DNA from: Candidatus Hydrogenedens sp.
GTDB taxonomy: Bacteria > Hydrogenedentota > Hydrogenedentia > Hydrogenedentales > Hydrogenedentaceae
DNA: 62,527 nucleotides
Direction of reading: 5' to 3'
Assembly (NCBI GenBank): GCA_049968235.1
Contig: JBMFRC010000017.1
Coordinates: forward strand, 1 to 62,527
The notes under the pieces were generated by a model. The model was given only the letters and a program-made list of their open reading frames with translations. It did not search any database and was not told the origin of the DNA. The position numbers were made by a program, and so were the translations under genes. This document shows, one piece after another, positions 1 through 62,527 of this stretch (position 1 is the stretch's first letter; every line of letters starts with the position of its first letter).

Positions 1-2025
1 GAAATTTCTTTCCTGCCATTTGGCGAAAGGAATTTTCTCATAATCATCTTTCTTATAACTTTGCCAATGAACTCGAACTTCTTTCCCATAATGGAATATT
101 AGATTAAAATCAAATTTATTTGTTTCGGGGTCAAAAGGTGATAAATGATATACTGCTGAACTTTCCTTTTCGGATTTCATATTAGAAATACCGCAGAAAT
201 CGTCTCTTTCATAAGATATAATATTTCGTATGAATTGATTATTAGCAGGTTTGTGACGGTCATCTTGATAAAGAGAAAGTAATTCCGGGTAGCGAGTGCT
301 ATAAGGTGGTTCTTTAGCTTTCATCGCTTCCAATCGTTCATCCATAACATCCCAGCAGTAAGAATCCCAACGGGCATCAATATGAATGGCGGGGATACAA
401 TCTACAAAAATATTATTTTCTACCAGGTTATCTCTTCCCCCTCCAATCATTACACCACAAAGAGGAACACGGTAAATAATGTTCCCATATACAATAACAC
501 CGCTGGTACAGTCATCTAAATATATACCCCAAGCCCATAGAGGCGTCTCATATTGATAATTAAAGCACTCATTATTTGTTGAATCCTCATGTCCAAGTCC
601 AAAACCGTAAACATCATGAATAATATTATTCCGCAGGATATTTCCTCGATTTGTCCAATCTCTTCCCATATAAAAGGCACCTGCATCACCGGTTTCCTGG
701 CATACACGATATATTCTGTTATATTCAATAATATGGTCGTTACCACCTAATATAATTGCTGAATGGGGCGAATCATGGATTTCATTGTTGGCAATACGAT
801 TTGCCACACCATTGATTGAGACTCCTGGATGGTATGTTTTGTGAATTTTTGCAAAATTAAAAATATGATTATTAATAATTTGATGTCCTCCCGGTTCTAA
901 TGTCTTCTTATTCCCACCATTAACTGAAATTCCAGAACCTCCTAATTCAAAGAGGTCACACCCTTCAATTCGATTATTTTTACCACCATTTATCACTCCT
1001 GCGGTTTTATAAATGCCGGAAAATGAACATTTGGCGACCAAGCATTGTTCCGAGTCTTCTATGACAATACCTGTATCATTAGAAGCGAGGAAATTTAATC
1101 CTATAAAGTTTATATATTTAGCATTTTTTATATGTATTATATTGTTTGATGTAGCAAGGATGGGTTTATCTTCTGTTGTTTGTTCTCTAATAGGCATGGA
1201 AAAGTAAAGTTCCTGTGTTTCTTTATCGAAGTACCACTCATTTTCAGTATCGAGTAAAGAAATATGATTCTGCAAAAAGAACCTTCTTCCTTTTTTCGCT
1301 TCATAGTTAAATTCACCATCTATATCTATAATCCCACCTTCTTTTATAGACTTTATTTTTGCTATCTGAAACGCCCAATTGTAATTTGAAAAAGTGGCAA
1401 TTTCGAGGTTCTTTATTTCAATATTTAATAAATTATCAGGTAGGAGAGAGCATTGGAATGCATGTTTGGCTGTTTCAGGAGATACACCTGTTATAAAAGA
1501 CCATATTCCTCCCGGAATTTGTTCGTCGCTCTGATTGGGCCAGCGGGCTAATGTTTGAAGTTTGCCATGATACATTAAAATTCGTGGTTCTGATGCAATG
1601 TCTTCTACCTTTGCTTTATAAATATTACCCTGGAAACTTTCAAAATTCCGAATTTCTTTACCTCCAATAAGATATACTTCCTCCCCTTTATAATTTTGCC
1701 ATACGACAGGGAACTCGTTACTTCCCGAGTCTGCCTCGTTCAATTCTAAGGGTGATGTAAGTTCATATCTACCTTTACGAAGAAGAACGATCCCCCCTTT
1801 TTTTCCTGTGGAGGACATTATTTCTCGAAGTTTATCACGGGCTTTTTCTAATGTCTTAAAGGGTCCATCCATTTTGTTTTCCGTAGGTTCCGGAAGTGTT
1901 CCAGACCAATTATCATTTCCCTGTGGGGAAACATAAAAAATAGGATATTGGACTGAGAAAACACGATTGGATATTAAAAAAATAAAGAAGAAACAAGAAA
2001 TTACAAATAGGAATTTTCTAAACAT
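1..2025 (-). CDS. Secreted right-handed parallel beta-helix repeat protein (pectin-lyase fold). Partial: the C-terminus runs off the window start.
   Basis: ATG at 2025..2023 followed by a signal-peptide-like N-terminus MFRKFLFVISCFFFIFLISNRVFS. Open frame continues to position 1. Repeated beta-helix motifs NNHIFNFAKIHKTYHPGVSINGVANRIANNEIHDSPHSAIILGGNDHIIEYNRIY and GNIIYRVPLCGVMIGGGRDNLVENNIF. Missing from the ORF track because it has no in-window stop. Confidence 0.6.
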   Translation of the reverse strand, partial: MFRKFLFVISCFFFIFLISNRVFSVQYPIFYVSPQGNDNWSGTLPEPTENKMDGPFKTLEKARDKLREIMSSTGKKGGIVLLRKGRYELTSPLELNEADSGSNEFPVVWQNYKGEEVYLIGGKEIRNFESFQGNIYKAKVEDIASEPRILMYHGKLQTLARWPNQSDEQIPGGIWSFITGVSPETAKHAFQCSLLPDNLLNIEIKNLEIATFSNYNWAFQIAKIKSIKEGGIIDIDGEFNYEAKKGRRFFLQNHISLLDTENEWYFDKETQELYFSMPIREQTTEDKPILATSNNIIHIKNAKYINFIGLNFLASNDTGIVIEDSEQCLVAKCSFSGIYKTAGVINGGKNNRIEGCDLFELGGSGISVNGGNKKTLEPGGHQIINNHIFNFAKIHKTYHPGVSINGVANRIANNEIHDSPHSAIILGGNDHIIEYNRIYRVCQETGDAGAFYMGRDWTNRGNILRNNIIHDVYGFGLGHEDSTNNECFNYQYETPLWAWGIYLDDCTSGVIVYGNIIYRVPLCGVMIGGGRDNLVENNIFVDCIPAIHIDARWDSYCWDVMDERLEAMKAKEPPYSTRYPELLSLYQDDRHKPANNQFIRNIISYERDDFCGISNMKSEKESSAVYHLSPFDPETNKFDFNLIFHYGKEVRVHWQSYKKDDYEKIPFAKWQERNF

Positions 2026-2036
2026 TTTCTATTCCT

Positions 2037-3065
2037 TCATTTTATGGAAGATTTCATACTTGTTGTGATAGTACTTTTTATCGTAGATAATTTTTTTAAT
2101 AATTTTATGTATTCCTGTGGGACAACAGGATGGCGGATTAATTTATCTTCCTCTTCCCAGAGGTTTTTAAACCATATTAGAGATTTTTCTTCTCCCAATA
2201 TATTGCAAAAAGCATTCAAAAAATCAAGAGGTTCATCGGGCATTAGTGAGAATTTGTTCGTTCCCCAACGCCATGATGTTGTCATAATTTTAGATATTAA
2301 TTCGTGCGGGGAGATAGGTTTGATTATTTTTCGACAGGCAATAAGTTTAATCCGATGTTGTCCTGAAGGACTCCTTTTGATAACAAAATCACCTGAGGCA
2401 ATTTCAGGAAGAGCGATACTGGTTTTTTTCTTTTCATCATAAAGATGAATAATTGTTTCAATAATCTTTGTTTTTATCCAGTTGGTTTCTTCTATGGAGA
2501 AAGTATGAGGATTGGAAACATTTGTAAAAAACTGCAAATTTTTATTTATTCCCAATTCATCAAATTCATTCAACCATTGTGTTAAGTATGCATATATTTT
2601 CCGATGAAATTCTTTGCGGTTGTGTCTGTCTGGAAAGAACAAGTAATCTCCAGAAAAAGGTTTGACTACAAGTGCGGGACATTTTTTGTTAAGGATAAGT
2701 AAGTGTTGATGTTCCGATTTTGCTACTTTTGAAAATTCTTCTCCATCTTTTGCAACCACAAGGGCGAAATGGGCTTGTTTGAACTTCTGATTTTCCGCTT
2801 TTAAGTGAAATATAAACTGATATTTCCCTTCCTGAAACAAGTGTATTTTTAAACTGGTAATAGAAGCATTTCCTAAAACTTTTTGAATGGATGGTAAAAT
2901 AAATTTATCTTTACCGCAAAGATAATTATTGAACGAATTTACTAATGTATCAAATTGATAAAATCGTTTGAGTTCATTACCCCAGTAGTCGAAAAGCGGT
3001 CTAAAACCTGACCATAAAATTTTCATTGATGTTTTATTGAACTTTGATTGTGCTAATTTTTTCAT
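2037..3065 (-). CDS. Hypothetical protein, 342 aa, co-directional with and 12 nt upstream of the beta-helix gene.
   Basis: Intact ORF with an ATG start. I recognise no diagnostic motif. Confidence 0.4.
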   Translation of the reverse strand: MKKLAQSKFNKTSMKILWSGFRPLFDYWGNELKRFYQFDTLVNSFNNYLCGKDKFILPSIQKVLGNASITSLKIHLFQEGKYQFIFHLKAENQKFKQAHFALVVAKDGEEFSKVAKSEHQHLLILNKKCPALVVKPFSGDYLFFPDRHNRKEFHRKIYAYLTQWLNEFDELGINKNLQFFTNVSNPHTFSIEETNWIKTKIIETIIHLYDEKKKTSIALPEIASGDFVIKRSPSGQHRIKLIACRKIIKPISPHELISKIMTTSWRWGTNKFSLMPDEPLDFLNAFCNILGEEKSLIWFKNLWEEEDKLIRHPVVPQEYIKLLKKLSTIKSTITTSMKSSIK

Positions 3066-3285
3066 GAAATGATAAGCCTATCTTTTATTTATTCCCTTTT
3101 ACAAAAAAGTGTGTTCTATCTTCTGATAGTGAAATTATAATACTTTATGTGGTATGCTTTCTCATTCGTCTTTCAATATCAGAAATATCAAAACCTCTGT
3201 ATCCAGAATATATACAATTCCGTTTTTATAATAAAACGAATTTTGGTAAAAATCGAAACGAAATAAACTCCCCTTTGGTTGTAAT

Positions 3286-4125
3286 ATGTCTAAAAAAGAG
3301 ATTTATAGTATAACCTTTTTATTAATTTTATTTATAGGAATAGCTTCTTTTGCAGATAAAGAACATTGGGTAGATATTCAGCAAAAAGATAAAAATATTA
3401 TTACGAAACAAAGATTTGAAATTTTAGTAAATATAAAAGCAGAGAAAGAAGAGAAGCCATACTGTTTCTTCCCCCCTGAATTCGAAAATAACAATGAAAA
3501 TTTATCTCTGGATATTAAGAAAATGGGAACACGGGAATCGGAGCGTGAGGTAAATCTGGAAGTATGTGTTGAGGGGATTGCTCAAGAAGCAGGGGAATAT
3601 ACAATAGGTCCTTTGAAAATTCCTTATATCTTACTTTCTGCGGATATGGAAACCGAGTTTATAAAAGATAATACACGAGTTATACCTACTTCTTATTGGG
3701 AAGTGCCTTCCTTACAAATTAAGGTAAGAGATGAACGATTTTTCAAATATAAAAGATATGTATATACATTTAGTGGGATTATTCTATTTTTTATTGTATC
3801 CTTATTTTCTTTTCTGCTTTATAGAAATAGAAACAAAAAACAACCGATGAGAACAACAATCACAGTGAGTGATTCTCTACATGTGGCGAGGAAGTATAGA
3901 TTAGATGGCAATTATTATGAATACTTAAAAATACTACATGAAATTGTAAAAAGGTTGCAGACCAGTAAAGAAAATGCAGAACTGCTAAGTTTAGAAGAAA
4001 AATTAAAAGAAAAAATAAATGAAGTGGGTTATAAAGGGAGTGTCCCCACAGAGCAAGAATTGGATTTTTTCTGGAAAGAACTAACAAACAGTATTTCTGT
4101 TTATGAAGATAAAAAGAGTGAATGA
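3286..4125 (+). CDS. Hypothetical type-I membrane protein (signal peptide, extracellular domain, one TM, cytoplasmic tail). First gene of the Bat/MoxR operon.
   Basis: N-terminal MSKKEIYSITFLLILFIGIASFA; internal TM YTFSGIILFFIVSLFSFLLY followed by RNRNKK. Directly upstream of the MoxR ATPase with a 34-nt gap. Confidence 0.45.
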   Translation: MSKKEIYSITFLLILFIGIASFADKEHWVDIQQKDKNIITKQRFEILVNIKAEKEEKPYCFFPPEFENNNENLSLDIKKMGTRESEREVNLEVCVEGIAQEAGEYTIGPLKIPYILLSADMETEFIKDNTRVIPTSYWEVPSLQIKVRDERFFKYKRYVYTFSGIILFFIVSLFSFLLYRNRNKKQPMRTTITVSDSLHVARKYRLDGNYYEYLKILHEIVKRLQTSKENAELLSLEEKLKEKINEVGYKGSVPTEQELDFFWKELTNSISVYEDKKSE

Positions 4126-4159
4126 TGACTTTTATTAAACATAAGAAAGGAGACAATTT

Positions 4160-5146
4160 ATGTCGATAAGCGTTCAAGCAATTCGAGCACGAGTGGAACG
4201 ATATGCAGATATATTATCGCATGTACAGAATGAAATAGGAAAAGTTATTGTTGGACAACAATATATGATAGGACGTATGTTAGTTGGATTGTTAGCCAAT
4301 GGACATGTTCTTTTAGAAGGAGTTCCGGGTCTCGCCAAAACCACTGCAGTAAATACTCTCGCAAAAACCTTAGATTGTTCCTTTCATCGTATCCAATTTA
4401 CTCCAGACCTATTACCTGCAGATTTGATAGGAACATTGGTATATAACCCTAAAACGGGTGAATTTACCACTAAAAAAGGACCTGTTTTCGGCAATATTAT
4501 CTTAGCAGATGAAATTAATCGTGCACCGGCAAAAGTGCAAAGTGCTCTGTTAGAAGCAATGCAAGAGAGACAGGTTACCATTGGCGATAATACTTATAAA
4601 TTGGAAGAACCTTTTATGGTTCTTGCCACGCAAAATCCTATTGAGCAAGAAGGCACATACCCATTACCAGAAGCACAGGTTGACCGATTCATGCTTAAAT
4701 TAAAAGTTACATATCCTAATAGAAATGAAGAAAAAACAATTCTCGAAAGAATCGATTTGCTTCATCAACCGAGTGTCTCAACAATACTTTCAAAGCAACA
4801 AGTATTGGAAATGAGAGAAGTCGTAAATCAAATCTATGTAGATGAGAAAATTAAAAATTATATAGTTGATATTGTTCAAACAACAAGAAACCCGGATTTA
4901 TTCGGATTAAAAATAAACCATCTAATTGAATATGGTGCATCTCCGCGTGCTTCATTATATTTACAACAAACAGCCAGGGCATGGGCATTTTTACAGGGAG
5001 AAGGGAATGTTTTCCCTCATGATATAAAAACAATGGCTCCGGATGTCTTACGCCATCGTATAAAAGTTTCTTATGAAGCAGAAGCAGAAAATATTACAAG
5101 CGAAGATATTATTCAGAAAATACTTGACCATGTTCCTGTTCCATAA
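4160..5146 (+). CDS. MoxR-family AAA+ ATPase (AAA_3).
   Basis: VGQQYMIGRMLVGLLANGHVLLEGVPGLAKT (Walker A), ILADEINRAPAKVQSALLEAMQERQVTI (Walker B / sensor region), 328 aa. Shine-Dalgarno AAGGAG upstream. Confidence 0.9.
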   Translation: MSISVQAIRARVERYADILSHVQNEIGKVIVGQQYMIGRMLVGLLANGHVLLEGVPGLAKTTAVNTLAKTLDCSFHRIQFTPDLLPADLIGTLVYNPKTGEFTTKKGPVFGNIILADEINRAPAKVQSALLEAMQERQVTIGDNTYKLEEPFMVLATQNPIEQEGTYPLPEAQVDRFMLKLKVTYPNRNEEKTILERIDLLHQPSVSTILSKQQVLEMREVVNQIYVDEKIKNYIVDIVQTTRNPDLFGLKINHLIEYGASPRASLYLQQTARAWAFLQGEGNVFPHDIKTMAPDVLRHRIKVSYEAEAENITSEDIIQKILDHVPVP

Positions 5147-5155
5147 AAAGGCATT

Positions 5156-6046
5156 ATGGATAATATGTTAACAGCAGAAATGTTAGCCAAAGTCCGAAGA
5201 ATACAAATTCGGACTACCAAATTAGTAAATGATATTCTTGCCGGAAGATATGAAAGTGTCTTCCGTGGGCAGGGAGTTGAATTTAAGGAAGTGCGTGAAT
5301 ATGTGCCGGGGGATGATGTCCGTAATATTGATTGGAATGTTACTGCACGAACAGGTAGTCCCCATGTAAAAGTACTAACAGAAGAACGCGAACTTACTAT
5401 TATGCTCGTAGTAGATGCCAGTGGCTCACAAAGGTTCGGTTCTGTTTCTCAATTCAAATTAGAATTATCTGCTGAAGTGTGTGCGGTTCTTGCTTTCTCT
5501 GCTATTCAAAATAATGATAAGGTAGGTCTTGTTGTATTCACAGATGAGGTCGAGTTATTTTTGCCTCCACGGAAAGGAAGAAAATATGGATTAAGGGTTA
5601 TTCGTGAGGTTTTGTATCATGAACCCAAAAGTAAAAAGACCAATATAAATAAGTCTCTGGAATTTTTATCCCAAATCTTGAAACGCAGGTCTGTTATATT
5701 TATATTGTCTGATTTTAAAGATGAGCAATATGAAAAAACACTGAGAGTCCTTGCCCGCAGACATGATGTTATAGCCTGTATGATAACAGACCCGAGAGAA
5801 TTATCTCTGCCCGATATAGGTCTTATTACAGTTACTGATTCGGAAAGCGGAAAAGAAATTATTATTGATACAGGGAATGCAAAGTCTCGGGAGAGATACG
5901 CTACCCAAGCAAAAATGGAATATGAAAAGAAAAAGAAACTTTTGCTCCAATCAGGTGCGGAGTTTTTAGATATCCGAACAGATAAACCTTATATTGATGA
6001 ATTATATCGTTTCTTCCGTGCTCGTGAACGGAATTCAAACCGTTAA
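5156..6046 (+). CDS. DUF58 family protein (vWA-like, MoxR partner).
   Basis: FKEVREYVPGDDVRNIDWNVTARTG and LVVDASGSQRFGS, which are classic DUF58 motifs. 9-nt gap after the MoxR gene. Confidence 0.85.
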   Translation: MDNMLTAEMLAKVRRIQIRTTKLVNDILAGRYESVFRGQGVEFKEVREYVPGDDVRNIDWNVTARTGSPHVKVLTEERELTIMLVVDASGSQRFGSVSQFKLELSAEVCAVLAFSAIQNNDKVGLVVFTDEVELFLPPRKGRKYGLRVIREVLYHEPKSKKTNINKSLEFLSQILKRRSVIFILSDFKDEQYEKTLRVLARRHDVIACMITDPRELSLPDIGLITVTDSESGKEIIIDTGNAKSRERYATQAKMEYEKKKKLLLQSGAEFLDIRTDKPYIDELYRFFRARERNSNR

Positions 6047-6077
6047 AGAAGGATAATAAAAAAGAAATATTATTGCT

Positions 6078-6992
6078 ATGACATTTTTAAATATTTTTAT
6101 TAATATATGTCTTTTTGCAGTATCCGCAGGGGATGTAGGTGTTGAATTGTATAATCCCCGTATCCCATGGTTTCGTTCTTCTGAATATGTTATTCGAAAT
6201 TATGAAGTGGACAATAAAAATTGCCCTGAATGGAAAAATTTGTATGAAGAAATAGAGATTACAGAAAAACCAATAATAGGGGCTGAACATGAAGGATGTG
6301 TTAAAAAGGTTATTATTGACCCTATAAAATCAGGTAAGTATTTGATACCTTCATCTGTTGTAAAAAATAAAGAGGGGAAGGAATGGGAGACTTCTTCATT
6401 CGTTCTGGATGTTCGAGAACCTACTGATAAGGAAAAGGAAGAAATACAAAATATTGCAGGAATTATTGAACCCCAAATTGGGAATACTTACAAGAATCTA
6501 ATTGTAAATAGTTTGTTGGTTATTTCCCTTTTAATTGCTGTTGCATGTTCTATTTATTTATGGAAGAGATATTATATTAAGGGTAAAAGTATTGAAGAAA
6601 AGGTGGAACTACCGTGGGAAAAAGCATTCCGAAGATTGAGAGACCTGAAAGCAAAGGATTTGCCTTCTCAAAGTTTGTATGAACCTTATTATGTCCAATT
6701 AACATGGATACTTCGTTATTATATTGAAGACCGATTTAATATTCATGCTCCGGAACAAACTACTCAGGAGTTTATTGAAACCACCATGAAAGAAAAGGTC
6801 CTTACATCAGAGCAACAAAAATTGCTGTATTCCTTTTTAAGCCATTGCGATAAAGTGAAATTTGCTCAATTTGTTCCGACCATTGAACAAATGGAAGCAG
6901 GATATAATTTGGTGTGGAATTTTATTGAAGACACAAAGTTAAAGGAACAACCAAAAGAAGAAGGAAATCAACAGAATAGGGTATTACAGTGA
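6078..6992 (+). CDS. DUF4381-like membrane protein (signal peptide, TM, cytoplasmic xPExTxxEF domain).
   Basis: TM LIVNSLLVISLLIAVACSIYLW, then PWEKAFRRLRDLKAKDL...HAPEQTTQEFIE. Position between DUF58 and batA matches the canonical Bat operon order. Confidence 0.5.
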   Translation: MTFLNIFINICLFAVSAGDVGVELYNPRIPWFRSSEYVIRNYEVDNKNCPEWKNLYEEIEITEKPIIGAEHEGCVKKVIIDPIKSGKYLIPSSVVKNKEGKEWETSSFVLDVREPTDKEKEEIQNIAGIIEPQIGNTYKNLIVNSLLVISLLIAVACSIYLWKRYYIKGKSIEEKVELPWEKAFRRLRDLKAKDLPSQSLYEPYYVQLTWILRYYIEDRFNIHAPEQTTQEFIETTMKEKVLTSEQQKLLYSFLSHCDKVKFAQFVPTIEQMEAGYNLVWNFIEDTKLKEQPKEEGNQQNRVLQ

Positions 6993-8026
6993 TATTTTCA
7001 TACTTTCAAAATAAAGGTATTTTTTTTACATATCCTTACTTCTTTTTGTTTTTAATTCCTGCCCTTATCCTTTTCTTGTTTGAAATAAAAAGGAAAAGTA
7101 CCGCTTCTATTCTCTTTTCTTCGTATTCATTATTATCTGGCTGGGGAATTGATACCATGCATTGGCGGAGGTGGATAGGTCCATTATTATCATTTCTGGC
7201 TTTTAGTTGCTTTATCACAGCATTAGCAGGACCCACTTATGGAGTTAAATTAAACAGGGATAGAGCCAATGTCATTGACATTATGTTATGTCTGGATATT
7301 TCTGGAAGTATGAGCCAACAAGACTATATGTTAGGTGGAATGCCAAGAGACCGCTTATATGTGGCTAAAAAATCTGCTATTCATTTTATAGAACAAAGAA
7401 AAGAAAATAAGAATGACCGATTTGGATTAGACCGAATTGGATTGATACTTTTTGCAGGTGTGGCATGGACACGCTGTCCATTAACATTAGATTATGAAAT
7501 TTTGTTGCAGGCATTGAACAAGACAGATTTTGCTCCACAAGAAAAAGATGGAACTGCTATAGGTTCTGCATTAGGGCTTGCTGTTCGCCGGTTATTACAA
7601 AGTGAAGCCAAAAGCAAAGTAGTTATTTTATTGACAGATGGCATCAATAATCGGGGAGATATAACCCCTAAAGAAGCAAAAGAATTGGCAAAAGAAAAGG
7701 GTATTAAAGTATATACAATTGGAGCAGGAACTTCAGAAACGGGTTATTCAATAACAACAACCGGACAGATGATAAGAAACCAATCTATAGATGAAACACT
7801 ATTGCGAGAGATAGCAGAGGAAACAGGCGGAAAGTATTATCGTGCTACCGATATGGAGGGGCTTATGAAAGCATACGATGAAATCAGCCAATTAGAAGCG
7901 ACAGAAATAGATGTAAATGATTTTTATGAATACAAAGAAAATTTTTTACCTTTTGTAATTATAGGTGCGTTGTTGATGTTAGCATCTACTTACTCACGAC
8001 GGATTTTATGGGACCCGTTGCCATGA
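6989..8026 (+). CDS. batA: BatA-like von Willebrand factor A domain membrane protein.
   Basis: N-terminal TMs FFLFLIPALILFLFEIKRK. vWA MIDAS LCLDISGSM...LLTDGINN...YTIGAG. C-terminal TM. Probable GTG start overlapping the upstream stop (GTGA). Confidence 0.7.
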   Translation: MIFSYFQNKGIFFTYPYFFLFLIPALILFLFEIKRKSTASILFSSYSLLSGWGIDTMHWRRWIGPLLSFLAFSCFITALAGPTYGVKLNRDRANVIDIMLCLDISGSMSQQDYMLGGMPRDRLYVAKKSAIHFIEQRKENKNDRFGLDRIGLILFAGVAWTRCPLTLDYEILLQALNKTDFAPQEKDGTAIGSALGLAVRRLLQSEAKSKVVILLTDGINNRGDITPKEAKELAKEKGIKVYTIGAGTSETGYSITTTGQMIRNQSIDETLLREIAEETGGKYYRATDMEGLMKAYDEISQLEATEIDVNDFYEYKENFLPFVIIGALLMLASTYSRRILWDPLP

Positions 8027-8053
8027 GTAAAGGAGTAAGGAGTTTATAAACAA

Positions 8054-9118
8054 ATGTATTTTGTGTTTCCTTGGAAATATCTGCCTATCTGGATTTTGAT
8101 TACTTTAATATTGACGGGATTGATAAGTATATCTTTATTCTGGATGGAAAAGAGACGTAATATAAAGATTCATAAGTTTGGTGAGATGTTATTAACAAAG
8201 CGTTTAATACAGGGTTTTAGACCCTGGCTTCGGAAAGTAAGTATTATTACTGTAGTGCTTGGTTTTTTCTTTATTGTTTTAACTTTAGCACAGCCTCATT
8301 GGGGCGCTTCATGGGAAAAAACGCAGAAGTTAAGTAGAGATATATTATTTGTAATTGATACATCTGAGAGTATGCTGGCAGATGACTTACCTCCCAACCG
8401 TTTAGAAAGAGCACGACAGAAAGCCTTTCTTCTGATGGACCGTTGTGCCGGTGACCGATTTGGTATTATTGCATTTGCAGGCGAATCGGCACTGGTCTGT
8501 CCTTTAACATTAGACCATGGTTATGTAAAAACAATTCTTCGTTCACTGAATACAGATATGTTAAGCAAAGAAGGAACAGATATTTCAGAAGCCTTCAATG
8601 AAGTAGAGCAGGTATTCAAAGAGGATATTAAAAAGTCTGGGAAAGAAGACAAATATGCAAGAGCAGTTGTCGTTATAAGTGATGGGGAAGACCTTTCTGA
8701 AAATGCTGAAAAAAAAGCGGAAGCACTCGGAGAAAATATTTTTTTAGTCATTGTTGGAATGGCAACTCCTCAAGGGGCTGAAATTAAATTTCCTGAATGG
8801 ATGAAAAGGTATGTTAAAACTTCTAATATCAATCTCACACATAAATCTGTTTTAGATGAGAAGAAACTAAAAGAAATAGCCTTAAAAGGAAAAGGTTTTT
8901 ACATAAGAACTACTATGGACGATACAGATGTTAATATGATATTAGGAGAGTTAGAAAAAATACGAATGTTTTATCAGACAGATACATTGAGGTATCAGAA
9001 GGTAAATCGCTATCGTTGGCCTTTATCCATTGCTTGTATTTTCTTTGTCTGTGAAACAGCGATATGGATAATTTTGTCCTCAAAAAAGAAAATAGATACA
9101 CAAGTAGAGAAGATATGA
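8054..9118 (+). CDS. batB: BatB-like von Willebrand factor A domain membrane protein.
   Basis: N-terminal TMs. vWA FVIDTSESM...VVVISDGED...FLVIVG. C-terminal TM. Shine-Dalgarno AAGGAG. Confidence 0.7.
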   Translation: MYFVFPWKYLPIWILITLILTGLISISLFWMEKRRNIKIHKFGEMLLTKRLIQGFRPWLRKVSIITVVLGFFFIVLTLAQPHWGASWEKTQKLSRDILFVIDTSESMLADDLPPNRLERARQKAFLLMDRCAGDRFGIIAFAGESALVCPLTLDHGYVKTILRSLNTDMLSKEGTDISEAFNEVEQVFKEDIKKSGKEDKYARAVVVISDGEDLSENAEKKAEALGENIFLVIVGMATPQGAEIKFPEWMKRYVKTSNINLTHKSVLDEKKLKEIALKGKGFYIRTTMDDTDVNMILGELEKIRMFYQTDTLRYQKVNRYRWPLSIACIFFVCETAIWIILSSKKKIDTQVEKI

Positions 9119-9122
9119 AAAC

Positions 9123-9839
9123 ATGACAAGTTGTTTTATCCAAATGCATAATAAAAAGATTATGTTAGTTGTACTGGTAAGTTTTGTTTTCGGTTTTTAC
9201 TGTGATGCAGAAGATATAAAAAGTATCTGGAAATCATCACGAGAGAAGATTATAAAAGGTGAATTTGAAGAGTCCTGGAAAGAATATGAAGAATTATTGG
9301 TAAAAAGTCCCAAAAATTATGAGGTAGTATTTGGAGCCGGATGTTTAAAGTACTATCAGGCAGAGAAAAGTATAAGTTTACAGCAATTCGATGATGCGAA
9401 AAACCTTGTTAAAGATGCAGAACACTATTTTGATTCAGCAGTTCAGTTATCTAAAACCACAGATAAGAAAGCAGACGGTTTATATAATAAAGGGAATTGC
9501 AATTTATTAATAGCAAATGCACAAAAAGAAAATCCTCAATTATTGGATGAATGTATAAACTACTATAGAAATGCTATTCGTTATTATCGAGAAGCATTGG
9601 AGAATAAATCTAATTTCCCAGAAGCGAAAAAAAATTTAGAACATGCTCTATTTCAACTAAAACAGTTAATTCAAAAGAAAGAAAATAATAAGAATGAGAA
9701 TAAGCAGGATTCCCAATCCGATAAAGAACAAAAATTCAAAACGGTGTTTGTAGAAACGAAAACTGATTATCCCGATGCAGAAGTTCGTGTTTTAGAGGAA
9801 CAACCTAATGTTGTAGAGTTAAAAAAGAAGGGTAATTAA
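9123..9839 (+). CDS. batC: BatC-like TPR-repeat protein.
   Basis: Signal-peptide-like N-terminus. Helical TPR-like repeats (YNKGNCNLLIANAQ..., YYRNAIRYYREALE). Position after batB. Confidence 0.55.
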   Translation: MTSCFIQMHNKKIMLVVLVSFVFGFYCDAEDIKSIWKSSREKIIKGEFEESWKEYEELLVKSPKNYEVVFGAGCLKYYQAEKSISLQQFDDAKNLVKDAEHYFDSAVQLSKTTDKKADGLYNKGNCNLLIANAQKENPQLLDECINYYRNAIRYYREALENKSNFPEAKKNLEHALFQLKQLIQKKENNKNENKQDSQSDKEQKFKTVFVETKTDYPDAEVRVLEEQPNVVELKKKGN

Positions 9840-9840
9840 T

Positions 9841-10671
9841 ATGATAAGAGAACACTGTATAAAAGGATATATTGAGAACAAATTTATAAGAATCATTTAT
9901 GGGATACTTTTGCTTTTCTTTAATTTTAATTACCTAATAGCTCAAGATAATGTTCCCCCACTACTTAAAAGACCGGGAGAAGATGGAGGAGTGAAAAAAA
10001 ACTTAACGGCAGAGGTATTTGCGATAAAAACGGGTGAACGAAATACACAAATTACGAATGAAGAGACACAAAATAAATCCGGAGTATTAGGAGGGGATGA
10101 AGCCTTATCATTTATTACTAAAAAATTAGGAATAAATAATTACGAGGTAGTTTTTAAGGATGACCAACCAATCTTACCGGATAAAAAAAGTGAATTACAT
10201 TACCGGATAAAAGAAGGTTTAGATTATTATGTTATGCCTCAGGAGGTCGCTTCATCCGAAATATTTACATTGGATACTCGTGTCCAGATAACTGAGGAAG
10301 GTAAAAAAGTAGATGCTATCAAAGCGATAGCAAAAGCAAAATTAGGAGAACCTTTGGTGTATAAGGGGATAAAATCAAATAATGATGATTATATAATAAT
10401 ATTTACATTGAAAAATGAGGATAAAAATCAATCTAAGGGAGGTGAGCAAAATCAGGAACAACAAGAAAAAGAAGAAAACCAGAATCAACAGGATAAACAA
10501 GATAAAGATGAGCAACAAAAACAAGCAGAGGAAAACAAAAATGAAGAAAATAAAAAAGAAAACCGACAGATGGAAATATTGTTAGAATCATTAGATGATA
10601 TGGACCAAAAAGAACAAAAAGAAATGTTAAATGACCGTGAACATATTTTGTTACCCGAAAAATGGTGGTAA
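9841..10671 (+). CDS. Secreted hypothetical protein with a Q/E/K-rich low-complexity tail.
   Basis: N-terminal hydrophobic segment. C-terminal QNQEQQEKEENQNQQDKQDKDEQQKQAEENKNEENKKENRQ, encoded by a polypurine tract at about 10440-10570. Confidence 0.5.
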   Translation: MIREHCIKGYIENKFIRIIYGILLLFFNFNYLIAQDNVPPLLKRPGEDGGVKKNLTAEVFAIKTGERNTQITNEETQNKSGVLGGDEALSFITKKLGINNYEVVFKDDQPILPDKKSELHYRIKEGLDYYVMPQEVASSEIFTLDTRVQITEEGKKVDAIKAIAKAKLGEPLVYKGIKSNNDDYIIIFTLKNEDKNQSKGGEQNQEQQEKEENQNQQDKQDKDEQQKQAEENKNEENKKENRQMEILLESLDDMDQKEQKEMLNDREHILLPEKWW

Positions 10672-10672
10672 T

Positions 10673-12565
10673 ATGAAGGTTGAGATAGGACAAAATAAAC
10701 AACAAAAAGAAATGAGGATAAAGATTAATATTGTATCTCTATTACTATTTGTTTTTTTCTTTTATGGGGGAGTTATTCCCCTTGTTTATTCACAAGATTT
10801 ACCAATACAGGTTCAGGTAAATCCCTCAGAAGTAGGAGTAGGCGATTCTTTTGATGTAATCATTTCGATTCAAGGTACAAATGTTGGTGAACCCGTTATT
10901 TCTTCAGAAGAGGGAATAAAAATTAATCCCCAGTCATTTTATAATGGAATGAGTACGCAAATGCAGATAGGTTTTGGGCAATCTCGTATAGTTACAACAA
11001 AAGAAAGGCATTATCGTGGTTATGCACAACAAGAAGGGGAATGGAAAATATTTGTTCGGGCGGATGTTGATGGAAAACAATATGTTGCACCGGAAGTAAA
11101 AATCAAAGTAAGTAAAACAGCATCGTCTCCCCAAACCGTTCCTTCAATTCCATCTATACCACAGAGACAACCAAGAACTTTTCAGGGCAGAAAACGACAA
11201 TCCGGTAACCCCGGAACACAGACAGAGCAAACGCAATTCGACCAGGCTCTAATCGTCGAAAGCGAATTATCGAAACGAATCGTATTCCAAGGGGAAGTAT
11301 TAACTGTAATATTCCGTGCAAAAATCCTTGAATCTCCGGATATTTCCATACAAACCACAACAGGGAACCTTCCCGATTTACCTGTATTAGATGATTTTTA
11401 CATGGGAAAAGTGCAACAGAATACTCGAAAAGAAGACCAATCGGGAAAGATTTATCGTGTTATTGAACTATCGGTGCCCGTTTGTCCGAAGAGTGTGGGA
11501 ACACTAACAGTAAGTCCATGGGAATGGAATAACTGCTATATACGGTATTTTAATAATTGGGGTTGGCCAGAAATATATTCAATAAATAAAAGTTCAGAAG
11601 CATTAAATCTTGAAGTACGAGCATTACCCGATGCCCCAAATAATTATTACGGAGCCGTGGGTAAGTATACTCTAACCTCTAATCTATCACAAACAGAAGT
11701 AAATGTAGGAACTCCTATTTATTTGTCAATGACAATACGAGGTTCAGGAAATCCTGATTTTATAAGAGCCCCATCGAAACCTATTCTTGATTGGGCATAC
11801 ATTTCAGACGCGGAAATTATCAGTGGAAATACCGATACATGGGATAATGTGGAGAAGACAATTCGCTTTTCAATAACTCCAATGAAACCGGGAGATTATG
11901 AAATACCCGTAATAGAATACAATTACTTCAATCCTCAGATTGGGCAGTATACTACACTCCGTACAAATTCCTTTAAGGTGAAAGTTAACGGAGAAGCGAA
12001 AGATGTAGATAGTATAATTACCGCAGGAGGAACGCCACGAATGGAAACACGTAGTGTCGATTTGTCCAGTAGTGATCTGCTCCCTTTAATTACCGAAGGT
12101 ATCCAATTAAAGCCCAGGCGTTATTATTATAAAGGGAGTGCCATTACTATTTTTATTCTTTTCCCGCTTATTTCTATGATTTCAATTGGATTGGGTTTCC
12201 GTAAGGAGTATTTACGAAAAAATCCTATATACCTTCGCAAAATATCTGCGTACACAAATGCAATAGAAAAGTTTAATGAATTAAAAATAGAGACGGGTAT
12301 TCCCAATGCTGTAGAGCAATCACTCAAACAATATATCGGCGATGCTACAGGGAGTTTAAATACCTCAGGACTAACATCAGATGATATTGAAAATATTATG
12401 AGAAAACAGGGAATAGGGAACGACTTTATATACAAAACGGTAAAATTATTAAAAACCTGTGAACGGATACGATATAGTGGTTCCTCTGTCTCTGTAGATG
12501 AAAGCAAAGGATTGGAAGAAGGTTTTAATTTGTTAATAGAAGAATTAAAGAAGACATTAAGGTAA
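10673..12565 (+). CDS. batD: BatD-like oxygen-tolerance protein (signal peptide, large extracellular beta-rich domain, C-proximal TM, cytoplasmic tail).
   Basis: About 630 aa. Signal MRIKINIVSLLLFVFFFYGGVIPLVYSQD. TM ITIFILFPLISMISIGLGF near the C-terminus. Start taken at ATG 10673 to avoid the 41-nt overlap of the 10631 alternative. Confidence 0.6.
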   Translation: MKVEIGQNKQQKEMRIKINIVSLLLFVFFFYGGVIPLVYSQDLPIQVQVNPSEVGVGDSFDVIISIQGTNVGEPVISSEEGIKINPQSFYNGMSTQMQIGFGQSRIVTTKERHYRGYAQQEGEWKIFVRADVDGKQYVAPEVKIKVSKTASSPQTVPSIPSIPQRQPRTFQGRKRQSGNPGTQTEQTQFDQALIVESELSKRIVFQGEVLTVIFRAKILESPDISIQTTTGNLPDLPVLDDFYMGKVQQNTRKEDQSGKIYRVIELSVPVCPKSVGTLTVSPWEWNNCYIRYFNNWGWPEIYSINKSSEALNLEVRALPDAPNNYYGAVGKYTLTSNLSQTEVNVGTPIYLSMTIRGSGNPDFIRAPSKPILDWAYISDAEIISGNTDTWDNVEKTIRFSITPMKPGDYEIPVIEYNYFNPQIGQYTTLRTNSFKVKVNGEAKDVDSIITAGGTPRMETRSVDLSSSDLLPLITEGIQLKPRRYYYKGSAITIFILFPLISMISIGLGFRKEYLRKNPIYLRKISAYTNAIEKFNELKIETGIPNAVEQSLKQYIGDATGSLNTSGLTSDDIENIMRKQGIGNDFIYKTVKLLKTCERIRYSGSSVSVDESKGLEEGFNLLIEELKKTLR

Positions 12566-12570
12566 GTAGT

Positions 12571-13362
12571 ATGAATATTGGTTTGTTATGCATTTCTTTA
12601 TTTATAAGTTTAACAGGGAATATATATGACCAATCTTTTAGAGAAGGAAATGAATCGTATTATAAGAAAGATTTTGAAACCGCAATACAGAAGTATGAAA
12701 ATTTAATAAAATCAGGAATAGTGCATCCTATCCTTTTTTATAATTTGGGGAATGCTTATTATCATTCAGGAAAGAGAGGATTAGCAATTGCAAATTACGA
12801 ACGTACTCTTGAAATAAATCCATCCTTTAAACCTGCAAGAGATAATTTAAATAAAGTATTAAATGAAACGAAAAGGAATCTTGCAATACCAGAGGAACCT
12901 CTGTGGCTAAAATACTTATTTATCTGGCATTATGGAATACATATAAGATGGACATGGACTATAAGTCTTTTGTTCTGGCTAGTAGGATGGACAGTGATTG
13001 GATGCCTGATGTGGATAAAAGAGAAATATAGAAAGGGGATGTTAATTATAGGAATTATAACAATTGCTGTAGGTGTTATATTTTTAATCTCTGCCATTGT
13101 TAAAACCAATTCGACACCTTTAGGAGTGGTCATTGTTTCAGAATGCCCTGTTCATATAACTCCTTCGGAGAACAGTCCATCTCGATTTGAACTCTATGAG
13201 GGTGACCGTGTTCGTATAGAACGGGAAGAAGACACCTGGACATTAATTTCTACTGTAGATAACGAAAGAGGCTGGATAAAAAATGATACAATATTTATCT
13301 GGAAACCTCCTTATCGTAGTGTTGAAAATAAAATGAACATTGAAAAGAAAGTATCATCTTGA
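12571..13362 (+). CDS. batE: BatE-like TPR + TM + SH3b-domain protein.
   Basis: TPR block YNLGNAYYHSGKRGLAIANYERTLEINPSF. TMs WTISLLFWLVGWTVIGCLMWI and LIIGIITIAVGVIFLISAIV. SH3b-like EGDRVRIEREEDTWTLISTVDNERGWIKNDTIF. Confidence 0.65.
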   Translation: MNIGLLCISLFISLTGNIYDQSFREGNESYYKKDFETAIQKYENLIKSGIVHPILFYNLGNAYYHSGKRGLAIANYERTLEINPSFKPARDNLNKVLNETKRNLAIPEEPLWLKYLFIWHYGIHIRWTWTISLLFWLVGWTVIGCLMWIKEKYRKGMLIIGIITIAVGVIFLISAIVKTNSTPLGVVIVSECPVHITPSENSPSRFELYEGDRVRIEREEDTWTLISTVDNERGWIKNDTIFIWKPPYRSVENKMNIEKKVSS

Positions 13363-16079
13363 AAAACTTTATTGAATTATTGCAAAGCATATCATTATCT
13401 CCTCAAGATGGGATTTCTATTAATGAGTTTTTGTCTTCTGCTAAAAGATACTACAGGCAAAGTTGGGAAGAAATTCGTCAGAACCATAGAGAGGGATATT
13501 CCGGCAGACAAATACTGAAGCAGTTAAGTGAAATTACGGATATTCTCATTGAAGGGGTTTTATTGTATGCTTTATATGATTGCAATATAAATAAAAAAAT
13601 ATTTGACGGTATTTCCCTTTGTGCTTTAGGGGGGTATGGTCGTAGAGAATTATCGCCTCATTCCGATTATGATTTATGTTTTTTACATAAAGAAGAGATA
13701 GATAATTCTGTATTAGAGCCATTAATTCAAAGTTTTACAACGATGTTATGGGATTTGGGATTACATGTGAGTATTTCAATTTATACAGTTCCGGAAGCCT
13801 TGCAACTTATCGAGGACGACTCCAAGACCTATACTTCTTATTTACATATTCGAAATATTACAGGTCAATCTCGATTGTCAGAATTCCTGAAAGAAGGGTT
13901 GAAAGGCATATCTCAAAATGCTAAGGCAAAGGTATACGATATTATTTTTCAACGTATAGGAACTGCCTTTGCACAATCGGGAAGAGATTTATTTTCTCAT
14001 GAACCCGATATAAAAGAAAATGCAGGAGGATTAAGAGATTACCATGCATTATTATGGATTTTAGGACTGGAAAACAATTGCGGTTCAACCCTTGAAGACT
14101 TAGAAAAAAGTGGTTATGTTGAAAATAATACATATCTTTCCTTAGTAGATAGCCTTGATTTTCTATGGAAAATACGCAATGAACTTCATTTTATTAAAAA
14201 TAGAAATTGGGATTTATTAACTGTAGAAATGCAATATCATCTGTCTCAATTTCTTAATTACGGAGGTTCTGCGGATGAGGCAATTGAAAGATTTATGGAA
14301 GATTATTATTCTTCAGCAATGAGGATACGTTTATTGTTCGAATATATTGCCCGTAAAACGGAACAGAAAAATTTCCCAAAGACATATATTGAAATTCCTT
14401 CTTCAAATGTTGACGATAAATCTAATTATATATTGTATAACGGCTATTTAACACCGCGAATAGATGATAACAATTGGTTTGTGGAGAATCCTGTTCGTAT
14501 CATGGAATTATTCTGGGAAGTCTCCCGTAGAAAAGTGCCAATAGGATACACAAACCAGCATTGGATACAACAAAATTTGCATTTAATTAATGATAGTTTC
14601 CGAAACAATGATGTTGTCAGCAAATACTTGTTATCTATATGTAGCAAGCCCTTTTCTGCTGGATTTACATTTAGAGAAATGGAAAAGTTAGGTGTCCTAT
14701 CTAAATACATACCAGAATTTGGTGCTATTCAAGGAATTGTCCGATACAAAGATTTTCACAGTTATCCTGTCAATGAGCATATTTTGAGAGCGATTGAGTC
14801 ATTAGAAAATATTCCTCGTATGTCAGGTTCTATTGGAGAGATATTTAGAAAAGTATTAAAAGAAATTGAGGAACCACAAATTCTTGTCCTATCAATCCTT
14901 CTTCATGACCTCGGCAAGGTAGAAGGCGAGAGCCATATAGAAGCGGGAGTCCATATAGCAAGAACTGTTTGTGATAGATTGGGTTTATCTGATGAAGATA
15001 CAGAACATGTATCGTTTCTTGTTAGGAATCACCAACTTATGGTAAATGTAGCATTATATAGGGATATTGATGACACAGATGTTGTTCAGGCATTTGCCTC
15101 AGAGGTAAAAACAGAAAAAATTCTTAAAGAACTTATGATAATGAGTTATGCAGATTTATTTGCGGTAGGTCCCAATGTATGGAACGAGTGGAAGGGCTCT
15201 TTATTAGTCAATTTATATTTTAAAACACTACGAATGTTAAAAAAAGAGTATTTAAATGATATAACGGCTGAAGAAGCACTAACAGAGAAAATTAATCAGA
15301 TACTGGAAAAAGTTCCACAAAGAAATCGTTCTGAATTAGAATACCATTTGAATTCAATGGGTTCCGGCTATCTGGATGCATTTACCCCTGATGATATTAT
15401 CATACACCTGGATTGTTTGGAAGAAGCAATGGAAAAGGGGCTGGCGGTACGATGTTGGTCAAATGAATCTATAGGGATGAGTTACTTCGTTGTTGCTACA
15501 CGGGATAAACAGGGGTTATTTGCCCAAATTGCTGGATGTTTCGCTTCACAACTTATTGATATTTACAGTGCTTCTCTATATACCCGAGAAGATGGATGGG
15601 TTATGGATTATTTCCTTGTTCGCGATGCACCTCAACGGAGACCTCTTACAGAAGGACAGATTGTAACATTAGAAAAAACATTACGCTCGGTTATTTTAGA
15701 GGGTAAAGATGTGCAAATCCTTGTTGACAAAACAAAGACGAAATTATTTGCACTCAAAAAATCTCTGGCCCCTGTTCAGACATATATCCATTTTGATAAC
15801 GATTCTTCTAATAAACATACAGTTATTGATATAGAAACAGGAGACCGAACAGGTTTGTTATATGATATAGCCTCTGCTTTTTTCGTTATGGGATTGAACA
15901 TATATAAAGCAAGAATTAATACAGGGGCTTATCGGGTCCGTGATTCTTTTTATGTACAATTTCGTGATAGTAAAATAACACATAGAATATTACAATCCGC
16001 TATTCGTGCCGGATTGTTGGAATCTATTGATGCACAAAACATTCAACAGGAGCAAAACAATGACGAACACAATGACTAA
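13359..16079 (+). CDS. glnD: Bifunctional [protein-PII] uridylyltransferase / uridylyl-removing enzyme GlnD.
   Basis: Nucleotidyltransferase motif ALGGYGRRELSPHSDYDLCFLH. HD domain LLHDLGK. Two C-terminal ACT domains (TVIDIETGDRTGLLYDIASAF). 906 aa. Apparent TTG start overlapping the batE stop. Confidence 0.85.
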   Translation: MKNFIELLQSISLSPQDGISINEFLSSAKRYYRQSWEEIRQNHREGYSGRQILKQLSEITDILIEGVLLYALYDCNINKKIFDGISLCALGGYGRRELSPHSDYDLCFLHKEEIDNSVLEPLIQSFTTMLWDLGLHVSISIYTVPEALQLIEDDSKTYTSYLHIRNITGQSRLSEFLKEGLKGISQNAKAKVYDIIFQRIGTAFAQSGRDLFSHEPDIKENAGGLRDYHALLWILGLENNCGSTLEDLEKSGYVENNTYLSLVDSLDFLWKIRNELHFIKNRNWDLLTVEMQYHLSQFLNYGGSADEAIERFMEDYYSSAMRIRLLFEYIARKTEQKNFPKTYIEIPSSNVDDKSNYILYNGYLTPRIDDNNWFVENPVRIMELFWEVSRRKVPIGYTNQHWIQQNLHLINDSFRNNDVVSKYLLSICSKPFSAGFTFREMEKLGVLSKYIPEFGAIQGIVRYKDFHSYPVNEHILRAIESLENIPRMSGSIGEIFRKVLKEIEEPQILVLSILLHDLGKVEGESHIEAGVHIARTVCDRLGLSDEDTEHVSFLVRNHQLMVNVALYRDIDDTDVVQAFASEVKTEKILKELMIMSYADLFAVGPNVWNEWKGSLLVNLYFKTLRMLKKEYLNDITAEEALTEKINQILEKVPQRNRSELEYHLNSMGSGYLDAFTPDDIIIHLDCLEEAMEKGLAVRCWSNESIGMSYFVVATRDKQGLFAQIAGCFASQLIDIYSASLYTREDGWVMDYFLVRDAPQRRPLTEGQIVTLEKTLRSVILEGKDVQILVDKTKTKLFALKKSLAPVQTYIHFDNDSSNKHTVIDIETGDRTGLLYDIASAFFVMGLNIYKARINTGAYRVRDSFYVQFRDSKITHRILQSAIRAGLLESIDAQNIQQEQNNDEHND

Positions 16080-17487
16080 ATTTATAAAGTTTCTATCAAT
16101 GATTGCAGTTACGATACTAATTGCTCGAATATCGTATGCAGATATTCTCGAAGAGATAGAAAAGAGATTTATTGAAATACATGAAAAGGTAGGATGTTCA
16201 GTAGTCAATATTGAACGAGAATCACAAATTAATGCTGTCCCCATAAATCGCGAAGAATTATTTAAGCAATTTGGGTTACCAGTTCCAGAAGAAAAAGGAA
16301 CTCCATCGCTTCCCCCTAAAGAACAGAAGCAAAAAGTTACAGGTACCGGTTCAGGCTTTGTTTATTCCAAAGATGGATACATTATTACCAATAATCATGT
16401 AATAGAAGATGCAGATAAAATTACAGTAAAAACTGTATCCGGAAAAAAATATCCGGCGAAGGTAATTGGTGCTGATTCGGAATCCGACCTCGCTGTGATT
16501 AAAATAGAACCTGAAGAAGAGTTAGTACCTGTTATATTAGGCGATTCAGACCAGTTAAAAGTAGGGCAATTTGTTGCTGCAATTGGAAGTGCTCGCGGTT
16601 TGGAAGGTTCTGTTTCTTTTGGTCATATCAGTGCTTTAGGTAGGGAAAATCTTAGAGAATTACAACTGCAAGGACTTACATTTCAGCATTTAATACAGAC
16701 TGATGCAGGAATTAACCTCGGGAATAGTGGAGGTCCTTTAACAAATATTAAAGGCGAGGTGATAGGAATCAATGTCGCCTTAATGTTAGGTGCTAATAGA
16801 ATCGGTTTTGCAATTCCTATAAACACTGCGAAGCAAGTAATTCCTCAACTGATACAGGGCGGTAAGGTTGTAAGAGGCTATTTAGGTGTCGCTGTAACCG
16901 ATGTAGAACGCTATGGTGAAGCCTTAAATTTGCCAGCCAGTTCCGGTGCATTTGTAAAAAGAGTTCAGGAAGGAACACCTGCAGAAAAGGCAGGAATTAA
17001 AGTGTATGATGTTATTTTGAAAGTGGATGAACATGAAATTCAAACGGCACAGGATTTAGTTAATACCGTATCTTCCTATATGCCCGGGACCTCAGTAGTT
17101 TTAGAAATATGGAGAGATGAAAATAAAATTTCATTACCCATTACATTGGGAGAAAGAAATTTGCAAATTGCACAAAAGCCCCAGAAAAATGTGTCATTTT
17201 TAGGTATGACTTTTGTGGATTTGGACAGTAAGAGCAGGGAAAAATTAGGACTACCTCCTGATAGTCAAGGAGTTTTGATAGAAAATATTGAGACAGGAAG
17301 TCCCGCAGAAGAAGCAGGCTTGTTCCCCGGTGATATTATTTTAGAAGTTCAAAGGAAAATAGTTGGCAGTGTGAAGGACTTACTGGCAGTTCTCCCAGAC
17401 CTTATCAATTCAGGGAAACCCATTATGATTCGTTATCAACGAGAAAAACAAGAACCCGATATTACCATTGTTAGTGTTGCTCCATAA
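16060..17487 (+). CDS. htrA: HtrA/DegP-family periplasmic serine protease with two PDZ domains (catalytically intact).
   Basis: Triad context GSGFVYSKDGYIITNNHV (His), DLAVIKI (Asp), GNSGGPL (Ser). Two PDZ segments. ATG at 16060 overlaps the glnD stop (16079); an alternative ATG at 16072 is possible. The track start at 16006 is a GTG inside glnD. Confidence 0.85.
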   Translation: MTNTMTKFIKFLSMIAVTILIARISYADILEEIEKRFIEIHEKVGCSVVNIERESQINAVPINREELFKQFGLPVPEEKGTPSLPPKEQKQKVTGTGSGFVYSKDGYIITNNHVIEDADKITVKTVSGKKYPAKVIGADSESDLAVIKIEPEEELVPVILGDSDQLKVGQFVAAIGSARGLEGSVSFGHISALGRENLRELQLQGLTFQHLIQTDAGINLGNSGGPLTNIKGEVIGINVALMLGANRIGFAIPINTAKQVIPQLIQGGKVVRGYLGVAVTDVERYGEALNLPASSGAFVKRVQEGTPAEKAGIKVYDVILKVDEHEIQTAQDLVNTVSSYMPGTSVVLEIWRDENKISLPITLGERNLQIAQKPQKNVSFLGMTFVDLDSKSREKLGLPPDSQGVLIENIETGSPAEEAGLFPGDIILEVQRKIVGSVKDLLAVLPDLINSGKPIMIRYQREKQEPDITIVSVAP

Positions 17488-17504
17488 AAATATTTCTACA
17501 AATA

Positions 17505-18455
17505 TTATCGAGATACAGCAACTTCATAAATAGTTCTGAAAAAGGATTGCGGATTTCCTCCTTTAGGTCCTTTGGCAACACATTCAACTATATATTTTTT
17601 TTCTGCATTAAATTTAAGTGTTATCGTATTTTTATCCTCTTTTTGAATAACTCCATCTACTTTCCATGTGTAAGAGGAATATCCCTCAGCAGAAATTAAT
17701 TTTAGAGGTTGTTTCATTTTAACCTGCAAAGGAATGGGGTCATAGGATATTACCTTAGTTTCTGCACTTGCTTTACCTAACAAAATATCTGCATCTTTCT
17801 CTTCAACTTCAATAGTATAATTGCCCGGTTCCGGAAATGTAAATTCAAATGTAGATTCTCCTTCTCCCTGTTTAATCACTTGATGATTAACTCGCCATAT
17901 ATACAAAAGGTCCGGATTCCTTTCAAGATGTATTACCAGAGTTTGTCCTTCATAATGTAAGGGGGGAACTTCCAGATAAATATCAACTCTGTGAATGGGA
18001 GTAGCAAGCCCTAATTGTTTCTTTAATTCATCAACAGGAATACCTTCTTTTTTTGCACGATTTTCTAATGTATCAGGAAGTTTGTCCAATGGAGCATAAA
18101 CAGCAATAATAGATTTTCCAAAAGTTGTCTCAATAACTAAATCATAGGTCCCCGTTTCAAGCAATCTAGGAGTAATAACTATTTTATCATCTAATATCTG
18201 CACATGAATCATATGATTATATTTATTCTCACCTGCTAAAAATGACCAATTTTTTATATGTTCTTTTTTTAAGGGTTGATTTTTATAAAATATCTTTACG
18301 GTGACTTCTTGATTTAAATCATGGAATGTGATTTCATCAGGATTTGCATATAAATCTGGATTTTTTATATCTCCAAAAATAGATAATGAAAACATGAGAA
18401 GAAAAGCAATTGCACCATTGGCTATGAGTAATTTAAAATTATTATAGGGGAACAT
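17505..18455 (-). CDS. Hypothetical secreted protein, 316 aa.
   Basis: N-terminal TM/signal LLIANGAIAFLLMFSLSIFG. No recognisable catalytic motif. Confidence 0.4.
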   Translation of the reverse strand: MFPYNNFKLLIANGAIAFLLMFSLSIFGDIKNPDLYANPDEITFHDLNQEVTVKIFYKNQPLKKEHIKNWSFLAGENKYNHMIHVQILDDKIVITPRLLETGTYDLVIETTFGKSIIAVYAPLDKLPDTLENRAKKEGIPVDELKKQLGLATPIHRVDIYLEVPPLHYEGQTLVIHLERNPDLLYIWRVNHQVIKQGEGESTFEFTFPEPGNYTIEVEEKDADILLGKASAETKVISYDPIPLQVKMKQPLKLISAEGYSSYTWKVDGVIQKEDKNTITLKFNAEKKYIVECVAKGPKGGNPQSFFRTIYEVAVSR

Positions 18456-18592
18456 ATTCTAATACCTTTCCCTTCTATTAAATTTGTTAATAGTTTGCTA
18501 TAAAGGGATTATACTAATTTTAACAAAAGACCCCAATGTTTTATATTATTAATACATATCCAAAAAACAATATGATGACAATATAGGCAAAT

Positions 18593-20470
18593 ATGGATAC
18601 TCGGGATTTTGACATTATTATAGTTGGTGGAGGACATGCAGGTATTGAATCCGCATTAGGTGGAGCCCGTTTGGGGTATAGAACGATAATGATAACTCTT
18701 CAAATAGACAATATCGGAAAAATGTCCTGCAATCCTGCTATAGGAGGAGTGGCAAAAGGGCAACTGGTAAGAGAGATAGATGCATTAGGGGGAGAAATGG
18801 GTCGATGTATTGATAGGACGGGTATACAATTTAAAATGTTAAATCGTTCCAAAGGTCCCGCTGTTCATTCACCCAGGGCACAGGCAGACCGATTTCTTTA
18901 TCAGTGGGATATGAAGAGAGTATGTGAATTGCAGGAGAACCTATATTTAAAACAAGGAGAAGTTGCGGAAATTTGTGTCCATAAAAACAAGGTATATGGG
19001 GTTAAATTAACGACAGGAGAAGAAATTACGGGTAGGGTTGTTATTGTATGCACGGGAACATTTTTAGCCGGCTTACTTCATTTCGGAATGCAATCTGTTG
19101 TGGGAGGAAGGGCAGGAGACCCACCGGCTTCTTACTTAAGTGATTGCTACCGTCAATTGGGGTTTACTGTGGAAAGATTGAAGACCGGTACATGTGCTCG
19201 AATACACCGAAGAAGTATATGCTTTGATGGATTAGAAGAACAGAAAGGAGATGAAAACCCCCGTCCATTTTCCTTTTCAACTCCTATTGAAGGTTTTAAC
19301 CCTAATAAAGTATCGTGCTGGATTACTTATACGAATGAAAAGACACATGAAATTATCCGCAACAGTTTAGACCGTTCTCCTTTATATTCGGGAAGAATTT
19401 CCGGTATAGGACCACGATATTGTCCCAGTATTGAGGATAAGGTTGTTAAATTCCCTGACAAGACAAGTCATCATATCTTTTTAGAACCAGAAGGCGTAAA
19501 TACGGTTGAAGTATATGTCAATGGTTTATCTACAAGTTTGCCTGAAGATGTCCAGTTAGCCATGTTACATTCTATAAAAGGTTTAGAAGAAGCAGAAATT
19601 ATTCGCCCTGGATATGCAGTTGAGTATGATTTCATTCCACCCACACAACTCAAACTAAATTTAGAGACAAAATTAATTCAGGGGTTATTCCATGCAGGAC
19701 AAATTAATGGAACTTCAGGTTATGAAGAAGCAGGCGGTCAGGGTATTTATGCACTATTAAATGCAGTTCGTTATATAGAGGGCAAAGCCCCCTTGATTAT
19801 CGGAAGACATGAAGCCTATATCGGTGTTATGGTAGATGATATTGTTACTCGAGGAGTGAAAGAGCCTTATCGGTTATTTACATCTCGAGCAGAGTATCGC
19901 CTTCATTTACGACAGGATAATGCAGATATTCGCCTTGCTCATTATGGATTTGCTAATGATACAGTAATAGAAAAAGCAAGAAAAAAACAGGAAGAAGCAA
20001 AAAACGAAGTAGAACGATTAGAAAAACTTGTTATTCTTCCCAATCAACAAATTAATGAATGGCTAAACTCAATAGATGAACCTCCTCTCAACCATCCAAC
20101 TACGGGTGCTGTGTTAATAAGAAGACCCAAAGTCTCTATTCAGGATTTCTATCGATTTTTTCCCAAAGGAAAGCCTCTTCCTAAAGAAGTGGAAGAACTT
20201 GTCGAGATTTTGATTAAGTATCATGGGTATTTTGAACGAGAAGAAAAAATTGTTGAAAAATTCAAACGGTCTGAAAATATTTCTATTCCGCCTGACCTGG
20301 ATTATGATAGTATTGAAGGTCTTCCACGAGAGAGTAAACAACGCCTTAAAGAAGTGAAACCTGCGAATTTAGGACAGGCTTCCCGTATCCCGGGGATTCG
20401 TTCATCAGATTTAATGATATTACATCTATGTATTGAACGGAATAATATAACGAAAACAGGTTCTTTTTAA
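18593..20470 (+). CDS. mnmG: tRNA uridine-5-carboxymethylaminomethyl(34) synthesis enzyme MnmG (GidA).
   Basis: [26 protein letters not shown] motif. [27 protein letters not shown]. 625 aa. Confidence 0.9.
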
Positions 20471-21060
20471 GTTGCTCCACTTATTTTGTTATGGTAAAGT
20501 TCAGGTTTAATAACTGTATACATATTATTTGTATTAAGATTTTCATCAAGAAATGTGTTTATAGAATCTATAATATATTTGGGATTAGAAAAAACTTCAG
20601 GAAAATGTATTTCCAGCACTTTTAAATGGGGATTTTGAAAAAGAGAATCCATGATTTGATAGGTATGTTTTTCAAAAATTCGTAATAAATAACTTGAGTT
20701 AATTAAAGAAAAATTTTTGTCTTTTTTTTCTTTAATCATTTTTTGTTGAGAAAGGATAACTTCGGGTAAGGGTCTTTTAAGGAAAATAACACGTGCAGGG
20801 AAGGAGATTGTCATTTTTATCAGAAGAGGAGATACTATTTTAACTGCATAGCCTTTATACTTTTTAAGATATGATATATCCCTGATTATGTTTAAATTTT
20901 TTATAGGTTCATATTCAAAGTATCCATAGGGATTATGTTCATCGGGTAATCGTACAGAATCTTGGAGGATAGGAATTCCTCCAGCCTCTAACATTTGCAT
21001 AAGTAAAGATGTCCCTGAACGAGGCAATCCCGATACAATAATTAAATAGTCCCTGTCCAT
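20467..21060 (-). CDS. Sulfotransferase-family protein (P-loop PAPS-binding type).
   Basis: [18 protein letters not shown] (5-prime PSB-like loop). [12 protein letters not shown] (RxxxxxxxS 3-prime PB-like). 197 aa. Convergent 4-nt stop overlap with mnmG. Confidence 0.5.
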
Positions 21061-21148
21061 TGATTACTTTTTAAATACTCAATCGTTAAAAATAGTTGAA
21101 TGGTTTTATATAATATAGTATTTATACATTCAATTATAGGAAAGAACT

Positions 21149-22549
21149 ATGAAAAATATAAAAGTAAATAGTGTGATTCGTTTACCCTTTTCTTTCATTT
21201 TATTATGTATTATTTCTATTGCGGGTTGTAAAACACTTTACAATGGAGGTGTTTTACAATCAGAGATATTAAAAGCCAAGACAAAAGTTATTCCCGCATT
21301 GGTACATTTAACCCCTGTTAAACCCGTTTATAAATTAGGAAAGAAAGAAGAAGTAATAGCAATTGGAAGTGGTTTTGTCATATCAAAAGATGGTTATGTT
21401 GTAACAAATGAACATGTTGTAGGTGAAACTAAGAAGGTAAAATGCATTCTGAGTGATAAACGGGAGATAGAAGCGGATGTGGTTGGAACAGACCCATTTA
21501 CAGATATTGCGGTCTTAAAACTTCCTCCCCAAGAAAAATATGCATTTGTATCTATGGGCGATTCGGATGCTGTGCAAACGGGAGAAATTGTTCTTGCTAT
21601 GGGTAGTCCCCATGGACTTGCTCGTTCTGTATCTATGGGAATTGTAAGTATGACAGACCGCTATCTGGAAGATTCAAGAGGCGTTATCTCTGTTTTTAAT
21701 AACTTTATACAAACAGATGCAGCGATAAATCAGGGAAATAGTGGTGGTCCTCTGGTAAATTTAAAGGGAGAAGTGATAGGTATTAATTCACGAATGCTTG
21801 TAGGAGCAGAAAATGTAGGATTTGCTATACCCATTAACATAGCCAAAGAGGTGGTAGAAGAGATTATTAAATATGGAAAAATAAATAGAAGTTGGTTGGG
21901 ACTAAATTTGCAAGAAATGAAAGCAATAACAGAAGATACGAATAAACAGGGGGTTGTTATTGCCGATGTTGAAATTGATTCTCCAGCATATAAAGTAGGA
22001 ATTCGCTCAGGCGATATTCTAACGGCAGTTAATGAAGAACCTGTTCATGCAAGATTTCAAGAAGACCTGCCATTGGTAAGAAAAAAATTGGCTAATTTAG
22101 AAATAGGAAAAGAGGTAGAACTTACGGTTATGCGGGGAGATAAAGAAGAAAAAGTGAAAGTTCTCCCTGATGTGTACTCCGCTTATAAAGGACAGGAAAT
22201 AGAATTTACAGAATGGGGTTTCACTGCTTCTGATATTACAAACGAAATGGTAAAAAGACTGAGAATTCCCAATAGAAACGGTATTTATATTTCAGGTGTT
22301 CAGGATGGTAGTATTGCAAAAATATCGGGATTATTAGCGGGAGATGTTATTTTAGAAATAGAGGGAAAGCCTATAAAGAACCTTGAAGAATTTTTGAATG
22401 TATATAAGCAGACAATTAATAATGGACAACCCCGTATTTTACTTTTTGTCCAGCGGGGCGTTGTTACTCGATATGTTTTGGTAAAAAATACTATGGAAGA
22501 ACAACCAGAAGTTAAAATTATGGATGAAGGACATACAAGTCATGAATAG
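21149..22549 (+). CDS. htrA: HtrA/DegQ-family serine protease with PDZ domains (catalytically intact).
   Basis: GSGFVISKDGYVVTNEHV, DIAVLKL, GNSGGPLVN. Lipoprotein-like N-terminus ISIAGC. Confidence 0.85.
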   Translation: MKNIKVNSVIRLPFSFILLCIISIAGCKTLYNGGVLQSEILKAKTKVIPALVHLTPVKPVYKLGKKEEVIAIGSGFVISKDGYVVTNEHVVGETKKVKCILSDKREIEADVVGTDPFTDIAVLKLPPQEKYAFVSMGDSDAVQTGEIVLAMGSPHGLARSVSMGIVSMTDRYLEDSRGVISVFNNFIQTDAAINQGNSGGPLVNLKGEVIGINSRMLVGAENVGFAIPINIAKEVVEEIIKYGKINRSWLGLNLQEMKAITEDTNKQGVVIADVEIDSPAYKVGIRSGDILTAVNEEPVHARFQEDLPLVRKKLANLEIGKEVELTVMRGDKEEKVKVLPDVYSAYKGQEIEFTEWGFTASDITNEMVKRLRIPNRNGIYISGVQDGSIAKISGLLAGDVILEIEGKPIKNLEEFLNVYKQTINNGQPRILLFVQRGVVTRYVLVKNTMEEQPEVKIMDEGHTSHE

Positions 22550-23912
22550 CCCTTTTATAATGACAGCCATCTTAATCATTCAAAATGTAGCATTACTATT
22601 TGCACCTTCTCAGTTAGAAAATATTTATAATCAGATAAATCCCTCTATTGCGTTGGTTCAGTACTCATCCGAAGTAACAAATCAAATGACAGGTGAAGTT
22701 TCACGAAGAGATGGAAATGCCCTTGGCTTACTGGTATCCCCTGATGGATTGGTAATGGTTCCCGGTTTTGTGGAAGTAGAAAATGTCTCTTCCTTTAATT
22801 TCCGGGTCCGATTAAATATAAGGGGGGAGGAAAAGGAATTTAATGCGGTAAAATTGAGAAAACCCGATGACCTTAATATTATGTTCTTAAAAATTAATAA
22901 TGACACAAATACAAAATTCCCTTTTACACAGTTTGTTGAAGATTCCCCCAGGGTAGGTTCTGAAATTGCAATAATCGGGATATTAGGGGAAACAGTAGAT
23001 TACACGCGTTGTATCACAACGGCTCGGATAGGGGCTATCCTGGAAAAACCACGATTAACTTACTGCCTGGATGAAAATGTACGATTAGGATTTGTAGGTG
23101 CTCCTGTAATAAATGAACAGGAAAATGTTATCGGAGTTGTGGGTTTTGATTTAAGTAAAGCAGAAGGTGGAGAAGTGTACACGAGAAGCGGACATCCTCT
23201 TTTATATCAATATGCGTTATTCAAAAAATATATACAAAATCCTCCGGCTGTTCAATCTCAGGATGATGAACAAGGGGCGTGGTTGGGCGTTATTACACAA
23301 CCGCTAACCGATGATTTCGCAGAATATTGGGGCTTGCCTAAAGAAGGGGGCTTGATTGTTGCCACTATTGTAAATCCATCTCCAGCATCCGAGTGTGGCT
23401 TAAAGGTAGGGGATATTATTACGAATTTTAATGGTGTGCCTATTAAAGCCAAATATGACAGCGATGTTACTTCATTTACTAAATTAGTAAGAGAGGCTGG
23501 CGTTGGAAATTCAATTAAAATAGAAATTCTTAGAAATAAACAACCTATGACATTAATAGCGTTATTAGGGACGAGACCTCGCAGGTCATCCGAGGCAGAA
23601 GAGTATGAATGGGAAGCAGTAGGAGTAACTGTCCGTGAAATTACACCTGATATACGAATCGCATTAAGTATTGAAGACGCTGTTCAGGGTGTCTTAGTAT
23701 ATCGTGTTAAATCAGGAAGTCCTGCACAGATTGGAAGGTTAGCACGAGGCTTTATTATTCAGGCAATTGGAGATTTGCCTGTAAGGTCTATAGACGAATT
23801 TAAAACAGTTACAAAAATGCTACAGGAAAAGAAACCTAAAGAAATTACATTTTTCGCAAGGATTGGAAATATTTCAGGATTTTTTAGAGTACAACCTCGA
23901 TGGAATGAATAG
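22542..23912 (+). CDS. HtrA-like pseudo-protease (trypsin fold with two PDZ domains; catalytic His and Ser replaced).
   Basis: Aligned to the neighbouring HtrA, the His position reads LVMVPGFVE (His to Phe) and the Ser motif reads GFVGAPVIN (GNSGG to GFVGA). Asp is retained (DLNIMFLKI). Two PDZ segments (GAWLGVITQPL...GDIITNFNGVPI; GVTVREITPDIR...GFIIQAIGDLPV). Start ATG 22542 in ATGAATAG overlap with the upstream stop. Confidence 0.7.
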   Translation: MNSPFIMTAILIIQNVALLFAPSQLENIYNQINPSIALVQYSSEVTNQMTGEVSRRDGNALGLLVSPDGLVMVPGFVEVENVSSFNFRVRLNIRGEEKEFNAVKLRKPDDLNIMFLKINNDTNTKFPFTQFVEDSPRVGSEIAIIGILGETVDYTRCITTARIGAILEKPRLTYCLDENVRLGFVGAPVINEQENVIGVVGFDLSKAEGGEVYTRSGHPLLYQYALFKKYIQNPPAVQSQDDEQGAWLGVITQPLTDDFAEYWGLPKEGGLIVATIVNPSPASECGLKVGDIITNFNGVPIKAKYDSDVTSFTKLVREAGVGNSIKIEILRNKQPMTLIALLGTRPRRSSEAEEYEWEAVGVTVREITPDIRIALSIEDAVQGVLVYRVKSGSPAQIGRLARGFIIQAIGDLPVRSIDEFKTVTKMLQEKKPKEITFFARIGNISGFFRVQPRWNE

Positions 23913-23973
23913 TTTGTATAAATTGGATGGTTGAATTTTGTAGATTATTTTTATATAATTAATAGACTATTGG

Positions 23974-24049
23974 GCGGGATTAACTCAGTTGGTAGAGTGC
24001 CAGCTTCCCAAGCTGGATGTCGCGGGTTCGAGACCCGTATCCCGCTCCA
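23974..24049 (+). tRNA. tRNA-Gly (anticodon CCC), CCA encoded.
   Basis: Manual cloverleaf: acceptor GCGGGAT/ATCCCGC; U8A9 = TA; D-stem ACTC/GAGT; anticodon stem CCAGC/GCTGG with loop TTCCCAA (anticodon CCC); T-stem GCGGG/CCCGT with loop TTCGAGA; discriminator T, then CCA. Confidence 0.85.
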
Positions 24050-24126
24050 TTTTATTTTGATTTTTTGAAGGAATAGGCGTAATAATTATAAAAAAATGTT
24101 CTCTTTGTTAATTTGAGGGCTTTGAT

Positions 24127-25458
24127 ATGTATCCAGAAGATAAGAAAATTGATTTAAGTAATATGAATATTCTTATTGCAGATGACCAGGAAAGTTTGAC
24201 CGGTACTTTGGAAAGGGTTATAAAAAATATCTGGGGCTGTACAATTAAGTGCGTTTATAATGGTGATTCTGTATTGACAGAATTAAATAACGGGTATATG
24301 GGGAAGCCTTATGATGTATTAATAACGGATATGATAATGCCGGGCATCTCAGGATTGGAACTAATTCGTAAATCTTTAGAAATTCATCCGGGATTGGCAA
24401 TACTTGCAATGACCGCATATAAAGATGACTTTTCTTTTCTGGATGTATTCAAAGCGGGAGCCCATGATATATTGTTAAAACCTTTTTCAAAAGATGAATT
24501 ACAGGCAAAATTATACAGAGTTCTTCGTGAAATACATTTTATTCAATCCTGTCGTTCTGCAGAGAGAAGATATAGAGGACTTTTCAATTTATATGCGGAT
24601 GGTATCTTAATTCTTTATCCTGCGAATGGAGTAATTAAAGAATCAAATCATGCACTTACGGAATTGTTAGGATATAAAGAGGGAGAATTAGAAGGAGAAT
24701 GTTTTTATAAAGTTTTAACAGAACAGGAAAATACTCGATTTAAAAAATGGTATGAAGTTTTTCTTGTCGAAGGGACAGGGACACTATCTGATGTACAGGT
24801 AATAAAGCGAGATGGAACGATAATCCATTGTGATATTTCTGGTGCCCGTGTGATTACAGATCTTGATGATAATGTTTTTCTTATATTAAAAGATATAACT
24901 GAGCGAAAAAAAATGGAAGATGATTTAATTGAAGTTGCTCAAAAGGATGAATTAACAGGTCTGTTTAATAAAAGATCATTTGAAATGCAAATAGAATGGG
25001 CTGTAAAAAATGCAGAAGAAAGCTATTCGAACTATGCTCTCCTTATGATTGATGTAGATAATTTTAAAGAATGTAACGACACTTATGGACATACCGTAGG
25101 AGACCAGGTACTCAGTAATTTAGGAAAAATTATTGCGAGATGTATTCGTGGTAGTGATTCCGGTTTCCGTTTTGGTGGGGATGAGTTTGCTGTTATTTTA
25201 AGTGGAACTGACTCATCAATTAGCATAAAAGTGGCTGAACGAATTCAGAAACAATTTGCAAAGACAGAAACCTTTGGGACTTCTCTAAGTATTGGAATTG
25301 CTCAATTCAAAATAGGAATGTCCGTTGGGGAATTTGTGTTTCTTGCAGATAGAGCCCTATACGATGCCAAAAACCATGGAAAAAATGCTGTATTTTGTAT
25401 TAATCCGCAGGATAAAGTAGAATTATTACCTGAGATTCTTAGTAAAACGGATAATTAA
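24127..25458 (+). CDS. Response regulator with REC, PAS and GGDEF domains (diguanylate cyclase).
   Basis: REC ILIADDQ...DVLITDMIMPGISG...KPF. PAS region. RFGGDEF active-site motif. Shine-Dalgarno GAGGG. Confidence 0.85.
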   Translation: MYPEDKKIDLSNMNILIADDQESLTGTLERVIKNIWGCTIKCVYNGDSVLTELNNGYMGKPYDVLITDMIMPGISGLELIRKSLEIHPGLAILAMTAYKDDFSFLDVFKAGAHDILLKPFSKDELQAKLYRVLREIHFIQSCRSAERRYRGLFNLYADGILILYPANGVIKESNHALTELLGYKEGELEGECFYKVLTEQENTRFKKWYEVFLVEGTGTLSDVQVIKRDGTIIHCDISGARVITDLDDNVFLILKDITERKKMEDDLIEVAQKDELTGLFNKRSFEMQIEWAVKNAEESYSNYALLMIDVDNFKECNDTYGHTVGDQVLSNLGKIIARCIRGSDSGFRFGGDEFAVILSGTDSSISIKVAERIQKQFAKTETFGTSLSIGIAQFKIGMSVGEFVFLADRALYDAKNHGKNAVFCINPQDKVELLPEILSKTDN

Positions 25459-25470
25459 GATAGAATTGTT

Positions 25471-26805
25471 TTATAAGAGATAATCTTTATTAGAAAAGAA
25501 ATCAGATGTATCTTTTACTATAATAGGGGTTAAAAGAACAAGGGATAGGAGATTAGGCACAGCCATAAATGCATTAGCAATGTCTGCTAATGTCCATACC
25601 ATATTCAACTTAAGATTGGCTCCTAAGAAAACCGCAACAACCCATAATACCCTATATATTACAATACTTTTCCCTTTGAACAAGTATTCCCATGCCTTTT
25701 CTCCATAGTAAGACCAACCTAATATTGTTGAATATACAAAAGTAATTAAGGAAATAGAAAGGGCTACATTACCTGCTGATGAAAAGCCATTCCATGCATT
25801 TCTTACAATTTCCACAGGAGAAGAGGATTGTATCCATGCTCCGGAAGAAACTAAAACAAGACCTGTCAGAAAACAAATGACAACAGTATCCCAGAATGTC
25901 CCTGTTGCTGAAACAAGAGCCTGATGAACAGGATGACTTGTTTTTGCAGCAGATGCAACAATAGGGGCACTACCAAGACCTGCTTCATTGGAGAATAGTC
26001 CACGAGCAACACCGTATCGTATTGCAGACTTTACACTTGCTCCTAAAAAGCCTCCCAGTGCAGATTGCCCTGTGAATGCTGATTTAAATATTAGAACGAT
26101 AGAATCAGGAATATTTTGATAATGAATTATCAGAATTCCAATACAGCCTAAAAAATAGAAAATCACCATAAATGGAACCAATAATTCACAAACACGAGCA
26201 ATACTTCTAATTCCGCCTAAAATAACCAATCCTGTTAGAAATGCCACAATACAACCCGTTAGAAGTGTGGGAATTCTATAAGACTCGTGTAACATATTGG
26301 ACATAGCGTTGGACTGGACCATATTCCCAATTCCAAAAGAGGCTATTACAGTAAAAAGAGCAAAGAGGATTGCAAAGAATTTAGAATGAAGACCTCTTTC
26401 TAAAACATACATAGGTCCTCCTACAAATTCCCCTTTTTCATTCTGTGTTCTAAATTTTATAGACAAAACTGCTTCTGAATATTTTGTTGCAAAACCTAAT
26501 ATTCCTGTCAGCCACATCCAAAAAACAGCCCCTGGTCCACCTGCTGATATTGCGGTTGCTACGCCCACAATATTTCCTGTGCCAACGGTAGCGGCAAGGG
26601 CTGTCATTAAGGAAGCGAAATGACTAATTTCTCCCGGTTCCTTCTGGGGGGGTAAAAGAGAAAACCGTATCGCAGTTGTTATATGTTTTTGAATGAAACA
26701 TAATCGAATGGTTAGAAAAATATGGGTTCCTAACAAAAGTGTAATAGCGGGATAGCCCCAGATATAGTCTGATATTGACGATAGGAAATGCTCTATCCCT
26801 TGCAA
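25471..26805 (-). CDS. Alanine/glycine:cation symporter (AGCS family).
   Basis: 444 aa multi-TM protein with AGCS-like blocks GTGNIVGVATAISAGGPGAVFWMW and GLFSNEAGLGSAPI. Apparent TTG start. Confidence 0.75.
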   Translation of the reverse strand: MQGIEHFLSSISDYIWGYPAITLLLGTHIFLTIRLCFIQKHITTAIRFSLLPPQKEPGEISHFASLMTALAATVGTGNIVGVATAISAGGPGAVFWMWLTGILGFATKYSEAVLSIKFRTQNEKGEFVGGPMYVLERGLHSKFFAILFALFTVIASFGIGNMVQSNAMSNMLHESYRIPTLLTGCIVAFLTGLVILGGIRSIARVCELLVPFMVIFYFLGCIGILIIHYQNIPDSIVLIFKSAFTGQSALGGFLGASVKSAIRYGVARGLFSNEAGLGSAPIVASAAKTSHPVHQALVSATGTFWDTVVICFLTGLVLVSSGAWIQSSSPVEIVRNAWNGFSSAGNVALSISLITFVYSTILGWSYYGEKAWEYLFKGKSIVIYRVLWVVAVFLGANLKLNMVWTLADIANAFMAVPNLLSLVLLTPIIVKDTSDFFSNKDYLL

Positions 26806-26838
26806 CGGAAAATATCCTGAAATTTTTATTTAATGATA

Positions 26839-28308
26839 TTAACTGGTTATTTTCTCGGCTTTATATCCACCTTGCATGAGGTCTCGTCCATAGATAAGAC
26901 CAAAAACAATTACAAGAATAATGCAAAGTGCGGAAACATATCGGAAAGCAATACGACCTCCATACAGTTCAGCAGGATTTAATAATTCCTTTGCTGATTT
27001 ACTTATCTCCGATTCTTCAGGGGCTAACAAGAGAATGGCTCTTAAAAGATTTGCAGTTTTAATTTCAGGAAGTTTTTTATTACTTGTAAAATAATTCTCT
27101 ATTTCTTTAGCGTTTCCAAGAAGAGTATTCATCGCAGTCTGTTCTTTTCCTGATTTACTCTTTATATATTCCGGAAAGACCTTTGATACTTCTTGAACGA
27201 CAGCGATTGTTTTCTGAGTATCAAATTTTTCATGTCCATAGTAATCCGCAACTCTGCCCATTAAAGGTATTGTTAAAAGTCCCACTGCTATATTCCCTGC
27301 TACACCTAACAATGCAAGAGCAAATTCCCCACCTTTAGGAACTCTTTCCGCTGTAACACCTAACATAGTGGGCCAGAAGTAGCAAACGCCCAAAGCAAAA
27401 ATAGTATCCGCAATGAATATGGAAGTATAACTATTAGCAAAACTGAGCATGTAAAGCCCTATTCCTGATAAGATAGAAGAACTTAGTAACATTCCGGTAG
27501 GAGATAGTTTGTTTACGACAGGACCTGAAAATTGTCTTAATAATGCCATCAATAAACTTGTCCAGACCAATACTAACATGCCTGGAATTCCTCCAGATTC
27601 AAGAACGGAAGGAATCCAGCGATTGGGTCCTAGTTCAACAGATGCTGTCATCATCATACAAATAAATAATAGGATAAATAAAGGTCTTCCTAATGTCTCC
27701 TTAATCATTTCACCAAAACTTATACCGGATTGAGCCCGTTCCGTTTCAGGAAAGTTTTCCATAAGCATGATAACTGCATAGGAAAAAGCAGGAATTAAAA
27801 TAGACCCTACTTTAAGTTGCCAGGAAGTAATGCCCACCTTATCAAGAAAATAACAGAGTAACCCACCAATTACGATACCGCCGGGAAACCATACATGGAA
27901 CTGATTTAATTTTTCTGTTTTTCGGTCTGGATATAACGTTGCAACTAAAGGATTGCATGCTCCTTCTACAAGCCCATTGGCAAAGGCTATCGTTAATGCA
28001 CCAAAGAATAACATCCAGAAGCCCGTTGCGAAAATCATAAGGGATATCCCACTAACAAAAAATACGAAAGCAAGTCGAAGCAAAAATCGAATTCCCAGCA
28101 CAGAGCAAAGAGGTCCAAAAATTAAGATGGATATAGGGAATCCCCAGAGTCCCGCTCCACCTATCAAGCCAACTTGCTCATTTGTTAAAAGAAATTGTTG
28201 CTTTAACGGGTTCATAATAGCACTTAATACAGCAAAAGTCATCGCTGTGGCTATAAGGGCCACACAACTACCTACAAACAATTTCGTGGGTTTAATTTCC
28301 TGACTCAT
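26839..28308 (-). CDS. Putative MFS-type transporter with a C-terminal soluble extension.
   Basis: About 12 predicted TMs; PLMGRVADYYG resembles MFS motif A. Shine-Dalgarno AGGAG. Confidence 0.45.
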   Translation of the reverse strand: MSQEIKPTKLFVGSCVALIATAMTFAVLSAIMNPLKQQFLLTNEQVGLIGGAGLWGFPISILIFGPLCSVLGIRFLLRLAFVFFVSGISLMIFATGFWMLFFGALTIAFANGLVEGACNPLVATLYPDRKTEKLNQFHVWFPGGIVIGGLLCYFLDKVGITSWQLKVGSILIPAFSYAVIMLMENFPETERAQSGISFGEMIKETLGRPLFILLFICMMMTASVELGPNRWIPSVLESGGIPGMLVLVWTSLLMALLRQFSGPVVNKLSPTGMLLSSSILSGIGLYMLSFANSYTSIFIADTIFALGVCYFWPTMLGVTAERVPKGGEFALALLGVAGNIAVGLLTIPLMGRVADYYGHEKFDTQKTIAVVQEVSKVFPEYIKSKSGKEQTAMNTLLGNAKEIENYFTSNKKLPEIKTANLLRAILLLAPEESEISKSAKELLNPAELYGGRIAFRYVSALCIILVIVFGLIYGRDLMQGGYKAEKITS

Positions 28309-28439
28309 TTTTGGTCTCCTTGTATAATTTTATTTTTTGATTTAATTCTTTTGAATTACTTTAATCAATAATGAAAGAATATTTTATCAATTATTATGGA
28401 TTTTTATGTTTTAAGTCAAAAAAATAGTAATGGAAATAA

Positions 28440-29750
28440 ATGGATAAACGAGAATATATTGTATCAAAACTGTTTTGGATAATTTTACTTCTATTTTTCT
28501 TATCTTTGGGTTTTATATTCCAGAGTATATATCTTGTTTATGCAATTTATGTCTTTTTGATTATTTTTATAATTTCTGATTTCCTCAACAGGCTATGGTT
28601 AAAGGTTATAGAGTGTAATCGTAATGTCGGTCCATTGATAATTAATGAAGGACAGGAAGTAGAAGTAACTGTTTTTGTGCGTAATAAATTTTGGTTACCC
28701 ATCCCATGGTTGTATGTTGAGGATATAATTCCTTCGGGAAGTGAATGTATAGGGTCAAATGCTCAATTTTTAATGCTTATGCCCAATGAAATGATTACGA
28801 TTTCTTATAAATTACGATTTCCCCGACGAGGTTATCATAAAGTTGGACCCTTAATGTTAGAAACAGGCGATTTCTTTGGATTGCAAAGACGATTCCGCAC
28901 AGACGATAAGCAAGAATATATTACTGTATTACCTTCTGTGGTTTATATAAAAAGTTTTCAAGTATCTACACGCAGACCTCATGGTCCTATTAGAGTATCT
29001 CATAAGATTTATGAAGACCCCACACGAATTTACGGAATAAGGGAATATGTGCCGGGGGACCCAATAAAATCAATTCACTGGAAAGTCTCCGCTAAAGCGA
29101 ATAAATTACAGGTAAAAACCTATGAACCTGCAACTGTATTAGGAGCCACTCTTGCTATAGATATGTTTGAGGACAACTATCTCCCGCAAACAAGAGAAGA
29201 AAGGATGGAATTGGCAATTACAACAACTGCATCTATTGCTTACCTCCTTTATCTTTCGGGTGAACCTGTTGGACTGATTACAAATGGACTTGATGCAAGT
29301 GATAAGGCAAAATATTTTAGAGAACGGGAAACAGCCCTTGCTCGTGATGATCTGATTAAAAAATTGGTACAGGAGACACAGACAGAGCATATATCTCCCC
29401 TTAAGGTCCCTACAAAAAGGTCACCTGTCCAATTACAAAAAATATTAGAAAACCTTGCAAGAATTGTTCCTAATAAAGAGGTTAATATGACTTATCTCTT
29501 ACAAATAACGGCACCTCATATCCCCAGAGACAATGCTCTTGTATTGATAGTTCCTCAAGTTTCAGATGACCTCGCTTCAGTAATTGAAAATATGAAAGCA
29601 AGGGGATTTATTGTTAATGTATTTATAATTAAAGATGACAATGCCTATCAAGAGGCCGTTATTAAATTAGGAAAATTAGGGATTTTTGTTTTTCATATAC
29701 AGCATGAACAAGATTTGTTTTACATAGCACCGCAAAAGATTGGAGTTTGA
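28440..29750 (+). CDS. DUF58-family protein with N-terminal TM helices (a second MoxR-partner-type protein, with no MoxR adjacent).
   Basis: Two N-terminal TMs. IYGIREYVPGDPIKSIHWKVSAKANKLQVKTYE, the DUF58 core. 436 aa. Confidence 0.8.
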   Translation: MDKREYIVSKLFWIILLLFFLSLGFIFQSIYLVYAIYVFLIIFIISDFLNRLWLKVIECNRNVGPLIINEGQEVEVTVFVRNKFWLPIPWLYVEDIIPSGSECIGSNAQFLMLMPNEMITISYKLRFPRRGYHKVGPLMLETGDFFGLQRRFRTDDKQEYITVLPSVVYIKSFQVSTRRPHGPIRVSHKIYEDPTRIYGIREYVPGDPIKSIHWKVSAKANKLQVKTYEPATVLGATLAIDMFEDNYLPQTREERMELAITTTASIAYLLYLSGEPVGLITNGLDASDKAKYFRERETALARDDLIKKLVQETQTEHISPLKVPTKRSPVQLQKILENLARIVPNKEVNMTYLLQITAPHIPRDNALVLIVPQVSDDLASVIENMKARGFIVNVFIIKDDNAYQEAVIKLGKLGIFVFHIQHEQDLFYIAPQKIGV

Positions 29751-31489
29751 TGATGAAAATTCCAGAATGGATGGAAGACGGCAGTTTATCGTGGAGCGAA
29801 AAGAAAGAAGAACCTTCATCTAAACCAGTAACGGATGAAACTCCACCTCCTCGAATCCCTGTCCGGGAGGATTTTTTGGATATAAATATAATAAGAAACA
29901 AAAAAATTGGAGATATGGATTTTCACGCAAATTGGACTCTTACCGACACGCTTCTTAGTTTTATCAATCCCTTTCTTATTTTAATATTACTATGGTCTAT
30001 TGTATTTTTTCTGTTGGATGTTCGATATATATATACTGAGGTGAATGATAGGAATTTAAGGTTTGTTGTTTTTTGTTTTATTTTAGGTGTTGTGGCTGTA
30101 AACAGGATTTTTGCCACAGAAAGTGTGGAAGATGGGGTTGTGTATGGTTTTGCTTTGGGTTTAACAATAAGTTTTTATGTTGTAGTTAGTACCTCTATGT
30201 ATGGAACAGGTTCCTTTATATATAACCTCGTGACAGGAAATAATTTTATGGCATTCTTGTCCAACATGGGCGTAGTAATATTTTTATGGTGGCTTACGAA
30301 CAGGATAACTTACGAATGTTGTATTGATGAAAATATAAATGCCGGAGCAATTGGTATTACTACCAGTTTGAGTAAAGCATTTGAAAAAAGTAAACAGCAA
30401 AAGCCCCGAAAAGACCCTAAAATGCAAGGTCCTGATTTATTCTATGAATTGGAAGCGGTTGACCCTACACAATTAATATTTAAAGACCCTTCAGTAAAAG
30501 ATATTACTTTTAATGTTATGGGATTTGGAGACCGACTTTCTAAGATTCCTGCAGGTATATCAATATTATTCTTCAGTATCCCTGTTATGGGGATTTTCTC
30601 TTTAGGACTTCGTATTCTCGTAAATGGGGGTCAGAAGATAGTAAACGTCGGATGGTTTTATCTTGTGTTGTATGTCTTTTCTGCTTTATTGCTTCTTGTT
30701 ATGACAAGTCTTGGAGGACTTAGAGAATATTATAAAGTGAGGAAAGTTGCCGTCCCTTCATTGTTAGGTATTACATGGGTAATTTCCGGGATGTTAATTA
30801 TTATTATTGCTATGGTAAGTTCTGCCTATCTTCCATTACCTGCATTGCCAAAACCTTTTTATGTTGCAGAACATCAAGTGGACCCCTGGGTTCGTGAAAG
30901 CACTTTTCAATTAAATCCGGTTGTAGCAACTCCCATGGAAATATGGGAACAACAGATGATATTCCAAAAATTAGGATATGTGATAATCACACTTCTTGTT
31001 TTTGTCAGTATGTGGATTCTGTTTCAGGTAATTAAAAGACTATTTATAGAGTGGTTACAGATATCCGTGCAGAAGGGTGGAATTGGATTTCAGTGGTTAA
31101 GAAAATTTGTTGAACGAAGACCTAAGCAATTAAAAATCAGGAAGAAAGTATCCGTAAGTAAATCTAAATCAATTAAATTTGTTAACTCGTTATCCCATCC
31201 AGAAATGAGTAAGAAATTTAATCCAAATGAGCATATTGAATATGCATATCAGGCACTTTGTGCTCTGGCAGAAGATCTAGGTGTGCCTAAGAAACATAGT
31301 GAAACCCCATTAGAATTTTTGAAAAATTTGCCACAAAGTTTAGAAGTATTACGCGAAGAGATAGAAGAAATTACTCAACTATATCAAATTGTCGTTTTTT
31401 CACCGATAGTGTTTGATGAAAAAATTCTGGACCGTTTACGCAAATTTTGGATTTCATATAATCGAGTGAGAAACAAAATTGTGTATTAA
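29750..31489 (+). CDS. Polytopic membrane protein with a C-terminal DUF4129-like domain.
   Basis: Multiple TMs. C-terminal HIEYAYQALCALAEDLGVPKKHSETPLEFLKNLPQ (xPETPxEF signature). TGATG overlap with the DUF58 gene. Confidence 0.55.
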   Translation: MMKIPEWMEDGSLSWSEKKEEPSSKPVTDETPPPRIPVREDFLDINIIRNKKIGDMDFHANWTLTDTLLSFINPFLILILLWSIVFFLLDVRYIYTEVNDRNLRFVVFCFILGVVAVNRIFATESVEDGVVYGFALGLTISFYVVVSTSMYGTGSFIYNLVTGNNFMAFLSNMGVVIFLWWLTNRITYECCIDENINAGAIGITTSLSKAFEKSKQQKPRKDPKMQGPDLFYELEAVDPTQLIFKDPSVKDITFNVMGFGDRLSKIPAGISILFFSIPVMGIFSLGLRILVNGGQKIVNVGWFYLVLYVFSALLLLVMTSLGGLREYYKVRKVAVPSLLGITWVISGMLIIIIAMVSSAYLPLPALPKPFYVAEHQVDPWVRESTFQLNPVVATPMEIWEQQMIFQKLGYVIITLLVFVSMWILFQVIKRLFIEWLQISVQKGGIGFQWLRKFVERRPKQLKIRKKVSVSKSKSIKFVNSLSHPEMSKKFNPNEHIEYAYQALCALAEDLGVPKKHSETPLEFLKNLPQSLEVLREEIEEITQLYQIVVFSPIVFDEKILDRLRKFWISYNRVRNKIVY

Positions 31490-31506
31490 AAATATTCCAA
31501 TAACTT

Positions 31507-32376
31507 TTATTTTTTTGTTAATTGATTTAATAACATATCTGCCTTTTGATGCTCTCCACAGTTTCTTAATAAATCAATAGCAAGGTCATATCTTTTCTCT
31601 AAAATCATCTGATTACTTAGCGGTTCTAAAAGAGATTTTTTATATTTATCTGGAATATTATGAATTCCATCTTTATAGATATATTGAATAATTTTATTTA
31701 AAAAAATGGCTTTTTCTTGAGGATTATTGGCTAATATATTCATCCATTTTAACCATAATGAAACGGCTCTTTTATAATATCCTGCTTCCCACCATAAAAA
31801 ACTTGCAGTATCCAGTATTCCTTTCTTTTCTAACCATCTCCCTGCTTTTTTTGTTTTCCCAACACTTGTCAATAACTGAACTGCCTGTTGGGGTTCATTG
31901 GCTTTTAGTAATAGTTTTGCTGAATATTCTGTTTTTCCCGCTTTTGCATATTCTGTTGCAGACCTTATTAACATCCCAGCTTTTTCAAATGCCCAACCTG
32001 CTTCTTTATATCTCTGCATGGATGCATACACTTCCCCTAACTGGGCATATTTTTTTTCTTTTTTTAATCGTTCTATCGTTTGTTGAGGTGCTTTTAGAGA
32101 TTCAAGTTGTTGAATAAATTCGGATTCTTTATCTACTGTTTCTGAGGAAGGAGGAATAACTGGTATACTTTCCGATACAAATTTCCGACTTTGCCAAAAT
32201 TTATGAATTCTAAGGTAAATCTCGTAAATTAATAAAAGGATAACAAAAGTAATAACGACTTTTACTACTATAGGTGTCCAGGGCTCTATAAGTTCATAAC
32301 CGAAAATATCTTCAACCTTAGAGATAAGTTTACCTAAAAACTGATTCCAATACCAGTAAAAAATCTTCAAGCCCAT
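31507..32376 (-). CDS. Membrane-anchored TPR-like repeat protein.
   Basis: N-terminal TM VVKVVITFVILLLIYEIY. Helical repeats with YAQLGEVYASMQRYKEAGWAFEKAG-type TPR signatures. Confidence 0.45.
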   Translation of the reverse strand: MGLKIFYWYWNQFLGKLISKVEDIFGYELIEPWTPIVVKVVITFVILLLIYEIYLRIHKFWQSRKFVSESIPVIPPSSETVDKESEFIQQLESLKAPQQTIERLKKEKKYAQLGEVYASMQRYKEAGWAFEKAGMLIRSATEYAKAGKTEYSAKLLLKANEPQQAVQLLTSVGKTKKAGRWLEKKGILDTASFLWWEAGYYKRAVSLWLKWMNILANNPQEKAIFLNKIIQYIYKDGIHNIPDKYKKSLLEPLSNQMILEKRYDLAIDLLRNCGEHQKADMLLNQLTKK

Positions 32377-32390
32377 ATCTCCGTTTGAGG

Positions 32391-32786
32391 TTATGATTTA
32401 TTGGATTGATATTTTTGAATTTCAATTTGTGTGTTTTCTTTAATAGAAAATAAGGGAGCAAGAGAACTTGTTATTTTGCCGATAATGTTGACATCTGTGA
32501 TAAGTCTGCATTCATTTTCTACTGAAACAGGCGTTTTCCCGAAAGGTATTGCAATAGAATTACCTTCTACCCAAAAACAAATAGTTCCTGGCAAAACAAC
32601 ATCTGTTGCTGTTTCTTCTAAAATTGTTTCCATAGGAACTTCAAAGTATATTTCATCCCCCCAACGATGAGTTATAGAGCGAACAGGAAGTATTTCCCAT
32701 AACTCGTTTGCAGTTGGCGAATAAATTAATTCTCCTTTTAAGGTATAACCTTCCCAGCATATAATAATTTCTCTTTTATCTTGCAT
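32391..32786 (-). CDS. Small cyclophilin-like-fold protein (PF04126-like).
   Basis: 131 aa. IIICWEGYTLKGELIYSPTANELWEILPV...WGDEIYFEVP...GTICFWVEGNSIAIPFG pattern, recalled from the cyclophilin-like family. Not verifiable here. Confidence 0.35.
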   Translation of the reverse strand: MQDKREIIICWEGYTLKGELIYSPTANELWEILPVRSITHRWGDEIYFEVPMETILEETATDVVLPGTICFWVEGNSIAIPFGKTPVSVENECRLITDVNIIGKITSSLAPLFSIKENTQIEIQKYQSNKS

Positions 32787-32798
32787 ATACCTAAACCA

Positions 32799-34334
32799 TT
32801 ATATAGTTGCCTTAATTTTCAACAAATACCATGCATCATTATTATACATACACATTTCCGGGATTTTGGGTAATATTTTAGAAAGTGTATTAGCAACTTC
32901 TATTTCTAAAAGGACAGGATTGTTAGTGAAGAATGCATCTATGGCGTTTGTATCATTAAAGAAAAATCCATAGGGACAGGCATTTTGCATAGTTTGATTG
33001 CTTTCTTCCTGGGGAAGTTGAGTAATCTTTTCAACAACTTGAGAAAGTTGGTCTTTATTATTTGTTATAACTACATGTGGAGATTTTAGCCCAATAAATA
33101 AAGTGAGTGGAATATTCGTCAATTTTTCTAAATCAGCTTTTATTACTTCAAATTCACCCATAGGTTCATCGGACACTCCAGCAATACCTAATAAAGACTT
33201 TAGAGTATTTATTTGATTGCACATAGTTATTAGGATAACACCCGGCATATCTCCTTCCGTTGGTGGGGATATTCCAATAGATAACTCATCCTGAAACAAA
33301 GGAGAATTAATAAAACCGCTAATACGACCTAAACTCTTCTTAAGTTGTCCTGATGAGTCGCGACGTGGAAGTTCCATAAGCAAACTTTTAAGTCCATTGG
33401 TTATTGCAAGGTCAAATTTGACCATTGTATTATCTGGCATGAAGTTGAAAGCCTGTAATACAGGTATAGATGGATTGTTGGATGGTTTTTGTTGAGAATG
33501 AATGGCTATAGCAATTTCGTGAAAACTATCTTCAGGATTAATAACAGCACATATTTCGTCATATTCAGTGCCAAGTACAAGAAGAAGCGCCTTAAGCCAT
33601 ACAGGCTCAAAAGGTTGTTTAGGATTATTGAGTATTGCTTTTAAATCATCAGATAAGGATAAAAGTATAACTGTTTCATCGGGACTAATTACCGGTTTGC
33701 CCTCTAAACCATAATGAAACGATGGGGGAACGGTATTTCCTGAAATAGACCTAGTAAGCAATTCAATACTATTTGAGAGAAAAATATATCCATTATGTTC
33801 AGTAAAACCAATATTTAATTTACTATCCCAATATGCGGATAATTTACCCGAAATAAACCAGAACCACGATGTCCGCAATGTGGTTTTTTTTGCGTTTGGA
33901 AAGATTTTTTGTAATGAATTTGTATTCTCTCCAGCAATCACCGCTTCCCATTTGTCATCTAAAGTATAAAAGAAAGCACAGGGACTATTAATGTTTGCTC
34001 CAAGAGATTTTAAATTTTCGATTGTCTTTTCTTTATCTTCTTTTATTACAAAATTCCAAGTGGGATCTTTTTTTAATGAGTTACTAATTTCATTATTACG
34101 GAAATTGTTAATTTTGAAAAAAGAATAGATTATGTTTCCAAGAGATGGACTGACTAATGCGAGAGCATCAGGTTGAGGCAAATAAGACAATAGTTTTCGA
34201 GCAGGTAAATGTTTCTCAGCACCGTATATCTGTGTTTCTTTCAGGGGCTTATTTTCTATCTGTTTACCACATGAAATAAAACATATTATAATTACAACGG
34301 TTAGTAATCTAATAGTGATACCACTTTTTTTCAT
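32799..34334 (-). CDS. Hypothetical lipoprotein, 511 aa.
   Basis: Lipobox LTVVIIICFISCGKQ. Shine-Dalgarno AGGAG. No recognisable catalytic motif. Confidence 0.45.
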   Translation of the reverse strand: MKKSGITIRLLTVVIIICFISCGKQIENKPLKETQIYGAEKHLPARKLLSYLPQPDALALVSPSLGNIIYSFFKINNFRNNEISNSLKKDPTWNFVIKEDKEKTIENLKSLGANINSPCAFFYTLDDKWEAVIAGENTNSLQKIFPNAKKTTLRTSWFWFISGKLSAYWDSKLNIGFTEHNGYIFLSNSIELLTRSISGNTVPPSFHYGLEGKPVISPDETVILLSLSDDLKAILNNPKQPFEPVWLKALLLVLGTEYDEICAVINPEDSFHEIAIAIHSQQKPSNNPSIPVLQAFNFMPDNTMVKFDLAITNGLKSLLMELPRRDSSGQLKKSLGRISGFINSPLFQDELSIGISPPTEGDMPGVILITMCNQINTLKSLLGIAGVSDEPMGEFEVIKADLEKLTNIPLTLFIGLKSPHVVITNNKDQLSQVVEKITQLPQEESNQTMQNACPYGFFFNDTNAIDAFFTNNPVLLEIEVANTLSKILPKIPEMCMYNNDAWYLLKIKATI

Positions 34335-34478
34335 TTTCTTTTCTCCTGTACAATAATTAGAAAAAGGTCTTTATTAAAGTGTTTTTGAGGAATAATATTG
34401 TTATAATTTTAACTTAATTAAAGTGTATTGTAATAGTTTTAATAAGTGATAAACAATAAGAGAAGTTTGGGTAAAATA

Positions 34479-35954
34479 ATGATACAGAAAAGTTCATCGT
34501 TAAAAGACTTAACAATAGTCATCATAGGAGCCTCCGGTGATTTATCGTTACGAAAAATATTCCCCGCATTCTATGCGCTATACCAGAAAAAATTATTACC
34601 TGAAAGGGTACGAATTATTGGTTTCTCGCGTACAGAAATGGATGATGAAAAATTCCGAGAAAAAATTAAAAATTCTTTAGTTAAAGAGAATGTACCTGTT
34701 TCTGATTTAGATGAATTTTTAAAAAGATGTTTTTATTGTAGAGGAAGATATGATGAGTTCCAAGATTATGAAAGGATGGGAGACTTAATCCGACAATTAG
34801 AAGATGGCAACTTATCAAATAAAATATATTACCTTGCTATCCCACCGTTCTTGTTTTTACCTGTCTCAAACGCACTTGCCCATTCAAATCTGATTCATAC
34901 GCAAGAAGAGAAAGGTGTCTGGACACGGGTTGTAGTGGAAAAACCCTTTGGTAGGGATAGAGAGAGTTCCGATGAACTAACCGCAGGATTACAGAAAGTA
35001 TTCTGTGAGGAACAAGTATATCGTATAGACCATTATCTAGCTAAAGAAGTTATTCAAAATTTGATGATACTCCGTTTTGCAAATTTAATATTAGAGCCAC
35101 TCTGGAATCGCCAGTATATACAAAATGTGCGCATTTCATGGATGGAAGATATAGGCATAGAAGGCCGGGGAGGCTATTTTGATGAATATGGGATTATTCG
35201 CGATGTAATGCAAAATCATCTACTTCAAATTTTAGCATTGGTAGGAATGGAACAGCCTATACGATTGGAGGCAGATTACATTCGAGATGAGAAAGTTAAA
35301 GTCCTGAGATGTATTCCTCCCATAACCCTTTCTCAATTAGTAGTAGGACAATACGGACCAGGTATTTTGCAATGCAAGAAATGCGAAATGAAACATGGTT
35401 ATCGAGATGAAGAGGGCGTTCCTAAAGATTCCATTACCCCTACTTATGCAGCAGTTTCTTTATTTATCAAAAATCGAAGATGGGATGGTGTTCCATTTCT
35501 AATTCGGGCAGGGAAAGGATTATCTAAACGGACAACGGAGATAAAAATACAGTTTCGTGAGGTTCCGGGAAATATATTCACAGAGACCGCACCACAGTTA
35601 ACCCCTAATGAATTATTAATTCAGGTGCAACCCAATGCAATGATAGCATTGAAAATCGTAAATAAAATTCCCGGGTTATCTCTTGTCCTGGGAGAATCAA
35701 ATCTTGATTTATCCTATGAATCCGCTTTTGAATCTCGTGTCCCTGATGCGTATGAATTGCTATTATTAGATGTAATACGCGGAGATAAGAGCTTATTTAT
35801 CCGTTCAGATGAATTGGAAGCGGCATGGAATATATTTAGTCCCGTTTTATTAGAATTAGAAAAAAAGAGAATTCAACCCGTTGTATATCCCTTTGGGTCA
35901 GAAGGTCCCTATACAGCCGATTTGTTAGCAAGTAAATATGGAACAGCATGGTAA
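34479..35954 (+). CDS. zwf: Glucose-6-phosphate 1-dehydrogenase.
   Basis: IIGASGDLSLRKIFPAFYALY NADP motif. RIDHYLAKE active-site motif. EKPFGRD. Start taken at ATG 34479; the track start at 34446 is GTG. Confidence 0.9.
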   Translation: MIQKSSSLKDLTIVIIGASGDLSLRKIFPAFYALYQKKLLPERVRIIGFSRTEMDDEKFREKIKNSLVKENVPVSDLDEFLKRCFYCRGRYDEFQDYERMGDLIRQLEDGNLSNKIYYLAIPPFLFLPVSNALAHSNLIHTQEEKGVWTRVVVEKPFGRDRESSDELTAGLQKVFCEEQVYRIDHYLAKEVIQNLMILRFANLILEPLWNRQYIQNVRISWMEDIGIEGRGGYFDEYGIIRDVMQNHLLQILALVGMEQPIRLEADYIRDEKVKVLRCIPPITLSQLVVGQYGPGILQCKKCEMKHGYRDEEGVPKDSITPTYAAVSLFIKNRRWDGVPFLIRAGKGLSKRTTEIKIQFREVPGNIFTETAPQLTPNELLIQVQPNAMIALKIVNKIPGLSLVLGESNLDLSYESAFESRVPDAYELLLLDVIRGDKSLFIRSDELEAAWNIFSPVLLELEKKRIQPVVYPFGSEGPYTADLLASKYGTAW

Positions 35955-35985
35955 ACATGGTAAATAAAATAAGAAGGATAAAAAA

Positions 35986-36960
35986 ATGAAAATAGAAAAA
36001 ATAACCCGAACACAAATTTATTTAACCTTATTAGTAATAATTTCAGTCAGTATTTTAGGTGTATCTTGTGGAAAAACTACAGAGAACAAGGATGTAGAGA
36101 AAAAAGTTAAAAAACCACGAATCGCATTAATCATGAAATCGCTTGCAAATGAATTCTTTAAGACGATGGAAGAAGGTGCCCGAAAACATCATCAAGCACA
36201 TTTATCCGAGTATGATTTGATTGTGGAAGGGATTAAAGATGAATTAGATATTAATCGTCAGGTTCAACTTATGGAAAATATGATAGGGCAAAAAGTAGAT
36301 GCCATTGTTATCGCCCCTGCGGATTCAAAAGCATTAGTCCCTGTATGTAAAAGAGCAATGAAAGAAGGAATAATTGTAATTAATATAGATAACCGTCTTG
36401 ATGAAGAGGTACTTAAACAAAACGAAATTAAAATTCCCTTTGTTGGACCTGATAACCGCAAAGGAGCCAGGGAAGTGGGACTTTATCTTGCAGAGCGTTT
36501 ACAAGCAGGGGAACATGTCGCAGTAATTAATGGCGTCCCGACCGCATATAACGCTATCCAGAGACGATTGGGTTTCTTAGATGCTATTAAAGAAAAAGGA
36601 CTTAATCTCGTCGCTGATGAAAATGGGGATTGGGAAATGTCAAAAGCGAACAAAGTTGTCTCCGCATTAATGACCGAAAAACCGGAAATCAAGGGTATCT
36701 TTTGTGCCAATGATAGTATGGCATTGGGTGCTATTTCTGCATTGAAGGCAGGAAATTTTATGGATAAAGTGAAAGTCGTAGGATTTGATAACATTTCTGC
36801 TGCAAATGAATTGGTAGAAAAAGGCGAACTTTTAGCAACGGCTGACCAACATGCGGACCATCTGGCTGTCTATGGAATTGAATATGCTTTAGAATGCTTA
36901 AAAACAGGTACAGTTCCTGAAGATAAGGAAACGCCTGTAGATTTAATTGTGAAAAAATAG
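35986..36960 (+). CDS. Sugar ABC transporter periplasmic substrate-binding lipoprotein (RbsB/LsrB-like).
   Basis: Lipobox ILGVSCGK. IALIMKSLANEFFKTMEEGA and VDAIVIAPADSKALVPVCKRAMKEGIIVINIDN, typical of Peripla_BP_4. Confidence 0.8.
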   Translation: MKIEKITRTQIYLTLLVIISVSILGVSCGKTTENKDVEKKVKKPRIALIMKSLANEFFKTMEEGARKHHQAHLSEYDLIVEGIKDELDINRQVQLMENMIGQKVDAIVIAPADSKALVPVCKRAMKEGIIVINIDNRLDEEVLKQNEIKIPFVGPDNRKGAREVGLYLAERLQAGEHVAVINGVPTAYNAIQRRLGFLDAIKEKGLNLVADENGDWEMSKANKVVSALMTEKPEIKGIFCANDSMALGAISALKAGNFMDKVKVVGFDNISAANELVEKGELLATADQHADHLAVYGIEYALECLKTGTVPEDKETPVDLIVKK

Positions 36961-36969
36961 GCTATTCAA

Positions 36970-37926
36970 ATGAAAACAAATATAATAAATTTTTTTAAAG
37001 AACAAATAGGACTTTTAGTTGCTCTTTTATTCTTGATTATCTTTTTTAGTATTAAATCTCAGTATTTTTTTACTTACTCTACATTTATTACCATTGTTAA
37101 CCAGATACCCCATATTTTACTTTTATCGACGGGTATGTCAGTAGTTTTGATAATAGGAGGTATTGACCTATCTGTTGGTTCTGTTTTAGGGTTATCAGGC
37201 GCCGTATTAGGTATTTTGCTAACAAAGAACTATTCGCTTCCCGTATCAATTATTGCGTGTTTTATTGTGGGGATATTTTGTGGGTTAACAAATGGTTTTA
37301 TCGTTACCCAGTGGCGTATTCCGTCTTTTATAGTAACATTAGGTATGTTAGAAGCGGGCAGAGGATTAACATATCTTTTTACCAACTCGATTACACAATA
37401 TTTAGGTTCTAAACTGGATATAATTGCAGAACCTAATATAATGGGTATTCGTTTCCCTCTGTTATTAGCAGTAGTCGTTGTCCTGTTTATCCATTTATTA
37501 ATGATTTATACCCCATGGGGAAGGCATTGTTTTGCAATAGGAGCCAGAGAAGAAACTGCACATTTATCAGGGATAAATGTAAGAAAAGTTTTATGGAGTG
37601 TTTATATCCTTTCTGGTTTCCTGGCTTCTCTTGCGGGTTTACTACATTGTGCAAGACTAAGTTCTTCTGACCCCAATGCGGGTATTGGCTATGAATTATC
37701 TGCCATTGCTGCAGCTGTCATTGGAGGAAATAGCCTCAGTGGAGGAAAAGGGTCAGTTATTGGTACCATGTTAGGTGTTGTGATCATTGCCACATTAGAG
37801 GTGGGGCTTGTGCAGATAAGTGTCCCCGAACCGTGGAAACGAGTGATTACGGGATTGGTTATTATTCTTGCTGTTATTGTTGATACATATCGAGGAAGAA
37901 TAAAACTATTTCGTAAGGGAATTTAA
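36970..37926 (+). CDS. Sugar ABC transporter permease (RbsC-like).
   Basis: 10 TM segments. IIGGIDLSVGSVLGLSGAV and AAAVIGGNSLSGGKGSVIGTMLGVVII. No ATPase gene follows. Confidence 0.8.
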   Translation: MKTNIINFFKEQIGLLVALLFLIIFFSIKSQYFFTYSTFITIVNQIPHILLLSTGMSVVLIIGGIDLSVGSVLGLSGAVLGILLTKNYSLPVSIIACFIVGIFCGLTNGFIVTQWRIPSFIVTLGMLEAGRGLTYLFTNSITQYLGSKLDIIAEPNIMGIRFPLLLAVVVVLFIHLLMIYTPWGRHCFAIGAREETAHLSGINVRKVLWSVYILSGFLASLAGLLHCARLSSSDPNAGIGYELSAIAAAVIGGNSLSGGKGSVIGTMLGVVIIATLEVGLVQISVPEPWKRVITGLVIILAVIVDTYRGRIKLFRKGI

Positions 37927-37935
37927 AAGGATAAA

Positions 37936-38757
37936 ATGATACATATTTCCGTTAATGAAAAAGAGATAGAAGTGCCAGAGGGAATATCGTTACAAAAAAT
38001 AAAAGAAAAATACAAACCCGATGCGGATATTATAATCTGGAATGGTTTCCCTGTAAATAACGAGATTGAGTTGACAAAAAAAGTTAATGATAAAGACCAT
38101 TTAGTATTTATTAAACGGGGAGAAATACCATCATACGATGAATTAGAATTTTTAATGGTGGCACGTCATAGTCCGGGAGTGCATGAAAAAGTAAAAAAAA
38201 GTATCGTAGGAATCGCAGGATTGGGAGGCTTGGGTTCAACAGTAGCAATTGCTCTAACTCGTCTGGGAATAGGAAAATTGATTCTAGCTGACTTTGATGT
38301 AGTTGAACCGAGTAATTTGAATAGACAGCAATACTATATAAAGAATTTAGGAATGTATAAAACAGATGCAATGAGGGAAATTCTAAAAGATATTAATCCT
38401 TATGTGGATATAGAAACTTATACAGAAAAGATAAATCCGGATAATATACAACGCATTTTTACAAAAGTTCATATACTTGTTGAGGCTTTCGACACAGCAG
38501 AAGGGAAGCGAATGTTAATTGAGAATTTCCACAAATATTACCCCAATAAGGTTATTGTAAGTGCTTCCGGATTGGCAGGTTATTTCTCTTCAAATTCACT
38601 TAAAGTAAGAAAAGTAACTTCATACTTATATATTGTTGGTGATGAAGAAAATTCAGCAGGACCCAGAGCCGGCTTAATGTCACCAAGAGTTGGTATCGCT
38701 GGAAACTTACAAGCAAACACAGTTTTGCGTATCATTATGGGTGAATTAACACCATAA
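37936..38757 (+). CDS. ThiF/MoeB-family E1-like adenylyltransferase with an N-terminal ThiS-like ubiquitin-fold domain (fusion).
   Basis: N-terminus MIHISVNEKEIEVPEGISLQKIKEKY...LVFIKRG (ThiS-like, no free GG end). Then IVGIAGLGGLGSTVAIALTRLGIGKLILADFDVVEPSNLNRQ (E1 Rossmann/ATP motif). Confidence 0.7.
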   Translation: MIHISVNEKEIEVPEGISLQKIKEKYKPDADIIIWNGFPVNNEIELTKKVNDKDHLVFIKRGEIPSYDELEFLMVARHSPGVHEKVKKSIVGIAGLGGLGSTVAIALTRLGIGKLILADFDVVEPSNLNRQQYYIKNLGMYKTDAMREILKDINPYVDIETYTEKINPDNIQRIFTKVHILVEAFDTAEGKRMLIENFHKYYPNKVIVSASGLAGYFSSNSLKVRKVTSYLYIVGDEENSAGPRAGLMSPRVGIAGNLQANTVLRIIMGELTP

Positions 38758-38782
38758 CAAAAGAAACTATGGAGAACATAAT

Positions 38783-40270
38783 ATGAAAACACCGCATATC
38801 GTTATTATAGGTGCAGGACCGGGAGGATTAACCGCAGGGATGATACTAGTAAATAAAGGTTTTGATGTAACTATATTTGAAAAAGACGAGACAATCGGAG
38901 GACGCAATAAATGTCTGATATTAGGGGATTATAAGTTCGATTTAGGACCAACTTTTTTGATGATGAGATATGTATTAGAACAGATTTTTCAATTAGCAGG
39001 TAAGAACGTTCATGATTATTTAAAAATTATTCGCTTAGACCCAATGTATCGTTTGTCATTTAAAAATTATTTTCTGGATGTTACGGACAACCATGATGAA
39101 ATGGCTCAGAGAATAGAGAAACTGTTTCCAGGTGCAAAAACAGGATTTGAAAATTTCATGAAGAGAGAAGATATTCGGTTTAGATACATGAAAAAGTGTT
39201 TAGAAAAACCATATCTTTCTATTTTTAATATGGTGGGGAAAAATTTAGTTATGGCTCTTCCACATCTTGCAATAGGAAGAACTGTTAATGATGTACTTAC
39301 AGATTATTTTAATGAAGAAAATCTAAGAATCTGTTTCTGTTTTCAAAGTAAATATTTAGGCATGTCTCCATGGGAATGTCCCGGAGCCTTTGCTATGATT
39401 GCTTTTGTGGAACATAATTTTGGAATAGACCATATTCAGGGTGGTTTATCTGAAATTTCATCTGCTATGGAAAAAGTTTTTCAAGAGTTAGGAGGAAAAA
39501 TATACACGAATGCAAAAGTTAAACAAATAGAAGTGAAAAACCAAACTGCTACTGGTATTGTTTTAGAAGATGACACCCGAATAGAAGGAGATGAAATTAT
39601 TATCAACGCAGATTTCGCTTATGCCATGAGCACGCTCTTTGAACCAGGTCTCTTAAAAAAATATTCTGTAGAGAATCTTCGTAAGAAAAAATATTCCTGT
39701 TCTACATTCATGTTATATCTCGGATTGGATAGGTTATATGACGAGGTTCATCATACAATACATTTTGCGGAAGATTATCATAAAAACACCGATGAAATAG
39801 CGAACAAGAAAATTCTATCTGAAGATTTTTCATTTTATGTTCGTAATGCAAGTATTACTGACCCTTCTTTAGCACCCGAAGGGCATTCCGCTTTATATAT
39901 ATTAGTTCCTGTTCCCAATAATACATCAGAAATCAATTGGGATAATATCAAAGACCACTATCGAGATAAAGTTATTGAAAAGATTAAAGAACGAACATCA
40001 ATGAAAGATATAGATAAACATATTAAAAAAGAGTATTGTATAACTCCATATGAATGGGAAAATATGGGAGTATTTAATGGTGCTACTTTTAATTTAGCAC
40101 ATAATTTAATGCAAATGTTGTATTTTCGTCCACACAATAAATTTGAAGAAATAGACCATTGTTATTTAGTAGGAGGTGGAACGCATCCGGGAAGCGGTTT
40201 GCCAACTATATATGAATCAGGGAGAATAACTTCAGAATTAATAATGAGAAAGTATGGAATTGTAAATTAA
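38783..40270 (+). CDS. FAD-dependent oxidoreductase of the phytoene desaturase (CrtI) family.
   Basis: HIVIIGAGPGGLTAGMILVNKGFDVTIFEKDETIGGR dinucleotide motif. C-terminal YLVGGGTHPGSGLPTIYESG family signature. 495 aa. Confidence 0.75.
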   Translation: MKTPHIVIIGAGPGGLTAGMILVNKGFDVTIFEKDETIGGRNKCLILGDYKFDLGPTFLMMRYVLEQIFQLAGKNVHDYLKIIRLDPMYRLSFKNYFLDVTDNHDEMAQRIEKLFPGAKTGFENFMKREDIRFRYMKKCLEKPYLSIFNMVGKNLVMALPHLAIGRTVNDVLTDYFNEENLRICFCFQSKYLGMSPWECPGAFAMIAFVEHNFGIDHIQGGLSEISSAMEKVFQELGGKIYTNAKVKQIEVKNQTATGIVLEDDTRIEGDEIIINADFAYAMSTLFEPGLLKKYSVENLRKKKYSCSTFMLYLGLDRLYDEVHHTIHFAEDYHKNTDEIANKKILSEDFSFYVRNASITDPSLAPEGHSALYILVPVPNNTSEINWDNIKDHYRDKVIEKIKERTSMKDIDKHIKKEYCITPYEWENMGVFNGATFNLAHNLMQMLYFRPHNKFEEIDHCYLVGGGTHPGSGLPTIYESGRITSELIMRKYGIVN

Positions 40271-40341
40271 TTATTTTGCTTTTCGATAAAAATTGACTAA
40301 AATAAAAAAATGGCTAAAATTATATTGCGTGGAAATTAAAT

Positions 40342-41799
40342 ATGTCGGATGAAGAAATAAATATAAGCGAATTGGAAGAAAAAAAAGAGAATAAAAAGGA
40401 AAAGGAATTATTTAAATACAAGCCCACGGTTCCTATTTTACTTAGAGTTTCTGAAGATAAGATGCAAATGCTTATGAGTGGGGATATTCGGGGTTGGAAA
40501 AAGGATGAACTATTAGAATATCTTGAAGGGAAACTGAAGGAAGAAAAAATACTTGAACCAGATATTATTGGAAATGCAAAGAACCGTCTTTTAGAAATTA
40601 TTGAGAAGGGAGAAATTTTTGAGAATATTATATTGTTACGCGGTAAACAACCAGTTCCACCCGTTGAAGGAAGAATTGATTGGAAACAGGATTTCTTTGC
40701 CGAAGGCTATGAAATAGACCCTGAAACAGGGATGATGGATTATCGAAAGCCTAAAGCACAATTAAATGTAAAAGCGGGACAACTTTTAGCCATTGTTATT
40801 CTTCCTAAAGAAGGAGAAGATGGAGTTGATGTGTTCGGGAAAATTATCCCTGCTCCGAAACCCAAACCAATCCGTTTGAGGGCAGGTAGAAATGTAAAAG
40901 TAGATGAAACAAATACTCGTTTTTTTGCAGTAATTGATGGCAGGTTTCGTTTAGAAGACGATATTATTCACATAGACAATTATCTGGAGATTCAGGGTAG
41001 TGTCGGTTTAGAAACGGGAAATATAAGTCATTTAGGGTATTTAGTTATTAATAAGAATGTTGAATCTGATAGTGTTGTTCATGCGGAAGGGGATATAGAA
41101 ATAAAAGGATATGTGGAACAAGCAGATATAACGACCAAAGGAAAATTATTAGTTCAAGGTGGTATTACAGGTGGTTTTGAAAAAAAAGTTATTGCAAAAG
41201 GGACAATAACAGCAAAATATTTTTTAAACTTGCTTGCTGAATCTGAAGAAGGTGTATATGTGGGGAAAGAAATAGACCAGTCCTTTGTTCGTTCTCGAGG
41301 ACCTGTAATCGTGGGAGGAAGAATTGTTGGTGGAGAAATTATCGCTTTAGGTGAAGTAAAGGCAGACCAGATAGGGAGTGAAGCCTGTATAAAAACAACG
41401 TTAGTCCTTGGCGAAGACTATTTTTTACCGCGTTATATCAAGCCTTTTGAAGATGAAAAAAAAGAGAAGGAGGAACTTTTGAAAAAGATTGTAAAAGGTA
41501 TTAAACCTTTACAAAATCGGTGGCAATCGTTACCTCAGGATGCTAAAAACGCATATGTAAAACTTGTCCAGCAGGCTAAAACAATAAAAGAAAGTATTGA
41601 TGAACTGGATAAGAAAATTAATGAATTAACAGAAAAATCTAGGAAAAAATCTCTACCCCAAGCCATTGCAAGAAAACATCTTTATCCGGAAGTATTTATA
41701 AAAATAGGGGATAAAACATTTCAGACACGAGAATATATCAAAGGTCCTGTTAAAGTAGCACTCGTAACAGGAGAAATTCATCTTCTGGCAGTGTCTTAG
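40342..41799 (+). CDS. FapA/DUF342-family protein (flagellar-assembly-protein-A-like).
   Basis: N-terminal domain, then a repetitive beta-solenoid-like region: VKAGQLLAIVILPKEGEDGVDVFGKIIPAPKPKPIRLRAGRNVKVDE...GDIEIKGYVEQADITTKGKLLVQGGITGG. C-terminal coiled coil. Confidence 0.55.
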   Translation: MSDEEINISELEEKKENKKEKELFKYKPTVPILLRVSEDKMQMLMSGDIRGWKKDELLEYLEGKLKEEKILEPDIIGNAKNRLLEIIEKGEIFENIILLRGKQPVPPVEGRIDWKQDFFAEGYEIDPETGMMDYRKPKAQLNVKAGQLLAIVILPKEGEDGVDVFGKIIPAPKPKPIRLRAGRNVKVDETNTRFFAVIDGRFRLEDDIIHIDNYLEIQGSVGLETGNISHLGYLVINKNVESDSVVHAEGDIEIKGYVEQADITTKGKLLVQGGITGGFEKKVIAKGTITAKYFLNLLAESEEGVYVGKEIDQSFVRSRGPVIVGGRIVGGEIIALGEVKADQIGSEACIKTTLVLGEDYFLPRYIKPFEDEKKEKEELLKKIVKGIKPLQNRWQSLPQDAKNAYVKLVQQAKTIKESIDELDKKINELTEKSRKKSLPQAIARKHLYPEVFIKIGDKTFQTREYIKGPVKVALVTGEIHLLAVS

Positions 41800-41817
41800 A
41801 AGTATATATTGAAAATC

Positions 41818-44517
41818 CTATGCACCTCCGGGAGCAAAACCATCTTCTGTATTTGGGTCCTGATGATAATAACCACCAGAACTATTAAACAACTGAATAA
41901 CACGCAATATCTCGTTTAGATTTATTTGAAAGTCAGGTGGATTGTAATCTGCAGTATGGTTGGAGCAATTTCTGGGTCCGGTTGGGATTGGTGCATATCC
42001 ATCTTCCGTTCCCTGTTTACACGAATAACCTCCTGCATTGTAAAATTGAATTACACGAAGAAGTTCAACTAACTCAATTCGCCAATTGCCATTAGTATCA
42101 CAGTTATGGTAAGGTAAAACTTCTCCTTCCGCTTGTCCTTCGGGTATCCCCTCAGGTGTTCCTTCTAATGTTCCTTCTGTCGTTCCTTCAGAAATACCTT
42201 CAATAGTCCCTTCATTTCCACATGCGTTGAATATCAATACCCATTCTTCTACACGTCCCTGGCCTCCTGAAACAGCATCTGCAACCTGAAGTGTCCATGT
42301 GCCATACATATTTTCACCAGTGAAAGTTGATAGTGGCATAGCAGGTGCGAATACGCCTGTATAAGGACTTGAACCTGCTTCAAGAGATATAGATGATGAA
42401 TCGGAGAATACCGTATTTACCATATTGATACCCCCTTGCGGAACGGATGTGAATAAAAGGACCTCAGTTCCTAAAGGAGATATCAGTTTCATTCTTAATT
42501 GACTGACATCCGGATGAGTTACCGTTACACGAATTTTCACATTTTGAATAATTCTTGAAAGAGGAACTTGTAAAGGTAAGAAACTATTACCCGGGTCTAA
42601 TAATGTAGAAAAATGATTGGTTTTGAATTCAACATCACAATCCGGATATTGAATTTCCCCTTCTCCTTCTACGGGTGTTCCTTCCCCTTCTCCTTCTTCT
42701 CCTTCAGGTTCTTCACCTTCTAATGTTCCCTCGAAGGTTGTCCGGGGGCATATTCCATCGTAGCCAACCCAACACCCTTTTGCTTCTAAAAGTGGTATTT
42801 GTTCACATAACACTGATTCAGGTAAAGGATTCCCTTCTAAACCTATCTCATCACCTGAACCTAAACCTACATTCTGGATTAGTGATTGAATATCTTCAAT
42901 TTGATTGTCCCATAAGAATAAATGTTCTAAATTTTCTAAGTTTTGTAGAGCATGTATATCGGATATGTTATTTCGTCCTAAATTGAGTAGTTTAAGTCCG
43001 AATAATGAACTTAAAGGTGAAATATCAGTAATATTATTATTCCATAAAATAAGTGTCTCTAAATTTCTGATTTTATAAATTCCCGTCAAATTTTGAATAT
43101 TACGAGAAGAAGCGTTAAGGGTCTTCAAAATAACAAGGTCACCTTCATAAATATCTTTTGTTTGTTCGTACCCCAGTGCATCTTTTACTGCTGCTTCTAA
43201 ATTGGGGTCATCAAAATGAACTACTTCTCCGGCACCGAAAACATCAATTAGAACTTTTTGGGATAACACCTCTTCTGTTCCGGATACTGCTCTGCATTGA
43301 TATTCACCCTGACTGGAACCTGATATAGGGTTAATAACCCATTGATTTGAATTCGGTCCTGAAATAACACCGTTATGACTCCAGTAAAAAGTCGGTACTG
43401 TCGTTCCACCTTTTACTTTAAATAAAAGCACCGCCTCTTCACCCACATTATACAAACCACCAACAGGTTGAATGAGTATCTGGAGAGGGACTTTACGTAC
43501 ACCCAGATATACGCCCCATGATTGTCTTCCTCCTAATCGAGTTGATGGGTTATAAATTGATGCAGAATCAGAAACCGCAATAGAAAATCGTGCATTGTCT
43601 AAGATTGTTGCATAAGGAATAATATAAGTTGAAGAATTGGGTCCCACAATTTCAAATGATGAAGGGAAAGAGTAACCGTTTGAATCTGTTCTTAACCACT
43701 GGAAGGTTAAAGGACCATCTCCTCCGGTTACCTGTACAGAAAGTGTCGCCTGGTCTCCTGTATCAATAACACCTGGATTTGCCCCAATACCTATTATTCT
43801 CGGAGGAGGAACAATACTACATCTACTAAACCATACTTCGCGTGTACCTGCCCCGGAATATGCCTGGATATTCGTTTGTCCATTTCCATCTATATCTCCA
43901 CCTGCACCTAAATAATTGGTTCCTGTATTTCCAAATGTTACATAACGACTCGGTCCAAAATTAATATAGTCATCTAAATTAATATAATTTAAAGCCCAAC
44001 CATAACCTTCCCGTTCTGCAAAATATCGCACAAGGTCTTTTAAGAAATTATTCAGAAAATTAAATGTTACAGAATCTCCACAAGTCATATAGCCCGCAAG
44101 GAAATACTGAACCGCAAAAGCAAGGAGAGGGTCCTTGTTACGAAGTTCATTAATTACATCAAAGTGCATTGTTTGCCCTAATACATTCAAAGTAATATTT
44201 AAGTCTCTTTCTACTTGTTGCATATTGGCTCGAAAGCCTTCTTGTATGGATATAATTCTGTCTAAAGGAATTTGCGGAGAATTATTTAACAAGACTGCAG
44301 ATAGTAATCCAAGATGGTCTTCCTCTTTTAGTCCATTACCATCACGGTCAGCTCCATAAATATGAGCAAATCTTCCAGGTGCCATGTCATCTAAGGTATA
44401 GTCAACTGCCCATAAAATATAATCATAATCTACATCGATGCGGTCTGTGTATCCTGAAAATGAATATATCAATGAGATTGCCAGGATTAGAATGTTAAGT
44501 AAGTTTCTAACTTTCAT
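41818..44517 (-). CDS. Large secreted surface protein: internalin-like LRR region, Ig-like domains, proprotein-convertase P-domain, Glu/Gly linkers, and a C-terminal tandem EF-hand/dockerin-like module.
   Basis: Signal MKVRNLLNILILAISLIYSFS, with Shine-Dalgarno GGAGG before the internal ATG at 44517. 22-aa LRRs NLETLILWNNNITDISPLSSLFGLKLLNLGRNNISDIHALQNLENLEHLFLWDNQIEDIQSL. Ig-like FQWLRTDSNG and GEYQCRAVSG. P-domain IRVTVTHPDVSQLRMKLISPLGTEVLLF...GTWTLQVADAVSGGQG. C-terminal DTNGNWRIELVELLRVIQFYN...EDGYAP and a second copy. Confidence 0.7.
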   Translation of the reverse strand: MKVRNLLNILILAISLIYSFSGYTDRIDVDYDYILWAVDYTLDDMAPGRFAHIYGADRDGNGLKEEDHLGLLSAVLLNNSPQIPLDRIISIQEGFRANMQQVERDLNITLNVLGQTMHFDVINELRNKDPLLAFAVQYFLAGYMTCGDSVTFNFLNNFLKDLVRYFAEREGYGWALNYINLDDYINFGPSRYVTFGNTGTNYLGAGGDIDGNGQTNIQAYSGAGTREVWFSRCSIVPPPRIIGIGANPGVIDTGDQATLSVQVTGGDGPLTFQWLRTDSNGYSFPSSFEIVGPNSSTYIIPYATILDNARFSIAVSDSASIYNPSTRLGGRQSWGVYLGVRKVPLQILIQPVGGLYNVGEEAVLLFKVKGGTTVPTFYWSHNGVISGPNSNQWVINPISGSSQGEYQCRAVSGTEEVLSQKVLIDVFGAGEVVHFDDPNLEAAVKDALGYEQTKDIYEGDLVILKTLNASSRNIQNLTGIYKIRNLETLILWNNNITDISPLSSLFGLKLLNLGRNNISDIHALQNLENLEHLFLWDNQIEDIQSLIQNVGLGSGDEIGLEGNPLPESVLCEQIPLLEAKGCWVGYDGICPRTTFEGTLEGEEPEGEEGEGEGTPVEGEGEIQYPDCDVEFKTNHFSTLLDPGNSFLPLQVPLSRIIQNVKIRVTVTHPDVSQLRMKLISPLGTEVLLFTSVPQGGINMVNTVFSDSSSISLEAGSSPYTGVFAPAMPLSTFTGENMYGTWTLQVADAVSGGQGRVEEWVLIFNACGNEGTIEGISEGTTEGTLEGTPEGIPEGQAEGEVLPYHNCDTNGNWRIELVELLRVIQFYNAGGYSCKQGTEDGYAPIPTGPRNCSNHTADYNPPDFQINLNEILRVIQLFNSSGGYYHQDPNTEDGFAPGGA

Positions 44518-44771
44518 ATTTTGCCTCCAAATTATATACATATTTTTATTTATTCCTGATTAAATATTATATCCTATTTTTATTATATAACAAATCCATT
44601 AACAAAAATTAAATTAAAATGCCAAATTTTTAACATAATATTTTTGTATAAAAATATGTGATTCTTTATTGTAAAAATTGAAAAACAAGTTTGTTTTATT
44701 TTATATTTTAGTTTATACTTATATTGTGATTTAATTATGATATTTTTTAATTAAAAATAAAGGTAAATCAG

Positions 44772-46982
44772 ATGACAATGAAAGAGAGTAGATATAAAAT
44801 GAAAATCGAGTTTCTATTTTTTTTATTTTTATTCACAATATTTTGTTTATTTCCTCCTGTCTATGCTCAAGATATATTCGGATTGCTTTACAACGCTAAT
44901 GAAGGTTCTGGACATCAGGACCGTCCTTTAAATCTTGCAAATCGAACAGGGAACATTACAATTGATACAGACTCTATGTTGATATATGGCGATATTACTC
45001 CGACTCGTTATGGAGAAGAAGTGGCAGGAGTATGTGTGTTTCGTTTTAGTTATGTTAATTTAGGTCCTAATGTAAATGTAACAATTCAAGGGAAACGACC
45101 TCTGGCAATATTGTCTGCGACAGATATGGTTATCAATACAAATTTGATAGTTGCCCCTGGAACATTAGGAGGTGCTTTTGGTGGAGAAGGGGGCAAAGGT
45201 GGAGAAGGAGGTAAAGCAGGTAGTGGAATGGGTGCAGAAGGGGGTTTTGGTGGAAATGCAGGAGCGGGTGGCTTGGGTTACGATGAAGCAAGTAATGGTC
45301 ATGCGGGAACAGTTGGAACAAAAGGGAATAATTCGGGTCCTGGAACATGGGAAGGAGAATTTATCCCGGAAGGTGGAAGTGGTGAAAATGGCAAAGCAGG
45401 AAAGAACGGACAATGTTATATTTCTGCCAGTTCTTTGCTTATAGCAGGGGGTAGTGGAGGAGGTGGTGGCGGCGGTGGCGGCGGAAGAGGAGGTTCTGGT
45501 GATGGTGGCGGTGGCGGAGGTGGTGGTTCTGGAGGCGGTGGTGGTGGTGCTTTCACATTAATTCTTCCTACGGAAAAATCAGGTGAAGGGGGTGGGATTG
45601 GAACCTCTGTTGGTGGTGCCGGTGGAGATGGAGGTAGCGGTGGAAATGGTGGCACTGGGGCTTTAGGTGGTGCTGGAGGAGATAATTATCCATTAGGTTC
45701 TAAAGAGGTTGTTACACTGTTCATAAAAGATTATGGAGAAAATGGTGGAGATGGAGGCAAAGGTGGAACAGGTGGTGGTGCATTAATTTTAGGTGCAAGA
45801 GGAATGCTAACGCTTGGTAATAATATCATCATAGATATATCTGCTGGAATACCCGAAAATGGAACGACAGGTACAGGTGGTGGAGCAGGAGGGAGAGGAG
45901 GATATGGAACACCCGGTATGCTAAAACTTCAAGGTTCTCTTATTAACCTTCCTGCGGGTGTCTTACGCCCAACAATTAAAGCCAATTATTCGGGTGACCT
46001 TTACGCAGAATCAAATGGCAGGGTAACTTTAATCACAAATATGTCCCAATATTTACTTGGTTTTAGATTACCGAATTTTTCTAATCCGGGGACATTAATT
46101 GGTTGGACATTAAACAATTCTGTTTTGAGAGATTATAATGTGTTTAATCCGACAGAAGATACTCCCCTGATACCTGAATTAAGTTCCGGGCTTAATGTCG
46201 AAGGGTATTTGAATAATAATGTGCTTTATGAAAACATTATAGAAGCCACAGAACCGGAATCTGTTGTAAGAAATGTTGAACTCAAAAGAATTACCGGAAT
46301 TAATTCATATTTTGAAGGTTTTGACCATATTATTTTGATTAATCAGGGAGAGATTTATTTATCACGAGTATATTTAAAAGTAGGAAGTAATAATCCTATG
46401 CCTATTGGTTTTGGAACGGGAGACCTTGCAGTTGGTGCACGATGGACAACTTTAATTCCAACGACAAATCCTCTTACTGATGTAGAAGTAATAATTTTAG
46501 ATAATATTCCCGGGGAAGGTGAAGGGGTGTCAGAAGGAATAGTCGAAGGTGAAGGAGTAATAGAAGGAATAGCAGAAGGGGAGGGGATAGCCGAAGGTAT
46601 TATGGAAGGCGAAGGGCAACAGGAAGGAACTATTGAAGGAGCATCTGATGGTGAAGGAGTAGTAGAGGGAAGTTCAGAAGGGGAAATATGCACATATCAT
46701 TCTGCAGATACAAATAAAGACTGGATAATCAATCTTGCCGAATTGTTAAGAGCTATACAATTATTTAATTCTAATCAATATCATTGTGATGAAGCTACGG
46801 AGGATGGGTATGCTCCGGGAGCCGGATTACAAAATTGTCAACCCCATAAAAGTGATTATAGTCCTGTGTCCTGGAAAATAGAATTAAATGAACTATTGAG
46901 GCTTATACAATTTTTTAATTCCCCCGGAAGTAGATACCATTGTGATACGAATGGCGAAGATGGATACAATCCGGGAATATAA
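44772..46982 (+). CDS. Secreted Gly-rich surface protein; paralog of the N-terminal part of the 47110 gene, with the same C-terminal tandem EF-hand/dockerin-like module as the 41818 gene.
   Basis: Signal MKIEFLFFLFLFTIFCLFPPVYA. Conserved block CVFRFSYVNLGPNVNVTIQGKRPLAILSATDMVIN. About 250 aa of GGxGG low complexity. GTPGMLKLQGS...NGRVTLITNM. EGEG linker. C-terminal ICTYHSADTNKDWIINLAELLRAIQLFNS...EDGYAPG, then NCQPHKSDYSPVSWKIELNELLRLIQFFNS...EDGYNPGI. Confidence 0.7.
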   Translation: MTMKESRYKMKIEFLFFLFLFTIFCLFPPVYAQDIFGLLYNANEGSGHQDRPLNLANRTGNITIDTDSMLIYGDITPTRYGEEVAGVCVFRFSYVNLGPNVNVTIQGKRPLAILSATDMVINTNLIVAPGTLGGAFGGEGGKGGEGGKAGSGMGAEGGFGGNAGAGGLGYDEASNGHAGTVGTKGNNSGPGTWEGEFIPEGGSGENGKAGKNGQCYISASSLLIAGGSGGGGGGGGGGRGGSGDGGGGGGGGSGGGGGGAFTLILPTEKSGEGGGIGTSVGGAGGDGGSGGNGGTGALGGAGGDNYPLGSKEVVTLFIKDYGENGGDGGKGGTGGGALILGARGMLTLGNNIIIDISAGIPENGTTGTGGGAGGRGGYGTPGMLKLQGSLINLPAGVLRPTIKANYSGDLYAESNGRVTLITNMSQYLLGFRLPNFSNPGTLIGWTLNNSVLRDYNVFNPTEDTPLIPELSSGLNVEGYLNNNVLYENIIEATEPESVVRNVELKRITGINSYFEGFDHIILINQGEIYLSRVYLKVGSNNPMPIGFGTGDLAVGARWTTLIPTTNPLTDVEVIILDNIPGEGEGVSEGIVEGEGVIEGIAEGEGIAEGIMEGEGQQEGTIEGASDGEGVVEGSSEGEICTYHSADTNKDWIINLAELLRAIQLFNSNQYHCDEATEDGYAPGAGLQNCQPHKSDYSPVSWKIELNELLRLIQFFNSPGSRYHCDTNGEDGYNPGI
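45440..45560 (+). repeat. (GGN)n glycine-codon microsatellite-like tract inside the 44772 gene.
   Basis: ggtagtggaggaggtggtggcggcggtggcggcggaagaggaggttctggtgatggtggcggtggcggaggtggtggttctggaggcggtggtggtggt, encoding GGSGGGGGGGGGGRGGSGDGGGGGGGGSGGGGGG. Confidence 0.8.
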
Positions 46983-47109
46983 AATATGGTATTATTTAAT
47001 AGTAAGTTTTTATTGACTTTTGAAATGAAAAAGGTTATAATAAAGTTAAATATAATTAAGGATTAATAATAATTATCAATAAACTACAATATACAAAGGA
47101 GGAAGGATA

Positions 47110-50100
47110 ATGAAAATTTATGTGCTCAAAAGTAGTATTGGTCTTTTGTTCGTATTTGCTGTGTGTATGCTGATACTAACATTAGACGCACATACTCAGA
47201 CTTCTTCGGCATATTATGTCGGAGACCCAAATGGTCCGGATTTGAATGCACCCAGTGGTTCAACACTGGTATTTAATACGGATGCATTGACCATGACAGG
47301 ACAAAATGGAGCAACGCCATTCAGTCATAATGCAAGTAATGAAGGTGGTGTTGCCGTTTATAGGTTTAAAAATGTCAATATTTCGACAGGTGTGACAATA
47401 AATGTATTAGGTTCAAGACCATTAGCTTTATCAGCCTATCGAGATATGTCAATTGCCTCCTCATTTAATGTAAATGGTTCAGTAGCGGGTCGTTCTGGTG
47501 GTGGTGTTGGCGGAAGTGGTGGTGTTGGGGGAGCAGGTCGCCCTGGTGGTTCAACGGCGGGTGCTGGTGGTGCGGGGGGGCCAGGCAGACCCGGTGGACC
47601 CGGTGCAGATTCTTTCTGGCAACAGGGACAACCCGGTCAAAATGGTGTAGGAGGTTCAGATGGTTCTCCTGGTCAAAATGGTTTTGCAGGTCAGAACGGT
47701 GGTGCAGGTGAGCCAGGTACTTTTGGATTTGGAACACAGGGGGGTCCTTCTGGAGGCACATTAGGTCAGGGTGGAACGGTAGGTGGTGCAGGTGCTCAAA
47801 ATGGAGTGGGTTCAACAGCAGTTGGTACTTTAGGTGGAGGTGGTAGTACAAGTTTCCCTCATGGTAGTAATGGTGGAAATGGAACAAATGCAAATTCATC
47901 TTTACCGGGAACAAATGGACAAAATGGACAGGCAGGTGAAAGTGGGAAAAATGGTGGAGATGGTTATAGTGGTGTTTTTAATGTTCCTGTTAATACATTA
48001 GATTTATTCGGTGGTGCTGGTGGAGGCGGAGGTGGAGGCGGAGGTGGAGGTCAAGGTGGTGGTCAAGGTGGTGGTGGAGGTGGTGGTGCTAGCGGAGGTA
48101 GTGGTGGTGGCGGTGGTGCAGGTGAGTATCTTGCGGACCGTGCAAATGGAGGTAGTGGTGGAGCCAGTGGAAAAGGTGGTGATGGTGGAAGAGGTGGTAA
48201 TGGAGGTGTTGGCGGAAGTGGAGGTAACGGTGGTAATGGAGCAAATGGTGGTGGTGCAATAATACTTTCTGCTCGTGGTTTATTAAGAGTTCCATCCCTT
48301 ATGACCGTAGATGTTTCCTGTACATCCCCTACAACAGGTTCTTCCGGTTCTCTTGCCCCTGCATTAGGGCAACCAGGTGGTCCTCAAGTAGGGTATCCAT
48401 CTACGGGAAGAGGTTTTGGACAGGCAGGTGGTGAAGGTCAAGTAATTAATTTGTTGTTATTTACCATTGAAGGAGGAGATGGCGGTAGAGGTGGAGATGG
48501 AAATTTAGGTGGTGCAGGTGGAAATGGAGCGGTAGGTGGTAACGGTGGTTCCGGTGGGAACGGTGGATATGCAACTCCGGGTATGGTTAAACTACATGGT
48601 TCTATTGTTATTGCCAATAATCTTGTTGTAACAGCAGGAGGAGCCAGAGATGCTTCTGCTGAGAATAATGGAAAATTAACACTAATTTCTAATATGAATG
48701 ATACATTGATTAATGCATATCAGCCGAATACTTCCCTTTCAACACCTACATTAGTTCGCGGTTCAACAACAAATCCTGCTATTCAAGGGATTTCTAATTT
48801 TACAGATGAAATTAGATTTCCTAATCATTATTATAAACATCCATTTATTCCGCAATTACTTCAAGGACCTTCCGTTGAAGGACTTTTACAGTCTCCATAC
48901 TGGAATGAGAGTTTTGTGAATGCTATAACACCCAATCAAGTTATTCCTGCTGGGGCACCGCCAATGACCCCAAGAGTAGTATTAAAAAGACTTAATTATG
49001 GATATGGAAATAATTACAGTCCATTTAAAGAGTTTGACCAGATTGTTGTTATCAATGAATCTTCAACACAAACATTTTCAGGTTTATATTTGAAAGTAGA
49101 TAATGCTACAGCGAATCCTCCTGCAACTCCGAAGAAAATTAATAATGGTACAGGAGAACTGGCACCGGGACAAATCTGGACAACGACAGTTCCGTATGAT
49201 GCTCAGGTAACATTATTACAATTGGCACAGATAACTCAGCAACCTACGGATGTCGCTGTTTGGCCCGGTGGTTATGCGCAATTTAGTGTTGTTGCCCAAA
49301 GTTCATCATCGATTGATTATCAGTGGTTCCGTAATACAGATGGAACATTCAGAGAGATAATAGGTGCTACAAATAGTTCGTATGAAATTTTAACTGTATC
49401 CGAAGCATTACAGGGATGGTATCGAGTACGTCTCAGAAATAATGCCGGAGATGTATTTTCAAGAGATGCTTTCCTGAATGTTCTTGAAGCACCCATTATT
49501 ACTCAACATCCGCAGGATGTAAATGAGTATCCTAATATGTTGGTTTCGTTTAATGTGGAAACATTGAAGCCTACAGACCCACCTCCTGCCCCGGGTATTG
49601 ACCCATCTATTGATTATACAATAGTAAGTCGTGGGTATCAGTGGCAGTTTGCTCCACAGTTAGAACCGCCTGAATTACCTCCTGAAACAGTTCCACCAAG
49701 TGAAAATTTCTATGATTTGCCGGGGGCTGATGCAAGAGAAAAAACATATAATATTGCATCAATAAGTGAGGCAAATCAAGGGTGGTATCGAGTTAAAGTA
49801 ATGAATGATACGGGAACCGCTATATCAAATCCAGCAAAGTTAAATGTCTATGATGGTGTTCGAATTTTAGAACAACCTACAAGTATATCCGCACCACCCC
49901 ATGCTAATGTTACATTCCAGACACGGGTAACGGGTGCGTTACCTATTTGGTGGCAATGGCAAGTAGCTCCATCTACAAATGGTCCATGGACAAATATTCC
50001 TGGACAAACCGGTTCGTATCCAATAGGAACTTCACCGAGTGGTAATCCACCAGGATTTACAATTACTGCTAATATCCTTGATGTTACAGCAAACGCGTAT

Positions 50101-51546
50101 TATCGTTGTAAAGTATTTAATGGCGGGAATCTATTAGGAGTTCTTACAGACCCAGCCTATTTAGAAATTCGTGACCCGGCTATTATGGTTCAGCCGACAT
50201 CTAAATCTGTAAATCCGGGACAGGCTGTAAACTTTGTCGTTTCGGCAGGTGGCTCAGGTGTCCTGACTTATAGATGGTATTTCTTCCCTGCAGATTTAGA
50301 TGGAGAAACAATGCCTCCTCCTCCGAATGTATGTGATTTACCTCAGCCATGTGCAGAGAATATTATATACCAAGGCTCAGGTTCTTCTTATGCAATCTAT
50401 AATATTTATGGTCCCCCAATAGGACCAGGTGCACAAGAATCCAACGAAGGTTATTACTATGTCCGTGTGGATAATTCAATGGGACATGTAGAGTCTGTCG
50501 TTGTTTACTTGAAAGTTAATGACCCACCTACAATTATAACTCAACCTGCTAATGATCAAGTGGATGAAGGTGGTGCTACGACATTGTCTGTAACTGCATA
50601 TAGCGGAACAAATGTTACATATCAGTGGCGATTGAATGGTATAAACCTTACAAGTGATGGAGTTCATATATTTGGAGCAACACTTAATGCATTACCGGGT
50701 ACCACAACAAGTACACTACAAATACTTGGTGCTCGTATAGAAGATGAAGGCTATTATGATGTTGTAATTACAAACTCTGCAGGTTATGTAATTTCTAATC
50801 AAGCTTACTTAATTGTTGGTGACCCATTGGAAATAGTAGAAACAGAGAATCCGGGCAAAGCATATATAAATTCGCCGGAAGTCCGGTTGAGTGTAACAAC
50901 ACAAGGTGGAAAGGGCACAAGAACCTATCAATGGTATAAGAATGGCACAGGTCCTTCGAATGCAATTGGCAGTCCTATTTTAAGTAATGCAGACCCATAC
51001 ACTGCATATCTGACTTTGTATGATGTTACCCTTGCAGATTCCGGTATCTACTACTGCAGTATCACGGATGCCCGGGGAACTCTTTGGACACCCGCGTTGC
51101 AGTTAACTATTTATGAACATTTGTCAACACCAATTATTGCCGGTGACCCAGAGGTAGAGAAGAAAGTCGGAGAATCGTATACATTTGAAGTAATCGTAAG
51201 TGGTGGTGTCCCACCGTTACATTACTTATGGCAACATGATGACCTGAATACAAAGACTGTTTATACAGTTGGAGGCGATTCTTCAATATTAACTCTTAAT
51301 GACCTACAGGTTACAGATTCCGGTGACTATTATGTTGTTGTGAGTGATAGCGGTGAAACATGGAATGAAGAAACACAACAATATGAACCCGAAACTAAGG
51401 TATCCAATCGGATACGATTGAATGTATCTCCAGAAATTCCTGCGGGAAATGTGTTTGGATATATTATCCTTGTGATGCTTATTACAATAATGGGTGTATA
51501 TGCAGTGAAACGGTTTGAAAGAAGACCGAAAAAACAGCACAGTTAG
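47110..51546 (+). CDS. Giant (1478 aa) secreted, C-terminally membrane-anchored protein: paralogous Gly-rich N-terminal region plus seven I-set Ig-like repeats.
   Basis: Strong Shine-Dalgarno AGGAGG. Signal/TM LLFVFAVCMLILTL. Block VAVYRFKNVNISTGVTINVLGSRPLALSAYRDMSI paralogous to the 44772 gene. GGxGG tract. ATPGMVKLHGS...NGKLTLISNM. Seven repeats of Y(Q/R)W...NG...G.Y.(C/V).(V/I).N..G (for example YQWFRNTDG...GWYRVRLRNNAGDV; YQWRLNG...GYYDVVITNSAGYV). C-terminus SPEIPAGNVFGYIILVMLITIMGVYAVKRFERRPKKQHS (TM plus basic tail). Confidence 0.75.
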   Translation: MKIYVLKSSIGLLFVFAVCMLILTLDAHTQTSSAYYVGDPNGPDLNAPSGSTLVFNTDALTMTGQNGATPFSHNASNEGGVAVYRFKNVNISTGVTINVLGSRPLALSAYRDMSIASSFNVNGSVAGRSGGGVGGSGGVGGAGRPGGSTAGAGGAGGPGRPGGPGADSFWQQGQPGQNGVGGSDGSPGQNGFAGQNGGAGEPGTFGFGTQGGPSGGTLGQGGTVGGAGAQNGVGSTAVGTLGGGGSTSFPHGSNGGNGTNANSSLPGTNGQNGQAGESGKNGGDGYSGVFNVPVNTLDLFGGAGGGGGGGGGGGQGGGQGGGGGGGASGGSGGGGGAGEYLADRANGGSGGASGKGGDGGRGGNGGVGGSGGNGGNGANGGGAIILSARGLLRVPSLMTVDVSCTSPTTGSSGSLAPALGQPGGPQVGYPSTGRGFGQAGGEGQVINLLLFTIEGGDGGRGGDGNLGGAGGNGAVGGNGGSGGNGGYATPGMVKLHGSIVIANNLVVTAGGARDASAENNGKLTLISNMNDTLINAYQPNTSLSTPTLVRGSTTNPAIQGISNFTDEIRFPNHYYKHPFIPQLLQGPSVEGLLQSPYWNESFVNAITPNQVIPAGAPPMTPRVVLKRLNYGYGNNYSPFKEFDQIVVINESSTQTFSGLYLKVDNATANPPATPKKINNGTGELAPGQIWTTTVPYDAQVTLLQLAQITQQPTDVAVWPGGYAQFSVVAQSSSSIDYQWFRNTDGTFREIIGATNSSYEILTVSEALQGWYRVRLRNNAGDVFSRDAFLNVLEAPIITQHPQDVNEYPNMLVSFNVETLKPTDPPPAPGIDPSIDYTIVSRGYQWQFAPQLEPPELPPETVPPSENFYDLPGADAREKTYNIASISEANQGWYRVKVMNDTGTAISNPAKLNVYDGVRILEQPTSISAPPHANVTFQTRVTGALPIWWQWQVAPSTNGPWTNIPGQTGSYPIGTSPSGNPPGFTITANILDVTANAYYRCKVFNGGNLLGVLTDPAYLEIRDPAIMVQPTSKSVNPGQAVNFVVSAGGSGVLTYRWYFFPADLDGETMPPPPNVCDLPQPCAENIIYQGSGSSYAIYNIYGPPIGPGAQESNEGYYYVRVDNSMGHVESVVVYLKVNDPPTIITQPANDQVDEGGATTLSVTAYSGTNVTYQWRLNGINLTSDGVHIFGATLNALPGTTTSTLQILGARIEDEGYYDVVITNSAGYVISNQAYLIVGDPLEIVETENPGKAYINSPEVRLSVTTQGGKGTRTYQWYKNGTGPSNAIGSPILSNADPYTAYLTLYDVTLADSGIYYCSITDARGTLWTPALQLTIYEHLSTPIIAGDPEVEKKVGESYTFEVIVSGGVPPLHYLWQHDDLNTKTVYTVGGDSSILTLNDLQVTDSGDYYVVVSDSGETWNEETQQYEPETKVSNRIRLNVSPEIPAGNVFGYIILVMLITIMGVYAVKRFERRPKKQHS
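48000..48125 (+). repeat. (GGN)n glycine-codon tract inside the 47110 gene.
   Basis: ggtggtgctggtggaggcggaggtggaggcggaggtggaggtcaaggtggtggtcaaggtggtggtggaggtggtggtgctagcggaggtagtggtggtggcggtggtgca. Confidence 0.8.
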
Positions 51547-51575
51547 GTATTGAAAAAATCAAAGTGAATAGCAAG

Positions 51576-51614
51576 GTCTGCTGGATACAAAATGTCCAGC
51601 AGACTTTCTTTATT
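51576..51614 (+). terminator. Rho-independent terminator after the 1478-aa gene.
   Basis: GTCTGCTGGA-tacaaaatg-TCCAGCAGAC perfect 10-bp stem followed by TTTCTTTATT. Confidence 0.7.
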
Positions 51615-51647
51615 AATACCCATAATGTAATTCAGAAAGGTTAAGAT

Positions 51648-53063
51648 ATGCTTATTATGATTAATTTTATATTTTATTTTTCGATGTTCATTTTCAATGG
51701 AATAGAAACAATTTCAGAAGAAATTAGACTCTTGCCTGTTTATCAATTAACTTTTTCAGCGAAAAATCATGAATTAGACAATAACGATAATTTTTCGTAT
51801 GATGACAGATTTATTTGTTATGACACGAGAGGAAGTTTAGGTTATGGGATAGAAAATTGTACAAGTATTGAAATAGTAGAAATCTCAACAGGGAAAGAGA
51901 TAAAAATATATCAACCTAATAAAATACGATTAGGTACAAAACCTGCTCCGGGAATTGGTGCTGTTTCATTTCATCCACAAGAATATTCATTAGTTTTCAT
52001 TCACGGTCCTGAAATTCAAAATTTATATAATCCCATTCAAATTGAAGATATTTATTCAAAAACAAATCGGCGAGGTTGTATTATTTCTCTAAGTGAAGAT
52101 TTAATCGTAAAAAACAGAACTTGGGTTGATTTCAGGTCCGTTTCTTGTGATACAGAAATTCCGCCAGGGGCACAAAGGGGAGGGTCACATCGACATGAAT
52201 ATTCACTGAATGGTAAAAGGATAGGTTGTACTTATGATGATAAATTACTACCACAGTATGGCAGGACAATCGCATATTTTGAAAAAACAGATACATTATT
52301 ACCCAATGCAAGTTATTATTTTGCTCTACTTGTTAAAGTAGTGCCACCAGAACTCGCAAAAGAGGGCGATTTTGTTAAGGCTTTGGGTGACTCATGGGTT
52401 GACCCGGAAGGGAAAATGAGAGCATTTATTGGGACTATCAAAGAAGGAGAAAACTTTGTAGATTATTTGTGCATTGTTGAAATACCCGAAGATGTAGATA
52501 TTCAATCTTCAAAATCTGGAAGTTGTATAGAATATCCTGAACCTCCGAAAGGGCTTAATGTATATAAAATCACAAAAGTAAACTGCTCAGGGATTGTTCG
52601 TTGTTCTTATGATGGTAAAAGAATAGCCTATCTTGATAAAGATATAAATGGGAAAACTCAAATTTTTATGATAACAAAGAAAAAAGAAGATGAGAGAAAA
52701 TCATTTGAATATTCACAACCTATTCAAGTTACATTTTTGCCTAATGGTGTTGAAGATAATATGAGATGGCATCCTTCTAACAATATAATATTTTCGATTA
52801 GCGAAGGGGCCATTATTGCTGTATATGTTAAGGAAGGAAAAAATTTCGGAAAATCTATTTTTATTACACCAAAATATAAGATAAATAAGCCATATGCATT
52901 AGTAGTATCGAGAAAAGGAGAGTATTTAGCCTTTAACCGCTGTGTTCCAACTTATGATGAAAGGGGTGTAAGATTGTTTTCAACAGAAGGTAAGGATTTT
53001 TCTCAGATATTTTTACTGAGATTCAAAGGTGGTGATACAGATATTTTTACTCATATAGAGTAA
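51648..53063 (+). CDS. Hypothetical TolB-like beta-propeller protein (PD40-like repeats).
   Basis: FSYDDRFICYDTRGS and CSYDGKRIAYLDKDINGKTQIFMI resemble PD40 / WD40-like beta-propeller repeats. N-terminal hydrophobic segment. 471 aa. Confidence 0.4.
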   Translation: MLIMINFIFYFSMFIFNGIETISEEIRLLPVYQLTFSAKNHELDNNDNFSYDDRFICYDTRGSLGYGIENCTSIEIVEISTGKEIKIYQPNKIRLGTKPAPGIGAVSFHPQEYSLVFIHGPEIQNLYNPIQIEDIYSKTNRRGCIISLSEDLIVKNRTWVDFRSVSCDTEIPPGAQRGGSHRHEYSLNGKRIGCTYDDKLLPQYGRTIAYFEKTDTLLPNASYYFALLVKVVPPELAKEGDFVKALGDSWVDPEGKMRAFIGTIKEGENFVDYLCIVEIPEDVDIQSSKSGSCIEYPEPPKGLNVYKITKVNCSGIVRCSYDGKRIAYLDKDINGKTQIFMITKKKEDERKSFEYSQPIQVTFLPNGVEDNMRWHPSNNIIFSISEGAIIAVYVKEGKNFGKSIFITPKYKINKPYALVVSRKGEYLAFNRCVPTYDERGVRLFSTEGKDFSQIFLLRFKGGDTDIFTHIE

Positions 53064-53076
53064 AATACAATGGTAT

Positions 53077-53814
53077 TTATTGGGATATAATTTTTTGAAT
53101 TATAATACCTGCGGAAGTTAAACCAAAGATACCTGGAATATAAGAAATACTTCCAATCGCTTGTTTTTTTGCATCGCTATGTATTGTTGTGTTTTTATTA
53201 AAATCGTTATTTATGTATATTTGTTTCGGGGTCTCTGTGGAAAAAACACAGGTTATACCATTGATTATACCTCGTTTTTTTAATTCTACTCGAACATTTT
53301 TAGCTAATGGACAGGTATGAGTCTTTGAAATATCCCTTATTGTAATAGATGAAGGGTCTACTTTCATTCCTGCACCCATACATGCAACTGTAAAAATTTT
53401 TTCTTTATATAGTGAGACTAACAAATCTATTTTGGAATGGAGAGTATCAATAGCATCTATAGCAAAATGGAAGTCTTTTTTAATAATTTCTAATATGTTT
53501 TCTGAATTAACAAATGTAGAAAATTTATGTATAGTAACTTCAGGATTAATTTTTAACATTCGTTCTTCCGCTATATCTACTTTATGTCTACCTATATCGG
53601 GATAAGTTGCTAAAATTTGTCTGTTTATATTAGACTCCTCAATTTGGTCAAAGTCAACGATGGTGATCGTTCCTATCCCCGCTCTTACGAGGGCTTCTAA
53701 TGCGTATGAGCCAACTCCTCCCAGACCAAATACTGCCACATGGGCAGATTGTAATTTTGTAAATTTTTCTTTTCCTAATAAGGTAATTGTTCTTTCTGAA
53801 AAATTCCTTTCCAT
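53077..53814 (-). CDS. tcdA: tRNA threonylcarbamoyladenosine dehydratase TcdA (CsdL), ThiF-family E1-like.
   Basis: LQSAHVAVFGLGGVGSYALEALVRAGIGTITIVDFDQIEESNINRQ. DAIDTLHSKIDLLVSLYKEKIFTVACMGAG. CVFSTE near the C-terminus. Very close to E. coli TcdA architecture. Confidence 0.8.
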   Translation of the reverse strand: MERNFSERTITLLGKEKFTKLQSAHVAVFGLGGVGSYALEALVRAGIGTITIVDFDQIEESNINRQILATYPDIGRHKVDIAEERMLKINPEVTIHKFSTFVNSENILEIIKKDFHFAIDAIDTLHSKIDLLVSLYKEKIFTVACMGAGMKVDPSSITIRDISKTHTCPLAKNVRVELKKRGIINGITCVFSTETPKQIYINNDFNKNTTIHSDAKKQAIGSISYIPGIFGLTSAGIIIQKIISQ

Positions 53815-53935
53815 GGTTTTAATACCCTTAAATTTTTTTATTATAGGAATAAAAAAAGCATAAATTTCGTTTTTTGTGAACGAAACTAAAACATTAGTTA
53901 GTTTAACACGAAACCAAAATAAAGGAGAAAATAAT

Positions 53936-54553
53936 ATGTCCTATCAATTGCCTACATTACCTTATGCGTATGATGCTTTAGAACCCCATATAGATACGAG
54001 GACGATGGAGATACACCATCAGAAGCATCACGGAACCTATGTGGATACTGTCAATAAGGCATTAGAGACATTACCTCAGTTTACCAGTCTATCTGTAGAA
54101 AGTTTATTAAGTCGTATAAAAGAAGTTCCTGAGGAAAAAAGACAGGTTGTTATTAATCATGGGGGTGGACATGCCAATCACAGTTTATTCTGGGAAATTA
54201 TGTCCCCTAAAGGAGGTGGACAGCCTAAAGATGACCTATTAAAGGCAATCGAGAAACAGTTTGGAAGTTACTTGTCATTTAAGGAAACATTTGAAAATTC
54301 AGCAAAAACACGATTTGGTAGCGGTTGGGCATGGCTTGTTGTTGACCCTGCAGATGGTGGACTTAAAGTTTACAGTACAGCCAATCAAGATTCGCCGATA
54401 TTACAGGGACATATTCCTATTTTAGGCCTGGATGTATGGGAGCATGCTTATTATCTGAAATATCAGAATCGACGTCCTGAATATATTTCTGCTTTTTGGA
54501 ATGTTGTTTATTGGGATAAGGTATACGAATTCTGGAAACAAGCTTTGAAATAA
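53936..54553 (+). CDS. Fe/Mn-family superoxide dismutase.
   Basis: [34 protein letters not shown] and DVWEHAYYL (metal ligands). Shine-Dalgarno AAGGAG 8 nt upstream of ATG 53936. The track start at 53876 adds 20 unlikely residues. Confidence 0.9.
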
Positions 54554-54590
54554 AAATATGAAATAAATAATAGAAGGGAAAAAGCATGTA

Positions 54591-55466
54591 TTATTCTATG
54601 CTCTTTTCTTTTTTTATGTTTAATATAAACTCACTTATTTTTGTAGATACAAGGTCCCGTTCATGGTCCCAAAAAATTACATGGTCGGAATTCTCCAACC
54701 ATATCACTTCTTTTTGTTGAGATTGAATTTTTTCAAAGACCTGAGAAACAGCATCAGGAGATGCGACACTATCCCTTTTAGAATGAATTATTAGAGTAGG
54801 GCAGGTAATTTGTGCTAATATGGCATCCCTTTTTGCCCTTTCTGCGATTTCCATAGCAACAAGCCCTGCTTTTGAAGGAATCCAATGGTAGGATATAATT
54901 TTTTCAGCCACTTCTCTGCGTAATATCGGTTGCTGTTCTGGTGGTATGTATACCCATCGAACGAACGGGGATAAATACTGTATCCATTTTTCAGGTGGTA
55001 ATAAAAGTTTGGGATTTGGTGTTATTCCGTAGTAAGGGCTGGCAAGTATTAATCCATCAAAATTTGTTTTTGCATAAGAGAGTGTAGCTAAAGCTCCCCC
55101 CATAGAATGCCCTAAAACAATTACAGTTTTATACAATTTCTTCAAATTAATAATATTATCAATTACTGATTCTAAAAGGATATCTACAGATACTTTTTCA
55201 AAATCTATTGGAGAAGTTCCATGTCCAGGTAAGAGAATGGTTTTGACAAAAATATCTAATTCCGCAAGTTTATAGGGTAAGTTTTCAAAATTATTAGGAC
55301 AACCTGCAAAACCGTGAACCATTAATAATGCAGTATTTGAATATTGATTACCTAATTCTAACGGTTCAGCCCCTTTCAGTATCTTTGTAGAAGGGTTTCG
55401 GGGTAATTGTAAGTCATAATTTTTAACTTTTCTTGAACTGAAAAAAGCAAGGTCAAATTTAGGCAT
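54591..55466 (-). CDS. Alpha/beta-hydrolase-fold esterase/lipase.
   Basis: LLMVHGFAG (oxyanion-hole region). VLGHSMGGALAT (GxSxG nucleophile elbow). 291 aa. Confidence 0.75.
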   Translation of the reverse strand: MPKFDLAFFSSRKVKNYDLQLPRNPSTKILKGAEPLELGNQYSNTALLMVHGFAGCPNNFENLPYKLAELDIFVKTILLPGHGTSPIDFEKVSVDILLESVIDNIINLKKLYKTVIVLGHSMGGALATLSYAKTNFDGLILASPYYGITPNPKLLLPPEKWIQYLSPFVRWVYIPPEQQPILRREVAEKIISYHWIPSKAGLVAMEIAERAKRDAILAQITCPTLIIHSKRDSVASPDAVSQVFEKIQSQQKEVIWLENSDHVIFWDHERDLVSTKISEFILNIKKEKSIE

Positions 55467-55505
55467 TAGATATTTCCTAACTAATCATATAGATTTTATG
55501 TTTAT

Positions 55506-56150
55506 TTATATATAAACATATGGGCTTATAAGGGAGAAAGGCGGATTTGGCTTATAACATGCACCATAGAAGAATAAGTCAACCAACCCTTCTGCTAATT
55601 CCGGGGTGAGGTGTAATTCTGGTCTATCTGATTTTGCCATAACATGCATATCCATGATACCGAGGAAAGCAAGAGTGAGAGCCCTTGCGTCTCCTCCGGA
55701 TAAATCTGCTTTTTCCAGACCTTCTTTCATAATTGATTCGATAATTTTGAAACGTTGTCTTCCTATATCACTTCCTCGAATAGGAGGGGCAGAACGAATG
55801 GGGGCAAAATATACATGTAAAATAAGACGAACAGACTGAAGGTCCTTTTCCGCCATTTCAAAAGTAGCACGAATAATTGCTTTTAATTTTCCTATTGTAT
55901 CGGAGTAATTTTGTTTTATATATATCATTTTTTCTAAAAGTTGTTTTACAATAGATTCCACCAGTTTTCGGAATAAATCTTCTTTGTTCTGGAAGTAGTA
56001 ATATAAGACGGGGCGAGTAACACCAGCATCCTCAATAATTTCTCTTATACTTGTTCCTTCATATCCTTTTTCAGAGAAAAGTTTTAGGGCGCTTTTTAGC
56101 AACCGTTCTTCAGTAGAAAAGTTTTGTTCGTTAATTTGTTCAATAGCCAT
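55506..56150 (-). CDS. TetR/AcrR-family transcriptional regulator.
   Basis: N-terminal HTH LLKSALKLFSEKGYEGTSIREIIEDAGVTRPVLYYYFQNKEDLF. Confidence 0.85.
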   Translation of the reverse strand: MAIEQINEQNFSTEERLLKSALKLFSEKGYEGTSIREIIEDAGVTRPVLYYYFQNKEDLFRKLVESIVKQLLEKMIYIKQNYSDTIGKLKAIIRATFEMAEKDLQSVRLILHVYFAPIRSAPPIRGSDIGRQRFKIIESIMKEGLEKADLSGGDARALTLAFLGIMDMHVMAKSDRPELHLTPELAEGLVDLFFYGACYKPNPPFSLISPYVYI

Positions 56151-56245
56151 TTCTAAGCCCTTTAACTAACGGTCGTTATATTAATTTCTACTATTATATC
56201 ACTTTTTTGCTTATTTTGATAATTTTTTACTTTTTGACTACATAG

Positions 56246-56845
56246 TTATGGATATAAATTGACCCGTTCCCAGTTATTGAAATCTATATCATTTCTAAAA
56301 TAAAGCACTCGTTCATGCAAGCGGTAAGGTTTTTTCTGCCAAAATTCAATCTCTAATGGGATGAGTCGATATCCTCCCCAGAAAGGAGGGCGATGAACTT
56401 TTGAAATTCCAAACTGAGTAAGATATTTAGCCACTCTTTTTTTCAATTCATATCTGTTAGATAGAATTTGTGATTGTTTAGAAGCCCATGCACCTATTTG
56501 AGATAGGCGGTCTCTTGAATTAAAGTATTGGTCTGATTTCTCTTCTTCAACTTTTTCTACATTTCCTCGGATACGAATTTGTTTGCCAAGTTCGTGCCAG
56601 TAAAAACAAAGGCCTGCTCTTGGATTTGTTTGAATTTGCAGACTTTTTTTGCTGGTATAATTAGTGTAAAAGATAAAACCATCATTATCCCATTGTTTGA
56701 CTAAAACTATTCGAATATCAGGGTTACCATCGGGGGTCGAAGTTGCCAGTCCAGCAGAGACGGCGTATTCGATATCTAATTTTTGTTTTGCTTCTTCATA
56801 CCATTGCTCAAATACTTTAAAAGGATTATCCTCTGCCGGAATCAT
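56246..56845 (-). CDS. pdxH: Pyridoxamine 5-prime-phosphate oxidase.
   Basis: 199 aa. RIVLVK...GFIFYTNYTSKK...RIRG. IEFWQKKPYRLHERVLYFR. C-terminal WERVNLYP, typical of PdxH. Confidence 0.8.
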   Translation of the reverse strand: MIPAEDNPFKVFEQWYEEAKQKLDIEYAVSAGLATSTPDGNPDIRIVLVKQWDNDGFIFYTNYTSKKSLQIQTNPRAGLCFYWHELGKQIRIRGNVEKVEEEKSDQYFNSRDRLSQIGAWASKQSQILSNRYELKKRVAKYLTQFGISKVHRPPFWGGYRLIPLEIEFWQKKPYRLHERVLYFRNDIDFNNWERVNLYP

Positions 56846-56866
56846 ATTTTTATTTATTGTATAAGT

Positions 56867-57697
56867 TTATTGTTCGAGAAATTTTTTGAGATATTGTATA
56901 CTATCGGTGGCTATTTTTTCAGGTCCTAGGTCAAATTTGAATACTTCAACAGACATATACCCTGTATATCTAATATCTTTAAGTGCTTGAACAATAGGAG
57001 TGAAATCAACCTTTCCCATACCGGGACCTAATAGGTTTTCATCATTGGCGTGATAGTGTTTTAGATATTTAGCACATTTGCGTATGATTACTTCACGAGG
57101 CTCTTGAAGAAAAGCCATAGCCTTTGTATCCAGTAATAATTGAAATTTAGGATGATTAATAGCTTCTATAAGTTCAATGGTTTCTTCAACCGTATGACAG
57201 AAGTTTGTTTCCCAGTGTGTTAGTTGTTCCATGCAGATAGTTACATCTCTTTTTTCACATACAGGCATGGCTTGAGCAAATACTTCACATGCATAATTGA
57301 ATGCTTGATTATAAGAAGTATCCCGCATTACATTGCGCTGTTTGGGTGAGCCGAAGACAATAATTTTTCCACCTATATCAGCACAGAAATTAGCCAATTC
57401 TTTCAAATAATGGGCGGTATAATTCCTTATTTCGGGGTCAGGATGAGTAAGATAAACATTTTCAGGTCCTACAAATACCCAGTGGATTCCGAGAATCTCC
57501 AATCCTACTTTTTCAGCGATATTTCGTATTTCTTTACGGGTTTCAGCGGGTATATCTGTTACATATTTTGATATCGTAAAGGGTGCAATTTCTAATCCAT
57601 CGTAGCCTAAATCTTTGACATATTTAATAGTTCTTTCCATATCATTCCATTCTTTAAATATTTCATTACAAATACCAATTTTAATTTTTTTGCTCAT
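56867..57697 (-). CDS. Sugar phosphate isomerase/epimerase (xylose-isomerase-like TIM barrel, AP_endonuc_2 family).
   Basis: LGYDGLEI, HWVFVGPEN, metal-binding-like HYHANDEN...MSVEVF. 276 aa. Confidence 0.65.
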   Translation of the reverse strand: MSKKIKIGICNEIFKEWNDMERTIKYVKDLGYDGLEIAPFTISKYVTDIPAETRKEIRNIAEKVGLEILGIHWVFVGPENVYLTHPDPEIRNYTAHYLKELANFCADIGGKIIVFGSPKQRNVMRDTSYNQAFNYACEVFAQAMPVCEKRDVTICMEQLTHWETNFCHTVEETIELIEAINHPKFQLLLDTKAMAFLQEPREVIIRKCAKYLKHYHANDENLLGPGMGKVDFTPIVQALKDIRYTGYMSVEVFKFDLGPEKIATDSIQYLKKFLEQ

Positions 57698-57715
57698 ATG
57701 ATTTCCTTTAATTTT

Positions 57716-59110
57716 TTATTTGTTATTTTTGAATATATTTACACGATTTCCACCGGAACGTTTTGCGGTATACATACAATTATCTGCAAATCGTATAAAG
57801 GAACGAAGAGAGAATTTTTCTTTATATGCAATGACACCGATAGATAGAGTTAAATTATTGAATTTCTTCGCTTCAAATGATGAACGAATACGGTCTGCTA
57901 CCAACAATGCTTGGGTTGTATCGGTTTCAGGCAAGATTATAGTAAACTCATCACCACCATATCGAAATCCTGTGTCTACATGTTCACGGGTACACTCTTT
58001 GACAATCTGTCCAACTGTTTTTAATACTTTATCACCCATTAGATGACCGTGACAATCGTTATAGGTCTTGAATTGGTCTATATCAAAAAGTAATAAGGAT
58101 AGAGGATGTCGTTGTCTTTTGGCTCGTTCTATTTCGGATTCCAATCTATCATAAAAATACCGCTGATTATATAAATCTGTAAGGCTATCTTTTATGGATA
58201 TTTCTTTCAGTTTATTTTCCAGTTCTTTCTGTGGGGTTATATCTTTGAAAATAGCCAGAATTGAATGGATTAGTTGTTTTTCTTTTTTTACGCAAGAAAA
58301 TGAAATATTCACAGGAACTTGTTTTTTATCTTTTCGAACGAATTCTGTTTCATAATTTTGCACGCATTCTTTTTCACGAATCATTTGCAGTATGTATTTT
58401 GATTCTTCTTTTGAGCCTGCTAAAAGAAATGATAAATACTTCTCTTTTATTTCATCTTCTTTATAGTCTAATATATGTAATGCCCCTTGATTTGCGTAGT
58501 TGATTTGAAATGCGGGGGTCAAAATAAAAATACCATCTACAGAAGTATTGATCAGTTGTTCAAGATATTCTTTGGTTTCTCTTAATTCCTTGTTTGTAAT
58601 TTTTAGTTGTTCTGTTGCTTCATGAATACGCTGTTGCAATTCTTTCTCATGGTTTTTTTGAGCCATGATAAGAGAACGATGTTCTAAGGCTCTTCTTATA
58701 GCAATTTTAATTTCTTCTAATTGAAAAGGTTTGAGAATGTAATCATAAGCCCCTAATCGCAATGCTTCAATGGCATTTTTTACATCCTGTAAACCGGTCA
58801 TCATTATTATTTCAAGGTCGGAATGTTGTTCTTTTGCTTTTTTGAGAAAGTGTAAGCCATCCATTTCTGGCATTAGATAATCTACAAGAGCTAAAGAAAA
58901 AGGTTCTTTAGATATTTTAGAAAGGGCTTCCTTAGGAGATGTTGTAGAAATACAATTATAATTTAAATCTTTCAGGAAAGTTTGGATGAGTTCGAGGATG
59001 GTTGTGTCATCATCAACTACAAGTATTTTATCTCTCTGTGTGAATTTACTTCCTTTTTTCTTTGAGATATCGGTATTCTGGATATTTGCAGATGCTTTGT
59101 CTTTCTTCAT
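57716..59110 (-). CDS. Response regulator with REC, PAS and GGDEF domains (diguanylate cyclase); paralog of the 24127 gene.
   Basis: ILVVDDD...LALVDYLMPEMDG...KPF (REC). PAS. RYGGDEF. Confidence 0.85.
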   Translation of the reverse strand: MKKDKASANIQNTDISKKKGSKFTQRDKILVVDDDTTILELIQTFLKDLNYNCISTTSPKEALSKISKEPFSLALVDYLMPEMDGLHFLKKAKEQHSDLEIIMMTGLQDVKNAIEALRLGAYDYILKPFQLEEIKIAIRRALEHRSLIMAQKNHEKELQQRIHEATEQLKITNKELRETKEYLEQLINTSVDGIFILTPAFQINYANQGALHILDYKEDEIKEKYLSFLLAGSKEESKYILQMIREKECVQNYETEFVRKDKKQVPVNISFSCVKKEKQLIHSILAIFKDITPQKELENKLKEISIKDSLTDLYNQRYFYDRLESEIERAKRQRHPLSLLLFDIDQFKTYNDCHGHLMGDKVLKTVGQIVKECTREHVDTGFRYGGDEFTIILPETDTTQALLVADRIRSSFEAKKFNNLTLSIGVIAYKEKFSLRSFIRFADNCMYTAKRSGGNRVNIFKNNK

Positions 59111-59134
59111 TAAAATAAACTTGTTTGTTAATTA

Positions 59135-59398
59135 TTATAACCATTTTACTACAGCCACAGCAGCGGCTAAAGAACCAAAAGCAAATCCTATTTTCCATTT
59201 TCCAGGAAGTTTATTTTTATCAAATTGTTTGGTAGCCAATGAACCACTTATACCTTTTTTGGATGCGAGTTCTTTATCAGCTCCAAGTGCATCACCTTTT
59301 CCTTTTCCCTGTGCATAGGTAGGAGTTACTATGAGTAGAATAAAAAGCAGAAGAATAAGAGTAACAAATACAATCTTCCATCTTTTATTTATTAACAT
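59135..59398 (-). CDS. Small secreted/membrane protein, 87 aa.
   Basis: MLINKRWKIVFVTLILLLFILLIVTPTYA signal. Lys/Gly-rich middle. C-terminal hydrophobic FAFGSLAAAVAVVKWL. Shine-Dalgarno GGAGGT before ATG 59398. Confidence 0.4.
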   Translation of the reverse strand: MLINKRWKIVFVTLILLLFILLIVTPTYAQGKGKGDALGADKELASKKGISGSLATKQFDKNKLPGKWKIGFAFGSLAAAVAVVKWL

Positions 59399-59526
59399 AG
59401 AGTTTACCTCCATATTAAATGGTTTTTATATTCTAATTAATTATAGCATAAAAATTAGATATTATTTAAAGTATTTATAATATCTTTATTATAAAAACGA
59501 TAAACTGCGAAGTTTAGTTAAGTATG

Positions 59527-60081
59527 TTATTCTGTTGTGGTAGTATTTCCGAAGACAAAAAATTCGCTAATAAGGAGGAAGACAAGTCCTATTACAATAG
59601 CAAGGTCAGCAATATTAAATATTCCTGTTCTTAGACTGAAAGAACCAAACCCAATTCCTATATTCATAAAATCCACAACTTTGCCATCTCGAAAAATTCG
59701 GTCAATAATATTTCCCAATCCACCTGCAATGATTAGTGAAAAACTAAACATAGTTGTAGCAGGCAGATTTGTTTTATAGAACATTAGTATCAGTAAGATA
59801 AGGAGAACAATGGAATTTAATATCGTGAAGAGCCAGAAGCGGAGGGAATCCGGTAACTGACTGCCTAAACTTAAAAAGGCACCGGTATTTTCCGTGTAGG
59901 TAAGACGGAATAAATCGTGGGGTGTCCATGATTCCGGGAAGTGGATACTGGGTTTTCCTTTTAAATATTTTATTGCGGTAATTTTAGTGACCTGGTCGAG
60001 TGCCAATATAACAATCAGTAAAAGCAATACGAGGATATGAAGACGAGAAAAGTGTATTTGCAAAATAATAATCCTTATCAA
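59527..60081 (-). CDS. lspA: Lipoprotein signal peptidase (signal peptidase II).
   Basis: IIAGGLGNIIDRIFRDGKVVDFMNIGIGFGSFSLRTGIFNIADLAIVIGLVFLLI (conserved Asn/Asp and FN(I/L)AD motif). Apparent TTG start. Confidence 0.85.
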   Translation of the reverse strand: MIRIIILQIHFSRLHILVLLLLIVILALDQVTKITAIKYLKGKPSIHFPESWTPHDLFRLTYTENTGAFLSLGSQLPDSLRFWLFTILNSIVLLILLILMFYKTNLPATTMFSFSLIIAGGLGNIIDRIFRDGKVVDFMNIGIGFGSFSLRTGIFNIADLAIVIGLVFLLISEFFVFGNTTTTE

Positions 60082-60259
60082 TATTTTTTGAATTATTGAA
60101 TATTTTACATAGGTGGTATTTTAAATTTTTTTTGTATATAAACTCTACTTTGTATGAATTTTAGAAATAAAAGAACTGTGTGAATTGTTTTACATATATG
60201 TATAATATAAATGATGTAACAAACATATAATAAAACCTTATATAAAGAAAGGGAAGTTT

Positions 60260-60796
60260 ATGATTAAAGATAAAGTATTAAACGCATTAAACAAGCAAAT
60301 TAATGAAGAGATTTATTCAGCCTACCTATATGCGTCCATGAGGGCTTATTTTGAGAAATTGAACTTGAAAGGTTTCGCTAATTGGTTGAAAATTCAAGTT
60401 CAGGAGGAACTTTTCCATGCACGGAAATTTGAGAATTATATTTTTGAAAGAGGTGGCGAAGTAGAATTGTATGAGATAAAGAAGCCTACAAAAAGTTGGA
60501 AGAGTCCTCTGGATGCTTTCGAGGCTGTATATAAACATGAATGTCATATCACGGAATGTATAAATAAGTTAGCCGAAGTTGCAGAGAAAGAAGGGGACCG
60601 CTCTACGCGTATGTTTTTAGATTGGTTTATTAATGAACAGGTAGAGGAAGAAGCCAATGCAGATGGAATTTTGCAGAAACTTCAAATGGTTAAAGATGCC
60701 CCCGGCGGAATTTACTGGATAGATAAAGAATTAGAACAGCGAGTTCTTAATCCATTGGTTATTGCTGATATTACTGGAGCCACAACAGCACAATAA
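60260..60796 (+). CDS. ftn: Ferritin (non-haem, Ftn-like).
   Basis: LNKQINEEIYSAYLYASMRAYFE, QVQEELFHARKF and FLDWFINEQVEEE, the ferroxidase di-iron ligand pattern. Confidence 0.85.
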   Translation: MIKDKVLNALNKQINEEIYSAYLYASMRAYFEKLNLKGFANWLKIQVQEELFHARKFENYIFERGGEVELYEIKKPTKSWKSPLDAFEAVYKHECHITECINKLAEVAEKEGDRSTRMFLDWFINEQVEEEANADGILQKLQMVKDAPGGIYWIDKELEQRVLNPLVIADITGATTAQ

Positions 60797-60889
60797 TCTT
60801 TGAGATAAGAAATAAAATAAGACCTGTTTTTGTTTATTTTGGTGGAAGCAATATAAACTAAACAAAAAAAACATAAAGGAGAATTGTAT

Positions 60890-61486
60890 ATGTGTTTAGT
60901 AAAAGTTCAACAAAAAGCCCCGGATTTTACTGCGACTGCTGTTATGCCAGATGGAAGTTTTAATGAAAAGTTCCAACTATCCGATTGCCAGGGGAAATAT
61001 GTATTATTGTATTTTTATCCACTGGATTTTACTTTTGTTTGTCCATCAGAAATTTTAGCATTTGACAAAAAATTGGAAGAGTTTAAATCCCGAGATTGTG
61101 AAGTAATTGGTGTTTCTGTAGATTCTCATTTCACACACTGGGCATGGAGAAATACACCGGTGGAAAAAGGAGGTATAGGCAATATCCGTTATCCATTGGT
61201 TTCTGATTTAACAAAGAAAATATCGAGAGACTACGGTGTATTACTTAATGATGCAGTGGCACTACGCGGACTTTTTATCATGGATAAAGATTTGATTGTG
61301 CGTCATATGTTGATAAATGATTTGCCTATCGGAAGGAGTGTTGATGAAGCACTACGTGTTCTTGATGCTATTCAGTATCATGAAGAACATGGAGAGGTAT
61401 GTCCTGCTAATTGGAAAAAAGGTGAGAAGGCAATGAGACCCGATGCAAAAGGTGTCGCCGAATATTTGTCTAAATATGCAAAATAA
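60890..61486 (+). CDS. ahpC: Typical 2-Cys peroxiredoxin (AhpC/TSA family).
   Basis: FYPLDFTFVCPSEI (peroxidatic Cys). GEVCPANWKKGE (resolving Cys). Shine-Dalgarno AAAGGAG 8 nt before ATG 60890 (the track start at 60884 is TTG). No ahpF adjacent. Confidence 0.85.
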   Translation: MCLVKVQQKAPDFTATAVMPDGSFNEKFQLSDCQGKYVLLYFYPLDFTFVCPSEILAFDKKLEEFKSRDCEVIGVSVDSHFTHWAWRNTPVEKGGIGNIRYPLVSDLTKKISRDYGVLLNDAVALRGLFIMDKDLIVRHMLINDLPIGRSVDEALRVLDAIQYHEEHGEVCPANWKKGEKAMRPDAKGVAEYLSKYAK

Positions 61487-61504
61487 ATAAATAAGAAAAA
61501 TATA

Positions 61505-61548
61505 CCCCCCCCCGATATATTACTAAATATATCGGGGGATTTTTTTAA
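61505..61548. terminator. Bidirectional Rho-independent terminator between the convergent ahpC and HTH genes.
   Basis: CCCCCCCGATATAT-tactaa-ATATATCGGGGG followed by ATTTTTTT. The C-run gives an A-rich tail on the other strand. Confidence 0.8.
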
Positions 61549-61552
61549 TAAA

Positions 61553-61903
61553 TTAATCTTCATTATCTTCATCTATATCGAATAATGAACCTATGTTTTC
61601 TTCATATTTTTTCTTTTTACGAGATGACTTAGAAGGTGTATATATATCTTCTATTTCTTGCGAAATTTTTTGAAGGTTTTTTCTACCCATAGATTTGTTT
61701 TTTTGTTCTTTCTGGATAAACACACCAAAATCTCTTGCCATCTTATTTAAGTCTTCAACAAACAGTGTTTCTGTAGTTCTCCATGATTTACCAATTTTAA
61801 ATCCCCTCAATTTCCCGTTTCTAAACATCTGTCGAATAGTGAGTGGTTTTAGTTTTAAGAATTCAGATATTTCCTCAACTGTTAACACTTTTTCTTTGGG
61901 CAT
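61553..61903 (-). CDS. Excisionase-family (Xis/MerR-like) helix-turn-helix DNA-binding protein with an acidic/basic tail.
   Basis: LTVEEISEFLKLKPLTIRQMFRNGKLRGFKIGKSWRT matches the excisionase-family HTH pattern. Shine-Dalgarno GAGGA. Confidence 0.6.
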   Translation of the reverse strand: MPKEKVLTVEEISEFLKLKPLTIRQMFRNGKLRGFKIGKSWRTTETLFVEDLNKMARDFGVFIQKEQKNKSMGRKNLQKISQEIEDIYTPSKSSRKKKKYEENIGSLFDIDEDNED

Positions 61904-61949
61904 ACAATTTTCCTCAGTATGTAGTTTGTATGTATCATTTATAATTATA

Positions 61950-61971
61950 TAAATACATATTTATGTATTTA
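61950..61971. promoter_or_regulatory. Perfect palindrome (candidate operator) in the divergent promoter region between the HTH gene and the coiled-coil gene.
   Basis: TAAATACATA-tt-TATGTATTTA: 10-bp arms with a 2-nt spacer, in a 196-bp AT-rich intergenic region. Confidence 0.5.
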
Positions 61972-62099
61972 AATTCAAATATTTGTATAAAATTAAAGAA
62001 ATATTATTGACAAATAGAACTAAAATAGATGTATAATCTAAGTAACAACTTATAATCTCTTTTTAAGAATTAATGTAGATTAAACAGGAGATATGGGAC

Positions 62100-62527
62100 A
62101 TGCCAGATGAATATACTGAGAATTTGGATAAACTCAGGAAGATTTTTGATGAAATCTCAGAGATGGATTTAAAAACGACAAAAAGTTATCAAGAGTTCTT
62201 ATTAAAACTTCATACTGCAATAAAACATCAATATGTAAATTTTTCAAAGACAAGAAAAACGGCGGAAGATAATTGGAAATCCTTAAAGGAACAATTAAGT
62301 TTATGGGAAAAAACTTTTGAAAAGGTTTTGTTGGAGAAACAAGAAACTGCAGGACAAATTGAGAGTATGAGAACTCTGTTAGACGAAAAAATTTATGCTT
62401 TAACAACAAAAGAAGATGAACTGGAAACTTTATTGGCAGAGAATAAAAGTAAAGAGGAGGAGATAGAACAGTTAAGGAACGATGTTGATGAACTAAAGAA
62501 ACAGATAGAAGATTTAAAATTAACAGG
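62100..62527 (+). CDS. Coiled-coil protein, partial (runs off the window end).
   Basis: Shine-Dalgarno AGGAG, then ATG at 62100. MPDEYTENLDKLRKIFDEISE...EEEIEQLRNDVDELKKQIEDLKLT, heptad-rich. Confidence 0.5.
   Translation, partial: MPDEYTENLDKLRKIFDEISEMDLKTTKSYQEFLLKLHTAIKHQYVNFSKTRKTAEDNWKSLKEQLSLWEKTFEKVLLEKQETAGQIESMRTLLDEKIYALTTKEDELETLLAENKSKEEEIEQLRNDVDELKKQIEDLKLT

What the first reader, a model, noticed from the sequence alone, without database searches (positions are those of the whole stretch)
46684..46979. Novel C-terminal tandem module shared by two proteins: EF-hand-like loop + ELLRxIQFFN helix + GYHC...EDGYxPG
The 44772 gene ends with ICTYHSADTNKDWIINLAELLRAIQLFNSNQYHCDEATEDGYAPG, then NCQPHKSDYSPVSWKIELNELLRLIQFFNSPGSRYHCDTNGEDGYNPGI. 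The 41818 gene (minus strand, nt 41821..42120) ends with NCDTNGNWRIELVELLRVIQFYNAGGYSCKQGTEDGYAPIPTG, then NCSNHTADYNPPDFQINLNEILRVIQLFNSSGGYYHQDPNTEDGFAPGGA. The first copy in each has a 12-residue loop DxNxDWxIxLxE with ligand positions 1, 3, 5, 9 and 12 like an EF-hand (Trp replaces the usual Gly at position 6), followed by an LL(R/K) helix as in type-I dockerin 22-mers. A conserved Cys and the EDG(Y/F)xPG element are not part of any dockerin I know. In both proteins an acidic (EGxxEG)n linker precedes the module.
Basis: seen in the sequence. Interest (0 to 1): 0.65.

Follow-up and report, generated by a model that had tools for sequence, protein, structure and literature searches.

The report
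Uncatalogued calcium-loop anchor domain of Hydrogenedentota
The two proteins end in a real, well-folded, probably calcium-binding double-repeat domain that no domain library lists, occurs on thousands of secreted proteins of the uncultured phylum Hydrogenedentota (dozens per genome), and most likely ties those proteins to the cell envelope.

Summary
ORF 44772..46982 (+) and ORF 41818..44541 (-) each end in a module of about 100 aa made of two ~48-aa repeats, four repeats in all. The two modules are 53% identical (E=5e-38).

It is not a local oddity. A profile finds 3038 cluster representatives in 1.84 billion proteins. A genome scan finds at least 594 stretches, nearly all in Hydrogenedentota MAGs, with at least 15-17 loci in single MAGs. 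Pfam and NCBIfam have no model for it.

The best functional clue is a "choice of anchor" pattern. Paralogues of module-bearing proteins end in a C-terminal transmembrane helix plus basic tail instead. This holds for the neighbouring gene 47110..51546 and for cohesin paralogues in five independent gene clusters.

I read the module as a dockerin-like, Ca2+-stabilised module that attaches proteins to the cell envelope. Its receptor is unknown. It is a new variant of a known kind.

The parts
44772..46982 (+). Gene 1: secreted 736-aa protein. It has a signal peptide (aa 1-33), a Gly-rich body with no Pfam hit, an EG linker and the C-terminal module.
   Evidence: ORF list. No Pfam or NCBIfam family. 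Orthologues 84%, 68% and 66% identical in L001, L003 and L004.
46509..46685 (+). Acidic Glu/Gly-rich linker (aa 580-638) before the module of gene 1.
   Evidence: Sequence and coordinates. In 21 of 58 C-terminal modules in related loci, Glu+Gly make up at least 50% of the 40 aa upstream; others have shorter EG stretches.
46686..46826 (+). Module of gene 1, repeat A: Cys640, 12-residue loop DTNKDWIINLAE (46707..46742), helix ELLRAIQLFN (46740..46769), hairpin YHC...EDGYAPG (46779..46820).
   Evidence: AF2 places a helix at model residues 18-29 and strands at 33-35 and 43-45, with pLDDT 95.7.
46827..46979 (+). Module of gene 1, repeat B: Cys689, 13-residue loop DYSPVSWKIELNE (46854..46892), helix ELLRLIQFFN (46890..46919), hairpin YHC...EDGYNPG (46935..46976).
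   Evidence: The 13-residue loop type is found in at least 253 units of the family.
41818..44541 (-). Gene 2: secreted 907-aa protein with Ig_3, LRR and proprotein-convertase P domains, an EG linker and the C-terminal module.
   Evidence: Pfam hits: P_proprotein 47.9 bits, LRR_4 43.4 bits, Ig_3 43.3 bits.
42121..42219 (-). Glu/Gly-rich linker (aa 775-807) before the module of gene 2.
41977..42120 (-). Module of gene 2, repeat A: loop DTNGNWRIELVE (42064..42099) and helix ELLRVIQFYN (42037..42066).
41821..41976 (-). Module of gene 2, repeat B: loop DYNPPDFQINLNE (41911..41949) and helix EILRVIQLFN (41884..41913).
47110..51546 (+). Adjacent paralogue of gene 1 (1478 aa). It ends in a transmembrane helix (51454..51507) plus a basic tail instead of EG linker plus module. 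This is the in-window 'choice of anchor' comparison.
   Evidence: BLASTP between the N-terminal bodies gives E=2e-20. Ig domains. Tail sequence.

Best explanation
The module is an autonomous extracellular domain of about 97 aa, built from two tandem units. Each unit has an EF-hand/dockerin-type calcium loop (12 residues in unit A, a 13-residue DYNPQDW variant in unit B). The loop runs into an amphipathic helix (ELLRxIQFFN) and then a short beta-hairpin (YHC...EDGYxPG). The two units pack pseudo-symmetrically and are stapled by disulfides. It is usually placed at the C-terminus behind a flexible acidic Glu/Gly linker, and sometimes directly after the signal peptide. I propose that it works as a dockerin-like, non-covalent attachment module that holds diverse secreted proteins (adhesin-like repeats, proteases, cohesins) on a common, conserved component of the Hydrogenedentota cell envelope. 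In this role it fills the same architectural slot that a C-terminal transmembrane or sorting tail fills in paralogues.

Shown here: the domain exists, it has a confident predicted fold, it is abundant with a clear distribution, the Cys positions covary, and it swaps with TM tails. Inferred: Ca2+ binding, actual disulfide formation, the anchoring function and the nature of the receptor.
For: Family size and position:
- 3038 representatives at E<=1e-3 and 1451 at E<=1e-30. The module lies at the extreme C-terminus of proteins of 100-2500 aa in most of the top 150.
- At least 594 genomic stretches, nearly all in Hydrogenedentota MAGs. Among the top 80 loci, 17 come from one MAG (JAKQOG01) and 15 from another (CAYYRW01).

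Cargo:
- Carriers hold typical surface or secreted domains: InlB B-repeat, beta-helix, Ig-like, PASTA, LRR, CHRD, GLUG, P-domain, peptidases M4 and M14, NHL, PKD, FGE-sulfatase.

Fold:
- AF2 gives pLDDT 95.7 and pTM 0.84.

Calcium loops:
- 292 twelve-residue loops have D1, [ND]3, [DN]5, I8 and E12, and 173 match PS00018.
- EF-hand Pfam models hit 28 of 40 members, best E=1.3e-6.

Disulfides:
- C35 and C52 are present in about 100% of 336 unique modules.
- C86 and C94 co-occur in 238 modules, against 3 with only one of them (p=4e-81).
- The alternative 'YHC' Cys co-occurs with an upstream CxxHxxD Cys (p=1e-9). This is the arrangement in gene 1.

Choice of anchor:
- (i) Gene 44772 versus its neighbour 47110..51546, which has a TM helix plus basic tail.
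- (ii) Five cluster contexts, not counting L086, which repeats L085 (L085, L087, L088, L089, L055), hold 2-5 paralogous single-cohesin proteins. In the four clusters whose cohesin C-termini I read, one or two of these end in EG linker plus module and the rest in a TM helix plus basic tail; in L055 only the module-bearing ORF was examined.
- (iii) 41 of 42 further cohesin paralogues end in a TM helix plus basic tail and one carries the module.
- (iv) Passenger paralogues with TM tails occur in L034 and L035.

Not a C-terminal signal:
- 19 of the 77 two-motif module ORFs tallied (58 C-terminal, 19 not) lie elsewhere than the C-terminus: some directly after the signal peptide, others deep inside long ORFs. 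Tandem arrays of two to four modules also exist.
Against: - No receptor has been identified.
- No conserved partner gene lies next to stand-alone module genes.
- Ca2+ binding and the disulfides rest on sequence patterns and covariation only. I could not inspect model coordinates.
- In the window's own copies, loop position 6 is Trp, which PS00018 excludes. Repeat B of gene 1 has Ser at two ligand positions.
- The choice-of-anchor pattern shows that the positions are equivalent, not that the functions are.
- The envelope architecture of Hydrogenedentota is not known from culture. If the TM-tailed paralogues sit in the inner membrane, the analogy to surface display weakens.
Confidence: 0.55

Rival explanations
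1. The module is a true dockerin whose receptors are the cohesin proteins of Hydrogenedentota. Dozens of module-bearing proteins would dock onto membrane-anchored or lipid-anchored single-cohesin proteins. Proteins carrying both a cohesin and the module would act as adaptors. Together they would form a cellulosome-like surface display system. This is a more specific version of the anchoring idea that names the receptor.
For: - The fold is closest to type I dockerins.
- Hydrogenedentota genomes encode clusters of 2-5 cohesin paralogues. Pfam Cohesin scores 35-51 bits against a cutoff of 24.1. Foldseek matches type I cohesins at E=3e-13 with target-normalised TM about 0.8.
- Most of these cohesins are tethered by C-terminal TM tails, as anchoring scaffoldins would be.
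- The ratio of many modules to few cohesins mirrors cellulosomes.
- The polar helix residues R, Q and N are invariant in both repeats, which would fit a dual binding mode.
Against: - The same clusters encode canonical Dockerin_1 proteins of about 160 aa next to the cohesins. These are the more obvious cohesin ligands.
- AF2 of a natural cohesin-module fusion gave pTM 0.68 with both domains confident, so no clear docking was predicted.
- No cohesin was found in the 62.5-kb window or in most module loci.
- The module family also reaches a probable archaeon, in tandem arrays on a TM-anchored protein, with no cohesin among the called neighbours.
Confidence: 0.2
2. The module is a Ca2+-dependent ligand-binding (lectin-like or CBM-like) or matrix-binding domain. 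It would direct its cargo to an external substrate, biofilm matrix or prey surface rather than to the producer's own envelope.
For: - The cargo includes hydrolases and adhesin-like repeats.
- The domain can be N-terminal, internal or repeated in tandem, like carbohydrate-binding modules.
- Near-invariance of the module across paralogues and species suggests one common, conserved, possibly non-protein ligand.
Against: - The module repeatedly swaps with C-terminal membrane tails in paralogues. This is the pattern of anchors, not of substrate-binding modules.
- No structural match to any lectin or CBM fold was found.
Confidence: 0.15
3. The module is a C-terminal secretion or sorting signal, recognised and possibly removed by a dedicated export or sortase-like machinery, as with the T9SS C-terminal domain or PEP-CTERM.
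For: - It is predominantly at the extreme C-terminus.
- There are dozens of copies per genome on otherwise unrelated secreted proteins.
Against: - About a quarter of the two-motif module ORFs tallied in the loci (19 of 77) are not C-terminal, and tandem arrays exist.
- It has no TM helix or basic tail.
- No NCBIfam sorting-domain model hits it.
- Stand-alone proteins made of a signal peptide plus the module alone exist, for example P0164.
Confidence: 0.05

Closest known systems
Type I dockerin (Pfam PF00404) of cellulosomal and non-cellulosomal proteins
   Same: - An internally duplicated module.
- Each half is a calcium loop of EF-hand type that runs straight into an exiting helix, with no entering helix (the 'F-hand').
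- The two halves are related by a pseudo-twofold axis.
- It is usually C-terminal, behind a flexible linker, on many unrelated secreted proteins of one organism.
   Different: - The repeat unit is 48-51 aa, not about 22.
- Each helix is followed by a conserved beta-hairpin (YHC...EDGYxPG) that dockerins lack.
- Loop position 12 is Glu, as in EF-hands; by my recollection it is usually Asp in dockerins (own knowledge).
- The second loop has 13 residues, with invariant Tyr2, Pro4 and Trp7.
- It has conserved disulfides.
- Dockerin_1 scores only E>=0.029.
- Canonical Dockerin_1 proteins coexist in the same genomes.
- No cohesin partner is shown.
Canonical EF-hand pair (calmodulin/troponin C type; Pfam EF-hand_1/5/6/7, PROSITE PS00018)
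   Same: - Loop A follows the 12-residue pattern: D1, [DN]3, [DN]5, hydrophobic residue at 8, E12.
- 173 of 292 family loops match PS00018.
- Weak profile hits to troponin C and calmodulin, E about 0.05.
- EF-hand Pfam hits in 28 of 40 members.
   Different: - There is no entering helix before the loops in the AF2 model; residues 1-17 and 46-67 are coil.
- It is extracellular and disulfide-bonded.
- Hairpin extensions are present.
- The window copies are below all Pfam cut-offs (14.1 bits against 25).
C-terminal sorting or anchoring tails, and the 'choice-of-anchor' logic used in NCBIfam naming (PEP-CTERM, MYXO-CTERM, LPXTG, T9SS CTD)
   Same: - It occupies the same slot at the end of secreted proteins.
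- It alternates with TM-plus-basic tails in paralogues. Several of those tails carry a Cys motif resembling MYXO-CTERM.
   Different: - It is a folded soluble domain with no TM segment.
- It can be N-terminal or tandem.
- No matching NCBIfam model exists.
- Attachment would be non-covalent.
Ruminococcus flavefaciens ScaA dockerin with intramolecular clasp (PMC3821032, title and abstract only)
   Same: In gene 1's sub-lineage, a Cys before loop A covaries with a Cys in the last hairpin. This implies contact between the N-terminus and C-terminus that closes the module, which is the same idea as a dockerin 'clasp'.
   Different: Here the clasp would be a disulfide, inferred from covariation and not observed. 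I did not read the ScaA clasp's chemistry beyond the abstract.

Membership tests
Dockerin type I (PF00404) | The sequence matches the Pfam Dockerin_1 model at its gathering score. | tested here: not met
   The window modules give no hit. Only 7 of 40 family members hit at E<=1, with a best E of 0.029.
Dockerin type I (PF00404) | Two duplicated segments, each a 12-residue Ca2+ loop followed directly by a helix (F-hand), packed antiparallel. | tested here: inconclusive
   The duplication and the loop-then-helix order are present. However, the units are 48-51 aa with an added hairpin, and loop B has 13 residues.
Dockerin type I (PF00404) | Fold similarity to solved dockerins at a significant level. 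| tested here: inconclusive
Dockerin type I (PF00404) | Ca2+-dependent binding to a cohesin. | not testable with these tools
   Only an indirect test was possible. A single-chain AF2 model of a natural cohesin-module fusion gave pTM 0.68, so no clear docking.
EF-hand (PS00018; PF13405, PF13202, PF00036) | A 12-residue loop matching the PROSITE pattern. | tested here: inconclusive
   Across the family, 173 of 292 twelve-residue loops match. The window loops DTNKDWIINLAE and DTNGNWRIELVE fit ligand positions 1, 3, 5 and 12, but they have Trp at position 6, which the pattern excludes.
EF-hand (PS00018; PF13405, PF13202, PF00036) | A Pfam EF-hand model matched at its gathering score. | tested here: not met
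   The window module scores 14.1 bits on EF-hand_6 against a cutoff of 25. Some relatives reach E=1.3e-6, and one is annotated PF13202 in the database.
EF-hand (PS00018; PF13405, PF13202, PF00036) | Helix-loop-helix, with an entering helix before the loop. | tested here: not met
   The AF2 secondary structure has only the exiting helices, H18-29 and H68-79, and coil before each loop.
T9SS C-terminal sorting domain, PEP-CTERM, LPXTG, MYXO-CTERM | Match to the NCBIfam sorting-signal models; a strictly C-terminal position; and, for the CTERM and LPXTG types, a TM helix plus basic tail. | tested here: not met
   No NCBIfam hit. The module has no hydrophobic segment (sequence). About a quarter of the two-motif module ORFs tallied (19 of 77) are not C-terminal.
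flexitail domain (NCBIfam NF041520) | Model score at or above the 40-bit cutoff. | tested here: not met
   One window module scores 22.4 bits. Only 1 of 40 family members hits at all. I treat this as chance or very remote.

The most novel reading that the evidence does not exclude
Hydrogenedentota may run a phylum-wide, non-cellulolytic 'cellulosome-like' surface assembly system. In it, this hairpin-extended, disulfide-stapled module would be a new dockerin type. It would plug dozens of adhesins, proteases and other exoproteins per cell into small cohesin proteins tethered by MYXO-CTERM-like tails, with cohesin-plus-module proteins acting as adaptors. That would be a new class of cohesin-dockerin pair and the first large display system of this kind in a diderm candidate phylum. 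Relatives reach a probable archaeon.
Probability: 0.15. Interest if true: 0.8.

Novelty: new variant of a known kind. Interest (0 to 1): 0.55.

Why it matters
Hydrogenedentota are uncultured but common in anaerobic digesters and sediments, and how they interact with substrates and partners is unknown.

- A single domain that marks dozens of secreted proteins per genome gives a ready handle for defining the phylum's surface proteome from sequence alone.
- It fills a gap in domain libraries: thousands of proteins now labelled 'hypothetical', or wrongly 'EF-hand domain-containing', could be annotated.
- It points to a testable attachment system. A receptor must exist, because the module is nearly invariant across paralogues.
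- As a small (97 aa), confidently modelled, probably Ca2+-switchable binding module with its own flexible acidic linker, it could also be useful for protein display engineering, as dockerins are.
- The linked finding of conserved cohesin / Dockerin_1 clusters with alternative anchors extends non-cellulosomal cohesin-dockerin biology.

Tried and rejected
- **Flexitail (NF041520).** The 22.4-bit hit looked like a lead, but only 1 of 40 family members hits it. The name has no relevant literature.
- **PDB sequence profile search.** It gave only sub-significant EF-hand matches (E>=0.056) and no dockerin.
- **Literature searches.** Searching Hydrogenedentes/Hydrogenedentota with dockerin, EF-hand or surface proteins found nothing on this domain.
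- **AFDB Foldseek library.** It was unavailable.
- **Neighbourhoods of small 'stand-alone' module genes.** No recurring partner appeared. P0003 is probably the frameshifted start of a longer N-terminal-module gene, and P0017 is cut by a contig end.
- **Cis docking in a natural fusion.** A single-chain AF2 model of a cohesin-module fusion was used to look for cis docking. It gave pTM 0.68, which is uninformative, and no PAE or coordinates were available.
- **NCBIfam scan of the TM-tailed neighbour 47110.** I looked for a named sorting signal and found none.
- **Low-complexity or lineage-specific duplication.** Rejected because of the confident fold, position-specific conservation, Cys covariation and a spread over more than 3000 clusters.
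- **Cluster-member look-up for taxonomy of multi-module proteins.** It gave almost no names.
Full report
**1. Observation**

The module of the first gene is 46686..46979. The stated start, 46684, is 2 nt before the first codon, which is why a direct translation from it is out of frame.

A six-frame scan finds the helix motif and the EDG[YF]xP motif four times each, only in these two ORFs. The two modules are 53% identical (E=5e-38). The two halves of one module are 53% identical (E=3e-15). Both modules follow Glu/Gly-rich linkers, and both proteins begin with signal-peptide-like sequences (by inspection).

**2. Not a local curiosity**

- A single-sequence search found 52 relatives. Most are short proteins, many marked partial, and most named ones come from Candidatus Hydrogenedentes MAGs.
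- A profile built from 40 modules (A1) finds 3038 proteins at E<=1e-3 and 1451 at E<=1e-30 among 1.84 billion cluster representatives. The module lies at the very C-terminus of proteins of 100-2500 aa in most of the top 150 listed.
- The same profile finds 993 proteins in the 90% clustered collection.
Nearly all are in Hydrogenedentota MAGs, some of which are titled 'uncultured Nitrospirales' or 'delta proteobacterium'. Among the best 80 loci, 17 come from one MAG and 15 from another.
- The window's own gene has an orthologue 84% identical in L001. With 35% G+C, the window is therefore most likely from a Hydrogenedens-like organism.
- A divergent three-module, TM-anchored protein (P0058) lies next to a TFIIE-alpha gene, so the family probably reaches Archaea.

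**3. Not in the domain libraries**

- Pfam gives nothing for the window modules above threshold; the best is EF-hand_6 at 14.1 bits against a cutoff of 25.
- Over 40 members, EF-hand models hit 28, 18, 15 and 14 members (best E=1.3e-6). Dockerin_1 hits 7 (best E=0.029).
- NCBIfam gives only one 22.4-bit 'flexitail' hit against a cutoff of 40, and it is not reproduced in the family.
- A PDB sequence search gives only sub-significant troponin C and calmodulin matches.
- Literature searches found no description of the domain.

**4. Anatomy**

The family consensus is HSADxNxDxxISLSELLRVIQFFNSxGYHCxxxTEDGYAPGxGDxxCxPHxSDYNPQDWxIxLSELLRLIQFFNSGGYHxCxxxEDGYCPG.

AF2, using A1 as the alignment, gives pLDDT 95.7 and pTM 0.84. 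It predicts coil, helix 18-29, hairpin 33-35/43-45, coil, helix 68-79 and hairpin 84-87/95-97. Each unit is therefore a loop, an exiting helix and a hairpin, with no entering helix. This is the dockerin 'F-hand' arrangement rather than a full EF-hand.

Among 664 loop-helix units collected, there are two loop types:
- 292 have a 12-residue loop with D1 100%, N/D3 98%, D/N5 98%, I/V8 96% and E12 100%. Of these, 173 match PROSITE PS00018.
- At least 253 have a 13-residue loop D-Y-N-P-Q-D-W-x-I-x-L-S-E, with Y2 97% and W7 98%.

The window's Trp at position 6 of loop A is one of three common choices (N 25%, G 24%, W 19%).

**5. Cysteines**

The analysis used 336 unique modules.
- C35 (in the YHC motif of the first hairpin) and C52 (in CxPH, before loop B) are present in about 100%.
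- C86 and C94, in the second hairpin, are both present in 238 modules, both absent in 95, and split in only 3 (p=4e-81).
- A minority, including gene 1, instead has Cys in the 'YHC' position of hairpin B. This co-occurs with a Cys in CxxHxxD before loop A: 8 of 13, against 6 of 323 otherwise (p=1e-9). By the internal symmetry this is the equivalent of C35-C52 and would clasp the N-terminus and C-terminus (C640-C724 in gene 1).
- A third solution, Cys at position 87, is followed in 15 of 18 cases by a Cys about 10 residues after the module.

These patterns indicate disulfides and hence an oxidising, extracytoplasmic location. The bonds themselves are inferred.

**6. Fold comparison**

**7. What it is attached to**

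Pfam scans of 56 full-length carriers show unrelated extracellular domains: InlB B-repeat (8), beta-helix (6), surface Ig-like (5), PASTA, LRR, CHRD, GLUG, P-domain, peptidases M4 and M14, NHL, PKD, FG-GAP and FGE-sulfatase. Gene 2 of the window is an Ig, LRR and P-domain protein.

Position of the module in the fetched loci:
- 68 of 89 module ORFs have the last helix motif within about 50 residues of the ORF's end, so the module is C-terminal there.
- Among the 77 ORFs with two helix motifs, 58 are C-terminal and 19 are not. Some of these 19 lie directly after the signal peptide, often followed by an EG linker and then GLUG or FGE-sulfatase domains; others lie deep inside long ORFs.
- Tandem arrays of two to four modules occur.
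- A strongly EG-rich linker (at least 50% E+G over 40 aa) precedes 21 of 58 C-terminal modules. Many others have a shorter EG stretch.

The N-terminal and tandem cases argue against an obligate C-terminal secretion signal.

**8. The functional clue: choice of anchor**

(a) In the window, the next gene (47110..51546) shares the Gly-rich body of gene 1 (E=2e-20). It continues into Ig repeats and ends in a TM helix plus KRFERRPKK tail rather than linker plus module.

(b) Four proteins of about 255 aa combine a Pfam Cohesin domain (35-51 bits, cutoff 24.1) with the module. Their genes lie in conserved clusters (L085, with the near-identical L086; L087; L088; L089; L055). Each cluster holds 2-5 paralogous single-cohesin proteins. 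In L085-L089 the clusters also hold one or two Dockerin_1 proteins of about 160 aa. In the four clusters whose C-termini I read (L085, L087, L088, L089), every cohesin paralogue ends in a TM helix plus Arg/Lys tail, often preceded by a GGCQCA, GCGCA or GGCFGG motif reminiscent of MYXO-CTERM. The exceptions are the one or two that end in EG linker plus module. In L055 I established only that three ORFs match the cohesin profile and that one of them carries the module.

(c) Of 42 further cohesin paralogues retrieved from the large collection, 41 end in a TM helix plus basic tail and one carries the module.

(d) Passenger domains of module proteins have TM-tailed paralogues in L034 and L035.

The cohesin fold of the fusion protein is confirmed by Foldseek (E=3e-13). 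The module therefore sits in the slot that anchors occupy. This is positional equivalence, and the anchoring function is inferred from it.

**9. Mechanism proposed**

A secreted protein is held, through a flexible acidic linker, by a small Ca2+-stabilised, disulfide-stapled domain that binds non-covalently to a conserved envelope component. The near-invariance of polar helix residues (R23, Q26, N29 and R73, Q76, N79) across paralogues and species fits a single common ligand. These residues could instead be structural, for example salt bridges to the invariant E40 and D41.

Whether the receptor is one of the tethered cohesins is open. Canonical Dockerin_1 genes sit next to those cohesins and are the simpler ligands. 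AF2 of a natural cohesin-module fusion gave confident domains but pTM 0.68, so no clear docking.

**10. Verdict**

The EF-hand loop and dockerin-like reading is partly supported. The domain is an uncatalogued family, best described as a new variant of the dockerin/EF-hand-loop kind. An anchoring role is well supported but unproven, and the receptor is unknown. Interest is moderate to high for people working on surface display, cohesin-dockerin systems and candidate phyla.

Noticed in passing
window 47110..51546 (+): A 1478-aa paralogue of gene 1. It shares the Gly-rich N-terminal body, which has no Pfam or NCBIfam family. It then has several Ig_3/I-set repeats and a C-terminal TM helix (51454..51507) with a basic tail, preceded by 'PEIPAG'. 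No named sorting-signal model hits it.
   Followed up: partly
L085 8098..11460; L087 2671..6662; L088 514..7119; L089 1141..6670; L055: Conserved Hydrogenedentota clusters of 2-5 small single-cohesin proteins. In L085-L089 they also hold Dockerin_1 proteins of about 160 aa, several of which end in or near a shared motif 'ERYLxTLTPxAPP'. Most cohesins end in a Cys motif (GGCQCA, GCGCA or GGCFGG), a TM helix and an Arg-rich tail, resembling MYXO-CTERM sorting signals. This is a non-cellulosomal cohesin-dockerin system that, as far as my searches went, is undescribed.
   Followed up: partly
window 42655..42732 (-), aa 604-629 of the 41818 gene: A second, internal Glu/Gly-rich linker (EGTLEGEEPEGEEGEGEGTPVEGEGE) separates the LRR region from the proprotein-convertase P domain. 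EG linkers therefore serve as general inter-domain spacers in this organism, not only before the module.
   Followed up: no
L083 6001..7974 (protein P0058): A 657-aa protein with three divergent copies of the module. The copies are interleaved with Cys-rich segments and followed by a C-terminal TM anchor. Its gene neighbours include TFIIE_alpha, so it is probably archaeal. The helix motif is degenerate, but HSADxNxDW, YHC...EDGYA and C..HDxDY are retained.
   Followed up: partly
L004-L006, L010, L011, L013, L016, L017 and others (assemblies CAYYRW01, CAYXPO01, CAZZMK01, CAZJTZ01, CAVPOV01): MAGs titled 'uncultured Nitrospirales' or 'uncultured delta proteobacterium' carry many copies of the module, at 55-83% identity to Hydrogenedentota copies. 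Their taxonomic labels are probably wrong.
   Followed up: no
L014, L026, L037, L045, L049, L054, L058 (module ORFs): A recurring architecture in which the module, usually soon after the signal peptide (but well inside the ORF in L026, L049 and L054), is followed by a long EG linker and a domain whose ORFs end in motifs typical of FGE-sulfatase (SUMF1-like) proteins, such as 'GFRLVR'. In several of these N-terminal modules (L014, L037, L045, L058) the last hairpin Cys is shifted (position 87) and pairs with a Cys just after the module.
   Followed up: partly
window 37936..38757 (+) and 53077..53814 (-): Two ThiF-family E1-like genes. The first is fused to an N-terminal ThiS-like ubiquitin-fold domain (PF14453 plus PF00899).
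   Followed up: no
window 40342..41799 (+): A FapA (DUF342) protein (FapA_N plus FapA beta-solenoid) lies immediately downstream of, and convergent with, the 41818 surface-protein gene.
   Followed up: no

What the first reader, a model, noticed from the sequence alone, without database searches (positions are those of the whole stretch)
47110..51546. 1478-aa protein with seven eukaryote-type I-set Ig repeats and an unusual C-terminal anchor (SPEIPAG + TM + basic tail)
Seven repeats carry the I-set signature Y(Q/R)W...NG on strand C and G(W/Y)Y.(C/V).(V/I).N..G on strand F: 49200-51400, for example GWYRVRLRNNAGDV, GWYRVKVMNDTGTAI, AYYRCKVFNGGNL, GYYYVRVDNSMGHV, GYYDVVITNSAGYV, GIYYCSITDARGTL, GDYYVVVSDSGET. 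This is the titin/hemicentin-like consensus. The protein ends RLNVSPEIPAGNVFGYIILVMLITIMGVYAVKRFERRPKKQHS. The layout resembles PEP-CTERM/LPXTG-type sorting signals (short motif, TM, basic tail) but matches neither consensus. It could be a variant sorting signal for an uncharacterised exosortase/sortase-like system.
Basis: seen in the sequence. Interest (0 to 1): 0.5.

Follow-up and report, generated by a model that had tools for sequence, protein, structure and literature searches.

The report
Surface adhesin with uncatalogued sorting-type tail
This gene encodes a large adhesin-like surface protein of the uncultured bacterium Candidatus Hydrogenedens, and its C-terminal tail is a diverged copy of a conserved tail on hundreds of unrelated surface proteins in that phylum, which looks like a protein-sorting signal no curated database describes and whose processing enzyme is unknown.

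Summary
ORF 47110..51546(+) encodes a 1478-aa protein with a signal peptide, a ~670-aa Gly-rich beta-helix, seven I-set-like Ig repeats and a motif/TM/basic tail. The window is a Candidatus Hydrogenedens MAG contig, and NCBI calls the gene 'immunoglobulin domain-containing protein'.

The tail is a lineage-drifted version of a phylum-wide C-terminal module with consensus G-[VLI]-P-[VA]-A-G-x-x-G-L-(10 aa)-G-A-x-x-L-R-R-R-K-end. A tail-only profile finds 710 clusters (50% identity) at E<=1e-3. 138 of the best 150 matches end within 2 residues of the C-terminus. The carriers have varied domain architectures, and every named carrier is from Hydrogenedentota. The module meets the published attributes of tripartite sorting signals but stays below the cut-offs of IPTL-CTERM, PEP-CTERM and LPXTG.

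'SPEIPAG' itself is lineage-specific. The conserved core is I-P...G...G plus a basic end, and the window tail scores only 5.4 bits against the canonical profile.

No exosortase, sortase, rhomboid or CPBP gene was found in the window or beside 59 tail-bearing loci, so processing is inferred rather than shown. A plain membrane anchor remains a real rival.

Verdict: a new variant of a known kind, of moderate interest.

The parts
47110..51546 (+). Complete ORF of 1478 aa plus stop codon. It corresponds to NCBI MGC8739138.1, 'immunoglobulin domain-containing protein', Candidatus Hydrogenedens sp.
   Evidence: The cluster member P0073 lies on a contig of 62527 bp, the same length as the window.
47110..47196 (+). 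Sec-type signal peptide, about residues 1-29 (MKIYVLKSSIGLLFVFAVCMLILTLDAHT). The cleavage site was not predicted with a dedicated tool.
   Evidence: The sequence shows a basic n-region followed by a hydrophobic h-region. AlphaFold2 models a helix at residues 2-23, followed by a low-confidence linker.
47197..49212 (+). N-terminal Gly-rich, adhesin-like right-handed beta-helix domain, about residues 30-701. It has no Pfam or NCBIfam model.
   Evidence: - No family hit.
- AlphaFold2 mean pLDDT 81.9, pTM 0.70.
- Foldseek against PDB finds nothing significant.
- The domain is conserved in P0001-P0020 and in the upstream paralogue.
49222..49488 (+). Ig repeat 1 (residues 705-793).
   Evidence: Ig_3 E=1.5e-6 (29.0 bits, cut-off 30) and I-set E=7e-4. 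Modelled as a beta-sandwich.
49489..49854 (+). Ig repeat 2 (residues 794-915), with a Pro-rich insertion.
   Evidence: No Pfam hit when scanned alone. The internal-repeat HMM gives E=3.9e-12. The core is modelled as beta strands and the insertion has low pLDDT.
49855..50175 (+). Ig repeat 3 (residues 916-1022).
   Evidence: No Pfam hit when scanned alone. The internal-repeat HMM gives E=8.8e-7. Modelled as a beta-sandwich.
50176..50523 (+). Ig repeat 4 (residues 1023-1138), with an insertion.
   Evidence: Ig_3 E=1.7e-4 (22.4 bits, below the cut-off of 30). The internal-repeat HMM gives E=7e-14.
50524..50823 (+). Ig repeat 5 (residues 1139-1238).
   Evidence: Ig_3 E=6.7e-11 and I-set E=1.2e-8. 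This is the best Ig_3 stretch in the whole-protein scan.
50824..51117 (+). Ig repeat 6 (residues 1239-1336).
   Evidence: Ig_3 E=2.4e-8, V-set E=1.3e-5 and I-set E=1.9e-5.
51118..51426 (+). Ig repeat 7 (residues 1337-1439).
   Evidence: Ig_3 E=6.7e-9 and I-set E=4.5e-6.
51427..51462 (+). Signature-motif part of the tail, SPEIPAGNVFGY (residues 1440-1451). I-P corresponds to the family's [VLI]2-P3, and the G of VFG corresponds to G9.
   Evidence: - It sits in register with the 34-tail alignment and the 149-tail logo.
- It is 88% identical across the orthologue group, against 84% for the whole protein.
- It lies in a low-pLDDT linker just before the TM helix.
51463..51507 (+). Hydrophobic transmembrane core IILVMLITIMGVYAV (residues 1452-1466). 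It contains the conserved G that corresponds to family position G21.
   Evidence: AlphaFold2 models a helix at about residues 1448-1469. A hydrophobicity scan supports it. Orthologues are only 45% identical here.
51508..51543 (+). Basic cytoplasmic end KRFERRPKKQHS (residues 1467-1478). It is a drifted, interrupted equivalent of the family's RRRK terminus.
   Evidence: K1467 aligns with family position R26. Orthologues are 42% identical here.
44772..46982 (+). Upstream paralogue of 736 aa. It has the same N-terminal beta-helix domain but no TM tail, and ends in two EF-hand-like 'LLRxIQxFN' modules. It is context for the rule that homologues carry different C-termini.
   Evidence: 39% identity to the target's N-terminal domain. 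No Pfam or NCBIfam family. The C-terminus gives only a sub-threshold EF-hand_6 hit.

Best explanation
**What the protein is.** It is a fibrillar-adhesin-like surface protein of Candidatus Hydrogenedens. It has four parts:
- a Sec signal peptide;
- a ~670-aa Gly-rich right-handed beta-helix, the presumed binding head;
- a stalk of seven I-set-like Ig domains;
- a C-terminal tripartite tail.

**What the tail is.** It is the drifted local version of a phylum-wide, still uncurated C-terminal module. The consensus is G-[VLI]-P-[VA]-A-G-x-x-G-L-x-x-L-A-x-x-x-A-L-G-G-A-x-x-L-R-R-R-K at the very end of the protein.

**Proposed mechanism.**
1. After Sec export, the hydrophobic helix and the basic cluster hold the C-terminus in the cytoplasmic membrane, following the positive-inside rule.
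2. This places the conserved Pro/Gly motif at the outer face of the membrane.
3. A shared membrane-embedded sorting enzyme recognises the motif there.
4. By analogy with PEP-CTERM/exosortase, PGF-CTERM/archaeosortase and LPXTG/sortase, the enzyme probably cleaves the tail and passes the protein to its final surface attachment.

**Shown:** the domain architecture, the existence, position and conservation of the tail family, its modular spread over unrelated proteins, and its absence from curated models.

**Inferred:** recognition, cleavage and transfer, the identity of the enzyme, and the adhesive function.
For: **Architecture**
- Ig domains.
- Beta-helix.

**Tail family**
- In 34 homologue tails the Pro is invariant and G9, G21 and R26 are at least 90% conserved, with fixed spacing. 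The window tail fits in register.
- An exhaustive profile search of 1.84e9 representatives gave 710 clusters at E<=1e-3 and 35 at E<=1e-10.
- 138 of the best 150 matches end within 2 residues of the C-terminus. The logo reads P3 100%, G6 87%, G9 94%, L10 88%, G21 97%, R26 96%, R27 89%.
- All 61 HMM hits among 5246 ORFs of the fetched loci are C-terminal.

**Modularity**
- The 63 carriers scanned include Ig_3, DUF5011-type, HYR, PKD, SprB, fn3, Flg_new, LDL-receptor B, TIG, beta-helix and laminin-G architectures.
- 1876 of 4753 carrier pairs show no BLASTP similarity outside the tail.
- 68 of 86 full-length carriers have an N-terminal hydrophobic leader, by a heuristic.

**Several carriers per genome**
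- Two adjacent carriers occur on L030, L044 and L091.
- At least three lie on chromosome OY782877.1.

**Homologues with other C-termini**
- P0068 has a T9SS tail, several Verrucomicrobia-type hits end in FYRL, and the window's own paralogues end in a different module.

**Link to the window**
- The full-length orthologue P0007 (60% identical) carries a canonical tail at the same position, scoring 35.5 bits.
- The motif SPEIPAGNVFGY is conserved (88%) in the orthologue group.
- P0041, a different protein, shares IPAxNV[FW].

**Published criteria**
- These features match the attributes listed for tripartite sorting signals in bioRxiv 10.1101/2023.06.07.544157, section 5.
Against: - **No enzyme.** None of the following was found in the window, in the syntenic relative, or among about 282 genes in 59 tail-bearing loci: exosortase, archaeosortase, sortase, rhomboid, CPBP.
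- **Weak local signal.** The window tail scores only 5.4 bits against the canonical tail HMM.
- **Lost positions.** G6 is replaced by N, L10 by Y, and the Arg cluster is interrupted (KRFERR).
- **Relaxed constraint.** In the window's orthologue group the TM core and the basic end are only 45% and 42% identical, against 84% for the whole protein. That is what a generic anchor would show.
- **Composition is not a full explanation.** Contigs at 0.40-0.43 GC keep canonical tails.
- **Little room for a protease.** The tail follows the last Ig strand after only 2-4 residues.
- **No experimental data** exist for any member.
Confidence: 0.55

Rival explanations
1. The tail is a plain stop-transfer anchor. 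It is simply a C-terminal transmembrane helix with a positive-inside cytoplasmic stub, and it keeps the adhesin permanently tethered to the cytoplasmic membrane as a type I membrane protein. No dedicated enzyme recognises or cleaves it. This could be true at least in this AT-rich lineage, where an ancestral signal may have decayed.
For: - The window tail scores 5.4 bits against the canonical profile.
- The TM core and basic end are poorly conserved among close orthologues, at 45% and 42%.
- No candidate enzyme is nearby.
- A search for further AT-type tails found nothing.
Against: - Generic anchors do not keep an invariant Pro and Gly residues conserved at 94-97% at fixed spacing across hundreds of otherwise unrelated proteins.
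- The motif part is conserved in the window's orthologue group (88%), and a non-orthologous protein, P0041, shares it.
- G9 and G21 are retained in the window tail.
- A 1478-aa adhesin tethered only to the inner membrane of a presumably diderm cell would not reach the surface. This last point is inference.
Confidence: 0.3
2. The tail is a divergent member of an existing curated class, IPTL-CTERM or PEP-CTERM, and an ordinary exosortase (EpsH/Xrt family) encoded elsewhere in the genome processes it.
For: - IPTL-CTERM (TIGR04174) is the nearest model. Canonical tails score up to 19.5 bits against a cut-off of 20.5, and 2 of 100 reach E<=5e-4.
- Both have [IV]-P-x-x at the start, a Gly/Ala/Leu-rich TM segment and an RRR end.
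- Wzy_C+TPR and PMT_2+TPR membrane proteins recur near tail genes, a faint echo of the accessory genes of exosortase systems.
Against: - The window tail hits neither model even at E<=10.
- 98 of 100 canonical tails stay below the approximate IPTL-CTERM cut-off, and none reaches PEP-CTERM, with 7-12 bits against a cut-off of 16.
- There is no PEP motif.
- No exosortase was seen in any locus examined.
- The TPR hits are generic and lie far below the curated cut-offs: PrsT at most 176 against 312, and PEP_O_lig_1 29 against 188.
Confidence: 0.15
3. An intramembrane protease of the rhomboid type, working like a rhombosortase, cleaves the tail inside or at the edge of the TM helix. The conserved helix-destabilising glycines and an A/G small-residue site ([VLI]2-P-[VA]-A5|G6) would define the cut.
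For: G6, G9 and G21 are nearly invariant inside or next to the TM segment, position 5 is small (A 70%), and position 2 is hydrophobic. From general knowledge of rhomboid substrates, this resembles their preference for a large hydrophobic P4 residue, a small P1 residue and helix-breaking residues. This is inference only.
Against: No rhomboid gene was seen in the window or the loci. The tail does not hit the GlyGly-CTERM model. The motif match rests on reasoning, not on a test.
Confidence: 0.08
4. The Ig array is a recent acquisition from a eukaryote, so that 'eukaryote-type' means horizontal transfer.
For: The top structural matches are eukaryotic I-set arrays such as titin, Robo2, contactin and DSCAM.
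Against: - Identity to those arrays is only 14-18%.
- The same architecture is found in dozens of diverged Hydrogenedentota homologues.
- Bacterial GhpA Ig arrays also match (E=6e-20).
- The GC content of the gene fits its Gly-rich composition and the region shows no foreign-DNA signature.
- NCBI routinely annotates such bacterial proteins as 'immunoglobulin domain-containing protein'.
Confidence: 0.03

Closest known systems
IPTL-CTERM sorting domain (TIGR04174 / PF18203)
   Same: It starts with [IV]-P-x-[LV], continues with a Gly/Ala/Leu-rich TM helix and ends in an Arg cluster at the extreme C-terminus. It is found on surface proteins; for example, the Methylomirabilis S-layer protein is predicted to carry it (PMC8671808). 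It is the best-scoring curated model for canonical Hydrogenedentota tails.
   Different: - Scores stay below the cut-off: best 19.5 against 20.5, with 2 of 100 tails near it.
- The window tail gives no hit.
- The signature differs: G-V-P-V-A-G-x-x-G-L with G21, where IPTL-CTERM, as I recall it and did not check here, has an IPTL..WG-type motif.
- The taxon differs (Hydrogenedentota).
PEP-CTERM / exosortase (TIGR02595; XrtA/EpsH)
   Same: It has the same tripartite layout of motif, TM helix and Arg cluster. It occurs many times per genome on unrelated secreted proteins of environmental diderm bacteria, and its target genes are scattered rather than clustered with the enzyme.
   Different: There is no Pro-Glu-Pro motif. 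HMM scores are 7-12 bits against a cut-off of 16, and 0 of 100 tails reach it. No exosortase was found in the sequence examined.
LPXTG / sortase cell-wall anchors (TIGR01167, PF00746)
   Same: It has a short motif, a TM helix and a basic tail at the C-terminus of adhesins with Ig-like stalks.
   Different: There is no LPXTG motif. Scores are 8-14 bits against a cut-off of 15.9. The spacing from motif to TM helix is shorter. The host phylum is not a classical monoderm.
Fibrillar adhesins, defined as stalk plus adhesive domain plus anchor (PMC9210967)
   Same: It is a long secreted protein with a terminal non-repeat domain, a stalk of tandem Ig-like domains and a C-terminal anchoring element.
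   Different: The head is an unmodelled Gly-rich beta-helix rather than a known adhesive domain. The anchor is the uncurated tail. Adhesion has not been tested.
TpsA and autotransporter beta-helix adhesins (EtpA, HMW1, FHA, VacA)
   Different: There is no sequence-level family hit and no significant Foldseek match. The protein has no TPS secretion partner and no C-terminal beta-barrel. Its export and anchoring logic is different, with a C-terminal TM helix.
Titin-type and cell-adhesion-molecule I-set Ig arrays, and bacterial GhpA
   Same: It has tandem I-set-like beta-sandwiches with the Y-x-W motif of strand C and the G-x-Y-x-[CV] motif of strand F. Foldseek gives 1.3e-27 to titin I65-I70 and 6e-20 to GhpA.
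   Different: Identity is 14-18%. There is no B-F disulfide pair, and Cys occurs only in the F strands of r3 and r6 (sequence). Several repeats carry Pro-rich insertions.

Membership tests
[quoted passage not shown] | 1. [quoted passage not shown] | tested here: met
   138 of 150 best matches end within 2 residues of the end. All 61 hits among 5246 ORFs are C-terminal. In the window protein the tail is the last 39 residues.
[quoted passage not shown] | 2. [quoted passage not shown] | tested here: inconclusive
   Met for relatives: L030, L044 and L091 each have two adjacent carriers, and at least three carriers lie on chromosome OY782877.1. It could not be counted for the window's own genome. 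No other carrier is present in the 62.5-kb window.
[quoted passage not shown] | 3. [quoted passage not shown] | tested here: met
   For the family: P3 100%, G6 87%, G9 94%, L10 88%. The window tail keeps P3 and G9 but has N at position 6 and Y at position 10.
[quoted passage not shown] | 4. A strongly hydrophobic segment consistent with a TM helix | tested here: met
   A hydrophobicity scan supports it. AlphaFold2 models a helix at about residues 1448-1469.
[quoted passage not shown] | 5. A cluster of 2-5 basic residues, mostly Arg, at the end | tested here: met
   For the family: R26 96%, R27 89%, R28 71%, K/R29 82%. The window version KRFERRPKKQHS is basic but interrupted and longer.
[quoted passage not shown] | 6. 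Most carriers have an N-terminal signal peptide | tested here: met
   68 of 86 full-length-looking carriers have an N-terminal hydrophobic h-region. This is a heuristic, not a dedicated predictor. The target itself has one.
[quoted passage not shown] | 7. Numerous carrier pairs share no similarity outside the signal | tested here: met
   1876 of 4753 pairs (39.5%) have no BLASTP hit at E<=1e-3 after the tail is removed. 24 of 63 carriers lack Ig_3 and carry other domain types.
[quoted passage not shown] | 8. Homologues elsewhere lack the signal or carry a different one | tested here: met
   P0068 has a T9SS Por_Secre_tail, and P0054, P0061, P0065, P0067 and P0069 end in an (F/Y)(F/Y)R(L/V) motif. 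The window paralogue 44772..46982 has the same N-terminal domain but a different C-terminal module.
[quoted passage not shown] | A cognate sorting enzyme co-occurs with the signal | not testable with these tools
   Whole genomes could not be searched. No candidate was found in the window, in the syntenic relative, or in 59 tail-bearing loci.
PEP-CTERM (TIGR02595) | HMM score at or above the curated cut-off (16 bits) and a Pro-Glu-Pro signature | tested here: not met
   The window tail gives no hit at E<=10. Canonical tails score 7-12 bits. None of 100 reaches E<=5e-4. There is no PEP motif.
IPTL-CTERM (TIGR04174 / PF18203) | HMM score at or above the curated cut-off (20.5 bits NCBIfam, 20.8 bits Pfam) | tested here: not met
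   The window tail gives no hit. The best canonical tail scores 19.5 bits. Only 2 of 100 reach E<=5e-4.
LPXTG sortase signal (TIGR01167 / PF00746) | An LPXTG motif and an HMM score at or above the cut-off | tested here: not met
   The sequence has no LPXTG. Canonical tails score 8-14 bits against 15.9, and the window tail gives no hit.
Immunoglobulin I-set / Ig_3 domains (PF07679, PF13927) | Pfam score above the gathering threshold, and a beta-sandwich fold | tested here: met
   Ig_3 135.3 bits against 30, and I-set 95.5 bits against 23.7. Seven beta-sandwiches are modelled. The top structural match is titin I65-I70.
TpsA / autotransporter adhesins | A TPS secretion domain with a TpsB partner, or a C-terminal beta-barrel translocator | tested here: not met
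   There is no such Pfam or NCBIfam hit. The C-terminus is a single TM helix. Only a fold-level resemblance exists for the beta-helix.

The most novel reading that the evidence does not exclude
The G-[VLI]-P-[VA]-A-G...G...RRRK tail is the recognition signal of a protein-sorting system specific to Hydrogenedentota. Its enzyme would belong to none of the known sorting-enzyme families (sortase, exosortase/archaeosortase, rhombosortase, CPBP-type myxosortase). The window's lineage would carry a co-evolved variant of the signal, IPAxNV[FW].
Probability: 0.15. Interest if true: 0.75.

Novelty: new variant of a known kind. Interest (0 to 1): 0.45.

Why it matters
Hydrogenedentota are uncultured bacteria that are common in anaerobic digesters and sediments, and almost nothing is known about their cell envelope. 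A single conserved tail shared by hundreds of large adhesin-like proteins gives three practical gains:
- It provides a simple sequence handle, an HMM, for listing the phylum's surface proteome.
- It allows a search for the matching processing enzyme by phylogenetic profiling.
- It allows better annotation of proteins that are now called only 'immunoglobulin domain-containing' or 'hypothetical'.

If the enzyme turns out to be new, it would add another class to the sortase, exosortase, rhombosortase and myxosortase series. If the tail is only an anchor, the strict conservation of Pro and Gly positions across unrelated proteins would itself need explaining.

Tried and rejected
- **Word-indexed tail searches.** The 46-column profile returned only two fragments because candidate selection fails on low-complexity tails. 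The AT-type tail alignment returned nothing.
- **Exact look-up of the window protein in the contig index.** Not on record.
- **Enzyme hunt by neighbourhood**.
  - Found: FtsW/RodA, GT4, T2SS-F, sulfatase, SSF symporter, MarC, MBOAT, TspO-like, PASTA and Mur ligase.
  - Recurrent: Wzy_C+TPR and PMT_2+TPR proteins. None reaches an exosortase-associated cut-off, so they are a lead only.
  - Rejected: two 'unknown polytopic' ORFs (L084, L114), which are antisense artefacts in GC-rich DNA.
- **AT drift as the sole cause of the window tail's divergence.** Only partly accepted. G+A+R content tracks GC (rho 0.59), but contigs at 0.40-0.43 GC keep canonical tails.
- **Literature.**
  - No paper links Hydrogenedentes or Hydrogenedentota with exosortase or PEP-CTERM.
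  - The broader surface-protein search listed no paper mentioning the phylum.
  - A look-up under my recalled PMC id for the 2012 archaeosortase/exosortase paper returned nothing.
- **C-terminal module of the neighbouring paralogues.** Only a sub-threshold EF-hand_6 hit and no PDB sequence match.
- **Eukaryotic origin of the Ig array.** Rejected; see the rival explanations.

Full report
**Observation**

It runs 47110..51546 on the + strand and encodes 1478 aa ending ...RLNVSPEIPAGNVFGYIILVMLITIMGVYAVKRFERRPKKQHS. A cluster look-up shows that the window is a 62,527-bp MAG contig of Candidatus Hydrogenedens sp. The protein is NCBI MGC8739138.1, annotated 'immunoglobulin domain-containing protein'.

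Pfam finds Ig_3 (E=1.1e-39, five stretches) and I-set (2e-27, four stretches). When the repeats are scanned separately, r1, r4, r5, r6 and r7 hit Ig_3/I-set. Only r5-r7 clear the gathering cut-offs on their own, and r1 and r4 fall just below. r2 and r3 do not hit because of long Pro-rich insertions. An HMM built from r1/r5/r6/r7 recovers r4, r2 and r3 at E=7e-14, 4e-12 and 9e-7.

AlphaFold2 models seven beta-sandwiches (pLDDT 83) followed by a short low-confidence linker that contains SPEIPAG. A single helix follows at about residues 1448-1469. Foldseek's best match is titin I65-I70 (1.3e-27), followed by Robo2, contactin and DSCAM. The bacterial 'grappling hook' protein GhpA also matches (6e-20). 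The seven I-set-like repeats and the motif/TM/basic tail are therefore real.

**The rest of the protein**

Residues 30-701 are extremely Gly-rich and match no Pfam or NCBIfam model. With an alignment of 22 homologues, AlphaFold2 gives pLDDT 81.9 and pTM 0.70. Foldseek finds nothing significant in the PDB.

- VacA and autotransporter passengers

The overall layout is a signal peptide, a beta-helical head, an Ig stalk and a C-terminal anchor. This is the layout of a fibrillar adhesin (concept from PMC9210967, listed). Adhesion itself is inferred.

**The tail is not private to this gene**

Of 69 homologues, all named ones come from Hydrogenedentota. The close orthologues P0001-P0006 (79-91% identical) keep SPEIP[AVI]GN-type tails. 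Almost all more distant homologues end in a much more regular element.

An alignment of 34 such tails gives the consensus GVPVxGxxGLxxLAxxxALxGAxxLRRRK. The Pro is invariant, G9, G21 and R26 are at least 90% conserved, and the length is fixed. The window tail EIPAGNVFGYIILVMLITIMGVYAVKR fits in register at P3, G9, G21 and K26. The full-length orthologue P0007 (60% identical) has a canonical tail at the same place.

**Phylum-wide spread**

I ran an exhaustive HMMER search of 1.84 billion cluster representatives with a 46-column tail profile. It found 710 clusters at E<=1e-3 and 35 at E<=1e-10, in proteins from 45 to 3552 aa long.
- In the best 150, the match ends within 2 residues of the C-terminus in 138 cases.
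- The logo is P3 100%, G6 87%, G9 94%, L10 88%, A18 85%, G21 97%, R26 96%, R27 89%.
- Of 63 carriers scanned with Pfam, 39 have Ig_3. The others carry DUF5011-type, HYR, PKD, SprB, fn3, Flg_new, LDL-receptor B, TIG, beta-helix or laminin-G domains.
- After the tail is removed, 1876 of 4753 carrier pairs show no BLASTP similarity.
- Every carrier that has a source name is from Hydrogenedens or Hydrogenedentota.

A degenerate DNA pattern for the invariant positions retrieved 120 metagenome loci. 54 of them contain a true in-frame C-terminal tail, and three contain two adjacent carriers. All 61 tail-HMM hits among 5246 ORFs in the held loci are C-terminal.

**Comparison with known signals**

The published attributes of tripartite sorting signals are:
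- a position close to the C-terminus;
- several copies per genome;
- at least three near-invariant motif residues;
- a TM segment;
- an Arg cluster;
- N-terminal signal peptides;
- unrelated carriers;
- homologues with other C-termini (bioRxiv 10.1101/2023.06.07.544157, section 5).

The family meets all of them, with one limit: copies per genome could be shown only for relatives, not for the window's own MAG.

No curated model covers the tail.
- The window tail hits nothing in NCBIfam or Pfam.
- Canonical tails come nearest to IPTL-CTERM, at best 19.5 bits against a cut-off of 20.5.
- They score 7-12 bits against PEP-CTERM (cut-off 16) and 8-14 bits against LPXTG (cut-off 15.9).
- In a sample of 100 tails, two reach roughly the IPTL-CTERM cut-off and none reaches PEP-CTERM.

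**Caveats specific to the window**

The local tail is a strongly drifted member. It scores 5.4 bits against the canonical tail HMM. That is the best of the 71 ORF C-termini in the window, but it is weak.

Base composition explains part of this. The G+A+R content of tails tracks contig GC (rho=0.59). However, contigs at 0.40-0.43 GC still carry canonical GIPVAGVFGLG...RRRQR tails scoring 37-40 bits.

Within the orthologue group the motif SPEIPAGNVFGY is 88% identical, against 84% for the whole protein. The TM core and the basic end are only 45% and 42% identical. So the motif is under constraint here, but the remainder behaves like a generic anchor.

One other protein from Ca. Hydrogenedens, P0041, is 24% identical to the target and ends KPIPAYNVWYLG... 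It shares IPAxNV[FW]. This hints at a lineage-wide variant of the motif. A database search for more such tails found nothing.

**The enzyme**

None was found.
- The window contains no exosortase-, sortase-, rhomboid- or CPBP-like ORF. Its polytopic ORFs are transporter-sized proteins, a 7-TM protein with a DUF4129 domain, and a signal peptidase II homologue identified in the syntenic relative.
- Neighbourhoods of carriers on long contigs are not conserved.
- Among about 282 genes in 59 tail-positive loci, the membrane proteins are ordinary envelope and transport proteins.
- The only recurrent ones are Wzy_C+TPR and PMT_2+TPR proteins, which lie far below any curated exosortase-associated cut-off.
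- Scattered targets are normal for many-to-one sorting systems, so this neither supports nor refutes processing.
- Whole genomes could not be searched with the tools left.

**Conclusion**

The protein is a beta-helix plus Ig-stalk surface protein. Its tail descends from a conserved, uncurated, Hydrogenedentota-wide C-terminal module that has the hallmarks of a sorting signal.

I rate the reading that the family is a processed sorting signal at about 0.55. I rate a plain anchor at about 0.3, particularly for this drifted copy. Membership in IPTL-CTERM or PEP-CTERM was tested and is not met. Functionally these remain the best analogues.

The finding is a new variant of a known kind and is of moderate interest.

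Noticed in passing
window 44772..46982 (+) and 41818..44541 (-); also L102:3-1787: Two neighbouring surface-protein genes lack the TM tail. The 736-aa one is a paralogue of the target's beta-helix domain, and the 907-aa one has Ig_3, LRR and P_proprotein domains. Both end in repeats of a ~45-aa module, D-x-N-x-D-W-x-I-x-L-x-E-LLR-x-IQ-x-FN...YHCD...EDGY-PG. This may be an EF-hand- or dockerin-like alternative attachment module. It gives only a sub-threshold EF-hand_6 hit (14 bits) and no PDB sequence match.
   Followed up: partly
window 47197..49212 (+), residues 30-701 of the target: The Gly-rich N-terminal domain has dozens of invariant glycines, including a conserved poly-Gly run (GGGGGGGGGGGQGGGQGGGGGGG). 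AlphaFold2 places long GGX-rich stretches at pLDDT 60-80 with no DSSP secondary structure, between beta-helix rungs. No Pfam model and no Foldseek PDB match exist. It may be an unusual solenoid variant.
   Followed up: partly
L003, L005, L027, L048, L050, L116 (loci with tail-bearing genes): Polytopic membrane proteins fused to TPR repeats recur within 10 kb of tail-bearing genes: Wzy_C/O-antigen-ligase-like in L005, L048 and L116, PMT_2 in L003 (twice) and L050, and an 8-TM+TPR protein in L027. They could be glycosylation or ligation partners, or simply high-copy families in this phylum.
   Followed up: partly
P0041 (Ca. Hydrogenedens sp.), P0021, P0044: Other Ig proteins from AT-rich relatives have similarly drifted tails, for example KPIPAYNVWYLGILITIISVISSVLIIQRKLQRQ. 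P0041 shares IPAxNV[FW] with the window tail. This suggests a lineage-wide shift of the motif rather than decay in one gene.
   Followed up: partly
window 47465..47914 (-) and 48011..48262 (+): Two ORFs of 149 and 83 aa lie inside the target gene, one on the opposite strand and one in another frame. Their products are His/Leu/Pro-rich or Val/Glu-rich, which marks them as artefacts of the Gly-codon repeats and not genes.
   Followed up: no
window 51648..53063 (+): The gene immediately downstream encodes a 471-aa DUF3748 protein with an N-terminal hydrophobic segment. It is syntenic in the closest relative. No link to the tail is evident.
   Followed up: no
window 28440..31489 (+): A DUF58 protein is followed by a 7-TM protein with a C-terminal DUF4129 domain. 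This pair appears unrelated to the finding.
   Followed up: no
P0054, P0061, P0065, P0067, P0069 (distant Ig-protein hits; the only one with an organism name, P0061, is Verrucomicrobiae): These proteins end in a different short C-terminal motif...(F/Y)(F/Y)R(L/V)..., with no TM segment. This may be another lineage-specific C-terminal signal.
   Followed up: no
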